Source: a virus (lineage: Duplodnaviria; Caudoviricetes). From it: a stretch of 51,052 bases of DNA. A program made the translations under genes and the position numbers. Positions within the stretch are counted from its first letter, which is position 1; each line of letters begins with the position of its first letter. Shown piece after piece: positions 1 through 51,052 of the stretch. A model generated the notes under the pieces. The model saw nothing but the letters and a program-made list of their open reading frames with translations, was not told where the DNA came from and did not search any database. The stretch covers positions 1-51,052 of the IMG/VR virus record IMGVR_UViG_3300024520_000105; one strand, 5' to 3'.

Positions 1-218
1 ACGGGTAGCCGTCATAGCCAGTAGGTCTATTGCTATAGGCGTTAATGGTTAGGGACGCAGGGTCGCTTAGAAACCATATGCTTGCCTCTGAGGGTATGTG
101 GGTGGCGATTTGGCCTGCCCATGCCTGTCCACGCTCTCTGTCGCCCTCTACGGTGAAACTGAAGGGGGCTGTTCGTTCAACTCGGCCCTTAACCTCGTAT
201 GGGCGTAAGGATGCCCCA
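1..218. repeat. Terminal direct repeat/assembly overlap, left copy (matches 50835-51052)
   Basis: Direct comparison of the two ends: identical except 4 substitutions. Confidence 0.95.
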
Positions 219-919
219 AAGATATTGGTAGTCCATGCCGTATTGTCCCATGCACTAACTTGGGCTACCCGTCCACTTGCCTCATTGTCTTGGCCTAGCA
301 CGAATCCCGTAACAGTCACTAGCGTATCCTTGAAACTTGTGTTGGTGGCGAATACATCATATGGCGAACTCTGACCCAAACCACGCTCCTGAAAGGTAAC
401 GTCCAACTCGCTATACATCTTCTGTAGGTCCTCAAACACCCATGGGCCTATAATATCGCCTGCCTCTATGGTCCCTGTGCCCCCACCATTCACAGCCCAA
501 TACATAGAGTCATTGTAGTTGGTCCATACATCCCCACCGTCAGGGTCCCATTGTGTGGCCCTTCTCATAAAGTCTACGCCAGCCCTAGCCTGTAGCCCTG
601 TCCATGTAAAGGTCATATTGGGCAAGTCAGCGTTAGTCCCGCCCGTATCTACAGCAGCCCAATCTAGGAAGCTAGTACAGTTGCGTGACAGGAACTGCTG
701 TATGGGTTTCCAGAAGTTAGTGCCCTGTATGTCATCGCCAGCGAGTATGGTGGCTATGCCGTTAGAGCCTATAGCCGTAGCATGCTCATTGTACGTAATC
801 GTGAACTCATTGACTACGTTAGACGCCTGCCACTCTACGCCATTGGTTATGGACGTATAGCTTGCAGCACTTGATGTCATTGCTGTTGCCATGACTATAC
901 TGATAATCCTCTTAAGCAT
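1..919 (-). CDS. 5' part of a ~373 aa signal-peptide-bearing putative virion protein that crosses the circular junction (join 919..1, 50834..50632)
   Basis: Hand translation from ATG 919: MLKRIISIVMATAMTSSAASYTSITNGVEW..., open to base 1; absent from the ORF track because it wraps. Confidence 0.85.
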   Translation of the reverse strand, partial: MLKRIISIVMATAMTSSAASYTSITNGVEWQASNVVNEFTITYNEHATAIGSNGIATILAGDDIQGTNFWKPIQQFLSRNCTSFLDWAAVDTGGTNADLPNMTFTWTGLQARAGVDFMRRATQWDPDGGDVWTNYNDSMYWAVNGGGTGTIEAGDIIGPWVFEDLQKMYSELDVTFQERGLGQSSPYDVFATNTSFKDTLVTVTGFVLGQDNEASGRVAQVSAWDNTAWTTNIFGASLRPYEVKGRVERTAPFSFTVEGDRERGQAWAGQIATHIPSEASIWFLSDPASLTINAYSNRPTGYDGYP

Positions 920-926
920 CTCATCT

Positions 927-1244
927 CTAATTGTGCGCACGAACGAAGTCGAAAAGTAGCACCCCATTCGTTCCTAGTTGCAAAACTGTGTATGTGACCG
1001 TGGCTGCGGGCAATCCGCCCCCCGTCTTAACGTACTCTACAATAACTGACGATTCCGGCCAACCTGACGACCAATCATCACTCTCGCCACCGTCTTCAGC
1101 GTCGTCAAGCTGCGTCTCAAGCTCGGTTATGCGTGTCTCTAGTGCCTTGGCGTGGGCAATCAATTCCGCAATAACCGCCTCCTCATCCTGCCCGAAGCAA
1201 ACGCTTGCACACACAATCAAAAGCAGTATTAGCCAAGCTCTCAT
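927..1244 (-). CDS. Small signal-peptide protein with coiled coil, tail module
   Basis: MRAWLILLLIVCASVCFG-Q; ATGA overlap with upstream stop; heptad stretch. Confidence 0.75.
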   Translation of the reverse strand: MRAWLILLLIVCASVCFGQDEEAVIAELIAHAKALETRITELETQLDDAEDGGESDDWSSGWPESSVIVEYVKTGGGLPAATVTYTVLQLGTNGVLLFDFVRAHN

Positions 1245-3376
1245 TCGTTTGCCCACGTTCCTAAATCAGACGACTCGACCCTTGTTGTGCGCCACTTCCT
1301 ATCACCAATCCTGTCAACCTTAGTGCCCTGCTCTGATACACCGCCCATAGCAGCTGAAGCCGAATCAGAGTCTGCATGGTACGACACAGACTTTAACCAA
1401 GTGAACACTCGCACTTGGTCTATGGCGTCATTGGTGGGGCTTTGCCTGTATTTCCTAGTATTGAAAAGGTTTGTCTGTGTGCCTGTATCGGGGGGCCATG
1501 CGGTGTTGCCGCTAGTCACGTCAGGTATGTACGTCTTTCGGACCACTACATAGGAGCCGTTGGCCTGCAGGTTCTGGTCTATGCTGAATAACTGGTGGTT
1601 AGTAGGCGAAGGAATGCTGGACTGGTACATATCTGTCTGGTTGGTGAAAGCGTCAGAATAAAGCACCTGCGAGTTGGTGGCCGTTAGATGATACCACTCT
1701 ATAGTCTCTGCCTCGTTGCGCTTGCCCCTGCCAGCCTCAAACCTACGCTTAACAAACAGATTAGTACCCCTAGCCAGCGTCTCTTGCGACCTCAGACTAG
1801 CACTACCGTCCTTGTTGTCGCTCACTCTCAGGCTATCCTGAAACCACCCATTAACAGGCTGCCACGCATCCCTGACGCTCTCTATGGCCCCTATAGGTAT
1901 CCCATCGGCCCCTACGATATGCTGCCTGTCCCTGCCATTTGTCCCGCCCCCTATGTCTACATTGATATGGGCGTAGGTATTGGTGGTCAGCAATGACGTA
2001 CCGCTAAGGTTGGCCCACGTATTCGTATGATAGGTGAATACAACTGTATACAGCCCATTAGCGTCTATATCGCTGCTCTTGTCTATGAGCTTATAGGTGC
2101 TAGGCACCGTATCGGTCAGGCTGGCCGCTGCCGTCTTGGTGTAGTTTCTATACACTGAGCGTTTGACCGCATTGGTGCCAAACTCCCACCCTAAAGGATT
2201 GAGGCCGCGCTCACCGTCCAGAGCATCCGTCCCAGTGGTTGCCGCTTCGACTACCCGTTTAAGGGTTGTTTGACGAAGTGCCACACTGCCATCTCCGTTA
2301 TCGGTTACGGCAGCCTCAATAACATTGTATTCGCTAGAATCAGTAAACCCGCTCACAGCGTTGATTGCCTGTGTAGAGTCTATTATCTGTATGCCTTCCC
2401 AAGTCTTGACCCTAGATTCCCCATCCCTTGTACGGTTCCTGTAGGTAATCTCATTGTACGTAGTATTGGTATTACCACTCCATACGTTCCATACATTGGA
2501 CCTAAAGGCCACAGCAAACGTAGCACTGTTGTCCTTCTGTATCTTCCAATGCCTGTCTGAGTATGTCCAGCCTGGTGCGTTGCTTGACACCAACTGGGCG
2601 TCAGTAATGGTGCGCATCACATTGGTCTGCGTCTGCACGTCAGGCGAGATATTGTCCCATATCAGCCCTAAGTTCCGCCCCTCACCCGTCTCAAACCCAA
2701 ATAGCTTAAGTATCTCATGGTCCTCTGTGAGCCTATGGGGCAGACTAGCCAAATCCCCAGCATTGGTCACTAAGGACACTTTACCCAATGTCCTAGAAAT
2801 CTCTATGGCAGCATCATCTAATCTCTTGCTGCTTATCTCGGCTACAACAAATGTGCCCGTATACGTCTGTGCATCAGCAACGGGGTTGGTTACAACAGTA
2901 GCGTCGTTTAGGGAGACGAGTAGGGTGTCTGCGGACTGGGGGTCTACATACGGCCAGAACTGCCTAAAACGGAAGCCTGACGTTTTTGGGTCGCCTACCG
3001 CCTCTCCTAAACGCGCTTCTGAGTCTGGTAAGGAGGTAGCCAAACCAAACTGCAAATGCTCAATAAGTTGCCCATCGCCTGTCTTCCCTCTCTGTATCTC
3101 TACAGAAGATATACGCCATAAACCAGCATATACCCTTTGGTCTGCTTTGGGGTTTGTCTCTGTACGCCTAGCCCTTACGTCTGCTGCCACGTCCTCTAGG
3201 AACCTGTTAGGCACAGCCTTCCAGAACCTAGTCAAGAACCTGTCGCTCTCTAGTGACTTAGCACTAGACGACTTTACCAGTATGGCATTACGCTCATTCA
3301 ACAGAACGCCAATGTTATACTCAGCCCCTAGAGCAGTCGTAGCCAACAACAGTAATACTAGAGCCAAACGCTTCAC
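1241..3376 (-). CDS. 711 aa putative tail/virion protein with N-terminal signal peptide
   Basis: Long ORF after the adaptor; MKRLALVLLLLATTALG-A; Thr/Asn rich. Confidence 0.8.
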   Translation of the reverse strand: MKRLALVLLLLATTALGAEYNIGVLLNERNAILVKSSSAKSLESDRFLTRFWKAVPNRFLEDVAADVRARRTETNPKADQRVYAGLWRISSVEIQRGKTGDGQLIEHLQFGLATSLPDSEARLGEAVGDPKTSGFRFRQFWPYVDPQSADTLLVSLNDATVVTNPVADAQTYTGTFVVAEISSKRLDDAAIEISRTLGKVSLVTNAGDLASLPHRLTEDHEILKLFGFETGEGRNLGLIWDNISPDVQTQTNVMRTITDAQLVSSNAPGWTYSDRHWKIQKDNSATFAVAFRSNVWNVWSGNTNTTYNEITYRNRTRDGESRVKTWEGIQIIDSTQAINAVSGFTDSSEYNVIEAAVTDNGDGSVALRQTTLKRVVEAATTGTDALDGERGLNPLGWEFGTNAVKRSVYRNYTKTAAASLTDTVPSTYKLIDKSSDIDANGLYTVVFTYHTNTWANLSGTSLLTTNTYAHINVDIGGGTNGRDRQHIVGADGIPIGAIESVRDAWQPVNGWFQDSLRVSDNKDGSASLRSQETLARGTNLFVKRRFEAGRGKRNEAETIEWYHLTATNSQVLYSDAFTNQTDMYQSSIPSPTNHQLFSIDQNLQANGSYVVVRKTYIPDVTSGNTAWPPDTGTQTNLFNTRKYRQSPTNDAIDQVRVFTWLKSVSYHADSDSASAAMGGVSEQGTKVDRIGDRKWRTTRVESSDLGTWANE

Positions 3377-3738
3377 TATGACATATCCCCCCGTACACCT
3401 CTAGGAGTCTGGGACGCCCTATACTTGCGCCTAACCTGATTCAGCTTCCTATCGTACCTAGCCTCTATAGCAGGCAGGCTTTCTATGGTGTACTGTGCTT
3501 CGCCCTGAATGTAGAAATCCATGCCGATAGACAAGGTGTTCTCATACAGTTGGGCGTCCAAAGGTATCTCAGCTTCTACGCTGTCTATGCGTGTAGTGCC
3601 TACACCTATCCTGTTCTCAAAGTCGTCAAGGACTGAGTTGCCCGAATCTATGACAAGCTGTTGAAAGGTAGGAGACTCGGCTGACGCACCATACTTGCGG
3701 GCCTTCCTGTCTAGGAGGTCATGGAACTCGATACCCAT
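3376..3738 (-). CDS. Putative head-tail adaptor/connector
   Basis: 120 aa, helical, located after the capsid genes; no signal peptide. Confidence 0.5.
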   Translation of the reverse strand: MGIEFHDLLDRKARKYGASAESPTFQQLVIDSGNSVLDDFENRIGVGTTRIDSVEAEIPLDAQLYENTLSIGMDFYIQGEAQYTIESLPAIEARYDRKLNQVRRKYRASQTPRGVRGDMS

Positions 3739-3747
3739 TGTAGCCCC

Positions 3748-4176
3748 CTATTCTTTAGCAAATATGACTGTAGCCTTTACTGTGCTGTTGGTTGCTGTAG
3801 CCGCATAGGACTTCAGTATAACCTTCTCGTCATACATCACGTATCGCCCGCCAACACCATTGGTGATGAACGTGCTATTAGCAGTGATATTATCAGCAGA
3901 ATACAGCGTTCTCTCAGGCCAACCTATATCAACCACATTGGTCGTCACTATGTCCACGTCTACAGTGTTCACACCCGTAACCTGAATGTAAATCATCTCA
4001 ACGAAGCCACGCACCTTTGAGCTAGTGACAGCATCAACGGCTTGTGTGAACGAGCCAATGCTAACATCCGTTAGCTTCAATACGGGCGCAACTGAGGTCA
4101 AAGAACTCTTCGGCCCAGCCATGCTACATGTAACAGCCAGCAAGCTTATAATCAGAGTTTCTATTATTTTCTTCAT
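3748..4176 (-). CDS. Signal-peptide-bearing beta-rich putative virion protein
   Basis: MKKIIETLIISLLAVTCSMA-G; GGAG RBS. Confidence 0.75.
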   Translation of the reverse strand: MKKIIETLIISLLAVTCSMAGPKSSLTSVAPVLKLTDVSIGSFTQAVDAVTSSKVRGFVEMIYIQVTGVNTVDVDIVTTNVVDIGWPERTLYSADNITANSTFITNGVGGRYVMYDEKVILKSYAATATNSTVKATVIFAKE

Positions 4177-4188
4177 ATCTTCTCCAAG

Positions 4189-4219
4189 TAGCCTGGGGGC
4201 GGATTACACCCCCAAGCTA
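4189..4219 (-). terminator. Intergenic stem-loop (terminator or processing site)
   Basis: tagcctggggg...cccccaagcta inverted repeat. Confidence 0.5.
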
Positions 4220-4227
4220 TAGCTTGT

Positions 4228-5106
4228 TTAGTTGTCACCTACATTCTTGCCATTGATAACAATAGTACCATTGACGAAGTTAGTTGTGACCTCTGTGAAT
4301 GCACTACCTGCAGCAGCATCTACCACGCAGTTAAGCGAGACAGTGATACCTGAAGCAGTGCCGTCGAGGACCAAGTTTCCTGTAGTCGAAACGGTGTCAT
4401 ACACGTTAGTGACCTGTATTGGCGTGTTGGTTGAGGCAAAGTTAATCTCTGTGCCACTCAACGCACCAAACCCAGACGCAGCAGAACTACCAACACCAAA
4501 CGTCCACTTGTTAGTGGCGTCCATGTAGATGTTGGTTGCGTTAAGCGTCAGGTCATTGACAACAGTACCGTCAAAATTCCATAAACCTTCTGGAAGATTG
4601 AGCAACACTACGCTGCCAATAGCATTAGTCGTATCGTCTGCCGCAGGCGTCATCACTATCGGAGTGAGTGCCAGCGTCATCGTTATTGTCTTGTTGCCGT
4701 TCTCGGCATAGGTCAGTGCAACCGTAGACTGAGCGTTGGTTCCGCTACCAGAGCCATCAGTGCCAACAGTCGTGCCACTAGCGAATACGCCAGCGTCTAC
4801 CGTCAGGGTGATGTCGCCAGTACGGGATGTCTGCTCAAACTTAGCAGTGCCTGTACCTTGACTAAGGTCAAACAGTTCTGCGCCATAAGCAATAACCGAC
4901 AAGCCAATAACGGCTATAACGGCCAATATGCCTATACGTGCTGAACCAACTTCGCCTTTCTTCTTGCCGTCACTAGGACGCCCAAGATGAGATTCGGCGA
5001 ACCGACCCCAGTTTTCCTGCATCCTGCGTACTACTGCACACAGGTTATCTACTTTCTTCTCAAGCTCTTCTACAGAGCTAACTTTTTCTTTCGCTGCCAT
5101 TATCAT
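4228..5106 (-). CDS. Capsid-adjacent protein: N-terminal coiled coil, internal hydrophobic signal/TM segment, TN-rich beta domain
   Basis: VEELEKKVDNL heptads; IGILAVIAVIGLSVIAYG-A; GAGGAGG RBS. Confidence 0.8.
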   Translation of the reverse strand: MIMAAKEKVSSVEELEKKVDNLCAVVRRMQENWGRFAESHLGRPSDGKKKGEVGSARIGILAVIAVIGLSVIAYGAELFDLSQGTGTAKFEQTSRTGDITLTVDAGVFASGTTVGTDGSGSGTNAQSTVALTYAENGNKTITMTLALTPIVMTPAADDTTNAIGSVVLLNLPEGLWNFDGTVVNDLTLNATNIYMDATNKWTFGVGSSAASGFGALSGTEINFASTNTPIQVTNVYDTVSTTGNLVLDGTASGITVSLNCVVDAAAGSAFTEVTTNFVNGTIVINGKNVGDN

Positions 5107-5129
5107 GGCCTCCTCTTAGTTAGAGGGTG

Positions 5130-5161
5130 AGGCGGGGCTAAGGTCAGCCCCAACCCCGCCT
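5130..5161 (-). terminator. GC-rich stem-loop after the major capsid gene
   Basis: aggcgggg...ccccgcct inverted repeat. Confidence 0.55.
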
Positions 5162-5171
5162 TTAATTACCC

Positions 5172-6125
5172 TTATGCACCCGCGTTGCCGCGAATTGAAT
5201 GCGGCCTGTCCGCACCCGTAACATATACCATCCTCATGCGGGTTGCCCACACATCAGGATTACCAGCCACGTCAAACGACTGGCTCTCAGGGCGTTTGCC
5301 CCAGTACCAGAACAGTTCGTACAGGCTGTCTTTCGGACCGCTACCGAAGTAAGCAGTCGTGCTTGTCAGATAATCCCAAACTCTGTAGCTCAGGTTGTAT
5401 TCCGTGAGGAAGTTCTTATCGTTCAAAGCAGAACCAGGCTTCTGTGCAGAACCCAGCTCAGTGATTGCCGTATCTTCCAAGTCAGGAGGAATGATTACCT
5501 GCTGCATATGGATAGGGCGCACACGTCCACGCTCATTCGTATTCTTTCTGAAGTTAAGGCGCATAGTACCAACAGAACTCTGAGTCAGGCTAGAAGCCGT
5601 TTCCTCGTTGCCCCAAGTACCAGCAGCAGTATCTTCGCGATTACGGTCCGAATCAACCAGATTCATGCCATCAGCACAAACCCAAGCTACGGTAGTAGCA
5701 AAAGCTGTGTTGAACGGCAAAGCCGCGTAAAGTTCAATGGTGTCGCGAGCAGACTGATTAAGGTCAGCCATGCGCTTGTCGATAACATTGAACATGTCAG
5801 TTTCTCTAAGGCGTCTTTCAACCTGTATAGCCAGTCGATAAACTTCTGGCGTATAGCTGTTGTCGAAACCTTGGATTTTGTTAGCAAGAGGCATTGAATC
5901 AACATCACGGTTCTTAGGTGCAATACCTGTGCTTGTGATGTATGAATGTCTCTCTGTGTCTTTGTCTGTGTCACGCTGCTGCCAGAAGTCCAATCCTTGG
6001 ATTGGTTCCTGCCATGTGCGTTCTTTCACAAACGCGAATCTCTCGTCCAGCACATCCCCGAAGTTTTCCTTCATTAGGGTGCCAGGAGCCGAGAAATAAT
6101 TGGTAAGTGCAGATGCAGTTGCCAT
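5172..6125 (-). CDS. Major capsid protein (HK97 fold, Mu gpT-like)
   Basis: 317 aa; CADGMNLVDSDR and VIIPPDLE motifs; position after scaffold and cement genes. Confidence 0.85.
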   Translation of the reverse strand: MATASALTNYFSAPGTLMKENFGDVLDERFAFVKERTWQEPIQGLDFWQQRDTDKDTERHSYITSTGIAPKNRDVDSMPLANKIQGFDNSYTPEVYRLAIQVERRLRETDMFNVIDKRMADLNQSARDTIELYAALPFNTAFATTVAWVCADGMNLVDSDRNREDTAAGTWGNEETASSLTQSSVGTMRLNFRKNTNERGRVRPIHMQQVIIPPDLEDTAITELGSAQKPGSALNDKNFLTEYNLSYRVWDYLTSTTAYFGSGPKDSLYELFWYWGKRPESQSFDVAGNPDVWATRMRMVYVTGADRPHSIRGNAGA

Positions 6126-6141
6126 TTTCTATCTCCTTAGC

Positions 6142-6636
6142 TTACGCTGGTGCGGCTTCAAGTGCCACTGTCAGAATCTTGCAGTGTACCTTAGCCTTCG
6201 TATCGCTGTTGTTATACTCTGCTGGCGAGAAATCCCCACCGAGAGCTACTATTTCGAGCGCGTCGTTGCCAGTATCACCGACATCAACAGTACACACGTT
6301 AGACGTAACGTCTAGCGCATAGAACTGACCGCGATTCGAAACAGTTACTGAGCCGTCAAGCTCGTTCATTTCAAAGATGGTGTCTCTAGTAATGAGTCCA
6401 ACTTCGATGTCCGTCGTGCTGTTCCCTGGGTCTGTCTGGTCCGCAAGAGCGAGAAACTTGATTCCGCCCGTACCAGAAGCTGCATCAGACGCACAAGCCT
6501 TCAAAAGACCATTAGTGTCCAAAAACAGAAACTGTCCAGCCTTCCAAGACTGACCGCTGAGAATAGCATATGTACCCGTAGGCATGGCGGTTCCTTTACC
6601 GACCACTTCTGGGTTTACTGCTACCAATGTTGCCAT
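6142..6636 (-). CDS. Putative capsid cement/decoration protein
   Basis: 164 aa, beta-rich, immediately upstream of the capsid gene. Confidence 0.6.
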   Translation of the reverse strand: MATLVAVNPEVVGKGTAMPTGTYAILSGQSWKAGQFLFLDTNGLLKACASDAASGTGGIKFLALADQTDPGNSTTDIEVGLITRDTIFEMNELDGSVTVSNRGQFYALDVTSNVCTVDVGDTGNDALEIVALGGDFSPAEYNNSDTKAKVHCKILTVALEAAPA

Positions 6637-6640
6637 TGTA

Positions 6641-7048
6641 TTATTCCTGTATTAAGCCATCGTACTGGTCACCCTGTCCAGTTTCGGCATCGTCAAGCTG
6701 CATCTCTGCAAGCTTGGCTGGGGCATCTCGGAACATGTCCGAAACTTCCTTTGGCCTCATCCATAAGGGGTCACCACCATGGCTGTATTGTTCCCTAGAA
6801 CCGCCCTCTTCTTTGGCGGCCTTCATTGCTGGCACGTAGCCCAAACGCTTAGAAGTATCACCAGACTCTCTAGGGCTGCGATAACAGAATGCCATTCCTG
6901 CGGCATCTGAACCAAGGGCTTCCCTCGCCTCTTCGACTATCGCTGCTCTGTCGTCTTTGTATACTTCCTGAATTATGTCAACCTCTGGTGCCTTCTTTCT
7001 AGGTCTGCCAGGGCCGCGCTTCTCTTTTGCGTTGTTTACTCTAGGCAT
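6641..7048 (-). CDS. Hypothetical head-module protein with AT-hook-like RGPGRPRKK
   Basis: ORF track; GGAGG RBS. Confidence 0.65.
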   Translation of the reverse strand: MPRVNNAKEKRGPGRPRKKAPEVDIIQEVYKDDRAAIVEEAREALGSDAAGMAFCYRSPRESGDTSKRLGYVPAMKAAKEEGGSREQYSHGGDPLWMRPKEVSDMFRDAPAKLAEMQLDDAETGQGDQYDGLIQE

Positions 7049-7051
7049 GAC

Positions 7052-7780
7052 TTATCCCTCCCCTACAGTTATGACATTGGAATTGGTCCTATCGGGCCAT
7101 AGATTACGCGCTATCTCTTGCGCGACTTCTTTACGCTTCAGTGCTGGGTCCTCGACTGGGGGCGTAGAACGCCTACCAGTACCTGCGGGACTCAACTCGT
7201 CAGGCTCCAATGATGGGCTGCTACTCATAGATTTGCTATAAGTACGAGCAGCCTCTAACTGCTTTGATGGGGGTAGTGCCAAGAACCATCCCTCACCCGC
7301 TAATTGGGCAATGACTGGTTCAAGCTGTCTGCGCTCAGGACTTGTCCGGCTGTCTACATAGCTCGCTATGATTTGGTCCTTCTCTTCCTGTAACGCAACT
7401 ACTTCATCACGCATTTTCTTCATTTCAGCCGCCATCATCTGCTGAGTTGCCGCCAACGGATTATCGTCATATAACTCCGTCCAGTTGACTTCAGGCTCAG
7501 GTGTTGTTGGCTGGGCTAATAGTGCCTCTTTTACCCCTTGAAGTTTGGCAATCTCTTCTCTCATGCGTGATGTTTCGGCATGAAACTCTGACTGCTTCTC
7601 TTTAAGGGCCGTCTGCGTATCTTCAATACGCTTGAGGTCCACTTGTGCTGCCTCTGATGGAGTCCCAGTGGCTGGGGCATCTTCAGTAGCGGGCACGTCT
7701 TCCGTTTGACTGGTGGGCCGAGAATCCTCATGCGTTGGCATCAGGGTCGTTCCAGAATCAGTCTCAGGTACGTCTGCCAT
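7052..7780 (-). CDS. Putative scaffolding protein
   Basis: Acidic, coiled-coil, between portal and capsid; ATG 7780 with AGGAG RBS. Confidence 0.65.
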   Translation of the reverse strand: MADVPETDSGTTLMPTHEDSRPTSQTEDVPATEDAPATGTPSEAAQVDLKRIEDTQTALKEKQSEFHAETSRMREEIAKLQGVKEALLAQPTTPEPEVNWTELYDDNPLAATQQMMAAEMKKMRDEVVALQEEKDQIIASYVDSRTSPERRQLEPVIAQLAGEGWFLALPPSKQLEAARTYSKSMSSSPSLEPDELSPAGTGRRSTPPVEDPALKRKEVAQEIARNLWPDRTNSNVITVGEG

Positions 7781-7799
7781 TGACCTTCTCCTACTTGTC

Positions 7800-8036
7800 T
7801 TATCTCTGTCGCAGACGGCTACGCAACTCGCGCAACCTATCAATCTGCTTCAATTCGCCTCTACAAACTGCCGTGTCCCTCTCTGACAAGTCCTCTCGTT
7901 TTAGTCGTTGAACCACGTCTTGTTCGACTTCGTTGAGGTACGGCAAAAATGCTTCATCCCATTCAGGAAGGCTTGCCAGGTGCTTTACACCGTCACAAAC
8001 CTTCTGGTCTTTTATCCTGTCAAAAACTGTCGTCAT
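7800..8036 (-). CDS. Small conserved post-portal protein
   Basis: 78 aa, CRGELKQI motif, ATGA-coupled to the portal gene. Confidence 0.65.
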   Translation of the reverse strand: MTTVFDRIKDQKVCDGVKHLASLPEWDEAFLPYLNEVEQDVVQRLKREDLSERDTAVCRGELKQIDRLRELRSRLRQR

Positions 8037-10237
8037 ACTTGGCCTCCACCAGCTACTGCGCCACGCTGGGCCGCTATCTCGTTACCCACTACTTCACCCG
8101 TAGTCTCGTTGCCACTAGGCTGGGCGGGGGTTCCCTGTGGCAGAATGGATGGGGCAGAGTCCTGCAGGAACTTAGTCTGCTGTATCGCCTTCTTGAGCCG
8201 TGGCAGCCATGGAACCTCACTCTCTACGCCATTGTATGAAATCAACTCGCCCGTAAGCTCATGCATCATAACGTCCAAGTCATCGTTGGCATTGACCTGC
8301 GGTATCTCTGCCTCATTGGCCTTCATGCCCTCAATCATACGCCTAGCCTTGACCTCTGTAGCCTCTGAGTTGTCTGGCTTGATAAGGTCGTCAGACTCCC
8401 AGTGCAGCACATCGTCAAAGACCCGTTTGGCCACGTTGCGAAGGTTCAACACTGGATTGAGTATTGGCAATAGGTTCTGGGCGGCAAACGTAAGGTTCTG
8501 CCTGTCCATGATGTTCTGCTCAAAGTCTTGGACCAGCGTAATCTCTATGTCAAAGTCCCCATATAATTCTGTGGGGTTAATTTGTGTTTGTACTTGCTGG
8601 TCCGAGATTCGTATAATCTGGTCTTCCTTGCCGTAGATATGCCACAAGCGGATTTCCTTCTTAACCTGCCACGATAGCCACTGGTCTAGGATGTAGCGGA
8701 ATATCATCAGGTGAGGGCGAGCAGCAGCGTTGTTCACGTTCTCAGCCTCAGACGCACTTGTACGTCCGCCAAGCGGTGCACCCAATACTGTCTGCGTAGT
8801 TCCGGCTGTCTCGTTGCTGTCGTTCTCAAGGAAGGCCAGTATGTTGGCATTGTCAGAAACAGGACTTAGCTCAAACTCGCTAATGTCCTTAGACGGGTCG
8901 TTGCACTCATAGATTACGTCAGGGCCAAAGGTAAAGTTCTCAGTCTCTACGCCAGCATTCGTCACCCAGACCTCACCCTTCTTAACCTTCAGCGGGCGGT
9001 TATTGTTCACGGTTCTACGGTCTAGCCCCTGCTGCTTGGTAGTGGTCTGCTCGTTGATGTTGCCCCTAAGTATCTGCGCTAGACATGGGCCATAGAGCTT
9101 ATCGTTGTCTATGGGGAAGTTTCGCACCATCTTGTATGGGTACTCATCGTCAGGGTCTTTGTTGCGCTGGATGCGGACTACTAGGCCATTAGTAGGCTCT
9201 TGGTCGCTGATGATAGTGACCCAATACTTCTTAAGCTCATTCTTCTCTTCATCCCAACGCTTGCCCTTGGATTTAGTCTCGTCTATGGGCAATAGGGCCA
9301 TAGCCTGAAACTCTAGGAACTTGCCCTTGCGTGTCTTATCGGTGTTAGAGTCATAGGTGCTATTGTCTTCCTCGCTCTCTGTGCGTACATCGTCACCACC
9401 ACGGTAGAGGAGCGTAGTGTTTAGCTCGTCTACGTTCATATACAGGCCACGCCTAGCTGCGTCTCTTAGCTCTGTGATTCCCGTCTCTGACTTGACTACG
9501 ATGCAGTTCTGCTCTTGGATGGTCGGTATGTTCTGGTCAGCATAGAAGTTCCAGTTGGATATGGTGCCCCAATCTGGGCGATTCTCTTTGAGGACGCGCC
9601 TACGCTCTAATACGGTCTTGCCAGACTTGCCTACGGGCCAACGGTCCAGTACCTCGGCTGTCTCTTTCTTCCAATGAGAATACATAGGGACGTTGCCATA
9701 GGTGAATATCTCATGGGCGAATGCTATGGACTTTGAACCAAAGGACGACTGCTGGCGGGTCCACCTAGCCAGAGCCTGATGCTGGTCGGCCATCTCGTCG
9801 GCCTGCTCGCCACTACCCCACACCGCAGGATTCCACCTAGACTTAATCTTGTATGGGTCTTTCTTAGAAGTGAGAACGTCAATGAACATACCAGCCAAAG
9901 CCCTGACCTGACGCCAAAGGATAGTAGACCCAACCTTCTGGGTCTTGGTCTTGGTCATGTTGTCGTCAGAGTTGCGGTCTGTACGCCCACGCTCTATCTC
10001 ATGCTGGGCCTCGTTCTGGTTGGCCTTGAGGGACGCATCAGCCATCTTCCAGATTTCTTCAAGCTCGCTGCTTCTATCGCTCTTGAACTTCTGGTACTGG
10101 GTATCGACGTAGGCTAGGCACTCTTTTACCAAGTCTTCGTCGTCGGCCAGGTTGGGGGGATTGTAAGCGTCTTCGGTGTTCTTTATGACTTTGGGTTCAG
10201 TATCTGCGATAAAGGTGTCTAGGTCTTGGTCGGCCAT
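8033..10237 (-). CDS. Portal protein (P22-like)
   Basis: 734 aa; NFYADQ, LYGPCLAQ and RTSASE motifs; position. Confidence 0.85.
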   Translation of the reverse strand: MADQDLDTFIADTEPKVIKNTEDAYNPPNLADDEDLVKECLAYVDTQYQKFKSDRSSELEEIWKMADASLKANQNEAQHEIERGRTDRNSDDNMTKTKTQKVGSTILWRQVRALAGMFIDVLTSKKDPYKIKSRWNPAVWGSGEQADEMADQHQALARWTRQQSSFGSKSIAFAHEIFTYGNVPMYSHWKKETAEVLDRWPVGKSGKTVLERRRVLKENRPDWGTISNWNFYADQNIPTIQEQNCIVVKSETGITELRDAARRGLYMNVDELNTTLLYRGGDDVRTESEEDNSTYDSNTDKTRKGKFLEFQAMALLPIDETKSKGKRWDEEKNELKKYWVTIISDQEPTNGLVVRIQRNKDPDDEYPYKMVRNFPIDNDKLYGPCLAQILRGNINEQTTTKQQGLDRRTVNNNRPLKVKKGEVWVTNAGVETENFTFGPDVIYECNDPSKDISEFELSPVSDNANILAFLENDSNETAGTTQTVLGAPLGGRTSASEAENVNNAAARPHLMIFRYILDQWLSWQVKKEIRLWHIYGKEDQIIRISDQQVQTQINPTELYGDFDIEITLVQDFEQNIMDRQNLTFAAQNLLPILNPVLNLRNVAKRVFDDVLHWESDDLIKPDNSEATEVKARRMIEGMKANEAEIPQVNANDDLDVMMHELTGELISYNGVESEVPWLPRLKKAIQQTKFLQDSAPSILPQGTPAQPSGNETTGEVVGNEIAAQRGAVAGGGQV

Positions 10238-10249
10238 TCTTATTCTCGC

Positions 10250-10567
10250 TTAAAGTTTTACGCCACACAAACTAGCCACATGATTCTGAGCTTGCGCTAT
10301 CATGCGCTTTAATCTGCGCCTATACTTAATCTGGCTAGGTCCACTAATCAAAGAGAGCGTCATGCTGTCTGCATTGGGCGATGTTATCTTGGCCCTAAAA
10401 TGCTTTCCTTTGTGCCGCTCTAGGTCTTGCATCGCCTTATTGCCTATGGCCTCTATCTGTTCGACTATGGGCTTGGACGTGTCTATTTCGGCATACTGAG
10501 CGTAGTTGGCCCCCTCGGTGGCGTTGTTGATTTCTGCAATCTCAATAACAATGTTCTCGTCGGCCAT
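10250..10567 (-). CDS. Hypothetical protein
   Basis: ORF track; in operon. Confidence 0.6.
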   Translation of the reverse strand: MADENIVIEIAEINNATEGANYAQYAEIDTSKPIVEQIEAIGNKAMQDLERHKGKHFRAKITSPNADSMTLSLISGPSQIKYRRRLKRMIAQAQNHVASLCGVKL

Positions 10568-10578
10568 GTTATCCCCAC

Positions 10579-10613
10579 AAAAAAAGAGCAGCCACCCGTT
10601 AAGGCAACTGCTC
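10579..10613 (-). terminator. Intrinsic terminator ahead of the head genes
   Basis: gagcagttgcc-ttaacg-ggtggctgctc-ttttttt on the minus strand. Confidence 0.75.
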
Positions 10614-10638
10614 CCGTTATATATTCGGTCAGAGCGAG

Positions 10639-10791
10639 TTATTCGTATGTCTTAGATGAATGGGCTTTTCGTACCTTGCCCCCAGAAACGACTATCTTTA
10701 GCTCCCCTTTACCGTGAGACTCTAATTTCTGCAGTATCCTTAGCACATCTTCGTGCGTCAGACCACTACATTTTGTATCGTGATTAGACAT
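10639..10791 (-). CDS. 50 aa DUF2292/YezD-like small protein
   Basis: Hand translation MSNHDTKCSGLTHEDVLRILQKLESHGKGELKIVVSGGKVRKAHSSKTYE. Confidence 0.55.
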   Translation of the reverse strand: MSNHDTKCSGLTHEDVLRILQKLESHGKGELKIVVSGGKVRKAHSSKTYE

Positions 10792-10827
10792 TACACTATA
10801 TCCTGTGGTGTAGTCAAACCTTTTTTC

Positions 10828-11490
10828 TCATTTTTTAGAATTTGGGTCTAGGTATCCTGCTATCTGCAGGTTTATACCGCTACCCTCCCACAACTCATTC
10901 TGCTGGCGGGCGTCCCATTCAGGCCCATAGTCATACCCATAGCGTATAGTCTCTCTGCCGCTATAGGCTGTTATGCCCTGTATGTCTATACCACGCTCTT
11001 TGGCGATGCCCCATAGGTATAGCATACCCATACGCTGTCTACGGTGCTTCAGGTCAAGCATATCGCAGCCTACTAGATGTATACTCTCATAACCCTCGTA
11101 TATGGCCTGAGCGAGCAAGTATGGGGGTGTACCACCCCAGAAGTCTAACCCTGTATAGGCTTCTATAGCCTTTGTGCCAAGCTCCTCTTCTATTTGGGCC
11201 AAAGGATAGGCCTCGCTGTTGGTTATTTGCTCTGATTGCTCCTGTAGGACGATTCTAACCCCCTGAGAGCCTAGCCAGCTTAGTTGGTCTAGGTGTTTTA
11301 CCCCGTCTATCTCGCTTACTAGGTCTTTGCGCTTGTCTAATTGGTGCATTTCATAGATTCGGGAGATTCGATTGGCCCATGGCAGGCTCCTGAACAGGTC
11401 CCAGCATGAGTTCATAGACCAGAACTCCCCCTCACCAGCGTATGGCAGCTTGAGAGAGGGGCCAAAAGACATGATTGTGACGGCTTTCAA
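10828..11490 (-). CDS. DUF115/Maf-like (MptE-like) putative glycosyltransferase
   Basis: GTPPYLLAQAIYEGYESIHLVGCDM and RIYEMH motifs; probable TTG start at 11490. Confidence 0.55.
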   Translation of the reverse strand: MKAVTIMSFGPSLKLPYAGEGEFWSMNSCWDLFRSLPWANRISRIYEMHQLDKRKDLVSEIDGVKHLDQLSWLGSQGVRIVLQEQSEQITNSEAYPLAQIEEELGTKAIEAYTGLDFWGGTPPYLLAQAIYEGYESIHLVGCDMLDLKHRRQRMGMLYLWGIAKERGIDIQGITAYSGRETIRYGYDYGPEWDARQQNELWEGSGINLQIAGYLDPNSKK

Positions 11491-12119
11491 GCCAGCACCC
11501 CCACAATGCTCTTCCTGCTGCATATCCCAAACAGCACACCAGCTATCCTGAACTTGAATATATCGTCCCTACGGTTAAACACCACATTATCGCCTATACC
11601 GCAGTCTCTTGGCTCCATAGGCCCTACAGCCACTATATTGCCCGTATTGATGTCAAACTCAGCATTCCAGTCCGTGAGCCTAACCCCCTCATCGAACTCC
11701 TGCCAGTCTAGCTTCAATACCACCATGTCATCTAAGGGCAATATCTTGCCGCCTCGCATTATGAAGGGCGGGCATATCCGCTCACGGCAGAACCAATACT
11801 CCATAGCCCTATCGCCTAATGGCTGTAGGTTCTGTAGGTCCTGCTCTGGCACCCATATAGTCTCACCATCTGCCCAATTACGTTGGCGGGCGCACATATC
11901 CTTGGTGAACTGCTTACACCCATCCCCTATGTCTATGAGTTCGCAGAAGTTGGTCTTTTCATGGTAATTGGCGGGCAATTCTAAGACTTTACCCCCACCA
12001 AGGTCTATTCCCCTAGTCCCATCGCCCAAATCGTCCGCCTGGCCACACTTCCTGACTATCATGCGGTCTTTTATCAGGTATATGCGGCTTATATAGTCTT
12101 CAGTCTCTTGCTGATTCAT
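11487..12119 (-). CDS. GroES-like co-chaperonin, apparently two tandem domains
   Basis: IKDRMIVRK and ILPLDDMVVLK...GNIVAVGP...IGDNVVF. Confidence 0.65.
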   Translation of the reverse strand: MNQQETEDYISRIYLIKDRMIVRKCGQADDLGDGTRGIDLGGGKVLELPANYHEKTNFCELIDIGDGCKQFTKDMCARQRNWADGETIWVPEQDLQNLQPLGDRAMEYWFCRERICPPFIMRGGKILPLDDMVVLKLDWQEFDEGVRLTDWNAEFDINTGNIVAVGPMEPRDCGIGDNVVFNRRDDIFKFRIAGVLFGICSRKSIVGVLA

Positions 12120-12270
12120 CCTTAGCCCTTTCTTCTGGATACCGACCTATCCACTCTTTGAACGCCTCCCTGTGCAACTTCACAGAATCGTCCGTAATCA
12201 CCCCATCAACAAACTCTTTCTCATACTTGAGAATAAGCTGCCCTATGATTTTACTCGCAAACACACTCAT
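12100..12270 (-). CDS. 56 aa hypothetical protein
   Basis: Hand translation MSVFASKIIGQLILKYEKEF...; coupled to terL and the GroES-like gene. Confidence 0.5.
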   Translation of the reverse strand: MSVFASKIIGQLILKYEKEFVDGVITDDSVKLHREAFKEWIGRYPEERAKDESARD

Positions 12271-14135
12271 CAATAACTCCTATAGCCCATATTGGGGCTT
12301 TTCTTGCGCTTCTTAGGTATGTCTGTAGCCGCCCAATAGTCTTTGGGGTTGTGTCGCACCTCTCTACCTCCTCTTTTGCCCAGATTGCCCACCCATCTCA
12401 AAGGTATCATAGCCCCATACCCCCATCCCGTCATGGCATGATTATCCTTGTCTCTAGGCTTCTCTGTAGCGTTCTTGTTGTCTATACGTCCCTTTTGCTC
12501 CTCATACACCCACCCCTCTACCTCTCTATATATGGGGCGATTGCATGGTAAATCAAAGATATACGTGTGGGGCGCACCCATCTGGCCCGTTACAGGGTGC
12601 TTGTGGTTAGGGTCTATCAGCAACTGCTGGTTTATCAGGGGCACCCAATGGTCAGTGAAGTTGCCCTTAGCCTTGGTCAGCCTATCCAGCCCAGCCCACT
12701 TATACACCTGCCCCAATGGGACCTGGTTGGAATCAGTATTAGTGCTAAACGACCTACTGTCCATAGCCGTCTTCCACACATACTCCCGCTCGGTAACCTC
12801 CCTATACCTTGGCAGCATCATACCGCTACGCTCGTCATGGTAGTTATCCAGCAATTCACGCCTATTGCCGCTAAGCTTGATTATCTCAGCCACATTCTCA
12901 TTTACGGTGCGTCCTCTAGTATACATGCACCGATAGATGAATACGTTAAGGTCTGGGTCTACAGAGAACCATAGGCAGCATGTGGGGTTATTGGTTCCAT
13001 GGTCTATGGACCTGTATAGCGTGTGATTATCGGGCGGGAACTCCCATAGCGGTGTAATCCAATGGACTGCAGGGTTCCACTCGTCCAATACCAGCCCACT
13101 CGTTACATGCCATTCCCCATAGAGCCTAGCCCTGCCCTCGGCTATACGCTTCCTGTCGTCATTCTCTATAGGCTCAGTCTCCCACTTGACCACTTCCTTG
13201 GCCTTCTCGGTATCAGGGTATATCCAGTCAGGCACGTCAAAGATGTCACCGCTCGTATAGGCCCTGACCGTATGGCCCTTAGTCACTTTGCCCGTAAGGA
13301 ATGGGCGTAACCATCCACCACCGCCAGTATCTGGCCTGCCATCTACCTTATGGGGCGTAGCTGCGAAGATATGCTTGCCCTTAGTCGTTCTCGTACCACG
13401 GTCTGCCCCATCAAACTTAGCCTCTACCCCCTGCTCATCCCACAGCCACTTATGTAAAGCCCCACCCTCATAGTTGCCTTGGTCCATCTCATAGGTGTAA
13501 AAGCCCAACGTAGACTTGCTCTTAGCCATCGTAATCGTTCTATCATGGCCCCAACTAGGCATGGATTTACCCTTTTTGCCCTTATAGGTCCTACCATATA
13601 TGCCCAATTCCTCGTCAGGCGTCCACTTCTTAACCAAATCCAGCCAGATAGGGTCTTCTAGCTTGGCCTGGTTGTAAGTGCTCACACCACACGATATAGG
13701 CCCCCTAAACGGCCTGTACTCTATGCCATGCTCTGTATACACCTCCCACGTAGGGTCTGTGACTAGCATGGGCGGGTCATCCAAGAACATCTTGACCACG
13801 GCACTTGTGGTCTTGCCAATACGGTTGCTATCGACCTCTGCCACAGCAGTAGCCTCATCGTCATTGATAAAGTCCTCTTGCTCCTTTGAGTTAGGGGCAT
13901 AGAATCTCAATGGGTTCCTTAGCTGTATCTGCTCTAGGGCAATGACATCGGCTGCGGTTTGGGGGTTGTCCTTTAGGTACTGTTGCGAATAGGTCAATAC
14001 GGTGCGGCCCAGAATAAGCCGCATACGGGCGGGGTCATTGATTAGCTTGACTAAATCCTCATTGCGCCTGTATTCGTCGTTATCGACCTCAGACACCTTG
14101 CCATCAGCGATTATAGTGTACTTAAAGGGATTCAT
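12270..14135 (-). CDS. terL: Terminase large subunit
   Basis: Walker A SNRIGKT, Walker B WLWDE, coupling motif AATP, nuclease SIDHG...NPT. Confidence 0.9.
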   Translation of the reverse strand: MNPFKYTIIADGKVSEVDNDEYRRNEDLVKLINDPARMRLILGRTVLTYSQQYLKDNPQTAADVIALEQIQLRNPLRFYAPNSKEQEDFINDDEATAVAEVDSNRIGKTTSAVVKMFLDDPPMLVTDPTWEVYTEHGIEYRPFRGPISCGVSTYNQAKLEDPIWLDLVKKWTPDEELGIYGRTYKGKKGKSMPSWGHDRTITMAKSKSTLGFYTYEMDQGNYEGGALHKWLWDEQGVEAKFDGADRGTRTTKGKHIFAATPHKVDGRPDTGGGGWLRPFLTGKVTKGHTVRAYTSGDIFDVPDWIYPDTEKAKEVVKWETEPIENDDRKRIAEGRARLYGEWHVTSGLVLDEWNPAVHWITPLWEFPPDNHTLYRSIDHGTNNPTCCLWFSVDPDLNVFIYRCMYTRGRTVNENVAEIIKLSGNRRELLDNYHDERSGMMLPRYREVTEREYVWKTAMDSRSFSTNTDSNQVPLGQVYKWAGLDRLTKAKGNFTDHWVPLINQQLLIDPNHKHPVTGQMGAPHTYIFDLPCNRPIYREVEGWVYEEQKGRIDNKNATEKPRDKDNHAMTGWGYGAMIPLRWVGNLGKRGGREVRHNPKDYWAATDIPKKRKKSPNMGYRSY

Positions 14136-14335
14136 TCACCCGCCATATACTCTCGCTCAGCATCCTCATCCATGAGCGAATTACGCACCACTCGCCCCTT
14201 GATATGCTCTAATACCCCCACAACATCAATAACGGTCAAGTCAGCCTCTTTCTCCCACCGACAACACGTATTCATCACTGAGTTGTAGAACTGCTCCACA
14301 GGCTTCATGGTCGGTACATCCATCTCATCACTCAT
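14132..14335 (-). CDS. Hypothetical protein
   Basis: ORF track; ATGA coupling. Confidence 0.6.
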   Translation of the reverse strand: MSDEMDVPTMKPVEQFYNSVMNTCCRWEKEADLTVIDVVGVLEHIKGRVVRNSLMDEDAEREYMAGE

Positions 14336-14426
14336 GCCAATCTCCCACTAATGCTACCCAAAACATCGCCCCAACCAGAATAACACTCACTATCGCCCCT
14401 ATCCACTTGAACGTCTCAATTATCAT
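14328..14426 (-). CDS. 32 aa single-TM protein
   Basis: MIIETFKWIGAIVSVILVGAMFWVALVGDWHE. Confidence 0.5.
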   Translation of the reverse strand: MIIETFKWIGAIVSVILVGAMFWVALVGDWHE

Positions 14427-14548
14427 AAATCCCCCGTAACCTTAGCATATACCCACATAACCCCAAATATCGCCCACACAACCACCTTCAATATCCCAGT
14501 CAATACAGCACATAAACAACTTATCACCAATAAGGCCACCCACCTCAA
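14423..14548 (-). CDS. 41 aa hydrophobic protein
   Basis: TTG start, GGAG RBS; RWVALLVISCLCAVLTGILKVVVWAIFGVMWVYAK. Confidence 0.45.
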   Translation of the reverse strand: MRWVALLVISCLCAVLTGILKVVVWAIFGVMWVYAKVTGDL

Positions 14549-14556
14549 TGCTCCCC

Positions 14557-14691
14557 TCACAGGGCCAGCCTATCCAAATAATGACACGTAGCCCATATAC
14601 CACCAATAACCACGGCAAGGCATATAGCCAGTATGAGCCATTGGATTAAGCCCCTGAATAAATGGCCTGTGTCTAGCGGGGGGCGGTTCAT
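14557..14691 (-). CDS. 44 aa single-TM protein
   Basis: MNRPPLDTGHLFRGLIQWLILAICLAVVIGGIWATCHYLDRLAL. Confidence 0.5.
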   Translation of the reverse strand: MNRPPLDTGHLFRGLIQWLILAICLAVVIGGIWATCHYLDRLAL

Positions 14692-15149
14692 GCTACCACC
14701 TCTTTCTTGTGTACCTCAGAGTGGTGTTGCGGGCAGAGCCACCGCACCTCTAGGGGCTTAGAATAATCGTCGTGGTGGGCATGTGTAAACAACCATCCAC
14801 ACACCTCACAAGGCTGACGCCACAGCTTGCTGCTCTCTACTGCCCGTCTAACCGCAGCGTGCGCCTTGTGCCTTTCTGGGCATTCTTCCCTGCGCTTACG
14901 GTTATGCTCGTTTATCTCTGGCAGGTGTTCTTTCGTGTATTTGCGCTTTCTAGCAGCCTCATATTCGGCATTGTCTGCCCTGTACTGCTTAAACCGCTCA
15001 GACTCCCGCTCCTTGTTCTTGCTGCGCCAAGTCTTGAACCGCTTGCTGCAGCACTCTTTGCACTGACAGAACAGCCCGTCCTTGTATCGCTTACCCTTGC
15101 TGAACATCGACTCGTCTTTCTCTGCGCCACATTTACTGCACTTCTTCAT
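14688..15149 (-). CDS. Zn-finger/HNH-like endonuclease
   Basis: CSKC...CKEC; HAHHDDYSKPLEVRWLCPQHH. Confidence 0.8.
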   Translation of the reverse strand: MKKCSKCGAEKDESMFSKGKRYKDGLFCQCKECCSKRFKTWRSKNKERESERFKQYRADNAEYEAARKRKYTKEHLPEINEHNRKRREECPERHKAHAAVRRAVESSKLWRQPCEVCGWLFTHAHHDDYSKPLEVRWLCPQHHSEVHKKEVVA

Positions 15150-15160
15150 GCCGCCTCCTA

Positions 15161-15409
15161 TTAGTGTTGTATCTTAGTAATAGAAACGGGCGGCGCAGGC
15201 GGTTTCTTAGATTCTGTCTTGGATTGAGGGGTACACGGACAGCAGCAGCAGCCCAACATAGTCTCAGCACTGCTTATGCTTCTAGGTGGCGGGGGCGGGG
15301 CTTCTCTGCCCTCTGGCGGGGCTACAAAGCCTTGCTCGTCTGAACCATCACCACTAGCCAATACAGTCCCCGCACATAGCGTGGCTGCTAGTATTCTAGC
15401 TATTTTCAT
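15161..15409 (-). CDS. Small secreted Pro/Cys-rich protein
   Basis: Signal peptide; CCCCPCTPQSKTESKKPPAPP. Confidence 0.65.
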   Translation of the reverse strand: MKIARILAATLCAGTVLASGDGSDEQGFVAPPEGREAPPPPPRSISSAETMLGCCCCPCTPQSKTESKKPPAPPVSITKIQH

Positions 15410-15441
15410 CCTCTATCTCCCTTTACACGCATAATGTATCC

Positions 15442-15717
15442 CTATGGGGCGGGGGTTACGCTAGAACACCCCACGTATTGCACCACAATCTCGCCATCCA
15501 CAACCTTCTCACGGTACTTGGACGAATCATACATATCGCCTATAGCCGTAAACATCGCCGGCGTCAACAGAACTCTCTCATCGCCCTCCATCACAGACGC
15601 ATACTCAACAATGCCCGTACTCTCGTCCCATTTCACGACAACCGTTGGCCCTTCAGTCGGGGGGCTTACAGAATCCCCCACCCCAGAAACAGGCTGATTT
15701 GTTATGGTTCGCATCAC
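15442..15717 (-). CDS. Hypothetical protein
   Basis: ORF track. Confidence 0.55.
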   Translation of the reverse strand: MMRTITNQPVSGVGDSVSPPTEGPTVVVKWDESTGIVEYASVMEGDERVLLTPAMFTAIGDMYDSSKYREKVVDGEIVVQYVGCSSVTPAP

Positions 15718-15863
15718 TTCGCCCCCCTATCAACCTTCTTAACACACCCACACGCACTATACCTCATACACCCACAGTTATCACACTTTATACTAGGCTT
15801 GGCTGTCGTCCAGTTCTCATTACCAGCTCGTATAGCCTTTAAGCCTTTAGATTCATTTGGCAT
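15714..15863 (-). CDS. 49 aa Cys-rich hypothetical protein
   Basis: Hand translation ...KCDNCGCMRYSACGC... Confidence 0.5.
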   Translation of the reverse strand: MPNESKGLKAIRAGNENWTTAKPSIKCDNCGCMRYSACGCVKKVDRGAK

Positions 15864-16065
15864 TGTTATCCCTCGGATGCGTCAAGTAATCCGTGTAGTT
15901 GCTTCTGGGGTCGGGCAATCCGTTCTCGTCACAGAACCTAGCTGCCAAATCAGCTATTGGGGCACAGTCATTGTTTGCACCCATCTTTGTGACCTCATCT
16001 CTAGTAGTAAGCCACGCACAGAACCCATAAACCGCTTCAGAACCAGTCAATACGCTATCCATCAC
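15853..16065 (-). CDS. Conserved phage hypothetical protein
   Basis: LTGSEAVYGFCAWLTTR...FCDENGL. Confidence 0.65.
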   Translation of the reverse strand: MMDSVLTGSEAVYGFCAWLTTRDEVTKMGANNDCAPIADLAARFCDENGLPDPRSNYTDYLTHPRDNNAK

Positions 16066-16205
16066 TTGCCCCCCTTCTTCACCTTCTTCACCCGCTTAGC
16101 ATCGCCCATATGCTTAGCATTTAACCTCACTAGCTCCATAGCCGCTATAGGGTCATAACTAGCCACATACGCCATATAGTCTATCTTGAAGTCAGACTTT
16201 GCCAT
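16062..16205 (-). CDS. 47 aa hypothetical protein
   Basis: Hand translation; coupled on both sides. Confidence 0.45.
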   Translation of the reverse strand: MAKSDFKIDYMAYVASYDPIAAMELVRLNAKHMGDAKRVKKVKKGGK

Positions 16206-16548
16206 TAGATTTACCTTTCTTCACCCATCCACCCACATTAGCCTCTACCTTCCTGTACCCTGACTTCTTTAGGCAGGCAGGGTGGAAGTAGTAGTGAGGG
16301 TCTTCGCTCCTACGGGTGAAAACATTGTAGTCGTCTATGTCGTTAGACTCCCTGCGCTTCTTGAATAATTGCTCATATATCGACAAGGGCAACGACTCCA
16401 TATCAGGCTCATGGCCCCATTCTTTGCATATATCACACTTCTGGTGTGCCGGTTCTCGCTCCAATACCGTCACACGCTCAGCCAGCGCAATATCACTAGC
16501 CCTTAACACAGTCATGGTATTCTTTAGATTCGCCCACCAACATCTCAT
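16192..16548 (-). CDS. Hypothetical Zn-binding protein
   Basis: CDIC...HPAC. Confidence 0.55.
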   Translation of the reverse strand: MRCWWANLKNTMTVLRASDIALAERVTVLEREPAHQKCDICKEWGHEPDMESLPLSIYEQLFKKRRESNDIDDYNVFTRRSEDPHYYFHPACLKKSGYRKVEANVGGWVKKGKSNGKV

Positions 16549-16688
16549 AATCTATACCCCCCAGTATATAACCTACAGTATCTTGTAGCTCACCAACCAC
16601 TATACACCATACCTTGGGGCCAAGTAAAGCCTTTTAGGGAAATCCCCCATATTTTTTGGGGTGTACCACAATATGGCACATTAAGAGT

Positions 16689-17799
16689 CTAGCAGCCCTT
16701 GGATATGCAGAAACGCATGAACTGCTCTACGGTATTCCACCCATAGCCAAACGTCATGTGGAACTCGTCATGGTGGGTCTTGCACAATGGGGCCAGATTA
16801 GACGACTGGTATATCTTATCCTTGGCTATATTACGCCCGTCCATGTGGTGTAGGTCAATAGGCTTTGGCACATCGCATATAACACAGCCAGCATATCGCC
16901 TTTTTATATTAGCCTTACATGTGCGCTTTTTGCCTATGCCTGGGTATTGTTCCGCCTTAAGGCACCCACAGGACTTGGTGTCGCCATTTTTAAGCGATGT
17001 GGCCCTAGTTTCAATAGTATTTCCACAGTCACAAAGGCATATCCACCACGCCTTCCGCTCCTTCTTGCCTCTAGCAAGCACCTCAAGACGTGTGAATCTC
17101 TGGCCAATAAGGCTGACTATCTGTGTTTTAGGCGAGCAACCACAGTGGGCGGCCTCTCTATTTGTGGTCCACTTCTCTGTGCCACAATCGCATCGTATAA
17201 GAACCTTGCCTTGGCGGCAGTCTAAAACCACGACTTTGCCTCTCCTTGTGCCGACCAGCTTGGACTTGCATCTGCCACAAGTTCTTCGATGGCCAAGCCG
17301 CCTATTGGCAAACTCAACCACTTCTCCACAATCGCATCTGCATACCGCCAAAAGCCCCCCCTGAGTATTTATACCCCAGAATCTCCAACTTCCCCTGCCT
17401 GTGCCCTATAGGCTTTGGCTCTGAACGGGTGCAAGTACAGGCCGTAAAGGCTTTCAGCCGGATTGCCCTTAATAGCCGTGTTTGGACTATTACCCGCTCT
17501 CGCCCGCATATATCGCACCTACACAACCACCGCCTGTCGTATTTGTCCTTGGACTTTTCGGCAAGGACTAGGAGGTGGCTTATCTGTTGCCCCTTAAGGA
17601 ACACACGCCTTGTAGGCCCCGCCACGGCCACTAAGGGCACTTCTTTGCCCAGCTTCCCATAGTACCGCCTACGCTGACGCTCTCGCTCACAAGACTTACA
17701 CTTCTTGTAATACCCGTCGCGGCTTTGGCGCTTATCCCAACGGACCTTAAACTCTGATATTGCCTTGGTTTCCAGACATCCTGAACATGTTTTAAGCAT
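16689..17799 (-). pseudogene. HNH homing endonuclease with CxCDCG repeats, split by a frameshift at a G7 run (17355-17361)
   Basis: ORFs 17314..17799 and 16689..17351 join as YSGG-LLAVCRCDCG if one G is removed; C-terminal LHH...NLAPLCKTHH. Confidence 0.75.
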
Positions 17800-17986
17800 C
17801 TATTCATCATAGCAGCTATTACTAGTTTGTCAACCGAAAAGGCTCTTTTAGCAAAAATTATGTGAAAAGTAGTAACGTGGCACCAAGGGTAGACGGATGG
17901 GCAACGGGTAGTCCCCATAGACCTACACGCCATGCCCATAGCCTATACACTCCATGCACATTGCCTTGCCTGTGCCATATAGCCTA

Positions 17987-18014
17987 GTGTCGCATAATAT
18001 ACGTTCGGTCTACT
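17987..18014. other. dif-like (XerC/XerD) recombination site
   Basis: gtgtcgcataa-tatacg-ttcggtctact, 11-6-11 layout; left arm close to E. coli XerC arm ggtgcgcataa, right arm degenerate. Confidence 0.45.
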
Positions 18015-18171
18015 CGTGATATTGCATAAGGTAGCATGGCTACTATGACTTATGACTATGGGGCAATGGGCTTGTACTTATTGAGATATGGGGCAATATG
18101 GGCGATAGTCATAAGCTACTATAACCAAGCTACTTTATGACATATAGGCTATAGGCTGTGGGGCATGTGCC

Positions 18172-18744
18172 CTATTCACTAGCCTTGAGCCTTAACAGTA
18201 TAGTCCCTGGCACGTCCTGCACCTGCTCCGACTGGCTGAGCATGGCCTGCTTGTCACGGGCTATGGCGGCCATTGTAGTGCTCTGGGCGGGCGATATGTC
18301 CCCTTGCTCGGCCCCTAGCTGGGCATTCACTAGGCTTGTGGCCTCCAATTTGGCCCATTGTGCGGCCCTGAAAGCTTTTATTTGCGCGGGGGTGAGCTTG
18401 AAAACCGATTTAGGGTCGTATCGCTTGCAATAGTCTCTTATGGTTTCCCATTCACACTTAAAGACCTTGGCTATCTTCTTATAGCCCAAACCCGCTGAGC
18501 GTCCCATGAGACACAGTAAAGCCGCCTCTGGGATGTCAAGCCACTCATCGCCTATACCGTTATCCCCTAAGTCAAGGACCTGTGGTAATGCTATAGAGCC
18601 GTCATCGGCAAGCTGTACGTCTTCAGGACTTATTATATCGTCTACGGTCTTATTGGGCCTTCTGCCGCTATTGTGGTTACCGCATGGCTTCTTTGGCTTG
18701 TCTGGTATGTCTTCTATGGGCGGGCGATTCGATGCTTCTTTCAT
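18172..18744 (-). CDS. Probable terminase small subunit (HTH)
   Basis: GLGYKKIAKVFKCEWETIRDY HTH; first gene of the packaging arm. Confidence 0.6.
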   Translation of the reverse strand: MKEASNRPPIEDIPDKPKKPCGNHNSGRRPNKTVDDIISPEDVQLADDGSIALPQVLDLGDNGIGDEWLDIPEAALLCLMGRSAGLGYKKIAKVFKCEWETIRDYCKRYDPKSVFKLTPAQIKAFRAAQWAKLEATSLVNAQLGAEQGDISPAQSTTMAAIARDKQAMLSQSEQVQDVPGTILLRLKASE

Positions 18745-19117
18745 GGCATGTATTATGGTCTATTTGGGCGGGCGTTTGCAAGCTTTTTAATCACGCTCGG
18801 ACCCGTTACATTTGGACGGCAAAATGTAGGGCACAGACTGACATTAGGCCAACATCTTGCCCCACCGTAAACGAAAGGCCCTTGTTCTATTGGCCTATAC
18901 GCTACACTCGAAATATCTTCGCAGTTTCTACAATGGTCTTTCTCATTGTTGCAATGGTAATAGTATTTGGGCTTCTTCGGGCGGGCGATTCGATGAAAAA
19001 AGAGGGCTTCCCAGAAAGTTTGCCTTTTCTTTCGTGACACCGGAATTGTGATACGCGCTGATATTGTTGGCTGATATGCATGTTTTGCGGGCTTAGTGTC
19101 ACGAATGGCTTTTCATC

Positions 19118-19134
19118 TTGGCACGGCAATCGCT
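19118..19134 (+). promoter_or_regulatory. Sigma54-type (-24/-12) promoter for the early arm
   Basis: TTGGCACG-gcaa-TCGCT versus consensus TGGCACG-N4-TTGCW. Confidence 0.55.
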
Positions 19135-19179
19135 TAATATACACCCATGACACAGAACACAAACAAAGGAGCACAGGCA

Positions 19180-19311
19180 ATGAAGACAAACAATGCGCTA
19201 GACATGCTGGCCGAGCAATGCGAACTATGGACTTGCCCTGTATGCTATATGGAGTCTATGCAAGATAAAGACACAAACAATGAAGACCGCATATGCGAGG
19301 ATTGCCAATAA
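19180..19311 (+). CDS. 43 aa Zn-ribbon early protein
   Basis: CPVC...CEDC; AAGGAG RBS. Confidence 0.6.
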   Translation: MKTNNALDMLAEQCELWTCPVCYMESMQDKDTNNEDRICEDCQ

Positions 19312-19481
19312 TGGCAAAAGCCAAATACGGTCATTGTGTCGAATGCGGCACAGCTCTTAGGCTTAGGAGGGTATATCGTAGTGCCGACCATGGTCTAATG
19401 GTTTGGACTCGTTGTAGAAATTGTGGGGCGAAACATGTATCCACAAAGTGGCTGACAACGCCAGTACTTAGCAGGGACTAG
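19311..19481 (+). CDS. Small Zn-ribbon early protein
   Basis: CVEC...CRNC; TAATG coupling. Confidence 0.6.
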   Translation: MAKAKYGHCVECGTALRLRRVYRSADHGLMVWTRCRNCGAKHVSTKWLTTPVLSRD

Positions 19482-19518
19482 TATAACCATGACACAGAAC
19501 ACCAACAAAGGAAACGCA

Positions 19519-19659
19519 ATGAACATTCCCGACCTGCCAGAATACCGCATTATAGACAGTATCGCTGACTATTGCCTTATCAGCCATGACGATTCTGCCG
19601 ACTTCGCCTTCTGGGTATCGGATATAGAAGCAAGATGCATATACGGGCTTAAGGTATAA
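19519..19659 (+). CDS. 46 aa early protein
   Basis: MNIPDLPEYRIIDSIADYCL...; follows leader repeat 2. Confidence 0.55.
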   Translation: MNIPDLPEYRIIDSIADYCLISHDDSADFAFWVSDIEARCIYGLKV

Positions 19660-19691
19660 CCGTGACAACAAAATGCAACAAAGGAGCAGCA

Positions 19692-20081
19692 ATGAGACGC
19701 ACAAATACAAACGAGTTCAAAGCAGCAATGAAAAGCACAAACACTAACGAGTTCAAGAGCAAGCTGCAGGCATACCTGGAGCCTATCATAGCGCAGAAGG
19801 CAGAAGACTACGGGCAGACGATAGAAGGCAATCCTTACCAGTGGGCTATTGATACAGCCAAGGCAGAGGTCGGCCATGAGTTTGACCGCAACGGTGACCA
19901 GGAAGGGCTTTCCTACTGGCTGAGCGGCCTAGCAATAGACATAGACTATAACTATTGCGACATTATACGGGTGGCGGAATCAATGCACGATTGCAAGCTT
20001 TCTGACAAAGAAGCTGATATGGTCTGTGAGCGTTGGTTTGACTTTGTAGCCTGTAAGATGCTCCAGTATGCGGCAGCTTAG
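19692..20081 (+). CDS. Early hypothetical protein with duplicated N-terminus (MRRTNTNEFKAA/MKSTNTNEFKSK)
   Basis: Between leader 3 and trailer 1; WLSGLAIDIDY. Confidence 0.75.
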   Translation: MRRTNTNEFKAAMKSTNTNEFKSKLQAYLEPIIAQKAEDYGQTIEGNPYQWAIDTAKAEVGHEFDRNGDQEGLSYWLSGLAIDIDYNYCDIIRVAESMHDCKLSDKEADMVCERWFDFVACKMLQYAAA

Positions 20082-20514
20082 CCCCCGCAATGACTCCCTG
20101 CTGCTATGGTAGCCCGGAGGATTGCCGACCAGAACGCAACGCCAGCAATGAGTTAACCATGACAACAAAATGCAACAAAGGAGCAGCAATGACACACTAT
20201 GAAGAACTAGCCAAACACCTGACCGAGCGCAGCGAAGAGATTTGCGCTGATAACGAATGCACAGAGGATGAACATAACTGCGACTCCTACGCCTACATGC
20301 AGGTAACGAGTCGGGGTTGCATTGACGGAAAGGAACGAATTGACGCAATGCTCTTGACGGTATGTTGCTCTGATTACTTTCAGGGAAGCGCCAAAGAGTA
20401 TATCGCTCTGCCGTTGCCTTTCACAGGTGATGCTAAGGCGTTGAAGGCAGCAGTTGAGGAGGAATGGCTTTCATTGGCTTAGCCCCCGCAATGACTCCCT
20501 GCTGCTATGGTAGC
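20076..20514 (+). repeat. Two identical 38 bp gene trailers (20076-20113, 20477-20514) that include the TAG stop
   Basis: gcttagcccccgcaatgactccctgctgctatggtagc; copy 2 extends into a hairpin. Confidence 0.9.
20189..20482 (+). CDS. Early hypothetical protein
   Basis: Between leader 4 and trailer 2. Confidence 0.7.
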   Translation: MTHYEELAKHLTERSEEICADNECTEDEHNCDSYAYMQVTSRGCIDGKERIDAMLLTVCCSDYFQGSAKEYIALPLPFTGDAKALKAAVEEEWLSLA

Positions 20515-20563
20515 AGGGGGCTGTTCTGAGGACTAACATGATAACGATACGGGGGGCGGAACG

Positions 20564-20716
20564 ATGAAAACACGCTTTGAAATGATAAAAGACAGGGATA
20601 CGGGCGAATGGAAGGTGGGGGAATTGCAGCCTAGCGGTCTATATAAGGTCGTATCTCGACACAAAGCCCACGATGATGCAAGGGCATGGATGAAAAGCCA
20701 CAGGGCCAACAAATAA
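20564..20716 (+). CDS. 50 aa hypothetical protein
   Basis: MKTRFEMIKDRDTGEWKV... Confidence 0.5.
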   Translation: MKTRFEMIKDRDTGEWKVGELQPSGLYKVVSRHKAHDDARAWMKSHRANK

Positions 20717-20726
20717 AGGAGCACCG

Positions 20727-20999
20727 ATGCGAGATACCACTATTAAATGCGATGCTTGCGGCAAGGAGCATGACTATTTGGGACTGCTAGACTTGAAGTG
20801 TACGGCAAGGACGGCTGGCCCTTTGGGGTTTGAGGAGTTTGAAATAAAGGGGATTGACGTTTGTGGCCTTGACTGCTTGCTGGCCTACATAGAGAAGAGG
20901 CGCGACCCGATAATGGTGAAAGATTGCCAGCATCCAAGAGAACATATACCGCCATTCGGCCCGATACCTTATGTTGAACGCACAAGGGAGAAAGCATAA
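20727..20999 (+). CDS. Zn-finger hypothetical protein
   Basis: CDAC...CGLDC; AAGGAG RBS. Confidence 0.65.
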   Translation: MRDTTIKCDACGKEHDYLGLLDLKCTARTAGPLGFEEFEIKGIDVCGLDCLLAYIEKRRDPIMVKDCQHPREHIPPFGPIPYVERTREKA

Positions 21000-21187
21000 T
21001 GCCAGAATACCTAACCAAAGGCAGCACAGTGACAAACGGCCATAGAGCCTATACGGTGGCAAGGGTGGCAAGGTCTAAAGAGTACCTTGGGGAGAAATTG
21101 TACCACTTCCACGGTATACAGGGCATAGTGTTCGGGCCATGGACGATAGAGGATATATATAACGCTGGCTATGAGCTGGCTGTTTAG
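20999..21187 (+). CDS. Hypothetical protein
   Basis: TAATG coupling. Confidence 0.6.
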   Translation: MPEYLTKGSTVTNGHRAYTVARVARSKEYLGEKLYHFHGIQGIVFGPWTIEDIYNAGYELAV

Positions 21188-21198
21188 GGGGCGGGACT

Positions 21199-21408
21199 TT
21201 GAAAATAGACATACAGGCAATCAAAGAGATACGGGCTGAGACTAAATGCAGTCTGCGGGAAGCTCTGACGGCATGGACAATCTGTCGCGGGGAAGCAACT
21301 GTAGCGGGCATGGCGGCTGAGAAGGAAACAGCAATAGCACTAATAGAATCGGGCAAGCTGGAGGACGTTTTCAGCTTTGTGGACGATTGTGCCAAGGAGA
21401 GAAGCTAA
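21199..21408 (+). CDS. Small protein with L7/L12- or EF-Ts-N-like helical motif
   Basis: IQAIKEIRAETKCSLREA. Confidence 0.5.
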   Translation: MKIDIQAIKEIRAETKCSLREALTAWTICRGEATVAGMAAEKETAIALIESGKLEDVFSFVDDCAKERS

Positions 21409-21759
21409 TGCACAACCTGGTAATAAGAGCAACGCTGGTAATGTTGGGGCTATGCCTGTTTGGGGCTATGTCTGCCTTGTGGTGTTTGGGATACATGGCG
21501 GCTATGGGGTTAATTGATTAAGGGGGCGGGACTTTGAGAATGCACAAAAACCTAGCAAAGACGCTTAAACTAGCCCTACGCCTACGCCTTATGGAATTGG
21601 CTAAGCAGGGGGTGAAGGTGACGATTCGGGGGGCGATGCTTTGAAAATGGCGGGCGATACAACCACATGGACCCAAAAGCTACTAGCCTTTCTATTGGGC
21701 TTTATTGTTATGGCTATATGCTATTGGGTGGGGGGAATGTGATTATGGAGGGCGATGGG

Positions 21760-21930
21760 ATGCAATATTATGTGCAAATACTAACCCTAGATGGGGATGT
21801 GCTAGAGGAAGAGATGGGGCCAATGTCGGAGCGCAAGGCCGATAGAGTTGAGGGCGGGGTAATGATTAACCTGAACCATGACGAATATTGGACGCGAGTA
21901 ATATCAACAGAAGAGAGGGAGACACAATGA
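21760..21930 (+). CDS. Hypothetical protein
   Basis: MQYYVQI...ADRVEGGVMINLNHDEYWTR. Confidence 0.6.
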   Translation: MQYYVQILTLDGDVLEEEMGPMSERKADRVEGGVMINLNHDEYWTRVISTEERETQ

Positions 21931-22050
21931 CCTGGCTGCATGACCACTGGATAGAGCTGCTTATGTCTATTGCTGTGGGGGTGGAGGTTTGGGCTGTAGG
22001 ATGGCTAATGGGGGCGGCGGTTTAGATTTAACAAACAAAGGAGAAACGCG

Positions 22051-22896
22051 ATGTGTAAACCAGCAAGTATGATAATCGTCCACAAGAATGTGGCAAAATG
22101 GAGCGAAACTACAGACTCACACCATGAGATAATTACGGAGTTCGGAATAAGGGAGGTTGATGCTAGGGGTGATATTAACATTGTCCCCGTTGAGATGTGT
22201 CCTGAAGGGGGCAATCTTAGTATCGCATTGAGTAAATGGAAGTATGGCGTGGATTATCAGGAGTTTGGCCGCGAATTGCCAGACTGGTACGATGCCGAGA
22301 AGTCAGAGGCTGCGGCAAGAGCTGCATTGCCCATGTGGGCAGAGAGTAGATTAAAAGGGTGGAAGCTCAAAGAGGCGTTCAAGCCTATAAACCCTCTAAA
22401 GCAGAAGCAGGACAAATCGCTTGATAAAGCGGCACTGCTGAAAGAGTGGGCTTCGGTCAGGGATTCGGTCATGGATTCGGTCTGGGCTTCGGTCTGGGCT
22501 TCGGTCAGGGATTCGGTCAGGGATTCGGTCGTGGATTCGGTCTGGGATTCGGTCGTGGATTCGGTCTGGGCTTCGGTCTGGGCTTCGGTCAGGGATTCGG
22601 TCTGGGCTTCGGTCAGGGATTCGGTCTGGGCTTCGGTCTGGGATTCGGTCGGGGATTCGGTCGGGGATTCGGTCTGGGATTCGGTCTGGGATTCGGTCTA
22701 TGGATATATAGGCTCCCTGTTTCACAACATAAAGAACTGGAAATACACAGACAGCAAGAACCCGTGGGCCTCTATCCGCAAACTCTGGCTGGGCGGCTAT
22801 GTCCCTAGCTTTGACGGCAAGACATGGCGGCTTCATGCGGGGCTTAAAGCTAAAGTCGTGTTTGAGATTACAGCAGAAGAACTCAGGGCCAGCTAA
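22051..22896 (+). CDS. Protein with tetrapeptide (W/R/V/G/M)-(D/A)-S-V repeat
   Basis: AAGGAG RBS; 21 tandem units. Confidence 0.8.
   Translation: MCKPASMIIVHKNVAKWSETTDSHHEIITEFGIREVDARGDINIVPVEMCPEGGNLSIALSKWKYGVDYQEFGRELPDWYDAEKSEAAARAALPMWAESRLKGWKLKEAFKPINPLKQKQDKSLDKAALLKEWASVRDSVMDSVWASVWASVRDSVRDSVVDSVWDSVVDSVWASVWASVRDSVWASVRDSVWASVWDSVGDSVGDSVWDSVWDSVYGYIGSLFHNIKNWKYTDSKNPWASIRKLWLGGYVPSFDGKTWRLHAGLKAKVVFEITAEELRAS
22447..22698 (+). repeat. 12 bp tandem repeat, 21 units (NNG-GMT-TCG-GTC)
   Basis: Directly visible. Confidence 0.95.
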
Positions 22897-22926
22897 TGGG
22901 GGTAATGGTATGAAAATGGGGGTAAT

Positions 22927-23274
22927 ATGAATCTAGAAGAGGTAATGGAGAAGGTAAACGAAAAGAACTGTCCTGAGTGTGGGGCTGCGGCCATTGAGGG
23001 CAGCAACGGATTAAAGCCTAGTTGTACCTGCATGGAGGAAGGCTCGCTGGCTGAAGATGAGCTAGAGGTAAATGAGTGGTGGTGCTGTGCTGACAATGCG
23101 CTTATGGTCCACTGGCAGAGCGTGGGCCCTAAGCTGGTGGAGGCGTTGGCTTCGCTGGCAGCAGCGGCTAGAGAGGAAATAGTCCACCCCGACAATGACA
23201 CAGGCTATCTTGAAACCGAAACCATCAGGGCCTTGGACCTGCTGACAGCCGTCGAAGAGGTACAGGGCATATGA
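22927..23274 (+). CDS. Hypothetical Zn-binding protein
   Basis: ORF track; CPEC. Confidence 0.6.
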   Translation: MNLEEVMEKVNEKNCPECGAAAIEGSNGLKPSCTCMEEGSLAEDELEVNEWWCCADNALMVHWQSVGPKLVEALASLAAAAREEIVHPDNDTGYLETETIRALDLLTAVEEVQGI

Positions 23275-23453
23275 CCATACTAGCCTATGCCTGTAGTAGC
23301 TTTCTTGAGGTGCAGAATGGCTCAGGAACGTATCTCTTCTCTGGGGTGGGCAATAGGGAGTATGCAAGGATACGGGCGATGCTTAGGCGGGGGGCAATCG
23401 GTTCGGCATGGCAGACATTGAAGAAGTATAAATGGGACAAAAAGGAGGTGTAA
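23271..23453 (+). CDS. Hypothetical protein
   Basis: ATGA coupling. Confidence 0.5.
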   Translation: MTILAYACSSFLEVQNGSGTYLFSGVGNREYARIRAMLRRGAIGSAWQTLKKYKWDKKEV

Positions 23454-23454
23454 G

Positions 23455-23652
23455 GTGGCAAGTGACACACAATATCTGGTGCGGTTAAGTGAGGATGAGT
23501 TGTGCTGCATTAAGTGGGCATTATGGCTCGCAGCAGGAACGGCCATGTTTTCGGGCGGTGCTGACCCTGACGCATGCCTAGATGCCGAAAGGTCTGTCGA
23601 GAAGGCCATAGAAACAGCAAGCATGGGAATAGACTGTACGGAGGCAATCTAA
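23455..23652 (+). CDS. Hypothetical protein
   Basis: GGAGG RBS. Confidence 0.5.
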   Translation: MASDTQYLVRLSEDELCCIKWALWLAAGTAMFSGGADPDACLDAERSVEKAIETASMGIDCTEAI

Positions 23653-23761
23653 TGGACGAACCATACAAAGTGGCACTTGAGATGGACGCTAACGGGGATT
23701 ACTTAACTGATGCATTGCCAGAGATAGACGAGACTGAACTGGTAATGTGCTGGGAGGGAGA

Positions 23762-24355
23762 ATGAAAACTAAGCGCAAATACATAAAAGATACGGCAAAG
23801 TTCACAAGCAAGAATGGTGTCAACTTGGTGGGGCAATCCTACCGCCAGCGAGACTATGCGGGGCGCATGCGTACCACTTGGGAGATAAACAGGACCGACA
23901 CCAAGGGGCTGTACGACAGCAAATATGTTGACAGCATGAGCGATTCTATAGGCAAGATGTACTCTACGGTCTTTCCCGAAACACCAGAGTCGTTTGAGAC
24001 ATATATCGCGCTATGGAAGAAGCGTTATGTGCTGCCAGATATACGCAACGGGCATTTCCGCAAAGCATCGAGCTATATGCTGGACCTGCACCTTGAGTGC
24101 GACATGAACAGCGAATCGTTTGACCGCCTGGTACAAAACACTGGCATGTTGCTGGATGCGGGCGAAATCGTAGAATATAACGACGAGCATGGGGTAGGCT
24201 CTTTCCACAAAACCAGCAAGAAGGGCAAATACAAGGCTAGGCATTGCAGGTGGGGAACCTCTAGGGATGAAACGCTGGACCTAGATGGCGTTAGGGCCTT
24301 TCTGCGTAGCTTCTTTCGTGTGGGCTATTGCATAGAGCAGGCCGAGGTATGGTAA
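23762..24355 (+). CDS. Hypothetical protein
   Basis: ORF track; ATG 23762. Confidence 0.7.
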   Translation: MKTKRKYIKDTAKFTSKNGVNLVGQSYRQRDYAGRMRTTWEINRTDTKGLYDSKYVDSMSDSIGKMYSTVFPETPESFETYIALWKKRYVLPDIRNGHFRKASSYMLDLHLECDMNSESFDRLVQNTGMLLDAGEIVEYNDEHGVGSFHKTSKKGKYKARHCRWGTSRDETLDLDGVRAFLRSFFRVGYCIEQAEVW

Positions 24356-24552
24356 TGAGCGACCTAGACCTAGAAAACAGGGTCCGTAAAATGCGCCTAA
24401 CCCTGACCAGCAACGATGCCAGGCTTAAGACCTATTATGTGCGCGGATGGGCCTGTCGCAAATTCGCTCCTAAGCGGGGGGCGAGTGGGCTGGCTCAGTT
24501 GGTAGCTTGGCTGGATTTCATGGACGAGGACGTAATAGAGGAGGAGATATGA
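24355..24552 (+). CDS. Hypothetical protein
   Basis: TAATG coupling. Confidence 0.5.
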   Translation: MSDLDLENRVRKMRLTLTSNDARLKTYYVRGWACRKFAPKRGASGLAQLVAWLDFMDEDVIEEEI

Positions 24553-24722
24553 GCGTTAAAGTGATTATTGGGGCGATGCTTATGGGCTTGCCGCTTGCGG
24601 GTCTGTTTGTGGCGCATGTGTGCATGCAGGGGTGGCAGGCGGCAACGGGTATCTGGGTGGGGTCGATTGCATTGACAGGGATTATCGTCTTGGGCGCATG
24701 CTTGGCAACAGGGCTAATCTAA
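24549..24722 (+). CDS. Two-TM small membrane protein
   Basis: Two hydrophobic segments; GGAGG RBS. Confidence 0.6.
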   Translation: MSVKVIIGAMLMGLPLAGLFVAHVCMQGWQAATGIWVGSIALTGIIVLGACLATGLI

Positions 24723-24732
24723 AGGAGACAAA

Positions 24733-25053
24733 ATGAGCGAAATCATGGATAGTGACGAAGCATTAGCCGCCCGTATATGCGGTATAGACCTTGGCGATGA
24801 GCCACTACAGGCATGGGAGGGCAACGTATGGGGCATGATACAGCAGCACCTTGAGGTGGAGCGTAGCATAGCCAAGAAGGTGTTGGCTCACATGGTTGAG
24901 GTATCGGAGGAGCGTGACAAGCTCAAAGCCCTGATTGCCACCCTTATACACCATTCAGCAGCTCTTGCTTACCATGTCATTGAGTGTATGGGCGAGTGCG
25001 AGCAGGCAGATAGAGTATTGGAGTGTGTGGAAGAATTGGAGGGGGCGATATGA
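24733..25053 (+). CDS. Hypothetical protein
   Basis: AAGGAG RBS. Confidence 0.65.
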   Translation: MSEIMDSDEALAARICGIDLGDEPLQAWEGNVWGMIQQHLEVERSIAKKVLAHMVEVSEERDKLKALIATLIHHSAALAYHVIECMGECEQADRVLECVEELEGAI

Positions 25054-25379
25054 ATAAAGACGAACTCGACGGGTACAGAAAGCACATGATTGAAGACTGC
25101 GAGAGAACCATTGAGAAAATACAATCCTGCGACGAATTGCAGCAATTTATCGCGGCAACAGCGCAAATGGCCCTCTTGGATAAGGACTCCCTGATTGGGC
25201 TGCTTAGCTTCTCTGAGGGGCGAGCGACAGAGATAGGGACATTCCTGTACCTGATGCTCTACAAGATATTGCCGAGAAACAAGTTCCTGGCCGTGGTTGA
25301 CCCAGAACAGGTGGAGAGGTTTATAAGCAACACCATAGAGAAGGGGCGGGAAATCCGAGATGGCGAGGCGGGCAAATAA
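25050..25379 (+). CDS. Hypothetical protein
   Basis: ATGA coupling. Confidence 0.6.
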   Translation: MNKDELDGYRKHMIEDCERTIEKIQSCDELQQFIAATAQMALLDKDSLIGLLSFSEGRATEIGTFLYLMLYKILPRNKFLAVVDPEQVERFISNTIEKGREIRDGEAGK

Positions 25380-25432
25380 CATGACCCTTGGCCTACTGCG
25401 GGCGGGGGGATGGAAATAGTTTGAGAAAAGTA

Positions 25433-25460
25433 TTGCAAATGAAATCAAACCTGCTAAAGT
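25433..25460 (+). promoter_or_regulatory. Putative sigma70 promoter
   Basis: TTGCAA-N16-TAAAGT with extended -10 TG. Confidence 0.4.
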
Positions 25461-25467
25461 TAACTCA

Positions 25468-25582
25468 TGGTCAGATTAGCACAGCAGCGAGTCATTGGCA
25501 GTTTCCCCACCATGGGGCCGTCCTCACAGCTCGCTGTGTTGCTAGGTCTGACCACCGAAACGCCCCATGGTGGGCTTTTCTT
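25468..25582 (+). ncRNA. C4-like antisense/attenuator structured RNA
   Basis: Long stem 25468-25491 / 25530-25554; loop 13-mer complementary to the hairpin 25562-25574, which precedes a T-tract. Confidence 0.5.
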
Positions 25583-25966
25583 ACAAAGAGCAGATACCAG
25601 GATTCTAAGCCCAGCTCGCTCTGTCAAGACATAGGTTACCACGCTGCCGATATTAGAAATAGCGTGGGTGCGCCTCGCAAATGGTGCTGGAAATGTCTAT
25701 CAGAGGTTGACAACCAGCTAACCAAGGACTACCCGATAAGGGAGCAAGAAAATCCTTGGGAGGGAGGCAAGCAGGAAGCAAGGTTTCGGGCCAAGACTCC
25801 GCCAGCCCGTGAAAGCGACCCTGCAGGATTTATGAACCGTTCGGACTATACCGAAAAGGGACAGGATTTAGAAGCGCATGACCAGACTTCCTTATTTCTA
25901 AGGAAGAACCTCTGGTCTGCCCGAAAGGGACAGGCAACTAAAACAAGCTTAAGTAAAAGGTTAGTA

Positions 25967-26407
25967 ATGATAAGGCCGAGACTCTACACAATCTACATTC
26001 TGCAAGCTGGGGCAATGGATGCCTACAAGGTGGGATTCTGTTCTGACATAGCCAATTTACCAAGCAGGAGAGCTACCCTGCAAATAGGGTGTCCTGAGAC
26101 ATTGCATTTTGTGGGTGTTATATGCCCCGTCAAGGGGAATGGTGAGCAAGCAGCACATGAGGGCATGGCTGAGTGGCGAATACGAGGCGAATGGTATCGC
26201 CTTAACCCGCTAATGATAGACTTATTGGAACTAGACGTTAATTGGGCCAATGTGGTCAATGACCTATGTGTGCCCAAAAAGCCCTCTCGCAAGACCATGA
26301 ATAGTATGGCCGAGGGGGTATTGCGATACTGGAATGGGTCCTGTAACCGTCCGTGTGGGAATGAGCGCCGTGAGCCGTTTCCTTACCCCCCAAAGGAGGC
26401 TAAATGA
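25967..26407 (+). CDS. T5orf172/MUG113 (GIY-YIG-like) domain protein
   Basis: IYILQ...YKVGF...RRATLQIGCP...EQAAH...RIRGEWY. Confidence 0.75.
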   Translation: MIRPRLYTIYILQAGAMDAYKVGFCSDIANLPSRRATLQIGCPETLHFVGVICPVKGNGEQAAHEGMAEWRIRGEWYRLNPLMIDLLELDVNWANVVNDLCVPKKPSRKTMNSMAEGVLRYWNGSCNRPCGNERREPFPYPPKEAK

Positions 26408-26622
26408 GCGCAGACAACTATGTGACGGTTCGCAGGTTCGGTGCGGGGGATTACAGGTGGGCCATGTTCTCCGCATCCTGTGACAGTCCCGACGTGACCG
26501 ACAAGGTGTTTGGTGAAGCATCGTTTGCATCGCCTGGATTGGCAGCAGAGAATGCCAACCAAGAATGTATGATTATAGAGTATGGGGTAAGGTTTGAGGC
26601 CAACTGTCTCAAGGGCGGCTAA
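26404..26622 (+). CDS. Hypothetical protein
   Basis: MSADNY...IEYGV; GGAGG RBS. Confidence 0.65.
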   Translation: MSADNYVTVRRFGAGDYRWAMFSASCDSPDVTDKVFGEASFASPGLAAENANQECMIIEYGVRFEANCLKGG

Positions 26623-26650
26623 CCCCACCCCAGCCAGAAAAGGGAGCAAA

Positions 26651-27220
26651 ATGAAACGCTATTGGACAGCCGACCCCCATTTAGGCCATAGCAATATCAT
26701 AGGCTATTGCGATAGACCTTATAGGGATTGCCACCACATGAACACCAGGCTCATAGATGAGGCTAATATGCGGGTTAAGCCTGACGATGTATGTGTATGT
26801 GTGGGCGATTTCTGTGTTAGGGGCGGCCAAAAGGCTAGAGACTGGTCTGCAAGGCTTAATGGCAACTGGGTATTCATTCGTGGCAACCATGACAAGAACA
26901 ACGGGGTTAAGACGCTATGTGACTGGATGTTTGTGAGGATTGGGCAATTCAAGGTGTTTGTTTCCCATATCCCATACTTCTATACGCAAGAGGAGCGTAC
27001 AGCTAAGTATCTATTGCCCCAATCATTGATAGACGTGGTAGAGTCAACGTGTGACTTTGCAGTATGTGGGCATGTGCATGAAAAGTGGGGTGTATGTATG
27101 GATGGGGCGATACCAACGATAAATGTGGGTGTGGACGCTAGGAGCTATAGACCAATGAGCGATGATGAGCTGTTGGGGGTATATGCAGCCCACCCCCGCC
27201 AAGCAAGGGAGATAGGATGA
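26651..27220 (+). CDS. Calcineurin-like metallophosphoesterase
   Basis: DPHLGH, GD, GNHD and GHVH motifs. Confidence 0.9.
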   Translation: MKRYWTADPHLGHSNIIGYCDRPYRDCHHMNTRLIDEANMRVKPDDVCVCVGDFCVRGGQKARDWSARLNGNWVFIRGNHDKNNGVKTLCDWMFVRIGQFKVFVSHIPYFYTQEERTAKYLLPQSLIDVVESTCDFAVCGHVHEKWGVCMDGAIPTINVGVDARSYRPMSDDELLGVYAAHPRQAREIG

Positions 27221-27399
27221 TATACTTAAAGATGTTTATTGCGTTATTGGCACTGGGGCTAGGTATTGGCCCTGTATTCTTGGAGTGGGAGTTTAGTTGG
27301 GTGGCAATACGCAGCGTGGTGCTTATTTGTGGGGCAGGGGCAATCGTGGCTGAGGCAACGCTTCCCCCACCCAGCGAGACAGGCAAGGTGGCTGAATGA
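27217..27399 (+). CDS. Small membrane protein
   Basis: Two hydrophobic segments. Confidence 0.5.
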   Translation: MIYLKMFIALLALGLGIGPVFLEWEFSWVAIRSVVLICGAGAIVAEATLPPPSETGKVAE

Positions 27400-27602
27400 T
27401 AGCCCCCACCCCAGATAATTCATACAACACTAATGGTGTGCTAGACTACCTGTTTGAAGAGCATGCATTCAATAGGCTCAAAGATAGTGACGTAAAGGCC
27501 CTGTCAGAGCTTACAGGCATAGACTGTGAGGCATTGTGTAGGCAGCATGGTATAGTGTATTGGTTGGGCGAACCTAAGTGGGAGGGGCAAAATGACGAAT
27601 GA
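27396..27602 (+). CDS. Hypothetical protein
   Basis: ATGA coupling. Confidence 0.55.
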   Translation: MIAPTPDNSYNTNGVLDYLFEEHAFNRLKDSDVKALSELTGIDCEALCRQHGIVYWLGEPKWEGQNDE

Positions 27603-27903
27603 CGATAAGGTTAGGCTGATAGCGGAGGAGGGCGTGATGAATTGGAGATGTAGCGACTGCATCAACTTGGATAATCCCACAGGGATGTCTGTCAGTCCTT
27701 GCTACCAATGCAAGTGGATGGATGATAGGCCCGACAACTATCATGCAAAGCCGAAGCCACGCAAGCGATGTGAAACGTGCAAGTATTCTGCAATAGACCC
27801 CCTCGACGCCAGTTCGATATGTATGAGCAAATCTGACAAGGTATGCAAAGTCGGGCATCGGGCGGCCTGGTGCAAGCAATCGCCCCCCAAGAAAGGAGCC
27901 TAA
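27592..27903 (+). CDS. Cys-rich hypothetical protein
   Basis: Multiple CxxC. Confidence 0.55.
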   Translation: MTNDDKVRLIAEEGVMNWRCSDCINLDNPTGMSVSPCYQCKWMDDRPDNYHAKPKPRKRCETCKYSAIDPLDASSICMSKSDKVCKVGHRAAWCKQSPPKKGA

Positions 27904-28044
27904 ATGATAACATTCATCTTAATGCCTAAACAGTCTCTAAACGATAATAAGAAATGCCCGAACAACCTATATGTTCATTGGAGTGAATAAGATGCGGAGA
28001 ATAATAGGGGTAATCTCCGCAAGAAAGGAGCCTAAATGATAACA
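27888..28044 (+). repeat. 25 bp direct repeat caagaaaggagcctaaatgataaca (27888-27912, 28020-28044)
   Basis: Directly visible. Confidence 0.85.
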
Positions 28045-28227
28045 GCATGTGAGCAAGAGGGTGTATGTGAGATGGTGCAGTCAAGGATACCGTTTGATGA
28101 GGACATAATGGCTATAAACATATTGAGGCTATGGGATAAGGGAAAGATAGAGAGGTTTGCGAGGTACTTGTTGGGCGATGTGATAGTTAGCAAAACGACA
28201 GATAAGAGTGCGAATAAGGAGGACTAA
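28036..28227 (+). CDS. Hypothetical protein
   Basis: AAGGAG RBS. Confidence 0.55.
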   Translation: MITACEQEGVCEMVQSRIPFDEDIMAINILRLWDKGKIERFARYLLGDVIVSKTTDKSANKED

Positions 28228-28229
28228 AA

Positions 28230-28466
28230 ATGGGATGCGACTACTGCGAACCAGATGATTGTTCCTGCTACCCGATATGCGACAGGTACAACAAAGCAGA
28301 ACAGAAACAGGTCGAACTGAAAGAACACAGCAACTACCCGAACTGCCTTGATTGCCAGTTCTACAAGTACGAGTTTGAGGAGCAGAAGTGGGATGGCTGT
28401 TCAAGACATCCAGATTTCAAGTGTTCCGAGGTCACGCACTGCGAACACTACCAAGATGCAGTTTGA
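28230..28466 (+). CDS. Cys-rich hypothetical protein
   Basis: GGAGG RBS; CxxC. Confidence 0.55.
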   Translation: MGCDYCEPDDCSCYPICDRYNKAEQKQVELKEHSNYPNCLDCQFYKYEFEEQKWDGCSRHPDFKCSEVTHCEHYQDAV

Positions 28467-28495
28467 CCTCTTAACGACAGAAGGGAGAGGATAGC

Positions 28496-28687
28496 ATGAG
28501 CGAACCAGAAGAAGTGGTAAGGATACAGGTATATCAAGACAGCCCTGCGTCAAGTGCTGGCCTGAATGTGACGTTCAAGGACGGCAATGTGACCAAGCGG
28601 GTTGAGCGTAGGCTGGCAAACATCAAAGATAGATACGACTTGGCTGGGTGGTTTAGGAAGATGGCAGACGACATATCGAGAGCATAA
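28496..28687 (+). CDS. Hypothetical protein
   Basis: ORF track; RBS. Confidence 0.55.
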   Translation: MSEPEEVVRIQVYQDSPASSAGLNVTFKDGNVTKRVERRLANIKDRYDLAGWFRKMADDISRA

Positions 28688-28718
28688 CCCCCGCCCAAAA
28701 TAACCCAAAGGAGACACA

Positions 28719-29276
28719 ATGAAACACACACTACTCATAGCACTAATACTGGCAACTGGCTGTGGCTCGGTAAACTACGACAAGCTACAGGCTAAAGCCG
28801 AAAAGAAGCTAGGCCAAGAGATAGACGAAATCTTTAACCCCGCCCCCACCAGGGATACAGGGCCACAGGACGCCATAGACATGGATAAGGTCAAGTGGTG
28901 CTATGGCATGGCCCCAAAGAACCTACCTATCCAATACGCCATAGAGAATGCAAGGTATGGTGGTATAGGCTTAGAGTGGGATGGCAATGTCCCGCCCCAC
29001 TACAAGGGCATATCTAAGGGCTGTAACGCAGCTCTAGGCTTTGTAGTAAAGATAGACGAGAGTTACTATGGGGCATGGGGTGAGCAGGTTAGGGTTAAGC
29101 TCAATAATCAGACATTGGCGTTATTCCATAGCAGGGATGGGCTGACGTTTAAGGAGCCATTAGAGGAGTATAGCCATAAGCGCGGGGCAGAGTATTGGAT
29201 AGGTACGGCTTGTGGTGTATGTGCATTTGAGGGGCGGGCGAATCATGGCAGAAGCAACTTTATTAGGCTTAAGTAA
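28719..29276 (+). CDS. Lipoprotein
   Basis: MKHTLLIALILATG-C lipobox. Confidence 0.7.
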   Translation: MKHTLLIALILATGCGSVNYDKLQAKAEKKLGQEIDEIFNPAPTRDTGPQDAIDMDKVKWCYGMAPKNLPIQYAIENARYGGIGLEWDGNVPPHYKGISKGCNAALGFVVKIDESYYGAWGEQVRVKLNNQTLALFHSRDGLTFKEPLEEYSHKRGAEYWIGTACGVCAFEGRANHGRSNFIRLK

Positions 29277-29361
29277 TGCACACGCTTGAGATCGGGTTCG
29301 CATTAGGCTTTCTGTGTGCTTGCTGGATTTGGTGGATGGTCGTTAAGGCTAAGGAGGAGAA

Positions 29362-30024
29362 GTGAAAGCATATTATCAGGATAGCTATTGTACGATATAT
29401 CACGGGGATTGTAGGGAAGTGTTGCCAGAGGTGGGTGACGTGGATTTAGTGTTGACCGACCCACCTTATGGGGTGGGCAAGCTTGTGGGCGGGATTTCCA
29501 AGGCTCGCAACAAGAACCATTATGCGTCACACGACGATACAGAAGAGTTTGTTGAAACCGTGGTGGTGCCCGTTATTATCACATGCATTGAAAAGGTGCA
29601 GAGGGTTGTTTTGACGCCAGGTTCACGGTGCATGTGGCTATACCCCCGCCCCTACTGCACAGGCGTATTCTATTATCCTGCCGGAGCGGGCATGTCGCGG
29701 TGGGGTTTTAACTGCTGGCAGCCAATCCTTTTCTATGGCAAAGACCCCTATGGTGGCACCTTGGGAAAACACAACGCTAGACGCAGCACTGAGGCGTCGG
29801 ACAAATCTATTGACCACCCGTGCCCCAAGCCCATTGGCGACTGGAAGTGGTTGCTGGACAGGGCCAGCAAGGAAGGCGAAACCATACTGGACCCGTTCAT
29901 GGGCAGCGGAACCACCCTCAGAGCCGCCAAGGACCTACAACGCCACGCTATAGGCATAGAGCTAGAGGAGAAGTACTGCGAAATAGCTGCCAAGCGTCTA
30001 GCGCAGGAGGTGTTGGCCCTATGA
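29362..30024 (+). CDS. DNA methyltransferase (N6-A/N4-C, beta class)
   Basis: DPPY; HPCPKP; DPFMGSGTT. Confidence 0.92.
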   Translation: MKAYYQDSYCTIYHGDCREVLPEVGDVDLVLTDPPYGVGKLVGGISKARNKNHYASHDDTEEFVETVVVPVIITCIEKVQRVVLTPGSRCMWLYPRPYCTGVFYYPAGAGMSRWGFNCWQPILFYGKDPYGGTLGKHNARRSTEASDKSIDHPCPKPIGDWKWLLDRASKEGETILDPFMGSGTTLRAAKDLQRHAIGIELEEKYCEIAAKRLAQEVLAL

Positions 30025-30149
30025 TTCTCTCGCACTTTCTAAAACCGCCTTCTCAAATTCTCAAGCATGATAGGGTCTATGAGCCGCTTTGCAACCACTT
30101 ATGACTATTAGGCCACTTGGCACAGACATTGCATTAACTAGGAGACACG

Positions 30150-30332
30150 ATGAAAGACAAAGACCACTTAGGCGAATACGTAACGCCTGCAATGATAGCA
30201 GCAGCCAAGCTGGCTCAGTCCCGCAAACGCCCGCCCAAAAAGAAATGGTATCTACGCTTCCTATACTGGGCAGGCAAGACATACGCAAAGGCTGTGGTAA
30301 CTAAGGCGATTAAGGAGCAGGTGGATGATTGA
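30150..30332 (+). CDS. Hypothetical protein
   Basis: AGGAG RBS. Confidence 0.55.
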   Translation: MKDKDHLGEYVTPAMIAAAKLAQSRKRPPKKKWYLRFLYWAGKTYAKAVVTKAIKEQVDD

Positions 30333-30717
30333 TTTGAAGTTTAGGATGTGGGTAGGAGGCAGGATGCACTATTGGGGGTTCATCGACAATGCGTTTGTCG
30401 GCCCTGTTGGCGGCAACGGGGAAGCGCTAGACCAAGACGAGAAGCGTGAGCGCACCATGCAGTACACGGGCCTAAAGGACTCACAGGGTGTCGAGATATA
30501 TGAGGGGGATATAATAGCTTTCGGCGACAGGGTTGGCGATACAGACATAGAAGGAGGCGTTGGCCCTGTGGTGTGGGGTTCGTGCGGGTGGTACGTTAAA
30601 GGGTTCTATTACGGATGCCAAGATGACCCGTGTTGTGCATTCTCGGAGAAGGCAACCCTTGAGGTGATTGGCCACATATACGAATCGCCCACCCCAACAG
30701 AAAGCCCCGCCCAATGA
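30325..30717 (+). CDS. YopX family protein
   Basis: KFRMW...MQYTGLKD..GVEIYEGDI...EVIGHIYE. Confidence 0.9.
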   Translation: MIDLKFRMWVGGRMHYWGFIDNAFVGPVGGNGEALDQDEKRERTMQYTGLKDSQGVEIYEGDIIAFGDRVGDTDIEGGVGPVVWGSCGWYVKGFYYGCQDDPCCAFSEKATLEVIGHIYESPTPTESPAQ

Positions 30718-30878
30718 AAACCATACCAGGCCCCAACTCAAAGTCATGGCCCCCACCCGAAATAGCCACCTGTAAGTCTATGGACCATACCCCTAAAACA
30801 AGGGAGCTATGGAGCATTCATGTCCACGAAACCAGTTGCAAGGTGTGCGGTTGGCGTTATATAAGGGATTCGAGCTAA
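30714..30878 (+). CDS. 54 aa Zn-binding hypothetical protein
   Basis: Hand translation ...SCKVCGWRYIRDSS. Confidence 0.5.
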   Translation: MKTIPGPNSKSWPPPEIATCKSMDHTPKTRELWSIHVHETSCKVCGWRYIRDSS

Positions 30879-31691
30879 ATGGCTGATAAACTACTCATAG
30901 CCCCTGAAGCTGGCCGATTCTATGACCGTGAGGGCAATCACGTCTACGAGGTCAAGAAGGCGGACGGTAAGGGAACGACTACGCCCAACATCATCCACGC
31001 CCGCAAGTTTGGGTTAGTGCCTAGCGTTACGACTGTGTTGGGCCGCATAGCTAAGCCTGGCTTGGATAGGTGGAAGGCTGCTAACTACATCAGAACCGCA
31101 ATGGCCACCCCAAGGAAAGCCCTAGAGTCTGAAGATGACTACATTATCAGGGTAGCCAGAGAAGCTAACAGCGTGGCAGGTAAGGCCGCTGAGCGGGGCA
31201 CAGACATACACTTTGGCCTTTACGAGCATATGTTCGACGGGACCATATCAGACGATAGAGCCATCAGGAACGCTTGTGAGCAGGTTAAGGCGTGGCTGAA
31301 AGAGCAGAATGCTGAAGTGGTACACTTAGAGAAGGCCATGATTGACGTTGATATTGGTGTAGCTGGGACGGCAGATTTGGTGGCCGAATCCCCCACCCAT
31401 ATCCTATACGGAGACTACAAATCGGTAGACCTATCCAAATACAAGAAGCCATACTACGAACAGGGGCTACAGCTAAGTGCATACAAGCTCATGGATAAGG
31501 CTGAGAAGCCCTGTAAGCTGTGGCAGATACCATTGGATAGAGAGAGCGGTGAGTGCCAGTTCTTTGACTGGGACGATATGGCGTGGCCTATAGAGGCGTT
31601 AGAGATTGGCTTCAAGTCGGTAGTGAAGGAGTGGCAGGTATGTAATAAGTATGTACCTAAGAACTGGAAAGAAAAAGGAGGTAGTAAGTGA
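30879..31691 (+). CDS. PD-(D/E)xK/Cas4-like exonuclease
   Basis: PSVTTVL, RGTDIH, AGTADL, DYKS and QLSAY motifs. Confidence 0.85.
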   Translation: MADKLLIAPEAGRFYDREGNHVYEVKKADGKGTTTPNIIHARKFGLVPSVTTVLGRIAKPGLDRWKAANYIRTAMATPRKALESEDDYIIRVAREANSVAGKAAERGTDIHFGLYEHMFDGTISDDRAIRNACEQVKAWLKEQNAEVVHLEKAMIDVDIGVAGTADLVAESPTHILYGDYKSVDLSKYKKPYYEQGLQLSAYKLMDKAEKPCKLWQIPLDRESGECQFFDWDDMAWPIEALEIGFKSVVKEWQVCNKYVPKNWKEKGGSK

Positions 31692-32371
31692 GTCTGACAG
31701 CAAGCAATGAAGGTACTGGCAAGGATTATGACCCTGTTCCCGCAGGAGTTCATGCAGCAACGTGTGTGCGGTTGTTCGATTTGGGCACCCACCACAATAC
31801 GGTGTACGACAAGTATCAGCCCAAGCTGATGATATGTTGGGAATTGCCCGATGAGACAATGGAGATTGAAGTTGATGGGGTGACAGAGACAAAGCCTCGT
31901 TGGGTCAGTCAGGAATACACCAACAATCTGGGCGATAAGGCCAACCTGAGACACATGCTGGAGTCCTGGCGTGGCGTCCCATTCACACCAGAAGAGCTAC
32001 AGGGCTTTGACCTGAGCAAGCTGTTGGGTGCGCCTTGTCAGATACAGGTGACGCATAAGCCTACTAAGAAGGGCAAGATATGGGCTAACGTGCAGAATGT
32101 GATGGCGTGTCCTAAAGGGATGGCGGTGACCAAGCCAGCAGATGAGCCTACGCTGTTTGAGATGCCTGAGAATGGCGACATAGAAGTGCCAGCAGATGTG
32201 CCAGCATGGATAGGTCGCAAGATACAGGACAGCGAGGAGTTCAAGGAGCGTGGTGTTGGGGCAGTCCCGCAGGACCAGTCAGCAGAGAACAGGGTAGAGC
32301 AGTCAGACCTTGATGCTGCTAATGACCAGTTCAACAATGACGCTGATGAAGACTCAGAATTGCCTTTTTAG
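31688..32371 (+). CDS. Phage ssDNA-binding/replication protein
   Basis: GVHAATCVRLFDLGTH; acidic tail ending ELPF. Confidence 0.75.
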   Translation: MSLTASNEGTGKDYDPVPAGVHAATCVRLFDLGTHHNTVYDKYQPKLMICWELPDETMEIEVDGVTETKPRWVSQEYTNNLGDKANLRHMLESWRGVPFTPEELQGFDLSKLLGAPCQIQVTHKPTKKGKIWANVQNVMACPKGMAVTKPADEPTLFEMPENGDIEVPADVPAWIGRKIQDSEEFKERGVGAVPQDQSAENRVEQSDLDAANDQFNNDADEDSELPF

Positions 32372-32378
32372 GTGACCC

Positions 32379-32810
32379 ATGCCTAGACGCAGAAAGAAAG
32401 ACAAACGCCCCTTAGCCGAAAGAAAGGCTGACCCGACCAGCAATTACTGGGACGACAGAGCGATGACGCTTTGGGGCGAGATAGTGCGAACTAAAGGCAC
32501 ATGCGAGAAATGTGGGCGAGTTGGCAGAGTTGAGGCACACCACCTGATAACACGGGCAGTCAAGTCTCTATGTCACAAGATAGAAAATTCTATCGCACTC
32601 TGCTTTCACTGCCATAGGGTTGAGCCAGGCTCGGCCCACGAAGACCCCGTGGTGTTCACTCAATGGCTAAACAACGTCAAGCCAGACCAATACCAGTGGG
32701 TTATGGAGAACAAACACAAGATTCGTAAGCCCGATTTCAAGCAGGCTTATGAGGACTTAGTAGAAATCAAACGACTTTCTGAGCAAGCCGCACCTAATCA
32801 GGGCAGCTAG
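32379..32810 (+). CDS. NinG-like HNH recombination nuclease
   Basis: CEKC...EAHH...NSIALCFHCH. Confidence 0.75.
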   Translation: MPRRRKKDKRPLAERKADPTSNYWDDRAMTLWGEIVRTKGTCEKCGRVGRVEAHHLITRAVKSLCHKIENSIALCFHCHRVEPGSAHEDPVVFTQWLNNVKPDQYQWVMENKHKIRKPDFKQAYEDLVEIKRLSEQAAPNQGS

Positions 32811-32985
32811 ACTTAGAATACGGGCCTAGCATGATGGCGGAAGCCTACTGCTGGGAATTTACGGGGGTTAGCAGCAATGAGTAATAAAAGCTATTCTAGC
32901 ATGGCGATGCATCATACAAGACCTGCTAGTTTCTCTGGGTGGTCGCTCCACCCCTGCGCCCCCAAGGGATTTAGAGGAGAGCATA

Positions 32986-33189
32986 GTGTCTAAAACCAAG
33001 GGAATCCATCGCACCCTAAAGGTGCCAGAGCCTGTGGATGACATCATCGTGGGCATACAGGCTACGAACAAGTGGACATGGAGCAAGTCTGCCATATTCG
33101 CTATATGCTTGGGGCTAAGGATGACCGAGAAAGAGATAGAGACTAAGTATGGCGATTTCTTTAGAAGCCATTGCAAGGAGGAGAAATGA
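32986..33189 (+). CDS. Small putative DNA-binding (RHH-like) protein
   Basis: RTLKVPEPVDD...SKSAI; GAGGAG RBS. Confidence 0.45.
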   Translation: MSKTKGIHRTLKVPEPVDDIIVGIQATNKWTWSKSAIFAICLGLRMTEKEIETKYGDFFRSHCKEEK

Positions 33190-33362
33190 GCGGTATCTCA
33201 GACCACGCAACATGCCAGACTGAGGGCTGCGACGCCATTATCCCGCCCGATGCTGCCATGTGTGAGCGATGCGGCATGAAGGAGACTATTAGGCTCCAGG
33301 TGCTAAAGATAGAGGAGCTAGAGGCAGAGGTAGTAATGTGGAAGGCTAGGGTGCTGGTATGA
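33186..33362 (+). CDS. Small Zn-finger protein
   Basis: CQTEGC...CERC. Confidence 0.5.
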   Translation: MSGISDHATCQTEGCDAIIPPDAAMCERCGMKETIRLQVLKIEELEAEVVMWKARVLV

Positions 33363-33745
33363 CATGCCTAGAGTGTAAGTGGTTTGTGGTAGGTGCGACC
33401 TTTGGTGCTGGCCCTGTGAACTATTGTAACAGATACCCGCACTACTTCCATAGGCGAGACGAGGACCCTGCTTGTGGCGAGTTCAAGCCAGCCAAGGCCG
33501 CCCCAACCAAACGCTTCGTCCCGCCCACCACAATAGAGGTAAAGGAATACGCTGAGTCTATAGGCTATAGGCTAGACGCAGAGGCGTTCTGTAGCCACTA
33601 TGATAGCAATGGCTGGAAGGTGGGCAAGAATAAGATGAAGGATTGGCGGGCGGCTGTTAGGACATGGAAGCGCAATGCTACCCCTGACGAGCTAGTAGGC
33701 AATGATGGCTTTGATTTGAGGGAACTTAGGAAGGAGGGGGCGTGA
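33359..33745 (+). CDS. Replication initiator C-terminal-like (helicase loader) protein with N-terminal Cys motif
   Basis: KRFVPPT..EV...YDSNGWKVGKNKMKDWRAAVRTW. Confidence 0.7.
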   Translation: MTCLECKWFVVGATFGAGPVNYCNRYPHYFHRRDEDPACGEFKPAKAAPTKRFVPPTTIEVKEYAESIGYRLDAEAFCSHYDSNGWKVGKNKMKDWRAAVRTWKRNATPDELVGNDGFDLRELRKEGA

Positions 33746-34395
33746 GCAAGCCATACTACCAAGACGATTACTGTACTATATATCACGGGGACTGTAGGGA
33801 GGTTCTGCCTACACTGGACAAGGTGGACCTAGTGTTGACGGACCCGCCTTATGGGATATTCAAAAACGTAGGCGGTTCTGGCGTTATGTTTGGGCAACCA
33901 ACCATATACTCAGACGACGATAGCGCGGCAGAATGGGATAAGAGGCCAAACAAAGCAACGCTACTTTTGGTTAGGGACAAGGGCGTTCAGTATGTCATCT
34001 GGGGCGGCAACTACATGGCCGACGCGCTGGGTGCGTGTAAGGGCATATTGATATGGGACAAAAAAACGGGGAACAATAGCTATGCAGACGGTGAGTGTGC
34101 TTGGTCTAATGTGGCAGGAACAATGCGTATTCTACATCATCAATGGTGTGGCGCGTTTAAAGACAGTGAGCGCGGACATAGGGCTGTTCACCCCACACAG
34201 AAACCAATAGCGGTTATGGCTTGGTGTATTACGCTAGCCGACAATCCCGACACCATCCTAGACCCCTTCATGGGTTCAGGCACGACCTTAAGGGCGGCAA
34301 AGGACCTACAGCGTAAAGCCATTGGCATAGAGTGCGAAGAGAAGTATTGTGAGATTGCGGCCAAGCGATTGGCCCAAGAAGTATTGCCCTTATGA
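33742..34395 (+). CDS. DNA methyltransferase (N6-A/N4-C, beta class), paralog of 29362..30024
   Basis: DPPY; HPTQKP; DPFMGSGTT. Confidence 0.92.
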   Translation: MSKPYYQDDYCTIYHGDCREVLPTLDKVDLVLTDPPYGIFKNVGGSGVMFGQPTIYSDDDSAAEWDKRPNKATLLLVRDKGVQYVIWGGNYMADALGACKGILIWDKKTGNNSYADGECAWSNVAGTMRILHHQWCGAFKDSERGHRAVHPTQKPIAVMAWCITLADNPDTILDPFMGSGTTLRAAKDLQRKAIGIECEEKYCEIAAKRLAQEVLPL

Positions 34396-35699
34396 ACCAA
34401 CTCCCTCACTCAAACGAGCTAGAGCAATCCCTGCTAGGGGTCATACTCCTAGATGGTGACAAGTGCTATGACCTAGCCATCAACCTAGACATAAGCATAG
34501 GCTCATTCTACCTATCGCCCCACCAAAGTATATTCAGGGCGATGCAATCCCTAAACGCTAAAGGCAAAGGTATAGACCTACGGACAGTAGCCAATGAGCT
34601 AGGGGTGCAGTTAGAGCATGTGGGGGGGGATAGCTATTTGGAGCTTTGTCTGGATACTGGGGTTACAGCGGCCCATACAGAGCATTACGCCTCTGAGGTA
34701 CGCAACTATGAGATTAGACGGCAGGCTATTGTGGTCGCTTACGATGTGATACAGCAGGCTGAGCGGGGGGGCGATGCTGAAACCATTAGGGCTGGGGCTG
34801 AGTTCAAGTTCTCAGAGATAAAGTCTATGCGCTCAGAGGAGCTAACCCCAGCAGAGATACTAGACGAGCAGATTGAGCTATGGAAGAAAGCCCAGACAAC
34901 CAAGTGCGTGGGCCTGTCTACTGGCTTTGACTTCCTAGACACCTACCTTGGCGGGCTGCTAGAGTGTTCCCATATCATTATCGCTGGTGAGCCTGGCATG
35001 GGCAAGACAACCTTGGCCCGCAACATAGCCGAGAACATAGCTGGTGACCAAGGCATACCTGTAGCCTTTGAGAGCTTAGAGCAGACTTATGCACAAATCT
35101 GGGGTGCTATAGCAGCGAGGAGGGCCAAGACCTCCCTATTCTGGTTCAATAGCGGGTCTAGCAAGGCTGACTTTGAGGCCATGGCTAGGGCTAAGGCCGA
35201 AGTGCAGGATTGGCCCATACACGTACAGGACCGCCCCCACACAATAGAGCAATGCCGTAGCTGGACAAAGAACATGGTAGAGCAACGCGGGTGTAAGGTC
35301 GTAATCATAGACTATATCCAACGCTTAGGAATGAAGGGCAAGATGTCTCAGGAAGAGCGTATAAGCCGTGTGTCCATGAATGTGACCAGCATGGCTAAAG
35401 ACTTTAGAGTGCCTGTAATCTCGTTGGCTAGTCTGTCTAGGGAGGGCAATCTTAGGGGCAGCGGGCAGCTGGATTTTGACGCCTGGGCGATACTCAAGCT
35501 CACCAAGGCAGAGTCGTGGACGCCAGAGAACCAGATAGTCAACGTGGCGTTCTTGAAGCAAAGGTTTGGCCCACAGTGTAGGCCGATAGAGCTTAAGCTT
35601 TTAGGGGGCGAGAGTCGCTTCGATGAATTTTGGCAACTAGACCAAACAAACAAGGGGGGCACATGCCAGCAGAAGATGCAATTAAAACCGAAGTCATAG
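34392..35699 (+). CDS. dnaB: Replicative DNA helicase
   Basis: PHSNELEQSLLG N-domain; GEPGMGKT; IIDYIQ; LRGSGQL; KQRFG. Confidence 0.9.
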   Translation: MNQLPHSNELEQSLLGVILLDGDKCYDLAINLDISIGSFYLSPHQSIFRAMQSLNAKGKGIDLRTVANELGVQLEHVGGDSYLELCLDTGVTAAHTEHYASEVRNYEIRRQAIVVAYDVIQQAERGGDAETIRAGAEFKFSEIKSMRSEELTPAEILDEQIELWKKAQTTKCVGLSTGFDFLDTYLGGLLECSHIIIAGEPGMGKTTLARNIAENIAGDQGIPVAFESLEQTYAQIWGAIAARRAKTSLFWFNSGSSKADFEAMARAKAEVQDWPIHVQDRPHTIEQCRSWTKNMVEQRGCKVVIIDYIQRLGMKGKMSQEERISRVSMNVTSMAKDFRVPVISLASLSREGNLRGSGQLDFDAWAILKLTKAESWTPENQIVNVAFLKQRFGPQCRPIELKLLGGESRFDEFWQLDQTNKGGTCQQKMQLKPKS

Positions 35700-36286
35700 C
35701 AGCACTCAACAAGGAGCGCATAACAGAGCTAGAGTCTAGGCATACATATGGTAGGGCAATCATGGCGTTACAGGCAATGAATGGTGATGTGAAGGCTCAG
35801 GATGGCCGACCCACCTTTGTCCCTGCTATTGAGCTGGTGGCCGGATGGGCCAAGGATGCCAACGTCACCATCAGCGGGTATACCTTGAAGCATTGCCTAT
35901 ACATTGCCCAGCGTCTAAGCAAGGGCCAGGTGGATACACTGGCTAAGAAGGGCATGACATTCTATCAGGTGTTTGGGATGGTATCGGAGTTTAAGGGTAA
36001 TGTTGAGAGAATCCGCAATTATGTGGGTGAGGTCAGGACTGGTAAGGCTACAGACTTCGCTAAGTTCTATAGGGGCAGAGGCAACTCTACGGTAATCAAG
36101 ACATTGCCCCGCTCAAAGAATGGTGACGAAACCACATCAAGCCGTATAGACGTAGACCTATATGACAAGCATGGCAACTTTGACACAGACAAGCTAGAGA
36201 TGCTGGTAGCGTGTTTATGGTCTACGCACCCAGCCCTCATGGAGCAGGCCAATAAGCAGGCAATGAAACGGTTAAGGGTAGCATGA
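35663..36286 (+). CDS. Hypothetical protein
   Basis: ORF track; ATG 35663. Confidence 0.65.
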   Translation: MPAEDAIKTEVIAALNKERITELESRHTYGRAIMALQAMNGDVKAQDGRPTFVPAIELVAGWAKDANVTISGYTLKHCLYIAQRLSKGQVDTLAKKGMTFYQVFGMVSEFKGNVERIRNYVGEVRTGKATDFAKFYRGRGNSTVIKTLPRSKNGDETTSSRIDVDLYDKHGNFDTDKLEMLVACLWSTHPALMEQANKQAMKRLRVA

Positions 36287-36443
36287 TAGACATAGACGCC
36301 ATGATAGCCGAGCAGGAAGCTGTGATAGACGACTTGTTCAAGGCATCGCCCATAGACATAATGGCATTGTGTGCTGCGTGTCATAGATTAGGGTGGTGGA
36401 AGGCTGTGGGCGATGGGCGGGACATTGTGATGGGGTTGAGGTA

Positions 36444-36596
36444 ATGGAAGCTTATCTGCTATACACGGTAGCGGCCTTGCAGTGGGGGTATGCTGTATTC
36501 TCTTATTTGGCGGGCAATCCATTCAAGGGGATACTCATGTTTCTCTATGGCGTAACGAACATAATCATAGCAATAATGCCCGAAGGAGCAAAATGA
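36444..36596 (+). CDS. 50 aa two-TM membrane protein
   Basis: Hydrophobic; GAGG RBS. Confidence 0.55.
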   Translation: MEAYLLYTVAALQWGYAVFSYLAGNPFKGILMFLYGVTNIIIAIMPEGAK

Positions 36597-37279
36597 AACC
36601 AGCCAAGCTAAAGTATCGAATCGCCCCAGAAGAAGTAAGCTCAGCCACATTCGACCTACAGGAATACAATGTCAGCGTAGTGTCTAGAGAGATATACCTG
36701 CATGGCTATAGGGACCTAGAGGTTGAGGAAGAACCTGGCATGGAGTATCGCATGGCCACCAAGTTCATAAAGAACCTGAACCTGCTAAACAACCAAGGCA
36801 GAGAGCCTATACTGGTCCACCAGCATACAGTAGGTGGCAACTGGAATGACGGTATGGCTATCTATGACGCTATCGTAGCATCCATATCGCCCGTAGTAAT
36901 ATTGGCCTATGCCCATGCAAGGTCTATGTCTAGCATTACGTTTCAGGGGGCGAGCTTAAGGGTAATGATGCCCAACGCAGACTTTATGGTGCATCAGGGT
37001 ACTGTATATGTAGAGGATACGGTGTTGGGCGCACAGACGCATATGGCCACCTGTAGAGAGAACGACGAGACTATGTTGGATATATACTCGTCTAAGTGTA
37101 AGGGCAGCCAGAAGTTCCACAACACCAGCAAGGGCGAGATTTGTAAGTACATTAGGCGTAAGATGGAGGAGAAACAGGAGTGGTATCTGACGGCCCAAGA
37201 GGCGGTGAAGTATGGCTTTGCCGATGGCGTATTGGGCGATAAGGGGTTGAAGAACATAGATGCATTGAGGAGAGCATAA
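36593..37279 (+). CDS. clpP: ClpP-like serine protease
   Basis: TVGGNW..GMAIYDAI, ARSMS (Ser), FMVHQG (His), YLTAQEAVKYGFAD. Confidence 0.85.
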   Translation: MKPAKLKYRIAPEEVSSATFDLQEYNVSVVSREIYLHGYRDLEVEEEPGMEYRMATKFIKNLNLLNNQGREPILVHQHTVGGNWNDGMAIYDAIVASISPVVILAYAHARSMSSITFQGASLRVMMPNADFMVHQGTVYVEDTVLGAQTHMATCRENDETMLDIYSSKCKGSQKFHNTSKGEICKYIRRKMEEKQEWYLTAQEAVKYGFADGVLGDKGLKNIDALRRA

Positions 37280-37280
37280 T

Positions 37281-37688
37281 ATGAGCATGGGTACAAAAGA
37301 ATACATGGAGTTCCACGAAGAGATATGCAACGCAGCTAGGGAACTCTCACGTAACAAGAACAACGATTATGCCGACCCAGAGTCTAGGGGCCAAGACCCT
37401 ATGCGTGTGTTTGGCAACTTCATGCAGGTACAGCACCTGAACGTATGCCAAGTAGAGACAGGGTTCTTGGTCAGATTGAGCGATAAGTTCTCTAGGCTAT
37501 GCAACCTGCTCAGGGAAGGCCATGAGCATACTGTCAAGGAAGAGACGGTAGAGGATACGATACAGGACATTATCAACTATGTGATTCTGTTGGCGGCATA
37601 TAGGAAGGCTGTGAGCGATGAGGCCGCCTTCCTTGAGGGTTGCTTGCCCCCCAAGCAGGATGCACTAGGAGAAATGGAGTACAGATGA
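37281..37688 (+). CDS. Nucleotide modification associated domain 1 (DUF1599, MazG-like)
   Basis: KNNDYA...RLSDKFSRL...ETVEDTIQDIINY. Confidence 0.8.
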   Translation: MSMGTKEYMEFHEEICNAARELSRNKNNDYADPESRGQDPMRVFGNFMQVQHLNVCQVETGFLVRLSDKFSRLCNLLREGHEHTVKEETVEDTIQDIINYVILLAAYRKAVSDEAAFLEGCLPPKQDALGEMEYR

Positions 37689-38047
37689 AAAAGATAGTTC
37701 TTGATTTCGATGGCCCCATAAACAACTACAAGGGCTGGCGCAATGAGGGCTTCGACACAATCCTTGATGAGCCTGTTGGCTGTGTATGGAAGGCCATTGA
37801 GGTCTTACGAGCCAGAGGCTATGAGGTCTGCATTCATTCTACAAGGTGTGCATATCCTGGCGGTATGACTGCTATATACCAATACCTCAAGAAGTATGAG
37901 ATTCCAATAGACGTGGTGTCGCTCAATAAGCCCCCTGCTGACGCCTATATAGACGATAAGGGCGTATGGTACGATGGGGATTGGGGTGCTACGCTAGAGA
38001 GGCTAGAGGTAATGATGAAGGCAGATACAACAGAGAGGGCGATATGA
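37685..38047 (+). CDS. HAD-family phosphatase
   Basis: LDFDG; HSTR; KPPADAYIDD. Confidence 0.8.
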   Translation: MKKIVLDFDGPINNYKGWRNEGFDTILDEPVGCVWKAIEVLRARGYEVCIHSTRCAYPGGMTAIYQYLKKYEIPIDVVSLNKPPADAYIDDKGVWYDGDWGATLERLEVMMKADTTERAI

Positions 38048-38217
38048 TTCTCAACACACAAGACCTATACGATAAAGGCATTATCAAGGACAATCCTAGC
38101 TGGTTGCCCAAGATGTTTGAATGCGTAACCTGCAACCCCAAGCAAATGTACTATGTCACAGACGAGAGACAGCTTGAGACAGAGCAATGTCTGGGCTGCA
38201 TGAAGGAGGGTCACTGA
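38044..38217 (+). CDS. Small Zn-binding protein
   Basis: CVTC...CLGC. Confidence 0.45.
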   Translation: MILNTQDLYDKGIIKDNPSWLPKMFECVTCNPKQMYYVTDERQLETEQCLGCMKEGH

Positions 38218-38477
38218 TGGCATTTGAGAAGGGACATAAAGCCTACACAAACAAGGCGTCTGCCAAAACACGACCTGAGCATACTATTAGAGCCAAAGAC
38301 GGCACACTTTTAGTGTGTAAATTGACCCGAAAAAGCGCGATACTGGCGTTCTGTGCCGAGTGCCTTGGGTGGGAAGACCATCCTAGCACCTGTACGGCAC
38401 CTCTATGCCCCCTTTACCCGTTCAGGGGCAAGACGTTACGCACACAGAAGGGGAACACAAACAAGGAGTATACATGA
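38217..38477 (+). CDS. Conserved Cys-motif phage protein
   Basis: AILAFCAECLG...CTAPLCPLYPFR. Confidence 0.65.
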   Translation: MAFEKGHKAYTNKASAKTRPEHTIRAKDGTLLVCKLTRKSAILAFCAECLGWEDHPSTCTAPLCPLYPFRGKTLRTQKGNTNKEYT

Positions 38478-39280
38478 AACAACGAGGCATAATACTATCA
38501 GACCTACATTGTGGGCACCTTGTTGGGCTTACACCCCCAGCATGGCAAATCAAAGAACCCAAGCATTCTCGCACCAAAAGGGCCAAGTGGGCTGTCCTAG
38601 AGAAAGCACTATGGGGCGAATACAAGAAAATCCTAAAGAAGTTTGAGCCATACGACTTCTGCCTGACCATGGGTGACTTGGTAGATGGGGCTGGTTGGCG
38701 GTCTGGTGGTTCTGAACTGATAACCACATCCCAAGAGGAGCAGTGCGATATGGCTGTAGCCTGCTTGGACCAGGTGCGCTTACACGCCAATAAGGGCTTC
38801 AGGATGCGTGGCGTATACGGGACAGGCTACCATACAGGCACAGATGACGACTGGGAGAACAGTGTAGCAGATAAGGCTGGCTTTAAGTCTATAGGCTCAC
38901 ACGACCAGTTTGACATCAATGGCTGCGTTATAGACATTAAGCATGACTGTGGCGCATCGTCTATACCCCATGGCAGACATACTGCAGGGGCTAAAGAACA
39001 TTACTGGAATGTCATGTATGCTGACGAGCAACTAGCCGCTAGGGCTGACCTTATCATTAGGGGCCATGTCCATTATTATGCGTTTGAGGGTGGGCCAGAC
39101 TGGGCTGCCATGACAATGCCAGCGTTACAGGGTATGGGTACTAAGTTTGGTGCTCGTAAGTGTAGCGGGGTTGTTCATTGGGGGGCGGTTATCCTTGATG
39201 TAGACAGTAAGGGCGGCTTTGACTGGCATGCTGAGATAGTCAAAATCCCCCAACAGAAAATGTCACTATCAAAACTATAG
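38474..39280 (+). CDS. Metallophosphoesterase
   Basis: SDLHCG, GDLVDG, GTGYH and RGHVH motifs. Confidence 0.85.
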   Translation: MKQRGIILSDLHCGHLVGLTPPAWQIKEPKHSRTKRAKWAVLEKALWGEYKKILKKFEPYDFCLTMGDLVDGAGWRSGGSELITTSQEEQCDMAVACLDQVRLHANKGFRMRGVYGTGYHTGTDDDWENSVADKAGFKSIGSHDQFDINGCVIDIKHDCGASSIPHGRHTAGAKEHYWNVMYADEQLAARADLIIRGHVHYYAFEGGPDWAAMTMPALQGMGTKFGARKCSGVVHWGAVILDVDSKGGFDWHAEIVKIPQQKMSLSKL

Positions 39281-39288
39281 GAGGTATT

Positions 39289-39513
39289 ATGCCAACAACA
39301 AGCACAAAGACACTGCCCAAAGCCATGCAAAACCTGATAAACGAGCTGCCCCAGTCACGCCAAGACAAGTGGGTAGGTGAGCCTGCCGAGTTCCTGCGTG
39401 AATGTGGTAAGCAAAAGAAGTCTGCTACGAGTGTCCACAAGATATTCGTTAAGCACTACTTCCCTGCCAACGCATCAACCATAGCAAGGAAGATGAAGGA
39501 GCTATCGGCCTAA
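39289..39513 (+). CDS. Small HTH-like protein; last gene of the plus arm
   Basis: GGAGG RBS; NASTIARKM. Confidence 0.55.
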   Translation: MPTTSTKTLPKAMQNLINELPQSRQDKWVGEPAEFLRECGKQKKSATSVHKIFVKHYFPANASTIARKMKELSA

Positions 39514-39986
39514 ACCACCACATCTGGGGCGTGTCCAGCCTTCCATGGTCCGCCCCCACATAGACGCACTAGCCTATATATCAGACCAACCTTAATCCGC
39601 CCACCACCCTCAACCTTAATCATCCTACGCAGACATAGCTTATCTACGTCCTTCCTACTCATATCATGGAACACATAGGTATGCCCATGTGGCCCCTTCT
39701 TATACAGCCCATGGTGATGATAGCCACTATCATGGAAGATATAGCTTAGCAGGAACTCGTCTTTAGGCAGGAACAGTTGCAGACTAGCAGGTGTAGAACC
39801 CATGTCTGTTTCGGCTAAGTGTTGGTCTGGGCGATACCTTGTCCCATCAGGCATCTCAAAGGTCAATGGCGCATTCTTCTTTAGGCGGAACTCATATATG
39901 GCTTTAGGGAAGATACCTAGACGCTTGACGTTCTTCACCTTGTCCAAGGCGTACCCCCTAGGATTGATGAATGCGCCCAACATCAC
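39510..39986 (-). CDS. DUF1353-like protein
   Basis: ETDMGSTP...IFHDSGY...SRKDVD...IYRLVRLCG. Confidence 0.75.
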   Translation of the reverse strand: MMLGAFINPRGYALDKVKNVKRLGIFPKAIYEFRLKKNAPLTFEMPDGTRYRPDQHLAETDMGSTPASLQLFLPKDEFLLSYIFHDSGYHHHGLYKKGPHGHTYVFHDMSRKDVDKLCLRRMIKVEGGGRIKVGLIYRLVRLCGGGPWKAGHAPDVVV

Positions 39987-40381
39987 TCTTCCACCTCTGC
40001 CACATCCATTGTATGGCTTACACCGACAGTCCTAAGCTTGGCCATCTCATATCTAAGGAACACAAAGCCCCCCACCACGCCTAAAAGGATAAGGGCTAAT
40101 ACCACTATCTTTACAGCGTCCATACCTCTAGCACTGATTACGGGCTTACCTGTTATGGGGTTGTTGATGACTAGGCCATTGACTGTGGGTTGTGGGGCGG
40201 GGGTTTCCAGTACATCTAGGCGTTGCTCAACCTCTGTCCTGACAGCACAGCCGTTAGCCTTTAGCTCGTTTAGGTCCACGCTCAGCCCATCGACCTTGGC
40301 GTGAATCACCTGACGCTCATCCTTGGCACTCTCGGCATATGCCAATAGCTTGCCTATATCCTTGTCTGTCCCGTTGGTCAT
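39983..40381 (-). CDS. Coiled-coil plus C-terminal TM protein (holin/lysis-region candidate)
   Basis: IVVLALILLGVVGGFVFL. Confidence 0.6.
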   Translation of the reverse strand: MTNGTDKDIGKLLAYAESAKDERQVIHAKVDGLSVDLNELKANGCAVRTEVEQRLDVLETPAPQPTVNGLVINNPITGKPVISARGMDAVKIVVLALILLGVVGGFVFLRYEMAKLRTVGVSHTMDVAEVEE

Positions 40382-40405
40382 CCCTTTACTCCCTTACCTT
40401 CCCCT

Positions 40406-40477
40406 TTACCACATAAACCATAACAATAGGGCTGTAGCCAATGCCATCATTAACCCTACGATTATAGACCATTTCAT
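40406..40477 (-). CDS. 23 aa hydrophobic peptide
   Basis: MKWSIIVGLMMALATALLLWFMW; TAATG coupling. Confidence 0.4.
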   Translation of the reverse strand: MKWSIIVGLMMALATALLLWFMW

Positions 40478-40893
40478 TATTCATCCGATGGGTTCAAGTT
40501 CTTTGTATATGCCCAACCCTTGCTCGCCAGCGTATTAGTCACATCAAAAGTGCCCGCAAACATTACGCCAGGGTTATCGTCTGTCCATGCCTTGAACTTA
40601 GCTATCTCTGCTGCGTCTAGGCTGCTCTTGGCCTGCTGGAAGGATACGACATATATACGACCTGTAACATTGGTATCGCTTATCTTATGGGTGGGCATCC
40701 AGCCTTGGTCTACCTTGTTACGGTTGGGGCGAGTGTCGTCTTTATCCCAGATAGCCAGTTGGATCTTTTGAAGCTTGTTGCTGTTGGCCGCATAGAAGGA
40801 GTCTCTGCAACCCAGAACGAACAGCTTGATACTGTGGTCGCCAGCCATGCAGGGCAGCGCAATCAAAGCGAAGAGTAATAGTATCTTCTTCAT
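40477..40893 (-). CDS. Signal-peptide protein downstream of the LamG gene
   Basis: MKKILLLFALIALPCMA-G. Confidence 0.75.
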   Translation of the reverse strand: MKKILLLFALIALPCMAGDHSIKLFVLGCRDSFYAANSNKLQKIQLAIWDKDDTRPNRNKVDQGWMPTHKISDTNVTGRIYVVSFQQAKSSLDAAEIAKFKAWTDDNPGVMFAGTFDVTNTLASKGWAYTKNLNPSDE

Positions 40894-41684
40894 TTCCGCC
40901 CCATCTGCCACAACTGAAATATTTGGTTAGAGGTGTATGCCGTATCGCAGTCCACGATGATGTCGTCCATATTGCCGCTGAAGTGTGCGCCGGGAGAGTC
41001 CTGATTATATGCTCCGATCATAATGTCAGAGCTGCTATTGAAGAGAGGGTTCTGTACCCCATCGTCCCTGTCAAGCCCCTGCTGTATGCCATTACGGTAT
41101 ATCTTAATCACCTGTGCGGACGATGCGTCCCACGTGATGCCTATGTGTTGCCATCCTGTAGCAATAACCCCTTGAGCAGTCCATGAGTTGCTGTTCGCGC
41201 TCCCGCTATTGGAGAAGTTGAACCTCATCCTGCCGCTGTCCCATTGGTAACAGGTCCACGAGTTCTGACTGCCACCGCCGCCGCGCTTATTGATATACGC
41301 TTCCTCCGTGTTGGCATTGTCAGGGTCCACCCACAGCGCAACCGTGAGCTTGTTGCCAGCGTCGAGGCCGCTGTTGTCAGAAATGAATCCAGTATCGCCT
41401 CCATCAAGGCTGATATACTTATTCGTCCCTTCGTCAACAGTCGTCCACGCCCCGGCCCCGTCTGATTTGTTGACGTTGTTCGTATCGCTGCCACTGTCAA
41501 CCTCTGCGTCGTTGAGCGTCTGATTAAAACTGAGCATTACAACGGTCCCTGTGTACGCATTGGAAGGCACCTTCAAATAGTCAAAGGTGTTTGTGAATCC
41601 CGGCACCCTCCCGAACTTCCAATCACCACCGCAGGCTGTCGAGGCCACAAGCAGCAATAGAACTATGAGTTTATTTGAAGTCAA
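40890..41684 (-). CDS. LamG/concanavalin-like domain protein with signal peptide (possible receptor binding)
   Basis: LTVALWV, WQHIGITWD, KIYRNG, IMIGA, FSGNMDD; KLIVLLLLVASTACG. Confidence 0.85.
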   Translation of the reverse strand: MTSNKLIVLLLLVASTACGGDWKFGRVPGFTNTFDYLKVPSNAYTGTVVMLSFNQTLNDAEVDSGSDTNNVNKSDGAGAWTTVDEGTNKYISLDGGDTGFISDNSGLDAGNKLTVALWVDPDNANTEEAYINKRGGGGSQNSWTCYQWDSGRMRFNFSNSGSANSNSWTAQGVIATGWQHIGITWDASSAQVIKIYRNGIQQGLDRDDGVQNPLFNSSSDIMIGAYNQDSPGAHFSGNMDDIIVDCDTAYTSNQIFQLWQMGRK

Positions 41685-44553
41685 AGGTGTTCGTCCTTAT
41701 TGTTGGGGCAGAGTTGGTGTGGTAGTATACGACCCATGCCCCACCAGAGAAGTCCTGCTCTGCCCAGTCACTAGGACCGTTGGAGTAGAAGATGGAGCCT
41801 GAACCAACGTCAAATGCATCGGCCTTGACTGTGCCTGCCACGTCAACCACTTGAGTAGGAGAGGTTACACTAAAGCCGACATTCCCATTCTCTAACAGAC
41901 GTACTGACTCAGCGTTCCCGGGCCTTAACACTATGGGCTCGGTAGAACTTATCTGACACTCAGTCGAAGATAAGCCGTAGTCTACCGTCTGTCCGCCACC
42001 GGGACGAGAAAGCCTTATCTTATCGTTGACCCCGTCTGACGCGACATGGAGAGGCTGAGTACTGGCATCTATTCCGATTCCCACGTTGCCCGTCAATGTC
42101 GTTGTCAATTTATTCGTAGCAGGTAGGTCCACAACCAATCCGCCGTCCACGTTAAGGTCGTTGTCTATATCCACATTTCCCGTATCGGCTATAGTCACCT
42201 TCTGTGTGCCGCCAAGATAGAACTCTATATCTCCGCCATTCCTGCCCGCCTCAAGCCAGAGGTCGCCATTCGAACTATTGGTGCCATAGGCCAATACACT
42301 AGCACTAGGGCCATTCTCTGCCCCACCCCATATAGCCACAACCCCATCCTCATCATTGCGGTGTATAGCCGATGAAGCACCTAGAGTAAGGTCAGCGTTT
42401 ATAGCCTGTTCAGCGGTCCATACGTTGACCTCATTCGTGTTGGGGATTTGCAGCATGACGTTAGTGCCGTTGACGGTCAGCACACCATTCACGGTTTGAT
42501 TAGCGTTCCACACTAAAGCTTGGTTGGTGGTAACGAATGTCCCGTCTTGGTTGGGCACAGTCCATGTCCTCGTAGTGGCCGTACTCACCTCGCTAACCTC
42601 AAGAGCCAACAGCTTGGTAGAGTCGCCATCGTCAAACACCCTGAAAGAGCTATCGCTGAATACGCTTGCTGCAGCACTAGCCGAGCTACCCCCACCCGAA
42701 GTGAATAGAGGGAACCCACGCCTATCGGTAATAATGGTAGTCCATGTCCCGCTACCCGCAGTCTGCCTTCTCAGGGTAAGCGTAGCCAGCCATACAGCCG
42801 TACTCTCTAAGTCCTTATCTACGCTGAGTACGCTAAAGGCACTAGAGTCAGCCAATGCCGCAGCTTCGGTGCTGTACTGGTCGGTAGACAGGTTAAGCCC
42901 TATCTTCATGCCTATATTGTTGGTAGAGCCTGAAGGGGCGAATCCTATGACCTGTACGTTGAACCTAGCGTTGTTTGAGTCCAACACAGCGACACCATTA
43001 GCATCAACGCTTATCTGGTTTAGGTTCGTGATGGCCTTGATGCCGCTGGGATCGTTAAGGATATGATACTCAGCAGAAGCGTCCACATTCGTGACAGCAG
43101 TCACGTTCTGTAAGTGAAGCTGGTACGCGGTCCCTGCATCCATTGTCACAAAAACGTCATCCTCGGCAGCCCCGTTCACATTCGTCCTGACATTAGCGGC
43201 CATACCCGTCTGCCACTTGGCACCCAGAGTCCTAATCCTCTCGCCTATATGACTGAGCATGCCCCTACCGTTAGGGCCGCCCACCATCTCGGTCCATCTC
43301 TGAAGCAGCGTTGGCCCTTCATCATCCTGCACATCGGCAGCATCCAATAGCCCCACCTTAAACAGTATGGCCACCTCACCCGTAGGCTTATCACCATCTG
43401 CTACGAGTATGGCGTTAGATGTAGCATAGACCCAACTAATCTGAAGATTATTGGTAGCCCCAGCAGTCATCAATAGGTTCGATGGCATGGCATAGCTCAC
43501 TGGACGCCCGCCCCAGAAATACACCAATGGCGCACCATCAGTAGAATTAACCGCACCCGTAATAGCATTGCCATCTGTACTGAAGTTTATCGTTTGCCTA
43601 TTGGACGATAGCCCATCGGCTATGCAATGGGTGAATGCGCCAGCGGTTAGGTTGGATATGGATATAACATCAGCTTGATTTGACACTATCGCCAGATCCC
43701 ACTGATTGCTTCTATCGGTCAGCGTGCTGCCCGTAATGTTCCATGTATTGCTTCTGTCAACTATCGTAGAACTTGCCACATCCCATGCACTCGACCTAGC
43801 AACGATAGTGTCGCTGGCCACATTCCATGACTGCGTATCACTTGCCGCTAAGTCCAATGAAATAGTGTTCACACCCGCAACCGCCCCACCATCTCTGCCA
43901 AGCAGCCCAGACACAAATATGCTATTGGTGAATAGGCTCGCCCCACTAAGAGACGCAGCATAGTTCGTCGCAAACGTCACGGTCATTAGCCCCGAAGACA
44001 GTTTGACATTATTGCTCGTACTCTCATCAAAGGCTACGCTACTGGTGAACGGCCAGTTACTCATGCTAGTCAATGTATGCAGGGGTGGCCCTATAAGAGC
44101 ATTAGCCAATGGGTTAGTCCATGCGCTTTGATCCTGATTCTCAAACAATGAATGGTGTATCTGCACTTTGCCCTTAGCGATACTACGACCTGGTACATTG
44201 GTGTACTGGCTCTCATAGCCCAGCAGTTCAGCGAAGTATACGTTATTAGGGGGCAAGCTTGTCCTGACTATAGTAGCCAAGTAATTGGTCTGCCCACTAA
44301 CTACACCATTGGTCACATCCAAGAACACTGGGCCAGTCTGCTTTCTAGTAAGCCTGAATATCATGCCCGTATAGGCATAGTCACTGTTCAGGTTTAGCAC
44401 TTGGTCGTCGTAACCAGACCAATTCCATGTGAAGTTGGTATAGTCAAAGCTTAGGTTGGCATTGACAAAGTTCTCGGTATTGGTGTTGCGTGGGAATGCC
44501 ATGGCCACTGACGGTATGAGCAGGGCTAGGGCTATTAGTTTTAGGTGTTTCAT
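41671..44553 (-). CDS. ~960 aa tail-fibre-like protein with signal peptide
   Basis: Start ATG 44553 (TAATG): MKHLKLIALALLIPSVAMA-F; TTRTWTVPNQDGT and GNVGIG fibre motifs; 14-aa W-spaced repeats. Confidence 0.8.
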   Translation of the reverse strand: MKHLKLIALALLIPSVAMAFPRNTNTENFVNANLSFDYTNFTWNWSGYDDQVLNLNSDYAYTGMIFRLTRKQTGPVFLDVTNGVVSGQTNYLATIVRTSLPPNNVYFAELLGYESQYTNVPGRSIAKGKVQIHHSLFENQDQSAWTNPLANALIGPPLHTLTSMSNWPFTSSVAFDESTSNNVKLSSGLMTVTFATNYAASLSGASLFTNSIFVSGLLGRDGGAVAGVNTISLDLAASDTQSWNVASDTIVARSSAWDVASSTIVDRSNTWNITGSTLTDRSNQWDLAIVSNQADVISISNLTAGAFTHCIADGLSSNRQTINFSTDGNAITGAVNSTDGAPLVYFWGGRPVSYAMPSNLLMTAGATNNLQISWVYATSNAILVADGDKPTGEVAILFKVGLLDAADVQDDEGPTLLQRWTEMVGGPNGRGMLSHIGERIRTLGAKWQTGMAANVRTNVNGAAEDDVFVTMDAGTAYQLHLQNVTAVTNVDASAEYHILNDPSGIKAITNLNQISVDANGVAVLDSNNARFNVQVIGFAPSGSTNNIGMKIGLNLSTDQYSTEAAALADSSAFSVLSVDKDLESTAVWLATLTLRRQTAGSGTWTTIITDRRGFPLFTSGGGSSASAAASVFSDSSFRVFDDGDSTKLLALEVSEVSTATTRTWTVPNQDGTFVTTNQALVWNANQTVNGVLTVNGTNVMLQIPNTNEVNVWTAEQAINADLTLGASSAIHRNDEDGVVAIWGGAENGPSASVLAYGTNSSNGDLWLEAGRNGGDIEFYLGGTQKVTIADTGNVDIDNDLNVDGGLVVDLPATNKLTTTLTGNVGIGIDASTQPLHVASDGVNDKIRLSRPGGGQTVDYGLSSTECQISSTEPIVLRPGNAESVRLLENGNVGFSVTSPTQVVDVAGTVKADAFDVGSGSIFYSNGPSDWAEQDFSGGAWVVYYHTNSAPTIRTNTFDFK

Positions 44554-47500
44554 TATCGTCTCCGTGTACGTCTTCTGCTTTTCTTGCGGGGTGTATGTTC
44601 TGAAATTGATAGGCCAAAGAATGCCCCCGCTCCAGCAGCAGTTGTCTTTACTGGGTCGTGAGTCCCTACCCATAAGTCGTGAACCTCCTGCCAGACCAAA
44701 GGGGCAAACGCCCTGATAAGCGTTTCAACTTTACCCTGCTCTTGGCCTATTGCGTTTTTGCCCTCTACCAAAGCCACAAGCCCAGTCACCGTTGGGTTCA
44801 GTTTGTAAAAGACGAATCTTGACATTAAATCTCTAAGGTTGGTGTTGACTTCTCTTCCGCCGAATGCTTGCTTTCCCTTTAGAGCCGCAACAGCCAAAAT
44901 GCGGGCAGGCTGCTGAAGGCCAGCGAACAGGTCTATTCTGGTATTGCCGACTATGATTTTTCCCCAGTCGCTACTCTCTGGGTCTGTCCCTACATCTGCA
45001 CCTGCAAGTTGAGCAAGACCAATCGCGGACGCCGTAACAGTGGAAAACGCGAAGAAGTCTTTGGCAATCTCGTTTCTAACTCTAGGGTTCTTCCAATTCT
45101 TAAAAAAGGCAAGTGGAGTCTGCACCCTAGAAGCAGTGAAACGCGGAGCAAAGAATGCAGTGGCCAAGTCCTCTGCCGCCCTATTAAAACTGCCCAAATC
45201 GCCCCTGCCACTGGCCTTGTTTACATAATCAGCCCACGCCCTAAGTTCAACGTCTGTAGCGTTGGGATAGGTTTTTGCGAACTGGTCAAACGATGCCGCC
45301 CTCATCATGTTCAGCATAGTAGTCATATTGCGGTTTGACCCCTTAACAAGTTTACCAAACCCTAGTATCTTCTCTGCCAAGCGCGACGCAAACTGTTCCT
45401 CTCCAGCCCGTATAGGTCCGTCTAGCGTAGCCAAGAACAGGCCAGATTTGTCACGCTTCACTTGGTTGGGGTGGTTGCGAAGGTTGAAGTCTATGGCGTC
45501 AGCCTTGTGCTGCGAGAAGAACGCACCAAAAGCCTTGCCGAACGACTTGGCGAATGTTCCTGGCCGTCTTGCTCCCAATATCGCAGCCTGTCTCAAGGCT
45601 CCAGACATATCTGCCGTTGCAAGAGTTGCCCTTGAGAGCGAACCGACCTCTCTGGCTATTTGAGTCCTTGTCAGCGGTTTCTTGCTGTCTATCAATGCCT
45701 TTACATCACGCTTCTTGGCCGCCAACTTAACAGCAGCATTCTCAAGTTCTTCTAGGCGTACCCGCTTATCTCTCTGCGGGGTAGCGGCAAAATCATCCTC
45801 TGCAATCTGGCGGTCCAGGTCTGCTATCTTGTCATTGGTACGCATCAAAGCCCTCAAGTCTGCCAAATCCTGCTTAGCCTTGGTTATGTCAGCCCTGTCT
45901 TCTGGTCGGGCCTTCTTGACATCCCTTTGTCCTGTAGCAAGTTGGTCCTGAACTTGCTGTATTTTCAACTGAACCTCTTTAAGCTTCATATCGTCATTGA
46001 TGGTGCGAAACGCACTCGTCTTTAGCTTCTTCAAGAGCTTTCGTAATTCTTTCACCCTAGCAGAATCAGACGCCTTTAGGGCTGGTTGGTCAAATATGCC
46101 CTTCTGTGCATCGTCTATCTTGGCCTCTAGCCTAGCCTGAATCTTCAAGTCCGACTCAACACTCCTAGCCTCTTTGCGCTGCCGAGACTTCTCTGTGCGC
46201 CTTTTGCCAGCCAATGAATCCCATACCTGCCTGTCCGTTAAGTCCGGCACATCTAGCCTCACACGCTCGGCCACAGCCTCTAACGTGGTAGCACCCTGCT
46301 TGATATGGTTTATCGCCAGCTTCCCGATAATCCTAGCGGCTTCAGGGGCCAGCCCTGTAACGTCATTGACCCTATGGCCCATGGTAGCAAGTTGCTTCTT
46401 AAGGTCAGCCTGCTCTTCCGCTAGACCAGCCTGCTTTCTCCTGCGCCTTGTCTGGCCAACTTCCTCTTTGAGTACACGGCCCGCATTCTTCTTTGACCTA
46501 CCAGCATCCATCTTGTCAGCAGCTGCCGTCAATTTAGCAACTTGGTCTTCTAGCGTCCGTATCTGGTCTGTCAGATTCTTGGCCTCTACGTTCTCTTTGA
46601 CGGTCAGCTTATCACCCTTAGCAACTTTGAGTGCCTGTTTTAATCCAGCCAGAGTGTATACCTCTCTGTTGATTCTTAGCCTTTGGAGGTTGAGTGCACC
46701 ACCAGCCTTTGACCCACGGAACCTTGCAGCCTCAGTGATAACGTCAAGAATCTCGTCTTTAACGTCTAGTTGGGTCTGCAATTTTGCGGCCTCTGCTGGT
46801 TTGCCAGCATCTATCAAATCGGCAGCTTTTTTCACTATTGCCGCCCGCTCGTCTTCCAGTTGAGCTGTCCTGAGAATCATAGCCACGAACTCATCGTCTG
46901 TTATGTTGCCCTTGTTCTTTATCGCGCCTCTAGCAACCTCCTCCGCCTGCTGGTCTAGCCCCTTTGCCTTGACTCTGTTCAATCTGTCAGCAAACGTGCG
47001 CTGGGCTTCAGGCTCTATCTGGTCTAGCTCGGACGCATCCCTGATTCTGGCAATCTCTTCCTTCGTCAGTGCAGTTGTGTTGTCTGGCCTAGTTGCCGCA
47101 GACTCTTGCTGCTGCTTAACGGTCACATCATCATCTATGTTGCTTGCAGTCTTAAGGGCCGCCTCTTGGGCCGCTATGCGCTCTGCTGATGCTGGTATCG
47201 GGCGGGGGGCTTCAGGGGCGGCTGATGGTGAAGGCGACGGTTGCTTGAAACTGTCTATTGTCTCTAAAAACTCTTTGGCCCACGGAGCGGGAAGCTTAGA
47301 CTCTACAAACGCTCTTGACGCTTGGGCGGCCTCAACCTCAGCAGGTTGTTCAAAATAGGGGATGCGCCTTGATTCCCTTGTTTGTCCACGCCCTTCTAAT
47401 ATCTGCACAACGTGCTGAAGCTCATGGGCTATGCCCGCAGATGCCTCGTCAATATTCCTAGCCGTGAACCTTATTGTGTGCTGGCCTATGGATGATTTGT

Positions 47501-49154
47501 CGGTTGCATCTACCACCGTACTAACCTGCCCATGAACGGGGTCATAAACACCGTCTGGGTCTATGCGTACATCCACCCTCACATTCTCAGCCTCTGGAAA
47601 GTCTGCAAACAGCTTCTCGTCACCTACAACATTGGAGAGCTTTGTATCTATGTTTGTATGCGTAACATCTTTCCCGCTTGGAACCCTAAGCGTTCTCTCA
47701 AGATGTGCTGGAATATCTATACGGGAGGCATATGTAGGAACACCGCGATTTGTTTCACCACTTTGAAGTGCAAAAACAGGCTCCCCCTTTGATATGGAAG
47801 ACCTGTCGGCAACAGAGATGACGCTGGGGGCTTCCCTTGGCGTTGGCCTTATGGGTGTCTCCCTCTGCTCAGGGGCCGCCACAGGTTCTTCGACCACTGG
47901 CCTAGATTCACCTGTCTCGTCTATCTCTATGCGCTGTGGGGCTTCTGGTACAGGTGCAGGAGCTTCCTCTGTCTTGAACCCCGTCTTCTCGCCCTCGGCC
48001 AAGTCCTTCTTGAACTTAGACAGAACGGCTTTCTTGGTCTTGCGGGCAAACATATCAAATTCGCCCTGACTGCGCTGTAGCTTCAGTCTACCACTCTTGG
48101 TAGCGTTGTCCTCTAGACCAAATACTATGCTCATAGCCAACTGCGGCATCTCTTCTTTGATGAACCAATCCATGAATGACTGGTCCTGTAGCCTATCCCT
48201 AAGCCCTAAATCGGTAATCATGTCAAAGGCCAAGTCTGTACCCACCTGAGCCAAGAAGTTGCTTACACCTGGCCCAACGGTCTGCTCTGGGAATATGCCT
48301 ATAAGCGATGCTGCTACAGACTGCCCAAAGTTGGCTGCTGCAGTCTTAGGGTCTACGCCAGCGTCTAAAGAAGCTAGACTCCTAACGCCAGAGGTTATGC
48401 CCGCTGTGCCAAGCCTTGTGGCGAACAACTGACCTAAGCTGGAAAGCTCCTGCACCTTCTTAAGCCCACCAAAAGCACCCGCAACAGCCCTACCCGAAAG
48501 GACTGCGCCAATAAGGTTCAATGTGGAGTTGGCAATCTGCTCACCTGTGGACTGGGCGTTGAGTTCGGCACCTGCAGCCTTGCCAAGCCTATCAAGCACC
48601 AAGTCACTCAATCCTAGCGTAAGCCCAGACTCTAGGGACTTTAGCCCCCTGAACACAGGTTCTGCTGCACCAAGGAACTGTTCTGCCCCTGCACCCTCGC
48701 CCTCTATGCTGGCAGCAGACTCTAAGCCTGCCAACCTCTGAAACTCGTTAAATCTTTTGTTGGCCGTCTGCTGGGCGGCAACATCACCAGACGCCTGTGC
48801 TGCCCTTAGCTCCTCCTTAGACCGCTCCAGCCCTGCGACAATGGCATCATCTGTAGTCTTGGACTCCTGTATGAGTTCGCTGGCAGGGCCTTGGGCTGGC
48901 GTAGCATCGGCTACACTCTGGCGCAGCATGGTGTCACCCTCTGGCTGGCCGTCTGGGGCGGTTAGTGCGGTTCTCGTCTGGATTGGCTGAGACAGGAAGT
49001 CCAAGGACTCGTCCTGTGCTGCCACGGGCGGGGCTTTCGCTGGACCGTCTAGCAAGAAATCAAGAGACTCGTCTTGTATGGAAGGAGTGCTGGCAGGTTC
49101 TGCCTGTCCTACATCATCTAACAAGAAGTCGAGACTATTGTTATTGCTTGCCAC
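44553..49154 (-). CDS. 1533 aa internal virion/ejection (large polyvalent) protein with a HExxH metallopeptidase-like insert
   Basis: SLDFLL repeats, long coiled coils, AHELQHVVQILEG, DPESSDWGKI. Confidence 0.75.
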   Translation of the reverse strand: MASNNNSLDFLLDDVGQAEPASTPSIQDESLDFLLDGPAKAPPVAAQDESLDFLSQPIQTRTALTAPDGQPEGDTMLRQSVADATPAQGPASELIQESKTTDDAIVAGLERSKEELRAAQASGDVAAQQTANKRFNEFQRLAGLESAASIEGEGAGAEQFLGAAEPVFRGLKSLESGLTLGLSDLVLDRLGKAAGAELNAQSTGEQIANSTLNLIGAVLSGRAVAGAFGGLKKVQELSSLGQLFATRLGTAGITSGVRSLASLDAGVDPKTAAANFGQSVAASLIGIFPEQTVGPGVSNFLAQVGTDLAFDMITDLGLRDRLQDQSFMDWFIKEEMPQLAMSIVFGLEDNATKSGRLKLQRSQGEFDMFARKTKKAVLSKFKKDLAEGEKTGFKTEEAPAPVPEAPQRIEIDETGESRPVVEEPVAAPEQRETPIRPTPREAPSVISVADRSSISKGEPVFALQSGETNRGVPTYASRIDIPAHLERTLRVPSGKDVTHTNIDTKLSNVVGDEKLFADFPEAENVRVDVRIDPDGVYDPVHGQVSTVVDATDKSSIGQHTIRFTARNIDEASAGIAHELQHVVQILEGRGQTRESRRIPYFEQPAEVEAAQASRAFVESKLPAPWAKEFLETIDSFKQPSPSPSAAPEAPRPIPASAERIAAQEAALKTASNIDDDVTVKQQQESAATRPDNTTALTKEEIARIRDASELDQIEPEAQRTFADRLNRVKAKGLDQQAEEVARGAIKNKGNITDDEFVAMILRTAQLEDERAAIVKKAADLIDAGKPAEAAKLQTQLDVKDEILDVITEAARFRGSKAGGALNLQRLRINREVYTLAGLKQALKVAKGDKLTVKENVEAKNLTDQIRTLEDQVAKLTAAADKMDAGRSKKNAGRVLKEEVGQTRRRRKQAGLAEEQADLKKQLATMGHRVNDVTGLAPEAARIIGKLAINHIKQGATTLEAVAERVRLDVPDLTDRQVWDSLAGKRRTEKSRQRKEARSVESDLKIQARLEAKIDDAQKGIFDQPALKASDSARVKELRKLLKKLKTSAFRTINDDMKLKEVQLKIQQVQDQLATGQRDVKKARPEDRADITKAKQDLADLRALMRTNDKIADLDRQIAEDDFAATPQRDKRVRLEELENAAVKLAAKKRDVKALIDSKKPLTRTQIAREVGSLSRATLATADMSGALRQAAILGARRPGTFAKSFGKAFGAFFSQHKADAIDFNLRNHPNQVKRDKSGLFLATLDGPIRAGEEQFASRLAEKILGFGKLVKGSNRNMTTMLNMMRAASFDQFAKTYPNATDVELRAWADYVNKASGRGDLGSFNRAAEDLATAFFAPRFTASRVQTPLAFFKNWKNPRVRNEIAKDFFAFSTVTASAIGLAQLAGADVGTDPESSDWGKIIVGNTRIDLFAGLQQPARILAVAALKGKQAFGGREVNTNLRDLMSRFVFYKLNPTVTGLVALVEGKNAIGQEQGKVETLIRAFAPLVWQEVHDLWVGTHDPVKTTAAGAGAFFGLSISEHTPRKKSRRRTRRR

Positions 49155-50622
49155 GATTGTTCTCCTTCACCAGTAGCTTGGCCGCCTTATAATTGTCCAC
49201 CGCGAGCTTTGCTGCAGCACTTCCCTTTTGCTCGTTCACCGTCTTGAATATCTTGATTACGATTTCCTCATCATTCAAGCCTTCAAAGAGAGGGCTGTTT
49301 TTCACCCTGTCAACCCTGTCAACCGCCTTTGCAAACGCAACGTCATCTGAGTCTATGCGGCCATCTCCGTTGGCATCCCCCACGCTCTCTGGGGATGTAG
49401 TTGGGCGTTGAGCGTCTGGCACAGGAACAGTCTCAAGTTCTGGCACCTCTGGCGTACCAGTAGGTCTTGTAATGTCTGTGCGGCCCACAACAACCTTGCC
49501 TTCCTCATCGAATATATCTTCAGAGATTGTCTTCTTGCCCACCTTGGTCTTTTCAAACTCAACCAGAGCATTGAACCTAGCCATATTCTCGTCACGCAGG
49601 GCTTCTCTCTTCTCCTTCTCCAACTGTGCCTGTAATCTAGCAGGGTCACGCGCAAACTCGCCAGCAGCCACTTGTTCTGCTACACGCTTTTGTTCAAGCT
49701 GTACCTTGGCGGCATCAAGCCCAAACTTCAGTTTATCTGCTGCACTAAGAGTGCCAAACTGAAACGCTTTCTGGATTCTATTTGCCCTATCTATTCGCTC
49801 CCTAGACTCTGCGGCAACCCTAGCTGACTCGCCTTCAAGCCGAAGCTCTGACTCAAGGTCGGTAGCAGTCTTCTTCTCGGCAATAATAGCGTTCCTATTA
49901 GCAGCCAACCTATCCTCTAACTGCTTAATCTCGCCACCAATCTGCGCCTTAGCACTCTCTTTGGCCTCTAGCGTCTTAGCACCAGAGAACCTGCGATTGA
50001 ACGCAAGGGTTGAGCCAAGCTGCTCTCTAAGTTCTGCAAGCTGCGCCTCTAACGGCCCCTGCTCTTGGCGTTGCTTCTGCTCTGCTGGGGTCAACGCCTT
50101 GCGCTGGCCAGCACTCTCAGCCCGCTGTACGGTGCCAGTAGCTTCGTCAAATATCTCGCCTTCAGCCACACGTCTATCTTCTATCGGTACAGACGCACCC
50201 AACTCTAGTGGGCCGCCAGCAAACTTGCTGCGTTCTGTAGCTAGGGCCTGCTCTAGCGGGTTCTTCTGTATCTGTGAAGGCAATACGAAGTCCACGCCAG
50301 CCTCATCGGCCAAGCGTGCAGCATCCGAAGTCTCGCCAACTACGGGGCCAGTAATGCGGCCCGGCAGCGTTGCTCGCCTAATCTCTTCGTCCTGCTGTGC
50401 GGCTAATTCGGGGAACTCTTCCTTGTTGATTGGCTCACTCTCTATCTCCAGCCTGTCTGCATCCGTAATGCCTCTTGTTGCAAACGCTGCCCCTACCTGC
50501 CTGCCTTGTGCTTCGGCTAGTGCCACCTTCTGTGCTGCTGAAACGCCAGGAAGCGTGGTTATCGCCCCGCCCCCTAAGTCGAACAGCTCTTTCCTTGTTT
50601 TTCTTCTTCTTCCGTTAGCCAT
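49141..50622 (-). CDS. Putative ejection/internal virion protein
   Basis: 493 aa, Ala/Glu/Arg-rich helical; upstream of the large ejection protein. Confidence 0.65.
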   Translation of the reverse strand: MANGRRRKTRKELFDLGGGAITTLPGVSAAQKVALAEAQGRQVGAAFATRGITDADRLEIESEPINKEEFPELAAQQDEEIRRATLPGRITGPVVGETSDAARLADEAGVDFVLPSQIQKNPLEQALATERSKFAGGPLELGASVPIEDRRVAEGEIFDEATGTVQRAESAGQRKALTPAEQKQRQEQGPLEAQLAELREQLGSTLAFNRRFSGAKTLEAKESAKAQIGGEIKQLEDRLAANRNAIIAEKKTATDLESELRLEGESARVAAESRERIDRANRIQKAFQFGTLSAADKLKFGLDAAKVQLEQKRVAEQVAAGEFARDPARLQAQLEKEKREALRDENMARFNALVEFEKTKVGKKTISEDIFDEEGKVVVGRTDITRPTGTPEVPELETVPVPDAQRPTTSPESVGDANGDGRIDSDDVAFAKAVDRVDRVKNSPLFEGLNDEEIVIKIFKTVNEQKGSAAAKLAVDNYKAAKLLVKENNRGKQ

Positions 50623-50631
50623 GACTATCTC

Positions 50632-51052
50632 CTATGGAGTTGTGTTATCAAATGAGAACTCCCAATCATACGTCCAGACTGTCTCGTTTATCTCTATTCG
50701 TTTCGTCTCATTGGACGCTATCGGGAATTGTGGAACAGGGTTGTTTGTGCGGCCATACTCTACTGAGCCAAACCGCTGTGGGGTGTTGGTCACGGCCAAT
50801 GTTTCAACACGATACCAGTTAGTGGGTATAGTCCATGGGTAGCCGTCATAGCCAGTAGGTCTATTGCTATAGGCGTTAATGGTTAGGGACGCAGGGTCGC
50901 TTAAGAACCATATGCTTGCCTCTGAAGGTATGTGGGTGGCGATTTGGCCTGCCCATGCCTGTCCACGCTCTCTGTCGCCCTCTACGGTGAAACTGAAGGG
51001 GGCTGTTCGTTCAACTCGGCCCTTAACCTCGTATGGGCGTAAGGATGCCCCA
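50632..51052 (-). CDS. 3' part of the junction-spanning protein (...YPWTIPTNWYRVETLAVTNTPQ...WEFSFDNTTP*)
   Basis: Open frame ending TAG at 50634-50632, directly upstream of the RBS/ATG of 49141..50622. Confidence 0.85.
   Translation of the reverse strand, partial: GASLRPYEVKGRVERTAPFSFTVEGDRERGQAWAGQIATHIPSEASIWFLSDPASLTINAYSNRPTGYDGYPWTIPTNWYRVETLAVTNTPQRFGSVEYGRTNNPVPQFPIASNETKRIEINETVWTYDWEFSFDNTTP
50835..51052. repeat. Terminal direct repeat/assembly overlap, right copy; unit genome about 50834 bp
   Basis: Matches 1-218. Confidence 0.95.

Follow-up and report, generated by a model that had tools for sequence, protein, structure and literature searches.

The window, the whole 51,052-nucleotide stretch of DNA analyzed here, is a complete marine tailed-phage genome of about 50.8 kb whose last 218 nucleotides (50835..51052) repeat the first 218 (1..218) with 4 mismatches. 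As originally predicted, a gene starting at 919 runs off one end of the stretch and continues at the other across this terminal repeat. The late genes considered here all lie on the minus strand; in the following list, "signal-like" means positive under the strict rule described below.

1..919, continuing at 50632..50834, minus strand: junction protein of 373 aa (N-terminal 306 aa in 1..919), weak signal-like N-terminus
927..1244, minus strand: 105-aa protein in the needle/plug position after the hub, signal-like N-terminus
1241..3376, minus strand: 711-aa tail-hub candidate, GTG start, signal-like N-terminus
3376..3738, minus strand: helical protein of 120 aa, assigned to the head-tail adaptor position by gene order only, no signal
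3748..4176, minus strand: 142-aa jelly-roll protein, signal-like N-terminus
4228..5106, minus strand: predicted type II membrane protein of 292 aa, the next gene after that for the capsid
5172..6125, minus strand: major capsid protein; genes on one side of it are signal-free and those on the other signal-rich
8033..10237, minus strand: portal protein, identified by profile A5 against the PDB
39510..40381, minus strand: last two late genes (132-aa and 158-aa proteins), possible lysis genes
40477..40893, minus strand: 138-aa protein, signal-like N-terminus
40890..41684, minus strand: 264-aa LamG/concanavalin-like protein (Pfam), signal-like N-terminus
41671..44553, minus strand: 960-aa fiber candidate, start at 44553, signal-like N-terminus
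44553..49154, minus strand: 1533-aa protein in an internal/ejection position, function from gene order only, no signal
49141..50622, minus strand: 493-aa Ala/Glu/Lys-rich protein in an internal/ejection position, function from order and composition only, no signal

The portal profile matches PDB portal proteins 9bgm_c (E 4e-9) and 9lbz_A (E 1e-8), and the capsid protein, which has a weak phrog_371 match (E 0.001), is 53 to 68% identical in six related contigs. The 120-aa protein is conserved in relatives (BLASTP E 1e-12 to 1e-17; alignment A7) and had no match in family or PDB searches. The order of adaptor-position gene, hub gene, and ejection-protein genes is shared by the window, L019, L021, L022, L023, L024, and G003, with the adaptor label positional throughout. 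The 1533-aa protein contains an HExxH motif. The last two late genes are possible lysis genes, the 132-aa protein having a C-terminal transmembrane segment (residues 90 to 108) and the 158-aa protein a phrog_1158 match (E 2e-5); family searches found no endolysin or holin family and no lysis cassette among the window's genes.

Signals were called by a strict n-h-c rule of our own rather than by SignalP. To qualify, an N-terminus needs a net positive charge ahead of its hydrophobic stretch, a Kyte-Doolittle mean of 2.4 or more over 8 residues, a core of 7 to 19 residues, and a small-residue -3/-1 site or a lipobox; the cleavage sites it returns are predicted. Of the 23 late genes in the window, 13 follow the capsid gene and include all seven positives; the other 10, running from terminase to capsid, have none. 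The seven positives are the same signal-like N-termini that the original prediction had named, each present at its place in the sequence. The rule also bears out the assertion that the portal, scaffold-position, 164-aa, and capsid proteins begin without such a segment, as do the 120-aa adaptor-position, 493-aa, and 1533-aa proteins. Among control late proteins, the rule found 0 of 17 in T7 and 2 of 17 in P22, the two being the spanins Rz and Rz1, so that nonlysis morphogenesis proteins of both phages gave 0 of 27 (Fisher p 9e-5). Since it misses Rz1 of T7, the rule is conservative.

It is extremely improbable that these segments arise from wrongly chosen start codons or from chance hydrophobic sequence read upstream of where translation truly begins. 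It is true that public call P0154 places the start of the junction protein at an internal Met, which omits the signal, that the fiber reading frame has another possible start at an ATG 40 codons upstream, and that an earlier, permissive signal rule gave many false calls. However, the starts of all seven genes either have a purine-rich Shine-Dalgarno-like stretch 5 to 12 nucleotides upstream or abut the stop of the upstream gene, and public calls P0002, P0003, P0004, P0008, and P0153 independently include the signal. With one any-start version of the strict rule applied throughout, 20 of 52 open reading frames after the capsid gene were positive in 11 related contigs, compared to 1 of 165 before it, these contigs being kin rather than independent samples. 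Signal-like N-termini recur clade-wide and are confined to genes after the capsid gene, and those between the capsid and adaptor-position genes occupy fixed positions in every relative that reaches them.

The internal construction of the segments bears on whether they would lead to export at all. A net charge of +1 to +2 precedes the hydrophobic run in 7 of 7 proteins, cores span 9 to 16 residues, shorter than a membrane span, and a -3/-1 small-residue or lipobox site follows in 7 of 7, as found by a rule that often takes the first possible site. Eight-residue hydropathy is 3.2 to 4.0 in six of them, the junction protein being weakest at 2.49. Hydrophobic N-termini could instead be retained and assembly be wholly cytoplasmic, the segments serving in the particle, in entry, or in membrane tethering; they might, for instance, insert into the host envelope and help to breach it, or hold proteins at the membrane for a time during assembly. 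Ejection and tape-measure proteins often contain membrane-active segments, but the ejection-position proteins of the window lack such N-termini, and we consider retention quite unlikely. All seven show the full export grammar with a core too short for a stable span, that grammar, including the site, is kept although residues change, and the positive-inside rule would place the bulk of each protein outside.

In the 142-aa protein, an N-terminus of signal or lipoprotein type is joined by a linker to a jelly-roll beta-sandwich. All 11 members of its family that have an N-terminus carry the signal (alignment A6), several with a good lipobox (LASC in L023, ISAC in L022, LIAC in L020); the sites of the window protein (AVTC) and of the LamG protein (STAC) are atypical. 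A moderately confident AF2 model (pLDDT 68.6) aligns with the KHP40 trimeric cement protein (7dou_4, VIA) at Z 8.9 and rmsd 2.8 over 109 residues, and with other cement chains at Z 7.5 (7eel_H), 7.2 (8h89_J), and 7.1 (3j4u_H). Scores for this model reach 9.5, in a range that the comparison tool rates as common, and 357 chains lie at Z of at least 5, with CBM32, discoidin, and other jelly-rolls scoring alike. Judged by its model, the jelly-roll appears to resemble phage cement proteins and carbohydrate-binding modules equally. Its model matches the podophage cement proteins of KHP40, BPP-1, GP4, and Pam1, and it is of their size and encoded close to the capsid gene, but unrelated jelly-rolls score the same. 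Those four cement proteins are not known to carry a signal.

The neighboring 292-aa protein consists of a charged N-terminal region of about 57 aa, a transmembrane segment, and a Thr/Gly/Ala-rich beta-type region. The internal hydrophobic segment reported in the original prediction is this one, at residues 58 to 76 with a mean hydropathy of 2.45. Proteins of the same coiled-coil-plus-transmembrane design occupy the position in L023, L020, and G001, the last being the sole BLASTP link (E 8e-6), and a cleavable-signal protein stands there instead in L022, L024, L025, L026, L027, L028, and L029. We also considered whether the 292-aa and 142-aa proteins form an Rz/Rz1-type spanin pair, and rejected it. 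The coiled-coil-type part of the 292-aa protein would be cytoplasmic and its Thr/Gly-rich part outside, its position is held by a cleavable-signal protein in seven relatives, and the 142-aa protein is a folded beta-sandwich rather than a short proline-rich lipoprotein.

A membrane protein encoded right after the capsid gene, several small proteins with lipobox-type sites (the 142-aa family and the LamG protein), and LamG and jelly-roll folds that are typical of sugar-binding modules all suit another explanation, namely that the signal-bearing proteins are mostly exported nonvirion accessories acting on the envelope of the infected cell, with the particle built from signal-free proteins. Such proteins might serve in superinfection exclusion, receptor masking, polysaccharide binding, or help with lysis, their genes scattered in the late operon as lom, bor, cor, and llp are in or beside tail modules. 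Exported phage lipoproteins next to tail genes are well known, and the signal-bearing proteins are known here from genes rather than from particles. We rate this explanation as unlikely but worth serious weight. Usual morons do not keep to set places as the signal-bearing genes between capsid and adaptor position do in relatives, and the 711-aa and 960-aa proteins fit it poorly.

The first of these, the 711-aa protein, belongs to a phage family of 283 HMMER homologs, adjoins the adaptor-position gene, and consists of a 17-aa signal-like N-terminus followed by about eight tandem beta-beta-alpha-beta-beta domains. The accessory explanation cannot account for a protein of this family and gene position with tail-tube-like domains. 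In its AF2 model (pLDDT 90.6), domains 21 to 111 and 113 to 201 match phage tail-tube-fold chains at Z 5 to 7, again within the range rated common, with rmsd of about 3 Å over about 82 to 86 residues. Matches include the lambda tail tip (8iyk_M, Z 6.9), the Pam3 baseplate (7yfz_a, Z 6.8), the T1 tip (9l9p_H, Z 6.7), T5 Dit (4jmq_A, Z 6.3), Hcp3, gpV, and the SPP1 tube, and phage tail-tube-fold proteins account for many of the 50 best structural matches; Foldseek against the PDB gave nothing at E ≤ 0.001. Gene position, the confident model, and these folds together indicate that the protein is probably a tail part.

Its signal, however, is a local feature. Only 5 of 38 N-terminally aligned homologs have one, and it is absent from all six related contigs that hold the start of the gene (G003, L019, L021, L022, L023, and L024). 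With the signal lacking in 33 of 38 homologs, the ancestral assembly route of the hub was clearly the ordinary cytoplasmic one. Half of the aligned homologs (19 of 38) start 0 to 3 residues before the predicted cleavage site, and the one homolog found for the junction protein, P0155 (32% identity), has no signal and likewise begins at the predicted mature end. The leader is therefore an addition that can be separated from the chain, whose natural N-terminus lies at the predicted mature end. Where the hub signal is present, 7 of 18 positions differ between the window and L017 and both remain n-h-c, which suggests selection on the n-h-c property rather than on particular residues. Taken across the families, the signal-like N-termini look real and selected. 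The signal-free orthologs are also an argument for retained segments and cytoplasmic assembly, since they imply that mature hub and junction chains work when made in the cytoplasm, and the hub would be expected on the head before lysis, as in P22.

The fiber candidate behaves differently. It has a 19-aa signal-like N-terminus and the usual fiber layout, with a conserved N-terminal region of about 150 aa and a divergent remainder, which argues against an accessory role. Residues 1 to 154 are 40% identical to a 987-aa protein of G003, and query residues 1 to 220 are 49% identical to P0153; all three proteins keep the signal and Phe as the first mature residue. The closest Atlas clusters are phage fiber and baseplate families, at lead-level scores only (at most 0.82). 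Next to it, the LamG protein (PF13385, Laminin_G_3, E 3.8e-17) has a signal- or lipoprotein-type N-terminus, and a signal-bearing 293-aa protein holds its position in G003. The 138-aa protein has as its G003 counterpart a 134-aa signal-bearing protein, and both mature chains start with Gly-Asp. Every receptor-binding candidate in the window (hub, junction, fiber, and LamG proteins) carries a signal, so at least one signal-bearing protein would have to be in the virion; a particle built from signal-free proteins would have no receptor-binding candidate. The hub and the fiber, at least, are probably virion parts.

The remaining member of the set, the 105-aa protein, combines its signal-like N-terminus with an acidic coiled-coil-type segment and a small beta region. 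At its position, L021 and L023 have genes for 118-aa and 169-aa proteins, respectively, that begin with a coiled-coil-type region, have no signal, and show no BLASTP similarity to it. The expectation that homologs keep their signals thus held for the fiber (3 of 3 homologs) and the 142-aa family (11 of 11) but failed for the hub, for the sole junction homolog, and at the 105-aa position in two relatives. The broader proposal of two-compartment assembly divides in the same way: real signals, clade-wide and confined to genes after the capsid gene, speak for it, and the signal-free hub, junction, and 105-aa-position homologs speak against it.

We tentatively favor, at somewhat less than an even chance, a model in which these are real Sec-type or lipoprotein-type signals, the proteins leave the cytoplasm, and they join heads at lysis. 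Across the clade, the exported set would comprise one or two small beta-sandwich proteins encoded between the capsid and adaptor-position genes, the junction-gene protein, the fiber, the LamG-position protein, and the small protein after it; in the window's own sublineage, the tail hub and the coiled-coil protein behind it would have gained signals as well. Precursors would pass the inner membrane via Sec and have their leader removed by signal peptidase I or II. The mature chains would then fold and stay in the periplasm or at the outer membrane, and DNA-filled heads would be built in the cytoplasm. Not until lysis breaches the inner membrane would heads and exported parts come together, allowing the peripheral parts to bind. 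Export and cleavage, the place of the hub and fiber in the virion, and joining at lysis are inferred. Mature chains hold 0 to 3 cysteines and thus provide no redox rationale for export. The more specific picture of a marine tailed-phage clade with cytoplasmic heads and periplasm-matured fibers and cement-type proteins, plus the hub and plug of one sublineage, seems to us somewhat improbable.

Mixing of compartments at lysis would suffice for joining, and the originally predicted joining during passage through the inner membrane found no support. In vitro, finished particles accept P22 tailspikes, T4 fibers, and decoration proteins such as Dec, Hoc, and Soc, which makes late joining physically possible. 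On the other hand, P22-type phages need the hub and needle to retain DNA in the head, so that with the hub in the periplasm filled heads would have no plug, a point against the model. The family searches also turned up no lysis cassette that would explain the mixing, which counts against it as well.

Textbook tailed-phage assembly is entirely cytoplasmic, and the nearest precedent for envelope assembly comes from the Inoviridae, whose pVIII and pIII have cleavable signal peptides and are assembled at the envelope. The likeness lies in virion precursors with Sec-type leaders and a particle finished outside the cytoplasm. In contrast, the phage described here is a tailed double-stranded DNA phage that has a terminase, a portal, and capsid genes in HK97-type order. 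Its heads would be far too large for extrusion through a secretin, and no inovirus assembly genes were seen. P22 tailspikes, T4 long fibers, and Dec, Hoc, and Soc bind finished particles, which is all that joining at lysis requires. These are made and joined in the cytoplasm, and none is known to have a signal peptide, in line with the 0 of 27 in the T7 and P22 control; the window's parts differ in bearing signals.

Lambda Lom and Bor, T5 Llp, and phi80/T1 Cor are exported accessory proteins encoded in or beside tail modules, and like several of the window's proteins they are small signal- or lipoprotein-type products of late or tail clusters; they act in the host envelope. They are, however, single, dispensable, nonvirion genes, whereas the window has seven signal-bearing genes, including those of the 960-aa fiber and the 711-aa hub with tail-tube-like domains, in clade-fixed positions. 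Phage lysis proteins with Sec signals, anchors, or lipoboxes include the spanins Rz/Rz1 and secreted or SAR endolysins. The T4 antiholin RI is reported as another lysis protein with an export signal (PMC8385771). The signal proteins of the window are unlike spanins in size, fold, and position: none places a periplasmic coiled coil after an anchor at the N-terminus, and none is a short lipoprotein rich in proline.

Should the proteins prove to be nonvirion, they would form an unusually large, positionally fixed, envelope-directed set in a lytic-type phage genome. If the export model is true, the making of a tailed virion's parts need not be confined to the cytoplasm, and repeated gain and loss of a leader at an unchanged mature N-terminus would make the compartment evolvable for each virion part. 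Annotation of structural modules would change, because gene callers already clip one leader (that of the junction protein), and so would views of how lysis timing is coupled to assembly. It would also change where host defenses can see phage proteins; more speculatively, export might hide tail proteins from cytoplasmic immune sensors of phage structural proteins.

All seven late proteins for which the original prediction had claimed a signal peptide proved to carry an N-terminus of signal character at the expected place in the sequence. Calls were made with our own strict n-h-c rule (charged n-region, hydrophobic core, small -3/-1 site or lipobox) in place of a trained predictor and describe sequence features only. 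By this rule 7 of the 23 late genes were positive, all within the 13 genes past the capsid gene; the 10 genes that begin with terminase and end with capsid gave none. The seven N-termini have the sequence features of Sec signals, the junction protein, which wraps the genome ends, being the weakest. The 292-aa protein has a single internal membrane segment (residues 58-76), as had been proposed. Start sites of the seven leaders either have a Shine-Dalgarno-like stretch upstream or abut an upstream stop, and a start-codon artefact is a highly improbable source of the pattern.

Late genes in their order along the minus-strand block
(-), terminase
8033..10237 (-), portal
(-), scaffold-position gene
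(-), 135-aa protein
(-), 164-aa protein
(-), capsid
4228..5106 (-), 292-aa protein
3748..4176 (-), 142-aa protein, leader
3376..3738 (-), 120-aa protein, adaptor-position
1241..3376 (-), 711-aa protein (hub candidate), leader
927..1244 (-), 105-aa protein, leader
across the genome ends (-), 373-aa junction protein, leader
(-), 493-aa protein, internal/ejection position
44553..49154 (-), 1533-aa protein, internal/ejection position
41671..44553 (-), 960-aa protein (fibre candidate), leader
40890..41684 (-), LamG protein (PF13385), leader
40477..40893 (-), 138-aa protein, leader
(-), 132-aa protein
(-), 158-aa protein

Applied to model phages, the strict rule called 0 of 17 late proteins in T7 and 2 of 17 in P22, the latter being the spanins Rz and Rz1; none of the 27 non-lysis morphogenesis proteins of the two phages was positive (Fisher p 9e-5). 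The rule missed T7 Rz1 and thus errs to caution. A permissive rule allowing any start was dropped for its noise, with calls on 15 of 89 window ORFs, 7 of 49 T7 ORFs and 9 of 71 P22 ORFs. Disulfide formation was rejected as a rationale for export, the mature signal-bearing chains having only 0 to 3 Cys and the hub none, and sequon and D-S/T-X counts of these chains were unremarkable. Outside the module, the early block encodes an exported-looking 185-aa protein of lipoprotein type (28719..29276, +), and an 82-aa Pro-rich protein (15161..15409, -) has a weaker signal-like start.

CheckV gives the 51,052-nt record a completeness of 100%. Its ends share a 218-nt direct repeat (1..218 and 50835..51052, 4 mismatches), which puts the genome at about 50.8 kb, with the junction gene spanning the ends. 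IMG/VR classes the record as linear; the repeated ends could be genuine terminal repeats that differ by variants, or could have arisen as an overlap in the assembly of a circularly permuted population. Genes fall into two strand blocks. On the minus strand, the late block starts near 17.9 kb, descends to position 1 and resumes at 51,052 to finish at 39,510. The terminase has distant matches only (best 27%), PHROGs gave a weak match for the capsid gene, and the late proteins are otherwise nearly blank in PHROGs and Pfam, which marks a very divergent phage. Against the PDB the portal profile retrieved two portal proteins only (E 4e-9 and 1e-8), 9bgm_c (gp80) and 9lbz_A, a 763-aa probable portal protein; the latter looks N4-like, a sign of possible remote relatedness to the N4 group. 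The stretch was found in three seawater metagenome runs, two of them possibly its source, with no RNA run among the listed holders. The genome has no tRNA genes, and capsid and portal profiles found no prophage relatives in species-representative genomes, so these searches point to no host.

A 210-aa late protein (11487..12119, -) matches Cpn10/GroES in its C-terminal half (PF00166, E 5e-5, above the curated cut-off), and relatives have genes with a similar motif at the same position upstream of the portal. A ClpP-family protease (36482..37279, +; PF00574, E 8e-20), encoded on the early strand well away from the head genes, could be an oddly placed prohead protease or serve host takeover. Two genes of DNA methyltransferase type (29362..30024 and 33742..34395, +) share near-identical N-terminal sequence and look like paralogues; a similar gene occurs in the related contig G002.

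Relatives were collected by capsid and portal profiles, with portal identity down to 28%, and include a complete genome of 50,977 bp with terminal repeats (G003). When plus-strand ORFs of 11 contigs were scored by the strict rule at any start within the first 45 codons, 20 of 52 ORFs past the capsid gene were positive; among the capsid gene and the ORFs before it, the count was 1 of 165. The contigs are kin to each other and not independent trials. The one or two genes between capsid and adaptor-position gene have a signal in every contig reaching them, although the first may instead carry a signal anchor or type II anchor. The 142-aa family, alignable over 12 contigs, has a signal in all 11 members with an N-terminus, with a good lipobox in several. 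In the window itself the lipoboxes of the 142-aa protein (AVTC) and the LamG protein (STAC) are atypical, which makes these two possible lipoproteins. The first 150 residues of the fibre are 40-49% identical to proteins of G003 and to the public homolog P0153, and all three keep a leader ending just before Phe. Counterparts by position of the LamG and 138-aa proteins in G003 have leaders as well.

The expectation that homologs would keep their signals thus held for the fibre (3 of 3) and the 142-aa family (11 of 11), but not for most hub homologs or the single detectable homolog of the junction protein, P0155, which is leaderless and starts at the predicted mature end. (In P0154, a public call of the junction gene at 2..919 on the minus strand, the start is placed at an internal Met and the signal-like N-terminus is lost, an example of automatic annotation hiding a leader.) For the hub, 283 homologs were found in a library of 1.84 billion proteins, and the best 150 of these plus P0002 were compared by BLASTP with the N-terminal segment. 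The segment was matched in 64 of the 151 proteins, and in 38 of the 64 the alignment began within 12 residues of its start. Among these 38, an n-h-c leader of 17-21 residues occurs in 5 (the window, P0002, P0003, P0004 and P0008). Ahead of the homologous position, 19 have just 0-3 residues and 10 have a hydrophilic stretch of 5-11; the remaining 4 have the domain internally. The hub leader aligns as a clean add-on ahead of a conserved N-terminal domain. It is retained in L017, a metagenome fragment of 76% identity, with 7 of 18 positions changed yet still hydrophobic or small. At the 105-aa position, genes of the related contigs L021 and L023 are leaderless with a coiled-coil-type start and have no sequence similarity to the 105-aa protein. 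A metagenome scan for contigs with a signal-bearing hub gave two short ones, both ending before the gene behind it, and a joint signal on hub and following gene was seen in the window alone. Because leaders are kept in the fibre and 142-aa families and mostly absent from hub homologs, those of the former, with the other conserved set, are old, and the leaders on the hub and the 105-aa protein are later gains in the window's sublineage, as is perhaps that on the junction protein.

A role of the leaders in the particle or during entry, without export, would agree with the signal-free orthologues. It would also agree with the plugging problem, in that hub and plug should already be in place on filled heads before lysis. 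This problem and the lack of a leader in most of the hub family are difficulties for export with joining at lysis. Conserved cleavage-type sites and short hydrophobic cores, in turn, speak against a role without export, which we regard as improbable. The full export grammar, its confinement to a single stretch of the late operon, conservation as a property and not as a sequence, and leaderless orthologues that start at the predicted cleavage make working signals the simplest reading; the leaders would then be Sec or lipoprotein signals and the mature chains extracytoplasmic.

PDB sequence and profile searches gave nothing significant for the hub, fibre, junction, capsid, adaptor-position or 142-aa families. 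An AlphaFold2 model of the hub from a 97-sequence alignment (pLDDT 90.6) has about eight tandem beta-beta-alpha-beta-beta domains after an N-terminal helix. The hub had no match by tblastn against cultured phages and no usable match in the Atlas, and its whole model had no Foldseek hit in the PDB at E <= 0.001 and only unnamed or uncharacterised phage proteins in BFVD viral models. With an exhaustive aligner, hub domains 21-111 and 113-201 matched tail-tube-fold chains over about 80 residues (lambda tail tip, Pam3 and 80alpha baseplates, T1 tip, T5 Dit, Hcp3, gpV and SPP1 tube) at Z 5-7, a range common for unmatched models. Fold matches and gene order together give moderate support to its being a tail hub or tube protein. 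A complex prediction of hub residues 18-205 with the adaptor-position protein scored 0.00, which has no bearing either way. Homologs range from 471 to 1665 aa through varying tandem-domain number and C-terminal extensions (L021 (G002) 15882..20153; G003 261..2792), and in some relatives the hub itself may hold a receptor-binding part. The 142-aa family is modeled as a jelly-roll (pLDDT 68.6) resembling podophage cement proteins (KHP40, Z 8.9; Pam1, GP4 and BPP-1, 7.1-7.5), with carbohydrate-binding and other jelly-rolls equally good. No family matched the fibre, and in the Atlas it came closest to clusters of phage fibre and baseplate families, with scores no better than lead level. The 1533-aa protein, also without a family match, has an HExxH motif (HELQH), suggestive of a metallopeptidase domain.

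No endolysin, holin or spanin was recognisable anywhere in the genome. The 292-aa and 142-aa proteins were rejected as a spanin pair, the coiled-coil-type part of the former lying on the cytoplasmic side and the latter being a folded beta-sandwich. Lysis candidates by position only are 39510..40381 (-), the 132-aa protein, with a C-terminal membrane segment, and the 158-aa protein, with a weak match to phrog_1158.

Full-text literature searching, judged by titles and abstract starts and with subscription journals and supplements outside its reach, turned up no paper that describes fibres or hubs of tailed phages as having Sec leaders. The retrieved passages of PMC3556154 concern annotation methods only, and those of PMC3483164 Rz1 lipoproteins only. 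The closest known exported phage proteins are those of the Lom, Cor and Llp type and lysis proteins, and the functionally closest known system is the coat-protein route of inoviruses.

The leadered proteins might be exported and yet act as accessory proteins outside the virion, which suits the small lipoprotein-like and lectin-like members. This is rather unlikely, as it does not fit the hub and would leave the window no signal-free candidate for receptor binding. Every such candidate carries a leader, as does the hub, and some exported proteins would therefore have to reach particles. The least demanding route for joining would be a mixing of compartments once lysis opens the inner membrane; in model phages, finished particles can still take up spikes, fibres and decoration proteins.

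The observation of leaders is confirmed and extends to the clade. The proposed assembly in two compartments is partly supported: the signal-like leaders are real, clade-wide and kept as a property, but most hub homologs lack them. On the sequence evidence, we tentatively favor export through Sec or lipoprotein leaders, with peripheral parts joining particles when the compartments mix at lysis. The boldest reading, which we hold as somewhat doubtful, is that the virion itself would be built by a two-compartment assembly route.

Follow-up and report, generated by a model that had tools for sequence, protein, structure and literature searches.

Two adjacent and unrelated genes of an uncultured marine phage, here called A and B, are enclosed by the same pair of short repeats: a leader, which ends at the start codon, and a trailer, which includes the stop codon. 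According to the best reading, these flanks are regulatory junctions in the house style of the phage, akin to the PeSLs of T4-type phages and to the SASs of mycobacteriophages; most likely they reflect a way of assembling phage genomes that is already known, and are not parts of a mobile cassette or of an integron-like system. On balance, leader and trailer appear to be the phage's own expression junctions, reused in the shuffling of genes, with the 38-nt identity around A and B as the record of one recombination or conversion event. The window, i.e. the whole stretch of DNA analyzed, is the 51,052-bp record of this 51-kb phage; the locus lies at the head of a rightward, probably early, operon.

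The leader is present in exactly four copies in the genome, all on the + strand and all upstream of a strong hairpin at 20495-20520. Copy 3 (19657-19694) extends from the TAA stop of the upstream gene to the ATG of gene A, and copy 4 (20154-20191) ends at the ATG of gene B: over 38 nt, they differ by one mismatch (G at 19662, A at 20159), where no match of even 28 nt is expected, as judged from 100 shuffles. Copies 1 (19132-19182) and 2 (19470-19521), located before genes encoding 43 aa (19180-19311) and 46 aa (19519-19659), are diverged, and only about 70% alike, as against the 37/38 identity of copies 3 and 4. When the whole genome was searched with an nhmmer profile of the four copies, E-values of 2.2e-9, 1.1e-12 and 1.4e-13 were obtained for copies 1, 2 and 3, and of 9.9e-13 for the remaining one; the next best site scored 0.89. 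The related leaders which the original prediction had placed before 19180 and 19519 are real, as is the 38-nt pair with its single mismatch. The further, weaker copy proposed before 22051 is not sustained: this site has in common with the leader only the 10-nt block AACAAAGGAG, corresponding to the Shine-Dalgarno part, and its profile E-value is 3.3.

In each leader a Shine-Dalgarno sequence, AAAGGAG (AAAGGAA in copy 2), is found 5-8 nt before the ATG (8 nt in copy 1, which is A/C-rich). Leaders fold less well than their own shuffles, z lying between +0.60 and +1.89, and the fold of leader 4 is equalled or surpassed in 199 of 200 shuffles, as expected of open ribosome-loading sites. The leader would be a translation-initiation region, composed of an unstructured, A/C-rich 5' stretch and of the Shine-Dalgarno sequence, and would serve four separately initiated genes heading the operon. 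Neither the repeats nor their immediate surroundings feature a sigma-70-like promoter: the scan of positions 18000-23000 gave 6 sites vs 5.7 expected, with a consensus that may not be that of the host.

The trailer occurs only twice in the record, at 20076-20113 and 20477-20514, on the + strand, and the two copies are identical at 38 of 38 positions, as originally described. Its sequence consists of GCT, the last sense codon, followed by the TAG stop and by another 32 nt; in copy 1 the latter cover the 5' arm and the loop of a stem-loop and enter its 3' arm for 5 nt. Both trailers, indeed, represent the 5' half of a stem-loop placed right behind the stop, and each is completed by a different 3' arm. 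For trailer 2 the result is a perfect 11-bp stem-loop (20495-20520, + strand, -19.9 kcal/mol), which closes the block of the above (class I) leaders; for trailer 1 it is an imperfect one (20087-20125, + strand, -17.1 kcal/mol), formed with a private, non-homologous 3' arm, its stem featuring 14 bp with two internal loops. A hairpin had been anticipated at the last trailer only: this holds for the perfect one, but the first trailer is completed as well. Random genomic flanks matched the own 3' arm in 94 of 5000 cases for trailer 1 and in 22 of 5000 for trailer 2, and the two structures rank 12th and 3rd, respectively, by stability among the 40-nt windows of the 20-kb rightward arm. No proper U-tract is present at either hairpin. 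The trailer stem-loop would most likely protect, process or attenuate the message, and the strong second copy would close the first gene block. In Rfam, only a sub-threshold microRNA match was obtained, which is noise.

Between trailer 1 and leader 4 lies a unique 40-nt spacer (20114-20153, + strand). A "ghost leader" considered within it is not significant, as 97 to 373 of 2000 shuffles score equally. Other candidate relationships were also discarded: an origin of the leader in the 5' coding end of A is marginal (at best 15 and 16 of 3000 shuffles over 15 tests, the sequence being of low complexity); the pairing of leader and trailer as a long-range helix around each gene is no better than in shuffles (56 to 478 of 1000); the motif TTAGCCCC, which the trailer has in common with repeats of L003, a distant syntenic relative, is about as frequent as chance would have it, with 18 matches vs 14.6 expected.

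The genes enclosed by the flanks are unrelated, and each belongs to its own widespread family of uncharacterized phage proteins. Gene A (19692-20081, + strand, 129 aa) is a member of the marine-phage family phrog_11100, and a five-helix protein is predicted for it; gene B (20189-20482, + strand, 97 aa) belongs to a second family, in which C19, C24, H29, C31 and C59 are nearly invariant, and is predicted to adopt an alpha/beta fold. BLASTP detects no similarity between the two, and the predicted folds are confident and different, so that A and B are not diverged paralogs, in agreement with what had been proposed. Outside the flanks and within the two coding sequences, the alignment is no better than that of shuffles: flank homology breaks off sharply at the start and stop codons. 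At the beginning of A, a 36-nt tandem duplication, 89% identical (19685-19756, + strand), repeats the last 8 nt of the leader, the ATG and nine codons; the N-termini of A homologs line up with the second ATG (19728). GC and GC3 of A and B are the same as in the rest of the arm, hence there is no compositional sign of a recent arrival.

Relatives of A are encoded in 231 of 492 pattern-matched metagenome stretches, and none of the 80 kept loci with such relatives has any of the 17 other early-arm proteins of the window. Even the closest A locus (L004, 63% identity) has only A in common with it; relatives of B, found at L003 and L130, are accompanied by little else or by nothing else in common with the window. 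A relatives are also present in one cultured Pelagibacter phage (HTVC010P, as gp64) and in one cultured Rhodobacter phage, which makes the family testable at the bench. As to function, neither gene has a match in Pfam or PADLOC; with Foldseek, no PDB structure matched the predicted folds at E below 0.6, VIA-align reached best Z scores of 3.6 and 3.9, BFVD returned only uncharacterized viral proteins for A, and the ESM Atlas gave no usable lead on either cargo gene. A and B may have an anti-defence role.

The genes are thus dispersed among phages; the flanks are not found with them. Neither leader nor trailer is present at any of the 80 loci with A relatives (0/80), nor at the two loci with B relatives: L003 was negative by blastn-short, and L130 features no DNA-coded similarity to the window beyond B. 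A 25-mer of the trailer has no match in IMG/VR, and a relaxed leader pattern gave there 43 single matches, none related by profile or by protein. A 21-mer of the trailer, searched in 185,579 genomes, matched once, in a high-GC bacterial contig with no other likeness; this was judged a chance match (about 0.3 expected, as a rough estimate). Comparison of region 18700-22100 with 50,697 phage records by blastn gave nothing. The neighboring 190-aa protein has no relative in IMG/VR, and the 621-aa protein has a single relative (51% identity), on an 11.7-kb contig which ends before the early region. These searches thus yielded no phage closely related to this one.

The locus was also followed in three seawater metagenome runs from three studies, where only the same arrangement was found. 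No joints were detected in these runs within 19100-20600, as judged from 31-mer contigs, which break at the repeats and drop rare variants; the breaks are due to the repeats exceeding 31 nt. Such contigs do not fix the A-B versus B-A order. Searches for different genes between the same flanks, or for deleted or circular forms, as suggested with the original prediction, yielded none in any relative, contig or run.

Stereotyped junctions are a wider habit, of this phage as of others, and the flanks are part of it. Downstream of the strong hairpin a second junction family begins, with four copies on the + strand (20541-20579, 21176-21214, 21513-21547 and 21619-21652; overall span 20541-21652) and nhmmer E-values from 4.7e-8 to 4e-7: each consists of a stop, GGGGGCGGGAC, TTG or ATG, and AAAAT. 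L003 has its own repeated junctions; at two loci carrying A relatives (L004 and L038), successive tiny genes are preceded by repeated leaders proper to these phages.

Being 38-nt direct repeats, the modules are also substrates for ordinary homologous recombination. A crossover between leaders would delete A (497 nt), one between trailers would delete B (401 nt), in both cases leaving an intact unit. The near-identity around A and B would be the scar of one event, either the insertion or exchange of a gene at junctions already present or a conversion between neighboring junctions. Homology ending exactly at start and stop codons is the expected trace of a recombination joint at conserved junctions; the perfect 38-nt identity could also arise from gene conversion alone. 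The recombination step is derived from one genome. Of the proposed modular array, with recombination at its flanks, the part concerning gene families scattered among otherwise unrelated phages and homology confined by the codons is in agreement with the data, but exchange was not seen.

A less probable explanation, which nevertheless keeps some weight, is that the repeats are regulatory only: their likeness would be kept by selection for expression, plus local gene conversion, and they would never have been joints for gene gain, loss or exchange, A and B having come by unrelated illegitimate events and later taken the house-style signals. The stereotyped junction families of this and other phages fit well with such an origin, as do the lack of a variant arrangement in three runs, the composition of A and B, which matches the rest of the genome, and the absence of the flanks from all other loci. 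Selection alone, however, leaves unexplained the identities of 37/38 and 38/38, given that the other two leaders are about 70% alike, as well as the exact end of identity at the start and stop codons. The 36-nt duplication over the boundary between leader and gene A, moreover, indicates that this junction has been rearranged.

The reuse of expression junctions in gene shuffling is preferred as an account of the past of the locus. Cassette exchange may still be running. In its strongest form, this would make the flanks working exchange sites in the natural population: A and B would pop out as small circles and be reinserted by leader-leader or trailer-trailer homologous recombination, giving virions with differing immediate-early sets, possibly for counter-defence, behind the same signals, i.e. 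an integrase-free cassette pool outside the T4-like phages. So complete a scheme is doubtful.

More improbable still is a translated leader, encoding a common N-terminal peptide of 10-11 residues (MTQNTNKG.. or MTTKCNKGAA) on four unrelated first-expressed proteins, or else providing two alternative starts. An in-frame ATG (19147, 19489 and 20159 in copies 1, 2 and 4) or GTG (19662 in copy 3) is indeed found 30 or 33 nt upstream in 4 of 4 leaders, with no stop in between, but this start lacks a Shine-Dalgarno sequence, a perfect one being located before the downstream ATG. The sole mismatch between leaders 3 and 4 turns ATG into GTG, still a start, and the copies differ in length by 3 nt; a shared frame is weak evidence, though, among four related copies, and the G-A residues of the peptide follow from the Shine-Dalgarno letters. 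Homologs of A and B start at the downstream position, and stops are found upstream of the B relative in L003; in favor of a translated leader, on the other hand, the one in L130 is preceded, at 30 nt, by a further in-frame ATG, and the peptide thus encoded is similar.

A dedicated site-specific system, integron-like or other, in which trailer or leader is a site recognized by a recombinase, is very improbable. Integrons feature the IntI tyrosine recombinase beside the array, and their attC sites belong to the cassettes and travel with the genes. The likeness lies in the conserved flanks around unrelated tandem genes, each followed by a repeat able to fold as a hairpin. In contrast to integrons, the repeat here does not travel with the gene, as shown by its absence from 80 of 80 A-relative loci, and each gene has its own ribosome-binding leader. 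In agreement with the original observation of no visible integrase, scans of 59 ORFs with PHROGs, and those with Pfam and NCBIfam, revealed neither an integrase nor another recombinase, although a novel enzyme may be among the many ORFs without any match. The flanks, furthermore, are missing from IMG/VR, their lone match in 185,579 genomes looks like chance, and there are two trailers only. A candidate phage annealase beside a PHROG "exonuclease" was rejected: the neighbor is a replication initiator of the NGO0469 family, and a PDB sequence search gave no useful match.

Equally hard to credit is an assembly artefact, by which A-variant and B-variant strains of one locus would have been stitched in tandem: Logan contigs do break at repeats longer than 31 nt, leaving the order unfixed, but a contig from run X3 (19912-20189) joins gene A, by way of trailer 1 and of the unique spacer, impossible in a single-gene variant, to leader 4 with 0 differences, the depth of the spacer contig in run X1 (18.1) is about equal to that of the A and upstream contigs (17.4 and 19.3), and the stretch is present in three runs from three studies.

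Taking the flanks as junctions of the phage itself, other phage arrangements may be compared. In coliphage T7, RNase III processing hairpins between early genes leave each message with a 3' hairpin: here too, stem-loops separate the genes of what is probably one early transcript, but they have shorter stems, of 11 bp or of 14 bp with two internal loops, and are present in two copies only. The moron of lambdoid phages brings its own promoter and terminator. As with morons and boundary sequences, small accessory genes with signals turn up in differing genomic contexts, and the boundaries of genes are sites of novel joints; unlike morons, the signals belong to the resident genome and not to the gene (0/80 loci).

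Closer parallels are the PeSL (promoter-early stem-loop) cassettes of T4-type phages, described as a succession of stop, stem-loop, Shine-Dalgarno and start (Arbiol et al. 2010, PMC2839356; see also Comeau et al. 2014, PMC4122927). As these reports describe them, PeSLs are composites of about 100 bp, about 50 per genome, each including a strong early promoter of the sigma-70 type, with -35 and -10 boxes; when close relatives are compared, insertions, deletions and replacements are located at the repeats, and mini-circles form. The gap between A and B (20079-20191) has a comparable layout: stop within the trailer, stem-loop, 40-nt spacer, leader with AAAGGAG, ATG. Likewise, the intergenic stem-loops are stable, both beating 98% or more of random 3' flanks, the flanked genes are small, of unknown function and in a plastic early region, and the direct repeats are long enough for homologous recombination, by which an entire gene would be lost or gained together with its signals. 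Unlike the PeSLs so described, the module features no sigma-70-like promoter, at least with a scan consensus that may not be the host's, and leader and trailer are separate modules, with four copies of the former and two of the latter. PeSL shuffling, moreover, is documented by close relatives and mini-circles, whereas here one genome, from an unrelated 51-kb marine virus, is available.

The start-associated sequences SAS/ESAS of Cluster K mycobacteriophages, as presented by Pope et al. (2011, PMC3203893), are 13 bp long, with consensus GGGATAGGAGCCC, 11-19 copies and cluster-wide conservation; they are asymmetric, contain a Shine-Dalgarno core and precede, in one orientation and at a distance of 3-7 bp, the starts of non-structural genes that are unrelated. 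The leaders resemble them in having four copies on the + strand, with a Shine-Dalgarno core, 5-8 nt before the ATG of unrelated genes and in the non-structural part only, and in being absent from other phages and hosts. They differ in sequence, in length (about 45 nt) and in distribution: four copies in one genome, one pair being nearly identical. Related phages lack the leader here, and the SAS, in that description, has no matching trailer.

As it stands, the locus is a clean, yet ordinary, case of stereotyped expression junctions in the early region of a phage. A and B stand for two families of small phage proteins, both widespread, whose structures are predicted with confidence and have no solved counterpart. 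If the flanks guide gene exchange, modular shuffling of the PeSL type, of which the descriptions to date concern T4-like myoviruses, would extend to an unrelated, uncharacterized lineage of marine phages, and A and B would be swappable immediate-early genes, candidates for tests of host takeover or counter-defence.

The repeat array lies at the extreme head of the rightward arm, immediately right of the divergent gap 18745-19179, and its original description is confirmed, with one correction. The leaders of gene A (19692-20081, + strand) and gene B (20189-20482, + strand), located at 19657-19694 and 20154-20191, differ by a single base and both end at the ATG, as originally predicted; 0.00 occurrences of the leader 28-mer are expected in shuffles. 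The two related leaders proposed ahead of 19180 and 19519 are recovered as well: a profile of the four leaders retrieves exactly four copies from the genome (E 1.4e-13 to 2.2e-9), the next site scoring E 0.89. The weaker leader placed ahead of 22051 has in common with them the 10-nt Shine-Dalgarno block AACAAAGGAG, and nothing beyond it. In each leader an A/C-rich stretch is followed by the Shine-Dalgarno sequence AAAGGAG (AAAGGAA in copy 2), 5-8 nt ahead of the ATG. All four fold worse than their own shuffles (z +0.60 to +1.89), a predicted behavior which fits an open ribosome-loading site.

The leaders might alternatively be translated, either as a common N-terminal peptide or through dual starts. 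This reading is conceivable, as in-frame start codons (ATG or GTG) lie 30 or 33 nt upstream in all four, and the B relative found in another phage locus, L130, also has one; the upstream start, however, is not preceded by a Shine-Dalgarno sequence, and homologs of A and B start at the downstream ATG.

The two trailers (20076-20113 and 20477-20514) are, as had been reported, identical across 38 nt and inclusive of the stop codon (TAG); they begin at the last sense codon, and exactly two copies are present in the genome. It provides the 5' arm and the loop of a stem-loop immediately 3' of the stop. The correction concerns this structure: a hairpin had been attributed only to the last trailer, but the first folds too (20087-20125, -17.1 kcal/mol), its 3' arm being its own and non-homologous to that of the second (20495-20520, 11 bp, -19.9 kcal/mol). 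The fold is matched by 94 of 5000 random genomic 3' flanks for trailer 1, and by 22 of 5000 for trailer 2. The completion of both copies by different sequences argues that the fold itself may be selected for. A good U-tract is missing from both stem-loops, and no sigma-70-like promoter was found within the repeats: a role in message protection, processing or attenuation would thus be favoured over classical termination. Long-range pairing between leader and trailer is no better than in shuffles.

The coding sequences enclosed by these repeats are unrelated, as stated in the original prediction. No similarity between A (129 aa) and B (97 aa) is detected by BLASTP; this, together with different family sets and different predicted folds, indicates that they are not diverged paralogs. 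Gene A matches phrog_11100 and has 12 relatives in a collection of 5.8 billion proteins; among metagenome contigs, 231 of the 492 pattern-matching stretches encode a relative confirmed by tblastn. Relatives, 29% identical, are found in Pelagibacter phage HTVC010P (gp64) and Rhodobacter phage RcCWillis (gp91), both within runs of small hypothetical genes near the genome end, the HTVC010P copy being the outermost gene. For B, 7 relatives were obtained by a word-indexed search and 94 cluster representatives (E <= 0.001) by an exhaustive profile search; the near invariance of C19, C24, H29, C31 and C59 in the family suggests a metal site. AlphaFold confidently models A as five helices (pLDDT 90.3) and B as a helix, three strands and a helix (pLDDT 93.4). 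Neither matches solved structures (no Foldseek hit with E < 0.6; best VIA-align Z 3.6 and 3.9) or entries in Pfam and PADLOC, and BFVD returned for A only uncharacterised viral proteins. The anti-defence role proposed for them is a guess.

The comparison with other genomes indicates that the flanks do not travel with the cargo genes. When the seven closest A-relative loci (46-63% identity), including 19.4 kb from the 46.7-kb contig behind one of them, L004, were compared by tblastx to the whole window, gene A alone was matched. In the 80 A-relative loci kept from the 492-stretch search, no relatives of 17 other early-arm proteins are found; blastn-short detects no trailer in them, and leader matches are of 12-16 nt, at chance level. 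The sequence flanking A relatives varies from locus to locus, several having their own hairpin after the stop. B relatives are 45% identical in L003, a distant relative whose genes run in the same order (B, methyltransferase, helicase), and 44% in L130; neither is accompanied by the flanks. The trailer 25-mer is absent from IMG/VR, where loosening the leader pattern yields 43 single matches, none related, and the trailer 21-mer has one chance-like match in single genomes of 185,579 species. The same flanks around different genes, which the original prediction led one to expect in related genomes, are thus found in none of the 80 A loci, L003, L130 and IMG/VR. Integrons are defined by an integrase and by a repeat travelling with the gene; an integron-like system fails here, as no integrase was found among the ORFs scanned and the repeat does not move with the gene.

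All four leaders precede the strong second stem-loop. A second junction family (stop, GGGGGCGGGAC, TTG or ATG, AAAAT), with four copies (E 4.7e-8 to 4e-7), begins immediately after it. Other uncultured phages with relatives of A or B have repeats of their own: L003 features repeated junctions, including a 42-nt upstream repeat (L003:4704-6268), while private repeated leaders precede consecutive tiny genes in L004 (8468-8836, 10422-10638) and L038 (11770-12207). Given these repeats and the two families described here, stereotyped junctions seem to be widely used as a house style by early regions of this kind.

Why one pair of junctions is nearly identical is a separate question. Homology stops sharply: upstream of the leaders, downstream of the trailers and between the two coding sequences, alignments are no better than shuffles. 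The other two leaders are only about 70% similar to copies 3 and 4; function alone, therefore, does not explain identities of 37/38 and 38/38, ending exactly at start and stop codons. Most simply, one homologous event at junctions already in place would account for them: either recombination between the resident trailer behind A and a trailer-spacer-leader-B segment brought in by a circle or by a co-infecting genome, or homogenisation of neighbouring junctions through gene conversion. The leader 3/gene A junction has been rearranged previously, as shown by a 36-nt tandem duplication, 89% identical, spanning it (19685-19756). The duplication doubles the N-terminal motif of the A protein (RRTNTNEFKAA and KSTNTNEFKSK); A relatives have a single copy of this stretch, their starts coinciding with the second ATG.

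A recent foreign arrival is disfavoured: GC and GC3 of A and B equal those of the rest of the arm, ORF scans identified no recombinase or annealase, and no variant arrangement is visible in contigs from three seawater metagenome runs of three studies, in which the stretch is present. These contigs show no joints within 19100-20600, but have little power: the repeats interrupt them, as is inevitable in a 31-mer graph, and they do not fix the order A-B versus B-A. Contigs of the first two runs show 0 differences across 17500-22502. A stitched assembly of two strains is disfavoured by one contig of the third run (X3), joining gene A, trailer 1, spacer and leader 4. Of the proposed cassette exchange, one past event is partly supported as history, while an ongoing or dedicated system is not.

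In the same runs, 22399-22747, within gene 22051-22896, stands alone in 17500-24500 in combining numerous variant letters with a very high summed contig depth. Here, some 20 units of 12 nt, arranged in tandem, specify a (D/A)SV(W/R) tetrapeptide repeat of a 281-aa early protein. As one X3 contig also skips 166 nt (22631 to 22798), the number of units is probably variable in nature.

The IMG/VR record (51,052 bp) is estimated by CheckV as 100% complete; searches found no end repeats, no tRNA genes and, for this region, no DNA-level match to cultured phages. According to gene calls, leftward genes occupy 1-18744 and 39510-51052 (- strand), rightward ones 19180-39280 (+ strand); from this layout, genes at the rightward head are taken as probably early. 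The large leftward ORFs, up to 1533 aa, are presumably structural; nearly all lack PHROG or Pfam matches, which points to a virion module from a poorly sampled lineage. The rightward arm encodes two DNA methyltransferases, an exonuclease (by PHROG), an NGO0469-family replication initiator, a DnaB-type helicase and a ClpP-type protease (36482-37279; PHROG and domain scans). The methyltransferase genes, 29362-30024 and 33742-34395, are paralogous (phrog_67, E 6.5e-47 and 1.1e-50). Four genes are of HNH or endonuclease VII type (14688-15149, 16689-17351, 17314-17799, 32379-32810), two of them adjacent and overlapping, beside the divergent region. A 41-nt inverted repeat (18019-18059/18105-18145; 76% complementary, arms 45 nt apart) sits between leftward genes 17314-17799 and 18172-18744. 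On the + strand, four copies of the motif GGGCGGGCGAT fall within 18281-18989 (18281, 18714, 18762, 18975), spread over the divergent control region and into the 5' end of a leftward 190-aa gene; similar to the G-rich second-family junction, the motif may act as an operator or promoter.

Among described systems, the PeSL of T4-type phages comes closest: a repeated intergenic module running from stop through stem-loop and Shine-Dalgarno to start. Two reports describe PeSLs as flanking ORFans of hyperplastic regions and driving insertions, deletions and replacements through homologous recombination that proceeds via mini-circles (PMC2839356; PMC4122927); a cyanophage paper, where it discusses its own ORFan region, judges them an unlikely cause (PMC4503421). 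The present case is similar in anatomy and in the expected outcome of recombination between copies. It is not classed as a PeSL member, because the sigma-70 promoter, defining for PeSL, was not found in the repeats, the leader forms a module apart from the trailer, and shuffling is only hypothetical. The leader alone resembles start-associated sequences, as portrayed for Cluster K mycobacteriophages (PMC3203893). Resemblances to T7 RNase III sites, lambdoid morons and integrons may be drawn by analogy.

Finally, the by-products of most use are two families of small phage proteins, widespread and without a structural match, and a clear pair of junction elements that lends itself to testing.

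Follow-up and report, generated by a model that had tools for sequence, protein, structure and literature searches.

Do the proteins of a tailed phage that carry export signals also carry a short sequence mark that the host could read? The question is raised by the window analysed here, a stretch of 51,052 nt from an uncultured phage (Caudoviricetes; record IMGVR_UViG_3300024520_000105). The original prediction was that Thr-Asn (TN) and Ser-Asn (SN) pairs are enriched in exported proteins only, where they might form a non-canonical glycosylation sequon.

Thr-Asn pairs in proteins with export signals

Ten ORFs of the window (3234 aa) encode a predicted signal peptide or signal anchor, as judged by a hydropathy scan and by eye (N-terminal Lys or Arg, a hydrophobic core and an AxA-like site). 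They contain 57 TN pairs against 21.2 expected from composition (z 8.8), while the remaining 73 ORFs (12505 aa) contain 31 against 26.8. The corresponding densities, 1.76 per 100 aa (57/3234) and 0.25 per 100 aa (31/12505), lie close to the values of about 2 and 0.3 first estimated. Expected TN and SN counts for single proteins (Table 1) come from 1000 shuffles of each protein with its composition kept. Corrected for composition, the five TN-rich proteins have TN as the strongest outlier of all 400 dipeptides (51 versus 18.5, z 8.2), with YH next (z 5.3). The SN half of the proposed motif did not hold up: SN is at chance both in these five proteins (17 versus 15.2) and in the ten exported ORFs (24 versus 18.8, z 1.3). 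The TN excess is real, strong and linked to export signals; the SN part is not.

Table 1. Features of the window, with observed versus expected numbers of TN pairs
Feature	Coordinates	Strand	TN pairs	Remarks
Tail-fibre-like protein, 960 aa	41671..44553	-	20 vs 8.2	ORF with ATG at 44553
711-aa exported-type protein	1241..3376	-	15 vs 4.7	Signal VKRLALVLLLLATTALGA, then EY; virion role unassigned
292-aa protein	4228..5106	-	7 vs 2.8 (p 0.012)	Directly downstream of the capsid gene
142-aa protein	3748..4176	-	3 vs 0.7 (p 0.018)	Signal peptide
Junction protein, main part	1..967	-	6 vs 2.0 (p 0.003), if record ends join	ORF runs off the window start
Junction protein, last 23 codons and stop, if record ends joined	50982..51052	-		Join is an assumption
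LamG (Laminin_G_3) protein, 264 aa	40890..41684	-	3 vs 1.9	Pfam PF13385, E 3.8e-17; lipoprotein-like N-terminus
144-aa protein	40477..40911	-	2 vs 0.6	Signal peptide
109-aa protein	927..1256	-	1 vs 0.1	Signal peptide
Ejection-type protein, 1533 aa	44553..49154	-	4 vs 2.8, chance	No export signal
Major capsid protein	5172..6125	-	2 vs 1.7, chance	phrog_371, weak (E 0.001)
734-aa protein, first named portal	8033..10237	-	2 vs 3.5, chance	No family match confirmed for this name
Large terminase (terL)	12270..14135	-	2 vs 2.5, chance	phrog_5653, E 4.5e-5; tblastn to annotated terminases

TN was to be compared with NT, NS and N-x-S/T, and these three comparators are at chance. Neither NT and NS nor TD and TQ show a composition-corrected excess in the ten exported ORFs, and NT, the same residues in reverse order, stands at 0.7-0.9x its expectation in the TN-rich proteins and their homologues. 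Known sequons were rejected as the basis of the pattern, all being at chance in the exported set: N-x-S/T (35 versus 39.1), the PglB sequon D/E-X-N-X-S/T (1 versus 3.9) and the Bacteroidota sequon D-[ST]-[ALVIMT] (12 versus 15.5). A wider motif around TN was also rejected, as flanking preferences are only weak ([IV] before Thr; Leu, then Pro/Thr, then Ala after Asn); charged residues are depleted beside the pair.

A DNA-level motif was ruled out: in the TN-rich genes the hexamer ACNAAY occurs 51 times in frame and 2 + 2 times out of frame, so that the excess acts at the level of the protein. All possible codons for both residues occur in the pair (four for Thr, two for Asn). Before Asn, ACC is over-used (30 of 51), following a genome-wide NNC-AAY habit that extends to Gly, Ala, Pro and Arg and is not specific to Thr, and a codon-pair artefact was thus ruled out as the cause. 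Shared modules were likewise dismissed, the exported proteins having no significant mutual similarity (best E 0.01 over 67 aa).

The proteins with export signals and their relatives

The 960-aa protein looks like a tail fibre of the receptor-binding type, to judge from its N-terminal domain, its homologues and the place of its gene after that of the ejection-type protein; its presence in the virion is putative. Its N-terminus (residues 1-19, MKHLKLIALALLIPSVAMA, then F) resembles a Sec-type signal peptide, with a positive n-region, a hydrophobic h-region of 10-15 residues and a small-x-small site. Of the 20 homologues with the same N-terminal domain, at least 16 have a signal-like start, and others are truncated. 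In an AF2 model, residues 20-146 are predicted to form an Ig-like anchor domain that matches Ig-like domains of phage baseplates and necks (Foldseek E 1e-4 to 2e-3, TM on target 0.48-0.59), and residues ~320-620 to form a fibre core domain that is widespread. The fibre matched neither a Pfam nor a PHROG family, nor was there a match in the phage collection; homologues number 2037 at E <= 0.001, some with Peptidase_S74-type neighbours (Atlas). Close relatives were absent from viral contigs in a single-sequence scan and were found through alignments.

None of 1000 shuffles of the fibre reached its TN count; SN (12 versus 7.8, p 0.07) and N-X-S/T (12 versus 15.2) are not clearly raised. TN pairs are spread as 8 versus 2.2 (residues 1-210), 0 versus 0.7 (211-309), 6 versus 2.7 (310-680) and 6 versus 2.4 (681-960). 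Shuffles of the 711-aa protein also failed to reach the observed count (0 of 1000). Its model consists of alpha/beta modules, and a fold search with it gave no PDB match at E <= 0.001.

The 292-aa protein lacks an N-terminal signal. It is predicted to have a coiled-coil-like, cytoplasmic N-terminus, a signal anchor or late signal peptide at ~55-76 (RIGILAVIAVIGLSVIAYGA, then E) and a TN-rich C-terminal domain; a hydropathy scan agrees, and the hydrophobic segment is conserved in an alignment with six homologues. All seven TN pairs lie past this segment, at residues 123-275, and a 35-residue repeat carries two of them seven residues apart. The confinement of the excess to exported proteins is in this respect tighter than originally claimed. 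The first hand counts stand for the fibre (20 TN, 12 SN), the 711-aa (15) and 292-aa (7) proteins and the portal, terL and capsid proteins (2 each), and the ejection protein has 4 rather than 3. The junction protein, described earlier as 373 aa with 9 TN, is reread as 345 aa from ATG 967, or more likely 329 aa from ATG 919, which gives the signal MLKRIISIVMATAMTSSAAS, with 6 TN. No terminal repeat was found at the record ends and the record is classed as linear, so the junction stays an assumption, on which this reading depends.

Small exported proteins (185 aa, 82 aa and LamG) show little or no TN excess, with expected counts below 2 each. The LamG signal depends on a TTG start, an alternative gene call beginning at residue 27. 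The LamG protein falls with viral LamG clusters (Atlas).

The TN excess recurs in relatives, and it tracks export signals across related phages and within protein families as it does in the genome. In five viral loci, 17 exported ORFs hold 134 TN against 47.2 expected (2.84x, and above 2x in every locus) and 56 other ORFs 64 against 56.8 (1.1x); in eight metagenome loci the figures are 151 against 48.6 for 14 exported ORFs (3.1x) and 26 against 32.4 for 22 others (0.8x), the homologue sets being phylogenetically non-independent (proteins of viral locus L007 recur in metagenome locus L016, and the fibres of L018 and L008 are alike). The fibre and the other export-signal proteins carry about three times the chance number of TN in this phage and its relatives. 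Signal-bearing ORFs syntenic to the 142-aa gene have 2 versus 0.6, 4 versus 1.2 and 2 versus 1.0 (L003-L005), and giant proteins syntenic to the ejection protein have 3 versus 7.8 and 7 versus 2.8.

All five close members of the 711-aa family have a signal peptide. Across the family, the signal-bearing members are enriched (5 of 5; pooled TN 47 versus 15.6) and the signal-less ones are not (4 of 4; 12 versus 13.6), three of the latter sitting in phages whose other exported ORFs are TN-enriched. The 20 fibre homologues sharing the N-terminal domain contain 302 TN against 111.4, with NT at 0.73x, and the core domain has TN at 1.39x in 39 signal-bearing homologues versus 0.86x in 89 signal-less ones. 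Within TN pairs, Asn is about twice as conserved as other Asn (0.54 versus 0.26, 0.48 versus 0.26 and 0.50 versus 0.27), and in the fibre family Thr is more conserved than other Thr. The sites nevertheless turn over, the 133 TN of the TN-rich fibre homologues being scattered across 75 columns of the core.

Clues to the host are few. Scans of genome contigs with terL and P0003 found no relative and yielded a single weak match, at repeat level, to an archaeal MAG; the only matches of terL are to remote terminases from many hosts, and the window contains no tRNA. A 0.82-score Atlas cluster with Verrucomicrobiota members provides a weak lead.

Possible roles of the Thr-Asn pair

TN may be a recognition site (sequon) at which an enzyme of the host envelope modifies Thr or Asn covalently, most obviously by glycosylation; we put this tentatively, at a little short of an even chance. 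Selection for TN would then act only in the protein parts that cross the host inner membrane, a component of the proposal that we hold about as cautiously. Sec would export the fibre, the 711-aa protein, the 292-aa protein with its membrane anchor and several small proteins; after modification at exposed TN sites, these would join the cytoplasm-built capsid and tail at lysis, when the inner membrane gives way. No glycosyltransferase is recognisable among the phage genes, so any modification would be the host's. A bolder version, possible but clearly on the less probable side, is that TN serves as the sequon for a general, motif-driven glycosylation or other covalent system, so far undescribed, in the envelope of a non-Bacteroidota diderm clade (Kiritimatiellia/PVC being a candidate lead). 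Tailed phages of that clade, in the manner of the sequon-loaded phages of Bacteroidota, would then pass their host-recognition gear through Sec for decoration by the host and attach it only at lysis. No TN-type sequon was found in the literature searched.

The main rival is that TN is a structural capping motif to which nothing is attached, Thr ending a strand or capping a helix and Asn starting a turn, favoured in proteins that have to fold in the periplasm, away from the chaperones of the cytoplasm; we consider this unlikely, though by no means negligible. Modelled TN pairs do lie next to strands, on either side, or at helix ends, but the folds concerned differ (Ig-like sandwich, fibre core, alpha/beta modules) and the proteins are unrelated. 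The above-background conservation of both residues would fit such a motif just as well as a modification site, as would the retention of TN columns in close homologues (residue 89 in 14 of 21, 509 in 12 of 19, 544 in 9 of 13) and a fibre N-domain consensus that includes FPYxTNT, TNxTG and WTNP; TN-poor homologues, however, show unrelated pairs (IT, DT, AT) at the query TN columns, with TD at 509 only. Spacings of 2-5 residues between TN are avoided (5 versus ~43 expected) and those of 8-12 preferred, which would fit a structural role equally, and the repeat of the 292-aa protein, with its two TN seven residues apart, also speaks for it. Yet stand-ins for the pair are not enriched in TN-rich homologues (SN 1.06x, TD 0.87x, TG 0.95x, TQ 0.68x), signal-bearing homologues of Bacteroidota type would also fold in a periplasm and have no TN excess, and the excess is missing, too, from members of these families that have no signal. 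An Asp-to-Asn swap at a generic T-D turn was ruled out: TN-poor homologues have TD at 1.00x, and its drop (0.58 per 100 aa in TN-rich versus 0.92 in TN-poor homologues) is far below the gain in TN (2.24 versus 0.62).

Buried beta-helix Asn ladders, named at the outset as a case that would undo the glycosylation proposal, do not occur in the confidently modelled parts of the fibre (20-146, 320-620) and the 711-aa protein (25-295, 480-620), none of which is a solenoid. Of the 11 TN in the confident fibre parts, seven lie in coil (three of these right behind a strand) and not one in a repetitive solenoid. Residues 147-315 and 621-960 are modelled below pLDDT 50, and low-confidence parts make up 54% of the fibre. 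In the Asn ladders of pectate-lyase-like tailspikes and YadA-like heads, Asn recurs at even spacing at the turns of beta-rich fibres; in the confident parts of the two models here, TN is variously placed.

It is improbable, in our estimate, that TN is read non-covalently, by a host periplasmic chaperone or a sorting or outer-membrane transit factor, or as a surface pattern that binds envelope glycans. The export-linked, lineage-specific excess would look the same, and the weak flank preference and depletion of neighbouring charges are compatible with it; sorting signals, though, are usually single and terminal rather than spread throughout at ~1 per 45 residues (2.24 per 100 aa), and the window encodes no candidate partner. 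We know of no TN-reading sorting or chaperone factor of this kind. That the excess is a functionless by-product of composition, a DNA motif, codon-pair bias or shared fibre-module ancestry is very hard to credit and largely refuted by the controls: although the TN-rich proteins are rich in Thr (10-13%) and Asn (4-8%) and over-use ACC before Asn, composition-keeping shuffles still give z 8-9, NT is depleted, the hexamer is in frame only, the NNC-AAY preference applies to all amino acids, the proteins are unrelated, and the pairs are conserved above background.

Comparison with known systems and implications

Bacteroidota O-glycosylate proteins at an established sequon, D-S/T-A/I/L/V/M/T, which is over-represented among their noncytoplasmic proteins; a review describes this system as the sole motif-driven O-glycosylation known to date in bacteria (PMC12871550). 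The phage pattern resembles it in that a short motif is over-represented in the noncytoplasmic proteins of one lineage (here ~2.7-3x in exported proteins versus ~1x in the rest, the location being predicted for ten ORFs from signal or anchor features). It differs in the motif itself and in that the Bacteroidota system accepts both Ser and Thr, whereas Ser is no substitute here. Five of 21 signal-bearing, TN-poor fibre homologues carry the Bacteroidota sequon in excess (68 versus 28.7, 2.4x), and the TN-rich signal-bearing homologues (n=22) do not (75 versus 93). These homologues, with the Bacteroidota sequon in place of TN, make a host sequon on exported fibres a reasonable reading.

N-glycosylation by PglB or on N-X-S/T (AglB/STT3 type, archaeal and eukaryotic) would be comparable in that a sequon directs the periplasmic modification of an Asn on exported proteins; its sequons are at or below chance in the exported set, and here the determinant would lie at -1 of the Asn. 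Glycosylated mycobacteriophage virions provide a precedent for sugars on tailed-phage structural proteins, as proposed here. In those cases the phage brings its own glycosyltransferases and the proteins stay cytoplasmic, whereas this phage has no recognisable enzyme of the kind and its marked proteins bear export signals. The predicted anchor domain of the fibre matches Ig-like-anchored fibres (TP901-1 ORF48/BppU, 3uh8; 80alpha baseplate, 6v8i; Bas63 connector, 9mt4), a likeness that extends to the gene's position after ejection-protein genes. To our knowledge, the Ig-like-domain proteins of TP901-1, 80alpha and Bas63 have no signal peptide. Titles and opening lines of abstracts in the literature searched contained no description of a Sec-exported fibre of a tailed phage.

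Whatever the chemistry, a group of tailed phages places predicted Sec signals on fibres and head-proximal proteins, and these exported-type parts evolve under a constraint absent from the cytoplasmic virion proteins. Predicted Sec signals on virion parts challenge the idea that tailed phages complete their particles in the cytoplasm, and they bear on host prediction from phage sequences, on fibre engineering and on the expression of fibres in the wrong host. A role of TN as a modification site would add, to the one known in bacteria, a second motif-driven code for modifying proteins, readable from sequence; noncytoplasmic TN excess across genomes could then lead to the host clade, and phylogenetic profiling to the enzyme. 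Should the reading as a novel system be true, these phages would reveal both a second motif-driven code for glycosylation in bacteria and a new way in which tailed phages are assembled.

Gene content and early repeats

The window is a complete virus record of 51,052 bases, in which late or structural genes form a block on one strand and early or replication genes a block on the other. Few of its genes match known families: the large terminase matches phrog_5653, the major-head match is weak, and the other matches include a LamG domain, DnaB, YopX and a metallophosphatase. No glycosyltransferase was recognised among the window genes in family searches. Three of the four HNH or endonuclease VII-type genes cluster beside the terminase in this 51-kb genome, and the N-termini of the two DNA methylases are near-identical (…YYQDSYCTIYHGDCREVLP…).

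In the early region, four copies of a leader of about 42 nt (TAACCATGACA...AACAAAGGAGCAGCAATG), each preceding successive small ORFs, span the ribosome-binding site and start codon. Because the start codon is included, mechanically called ORFs start with look-alike peptides (…TKCNKGAAM). Its probable role is that of a shared element in regulation or translation initiation. The early region holds two more short repeat families: 35-mers containing GGGCGGGCG, with three copies where the gene blocks of the two strands diverge, and GGGGGCGGGACTTTGAAAAT-like 29-mers, with four copies. A perfect 38-nt direct repeat, its copies 401 nt apart, flanks a 130-aa ORF.

Positions of features in the window
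Feature	Position	Strand	Remarks
Late or structural block	1-18744, 39510-51052	minus	
Early or replication block		plus	
Fibre gene (960-aa tail-fibre-like protein)	41671..44553	minus	coincides exactly with the interval of the original prediction; start ATG at 44553 overlaps stop of upstream 1533-aa gene
Late-operon genes with predicted signal peptide or signal-anchor (at least 8)	927-5106, 40477-44553, 1-967	minus	
210-aa protein ending in Cpn10/GroES-like domain (E 5e-5)	11487-12119	minus	adjoins terminase block
HNH or endonuclease VII-type nuclease genes (n=4)	14688-15149, 16689-17799; 32379-32810	minus; plus	
N6/N4 DNA methylase genes (two, paralogous)	29362-30024, 33742-34395	plus	
ClpP-type protease gene	36482-37279	plus	in plus-strand block, distant from capsid gene
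Leader, about 42 nt, four copies	19132-20195	plus	
Two further short repeat families	18706-19001, 20548-21653		
Direct repeat, 38 nt	20076-20113, 20477-20514		
130-aa ORF	20090-20482		

Thr-Asn excess in proteins with export signals

Residues were shuffled 1000 times within each protein, composition being kept, and Thr-Asn (TN) dipeptides were counted. Five proteins are enriched, among them the fibre.

TN counts in single proteins against within-protein shuffling
Protein	Length (aa)	Observed	Expected	Outcome
Fibre	960	20	8.2	reached by 0/1000 shuffles
711-aa protein	711	15	4.7	reached by 0/1000 shuffles
292-aa protein	292	7	2.8	p 0.012
Junction protein	345	6	2.0	p 0.003
142-aa protein	142	3	0.7	p 0.018
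Portal		2	3.5	at chance
terL		2	2.5	at chance
Capsid		2	1.7	at chance
Ejection protein	1533	4	2.8	at chance
493-aa protein	493	0	0.9	at chance

When these five are pooled (2450 aa), TN ranks first of all 400 dipeptides (51 versus 18.5 expected, z 8.2), followed by YH (z 5.3); the 78 other ORFs of the window hold 37 versus 30.0. The TN excess claimed in the original prediction therefore survives composition correction. The SN enrichment claimed with it does not, SN being at chance in the pool (17 versus 15.2), as are NT (16 versus 18.2) and NS (9 versus 15.2), and within-protein shuffling gave no enrichment of N-x-S/T. The junction protein, put earlier at 373 aa with nine TN, is read here as 345 aa with six, a reading that is valid only if the ends of the record join.

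The excess follows predicted export, as had been proposed. Among ORFs classed beforehand by a predicted signal peptide or anchor, the ten exported ones (3234 aa) hold 57 TN versus 21.2 (z 8.8), and the remaining 73 (12,505 aa) hold 31 versus 26.8 (z 0.9). The TN excess is real and linked to export, and the SN excess is not real. Other motifs counted in these ten ORFs are all at chance: the Bacteroidota O-glycosylation sequon D-[ST]-[ALVIMT] (12 versus 15.5), the PglB sequon [DE]-x-N-x-[ST] (1 versus 3.9), N-x-[ST] (35 versus 39.1), TD (14 versus 20.1) and TQ (10 versus 10.4). No relatedness was found among the exported proteins by blastp of the set against itself (best E 0.01 over 67 aa). They are Cys-poor, so disulfide formation is no obvious reason for export.

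The 292-aa protein has no N-terminal signal; its listing as exported, for which no signal had been named, is borne out by a predicted signal-anchor, a hydrophobic segment at residues ~55-76 that is conserved in an alignment with six homologues and has a small-x-small site behind it. The seven TN of the protein are all C-terminal to this segment. Its gene directly follows the capsid gene and precedes that of a small signal-bearing protein, and both hold the same place in three related loci (L003-L005).

ACNAAY occurs 51 times in frame in the TN-rich genes and twice in each of the other two frames; the excess therefore acts at the protein level. ACC is over-used ahead of Asn (30 of the 51 TN sites). 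Because NNC is preferred before AAY genome-wide, also for Gly, Ala, Pro and Arg (GGC-AAY 34/399 versus GGA-AAY 3/114 in the coding regions of the whole window), this is ordinary codon-pair context. Thr precedes 51 of the 173 Asn in the five proteins. The flanks of TN are weak: neighbouring residues are seldom charged, and the second position after Asn tends to be hydrophobic; the context is roughly [IV]-T-N-L-[PT]-A over 469 sites in 25 TN-rich homologues, themselves chosen by TN excess.

TN in related proteins and loci

A library of 1.84 billion proteins contains 2037 homologues of the fibre at E <= 0.001. Those analysed number 149, namely 148 of the 150 among the matches listed (the other two being the query and P0003) plus P0003. 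A hydropathy rule assigns a signal to 53 of them; TN stands at 1.76x in these and at 1.07x in the remaining 96 (Mann-Whitney p 4e-6, for sequences that are not phylogenetically independent). The 20 that share the fibre N-terminal domain, among the matches listed, hold 302 TN versus 111.4, with NT at 0.73x. Over the core domain (residues 310-680), again among the matches listed, TN stands at 1.39x in 39 signal-bearing and 0.86x in 89 signal-less proteins; the core fold as such therefore needs no TN.

The family of the 711-aa protein divides in the same way: all five signal-bearing members are TN-enriched (15/4.7, 8/2.3, 7/3.1, 9/3.0 and 8/2.5, observed/expected) and none of the four signal-less ones (1/2.8, 3/3.8, 6/4.2 and 2/2.8). 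Three of these four sit in viral loci in which other exported ORFs are enriched. The contrast is weakened somewhat because the signal-less members are also more distant (18-31% identity).

All plus-strand ORFs of at least 80 aa were taken from related loci. In five viral loci, 17 exported ORFs hold 134 TN versus 47.2 (2.3-3.4x in each locus) and 56 others 64 versus 56.8. In eight metagenome loci, 14 exported ORFs hold 151 versus 48.6 and 22 others 26 versus 32.4; L017, identical to L007, was left out, two proteins of L007 recur in L016, the fibres of L018 and L008 are alike, and L010 and L013 have no exported ORF called. Two further proteins on related metagenome contigs, encoded upstream of a giant ejection-type gene and bearing an N-terminal anchor or signal, hold 14 TN versus 3.3 (L014:565-2058) and 10 versus 2.4 (L012:2301-3596).

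Candidate explanations of the TN excess

A putative host envelope modification that reads T-N is the most likely mechanism, if still a tentative one. The serious rival, though a less likely one, is that TN is a structural capping motif specific to phage proteins folded in the periplasm. Conservation of Asn is about twice as high in TN pairs as elsewhere (0.54 versus 0.26, 0.48 versus 0.26 and 0.50 versus 0.27), some TN columns are retained in most close homologues, and spacings of 2-5 residues between TN are avoided (5 versus about 43 expected) and those of 8-12 favoured (74 versus about 46). However, the usual structural stand-ins are not enriched in TN-rich homologues (SN 1.06x, TD 0.87x, TG 0.95x), TN-poor homologues have unrelated pairs at the TN columns of the query, and the 133 TN of TN-rich fibre homologues are spread over 75 core columns. 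In the 711-aa family, seven of the 12 alignable query TN are kept by at most one of four close homologues, each of which nonetheless holds 7-9 TN. Acceptor sites would be expected to behave in this way, with density maintained while sites move.

For the fibre, an AF2 model built on 101 alignment rows (mean pLDDT 64) is confident at residues 20-146 and 320-620, about half of the protein being poorly modelled. Residues 20-146, a stretch of 127 residues with five TN that would begin the mature protein at F20, are predicted to form an Ig-like sandwich. Its Foldseek matches (E 1e-4 to 2e-3) are to domains of phage baseplates and necks, including the TP901-1 ORF48 N-terminal domain, the 80alpha baseplate and the Bas63 connector. 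No solenoid is seen in the confident parts; of their 11 TN, seven are in coil (three directly after a strand) and four at or in strands. The 711-aa model (9 rows, pLDDT 63) consists of alpha/beta modules, and its TN occur in coils and where strands or helices end; no PDB fold match to the model was found.

Non-covalent recognition of TN is improbable and trails both the modification and the structural readings, and an artefact trails them as a very improbable source of the excess.

Virion glycosylation has been the subject of papers on mycobacteriophages. Literature searches returned no paper describing, by title or abstract opening, exported fibres of tailed phages, a Thr-Asn modification motif, or glycosylation in Verrucomicrobia, Akkermansia or Kiritimatiellota. 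According to a review (PMC12871550), D-[ST]-[ALVIMT] is glycosylated only in noncytoplasmic proteins, is enriched in those of Bacteroidota, and defines the sole motif-driven bacterial O-glycosylation known.

Five of the 21 signal-bearing, TN-poor fibre homologues are enriched in this sequon (68 versus 28.7 pooled, ~2.4x; singly 16/5.4, 18/7.0, 13/6.1, 11/5.1 and 10/5.1). These five (P0151, P0129, P0117, P0063 and P0045) are homologous to the fibre core domain. Five of its top six scores among the 149 homologues from the matches listed belong to signal-bearing proteins, and the 22 TN-rich signal-bearing homologues have it at 0.81x. The likeness to Bacteroidota O-glycosylation lies in a short motif loaded ~2.5-3x on signal-bearing fibres, D-[ST]-[ALVIMT] there and TN here. 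Judged by sequence, the predicted exported fibres of one family split into groups that differ in the short motif with which they are loaded to this extent; of the two motifs, one is a proven sequon. Modification by the host is preferred mainly because, within a single family, one group of predicted exported fibres carries TN and another the proven Bacteroidota sequon; a host envelope enzyme would modify the exported phage proteins at their T-N sites.
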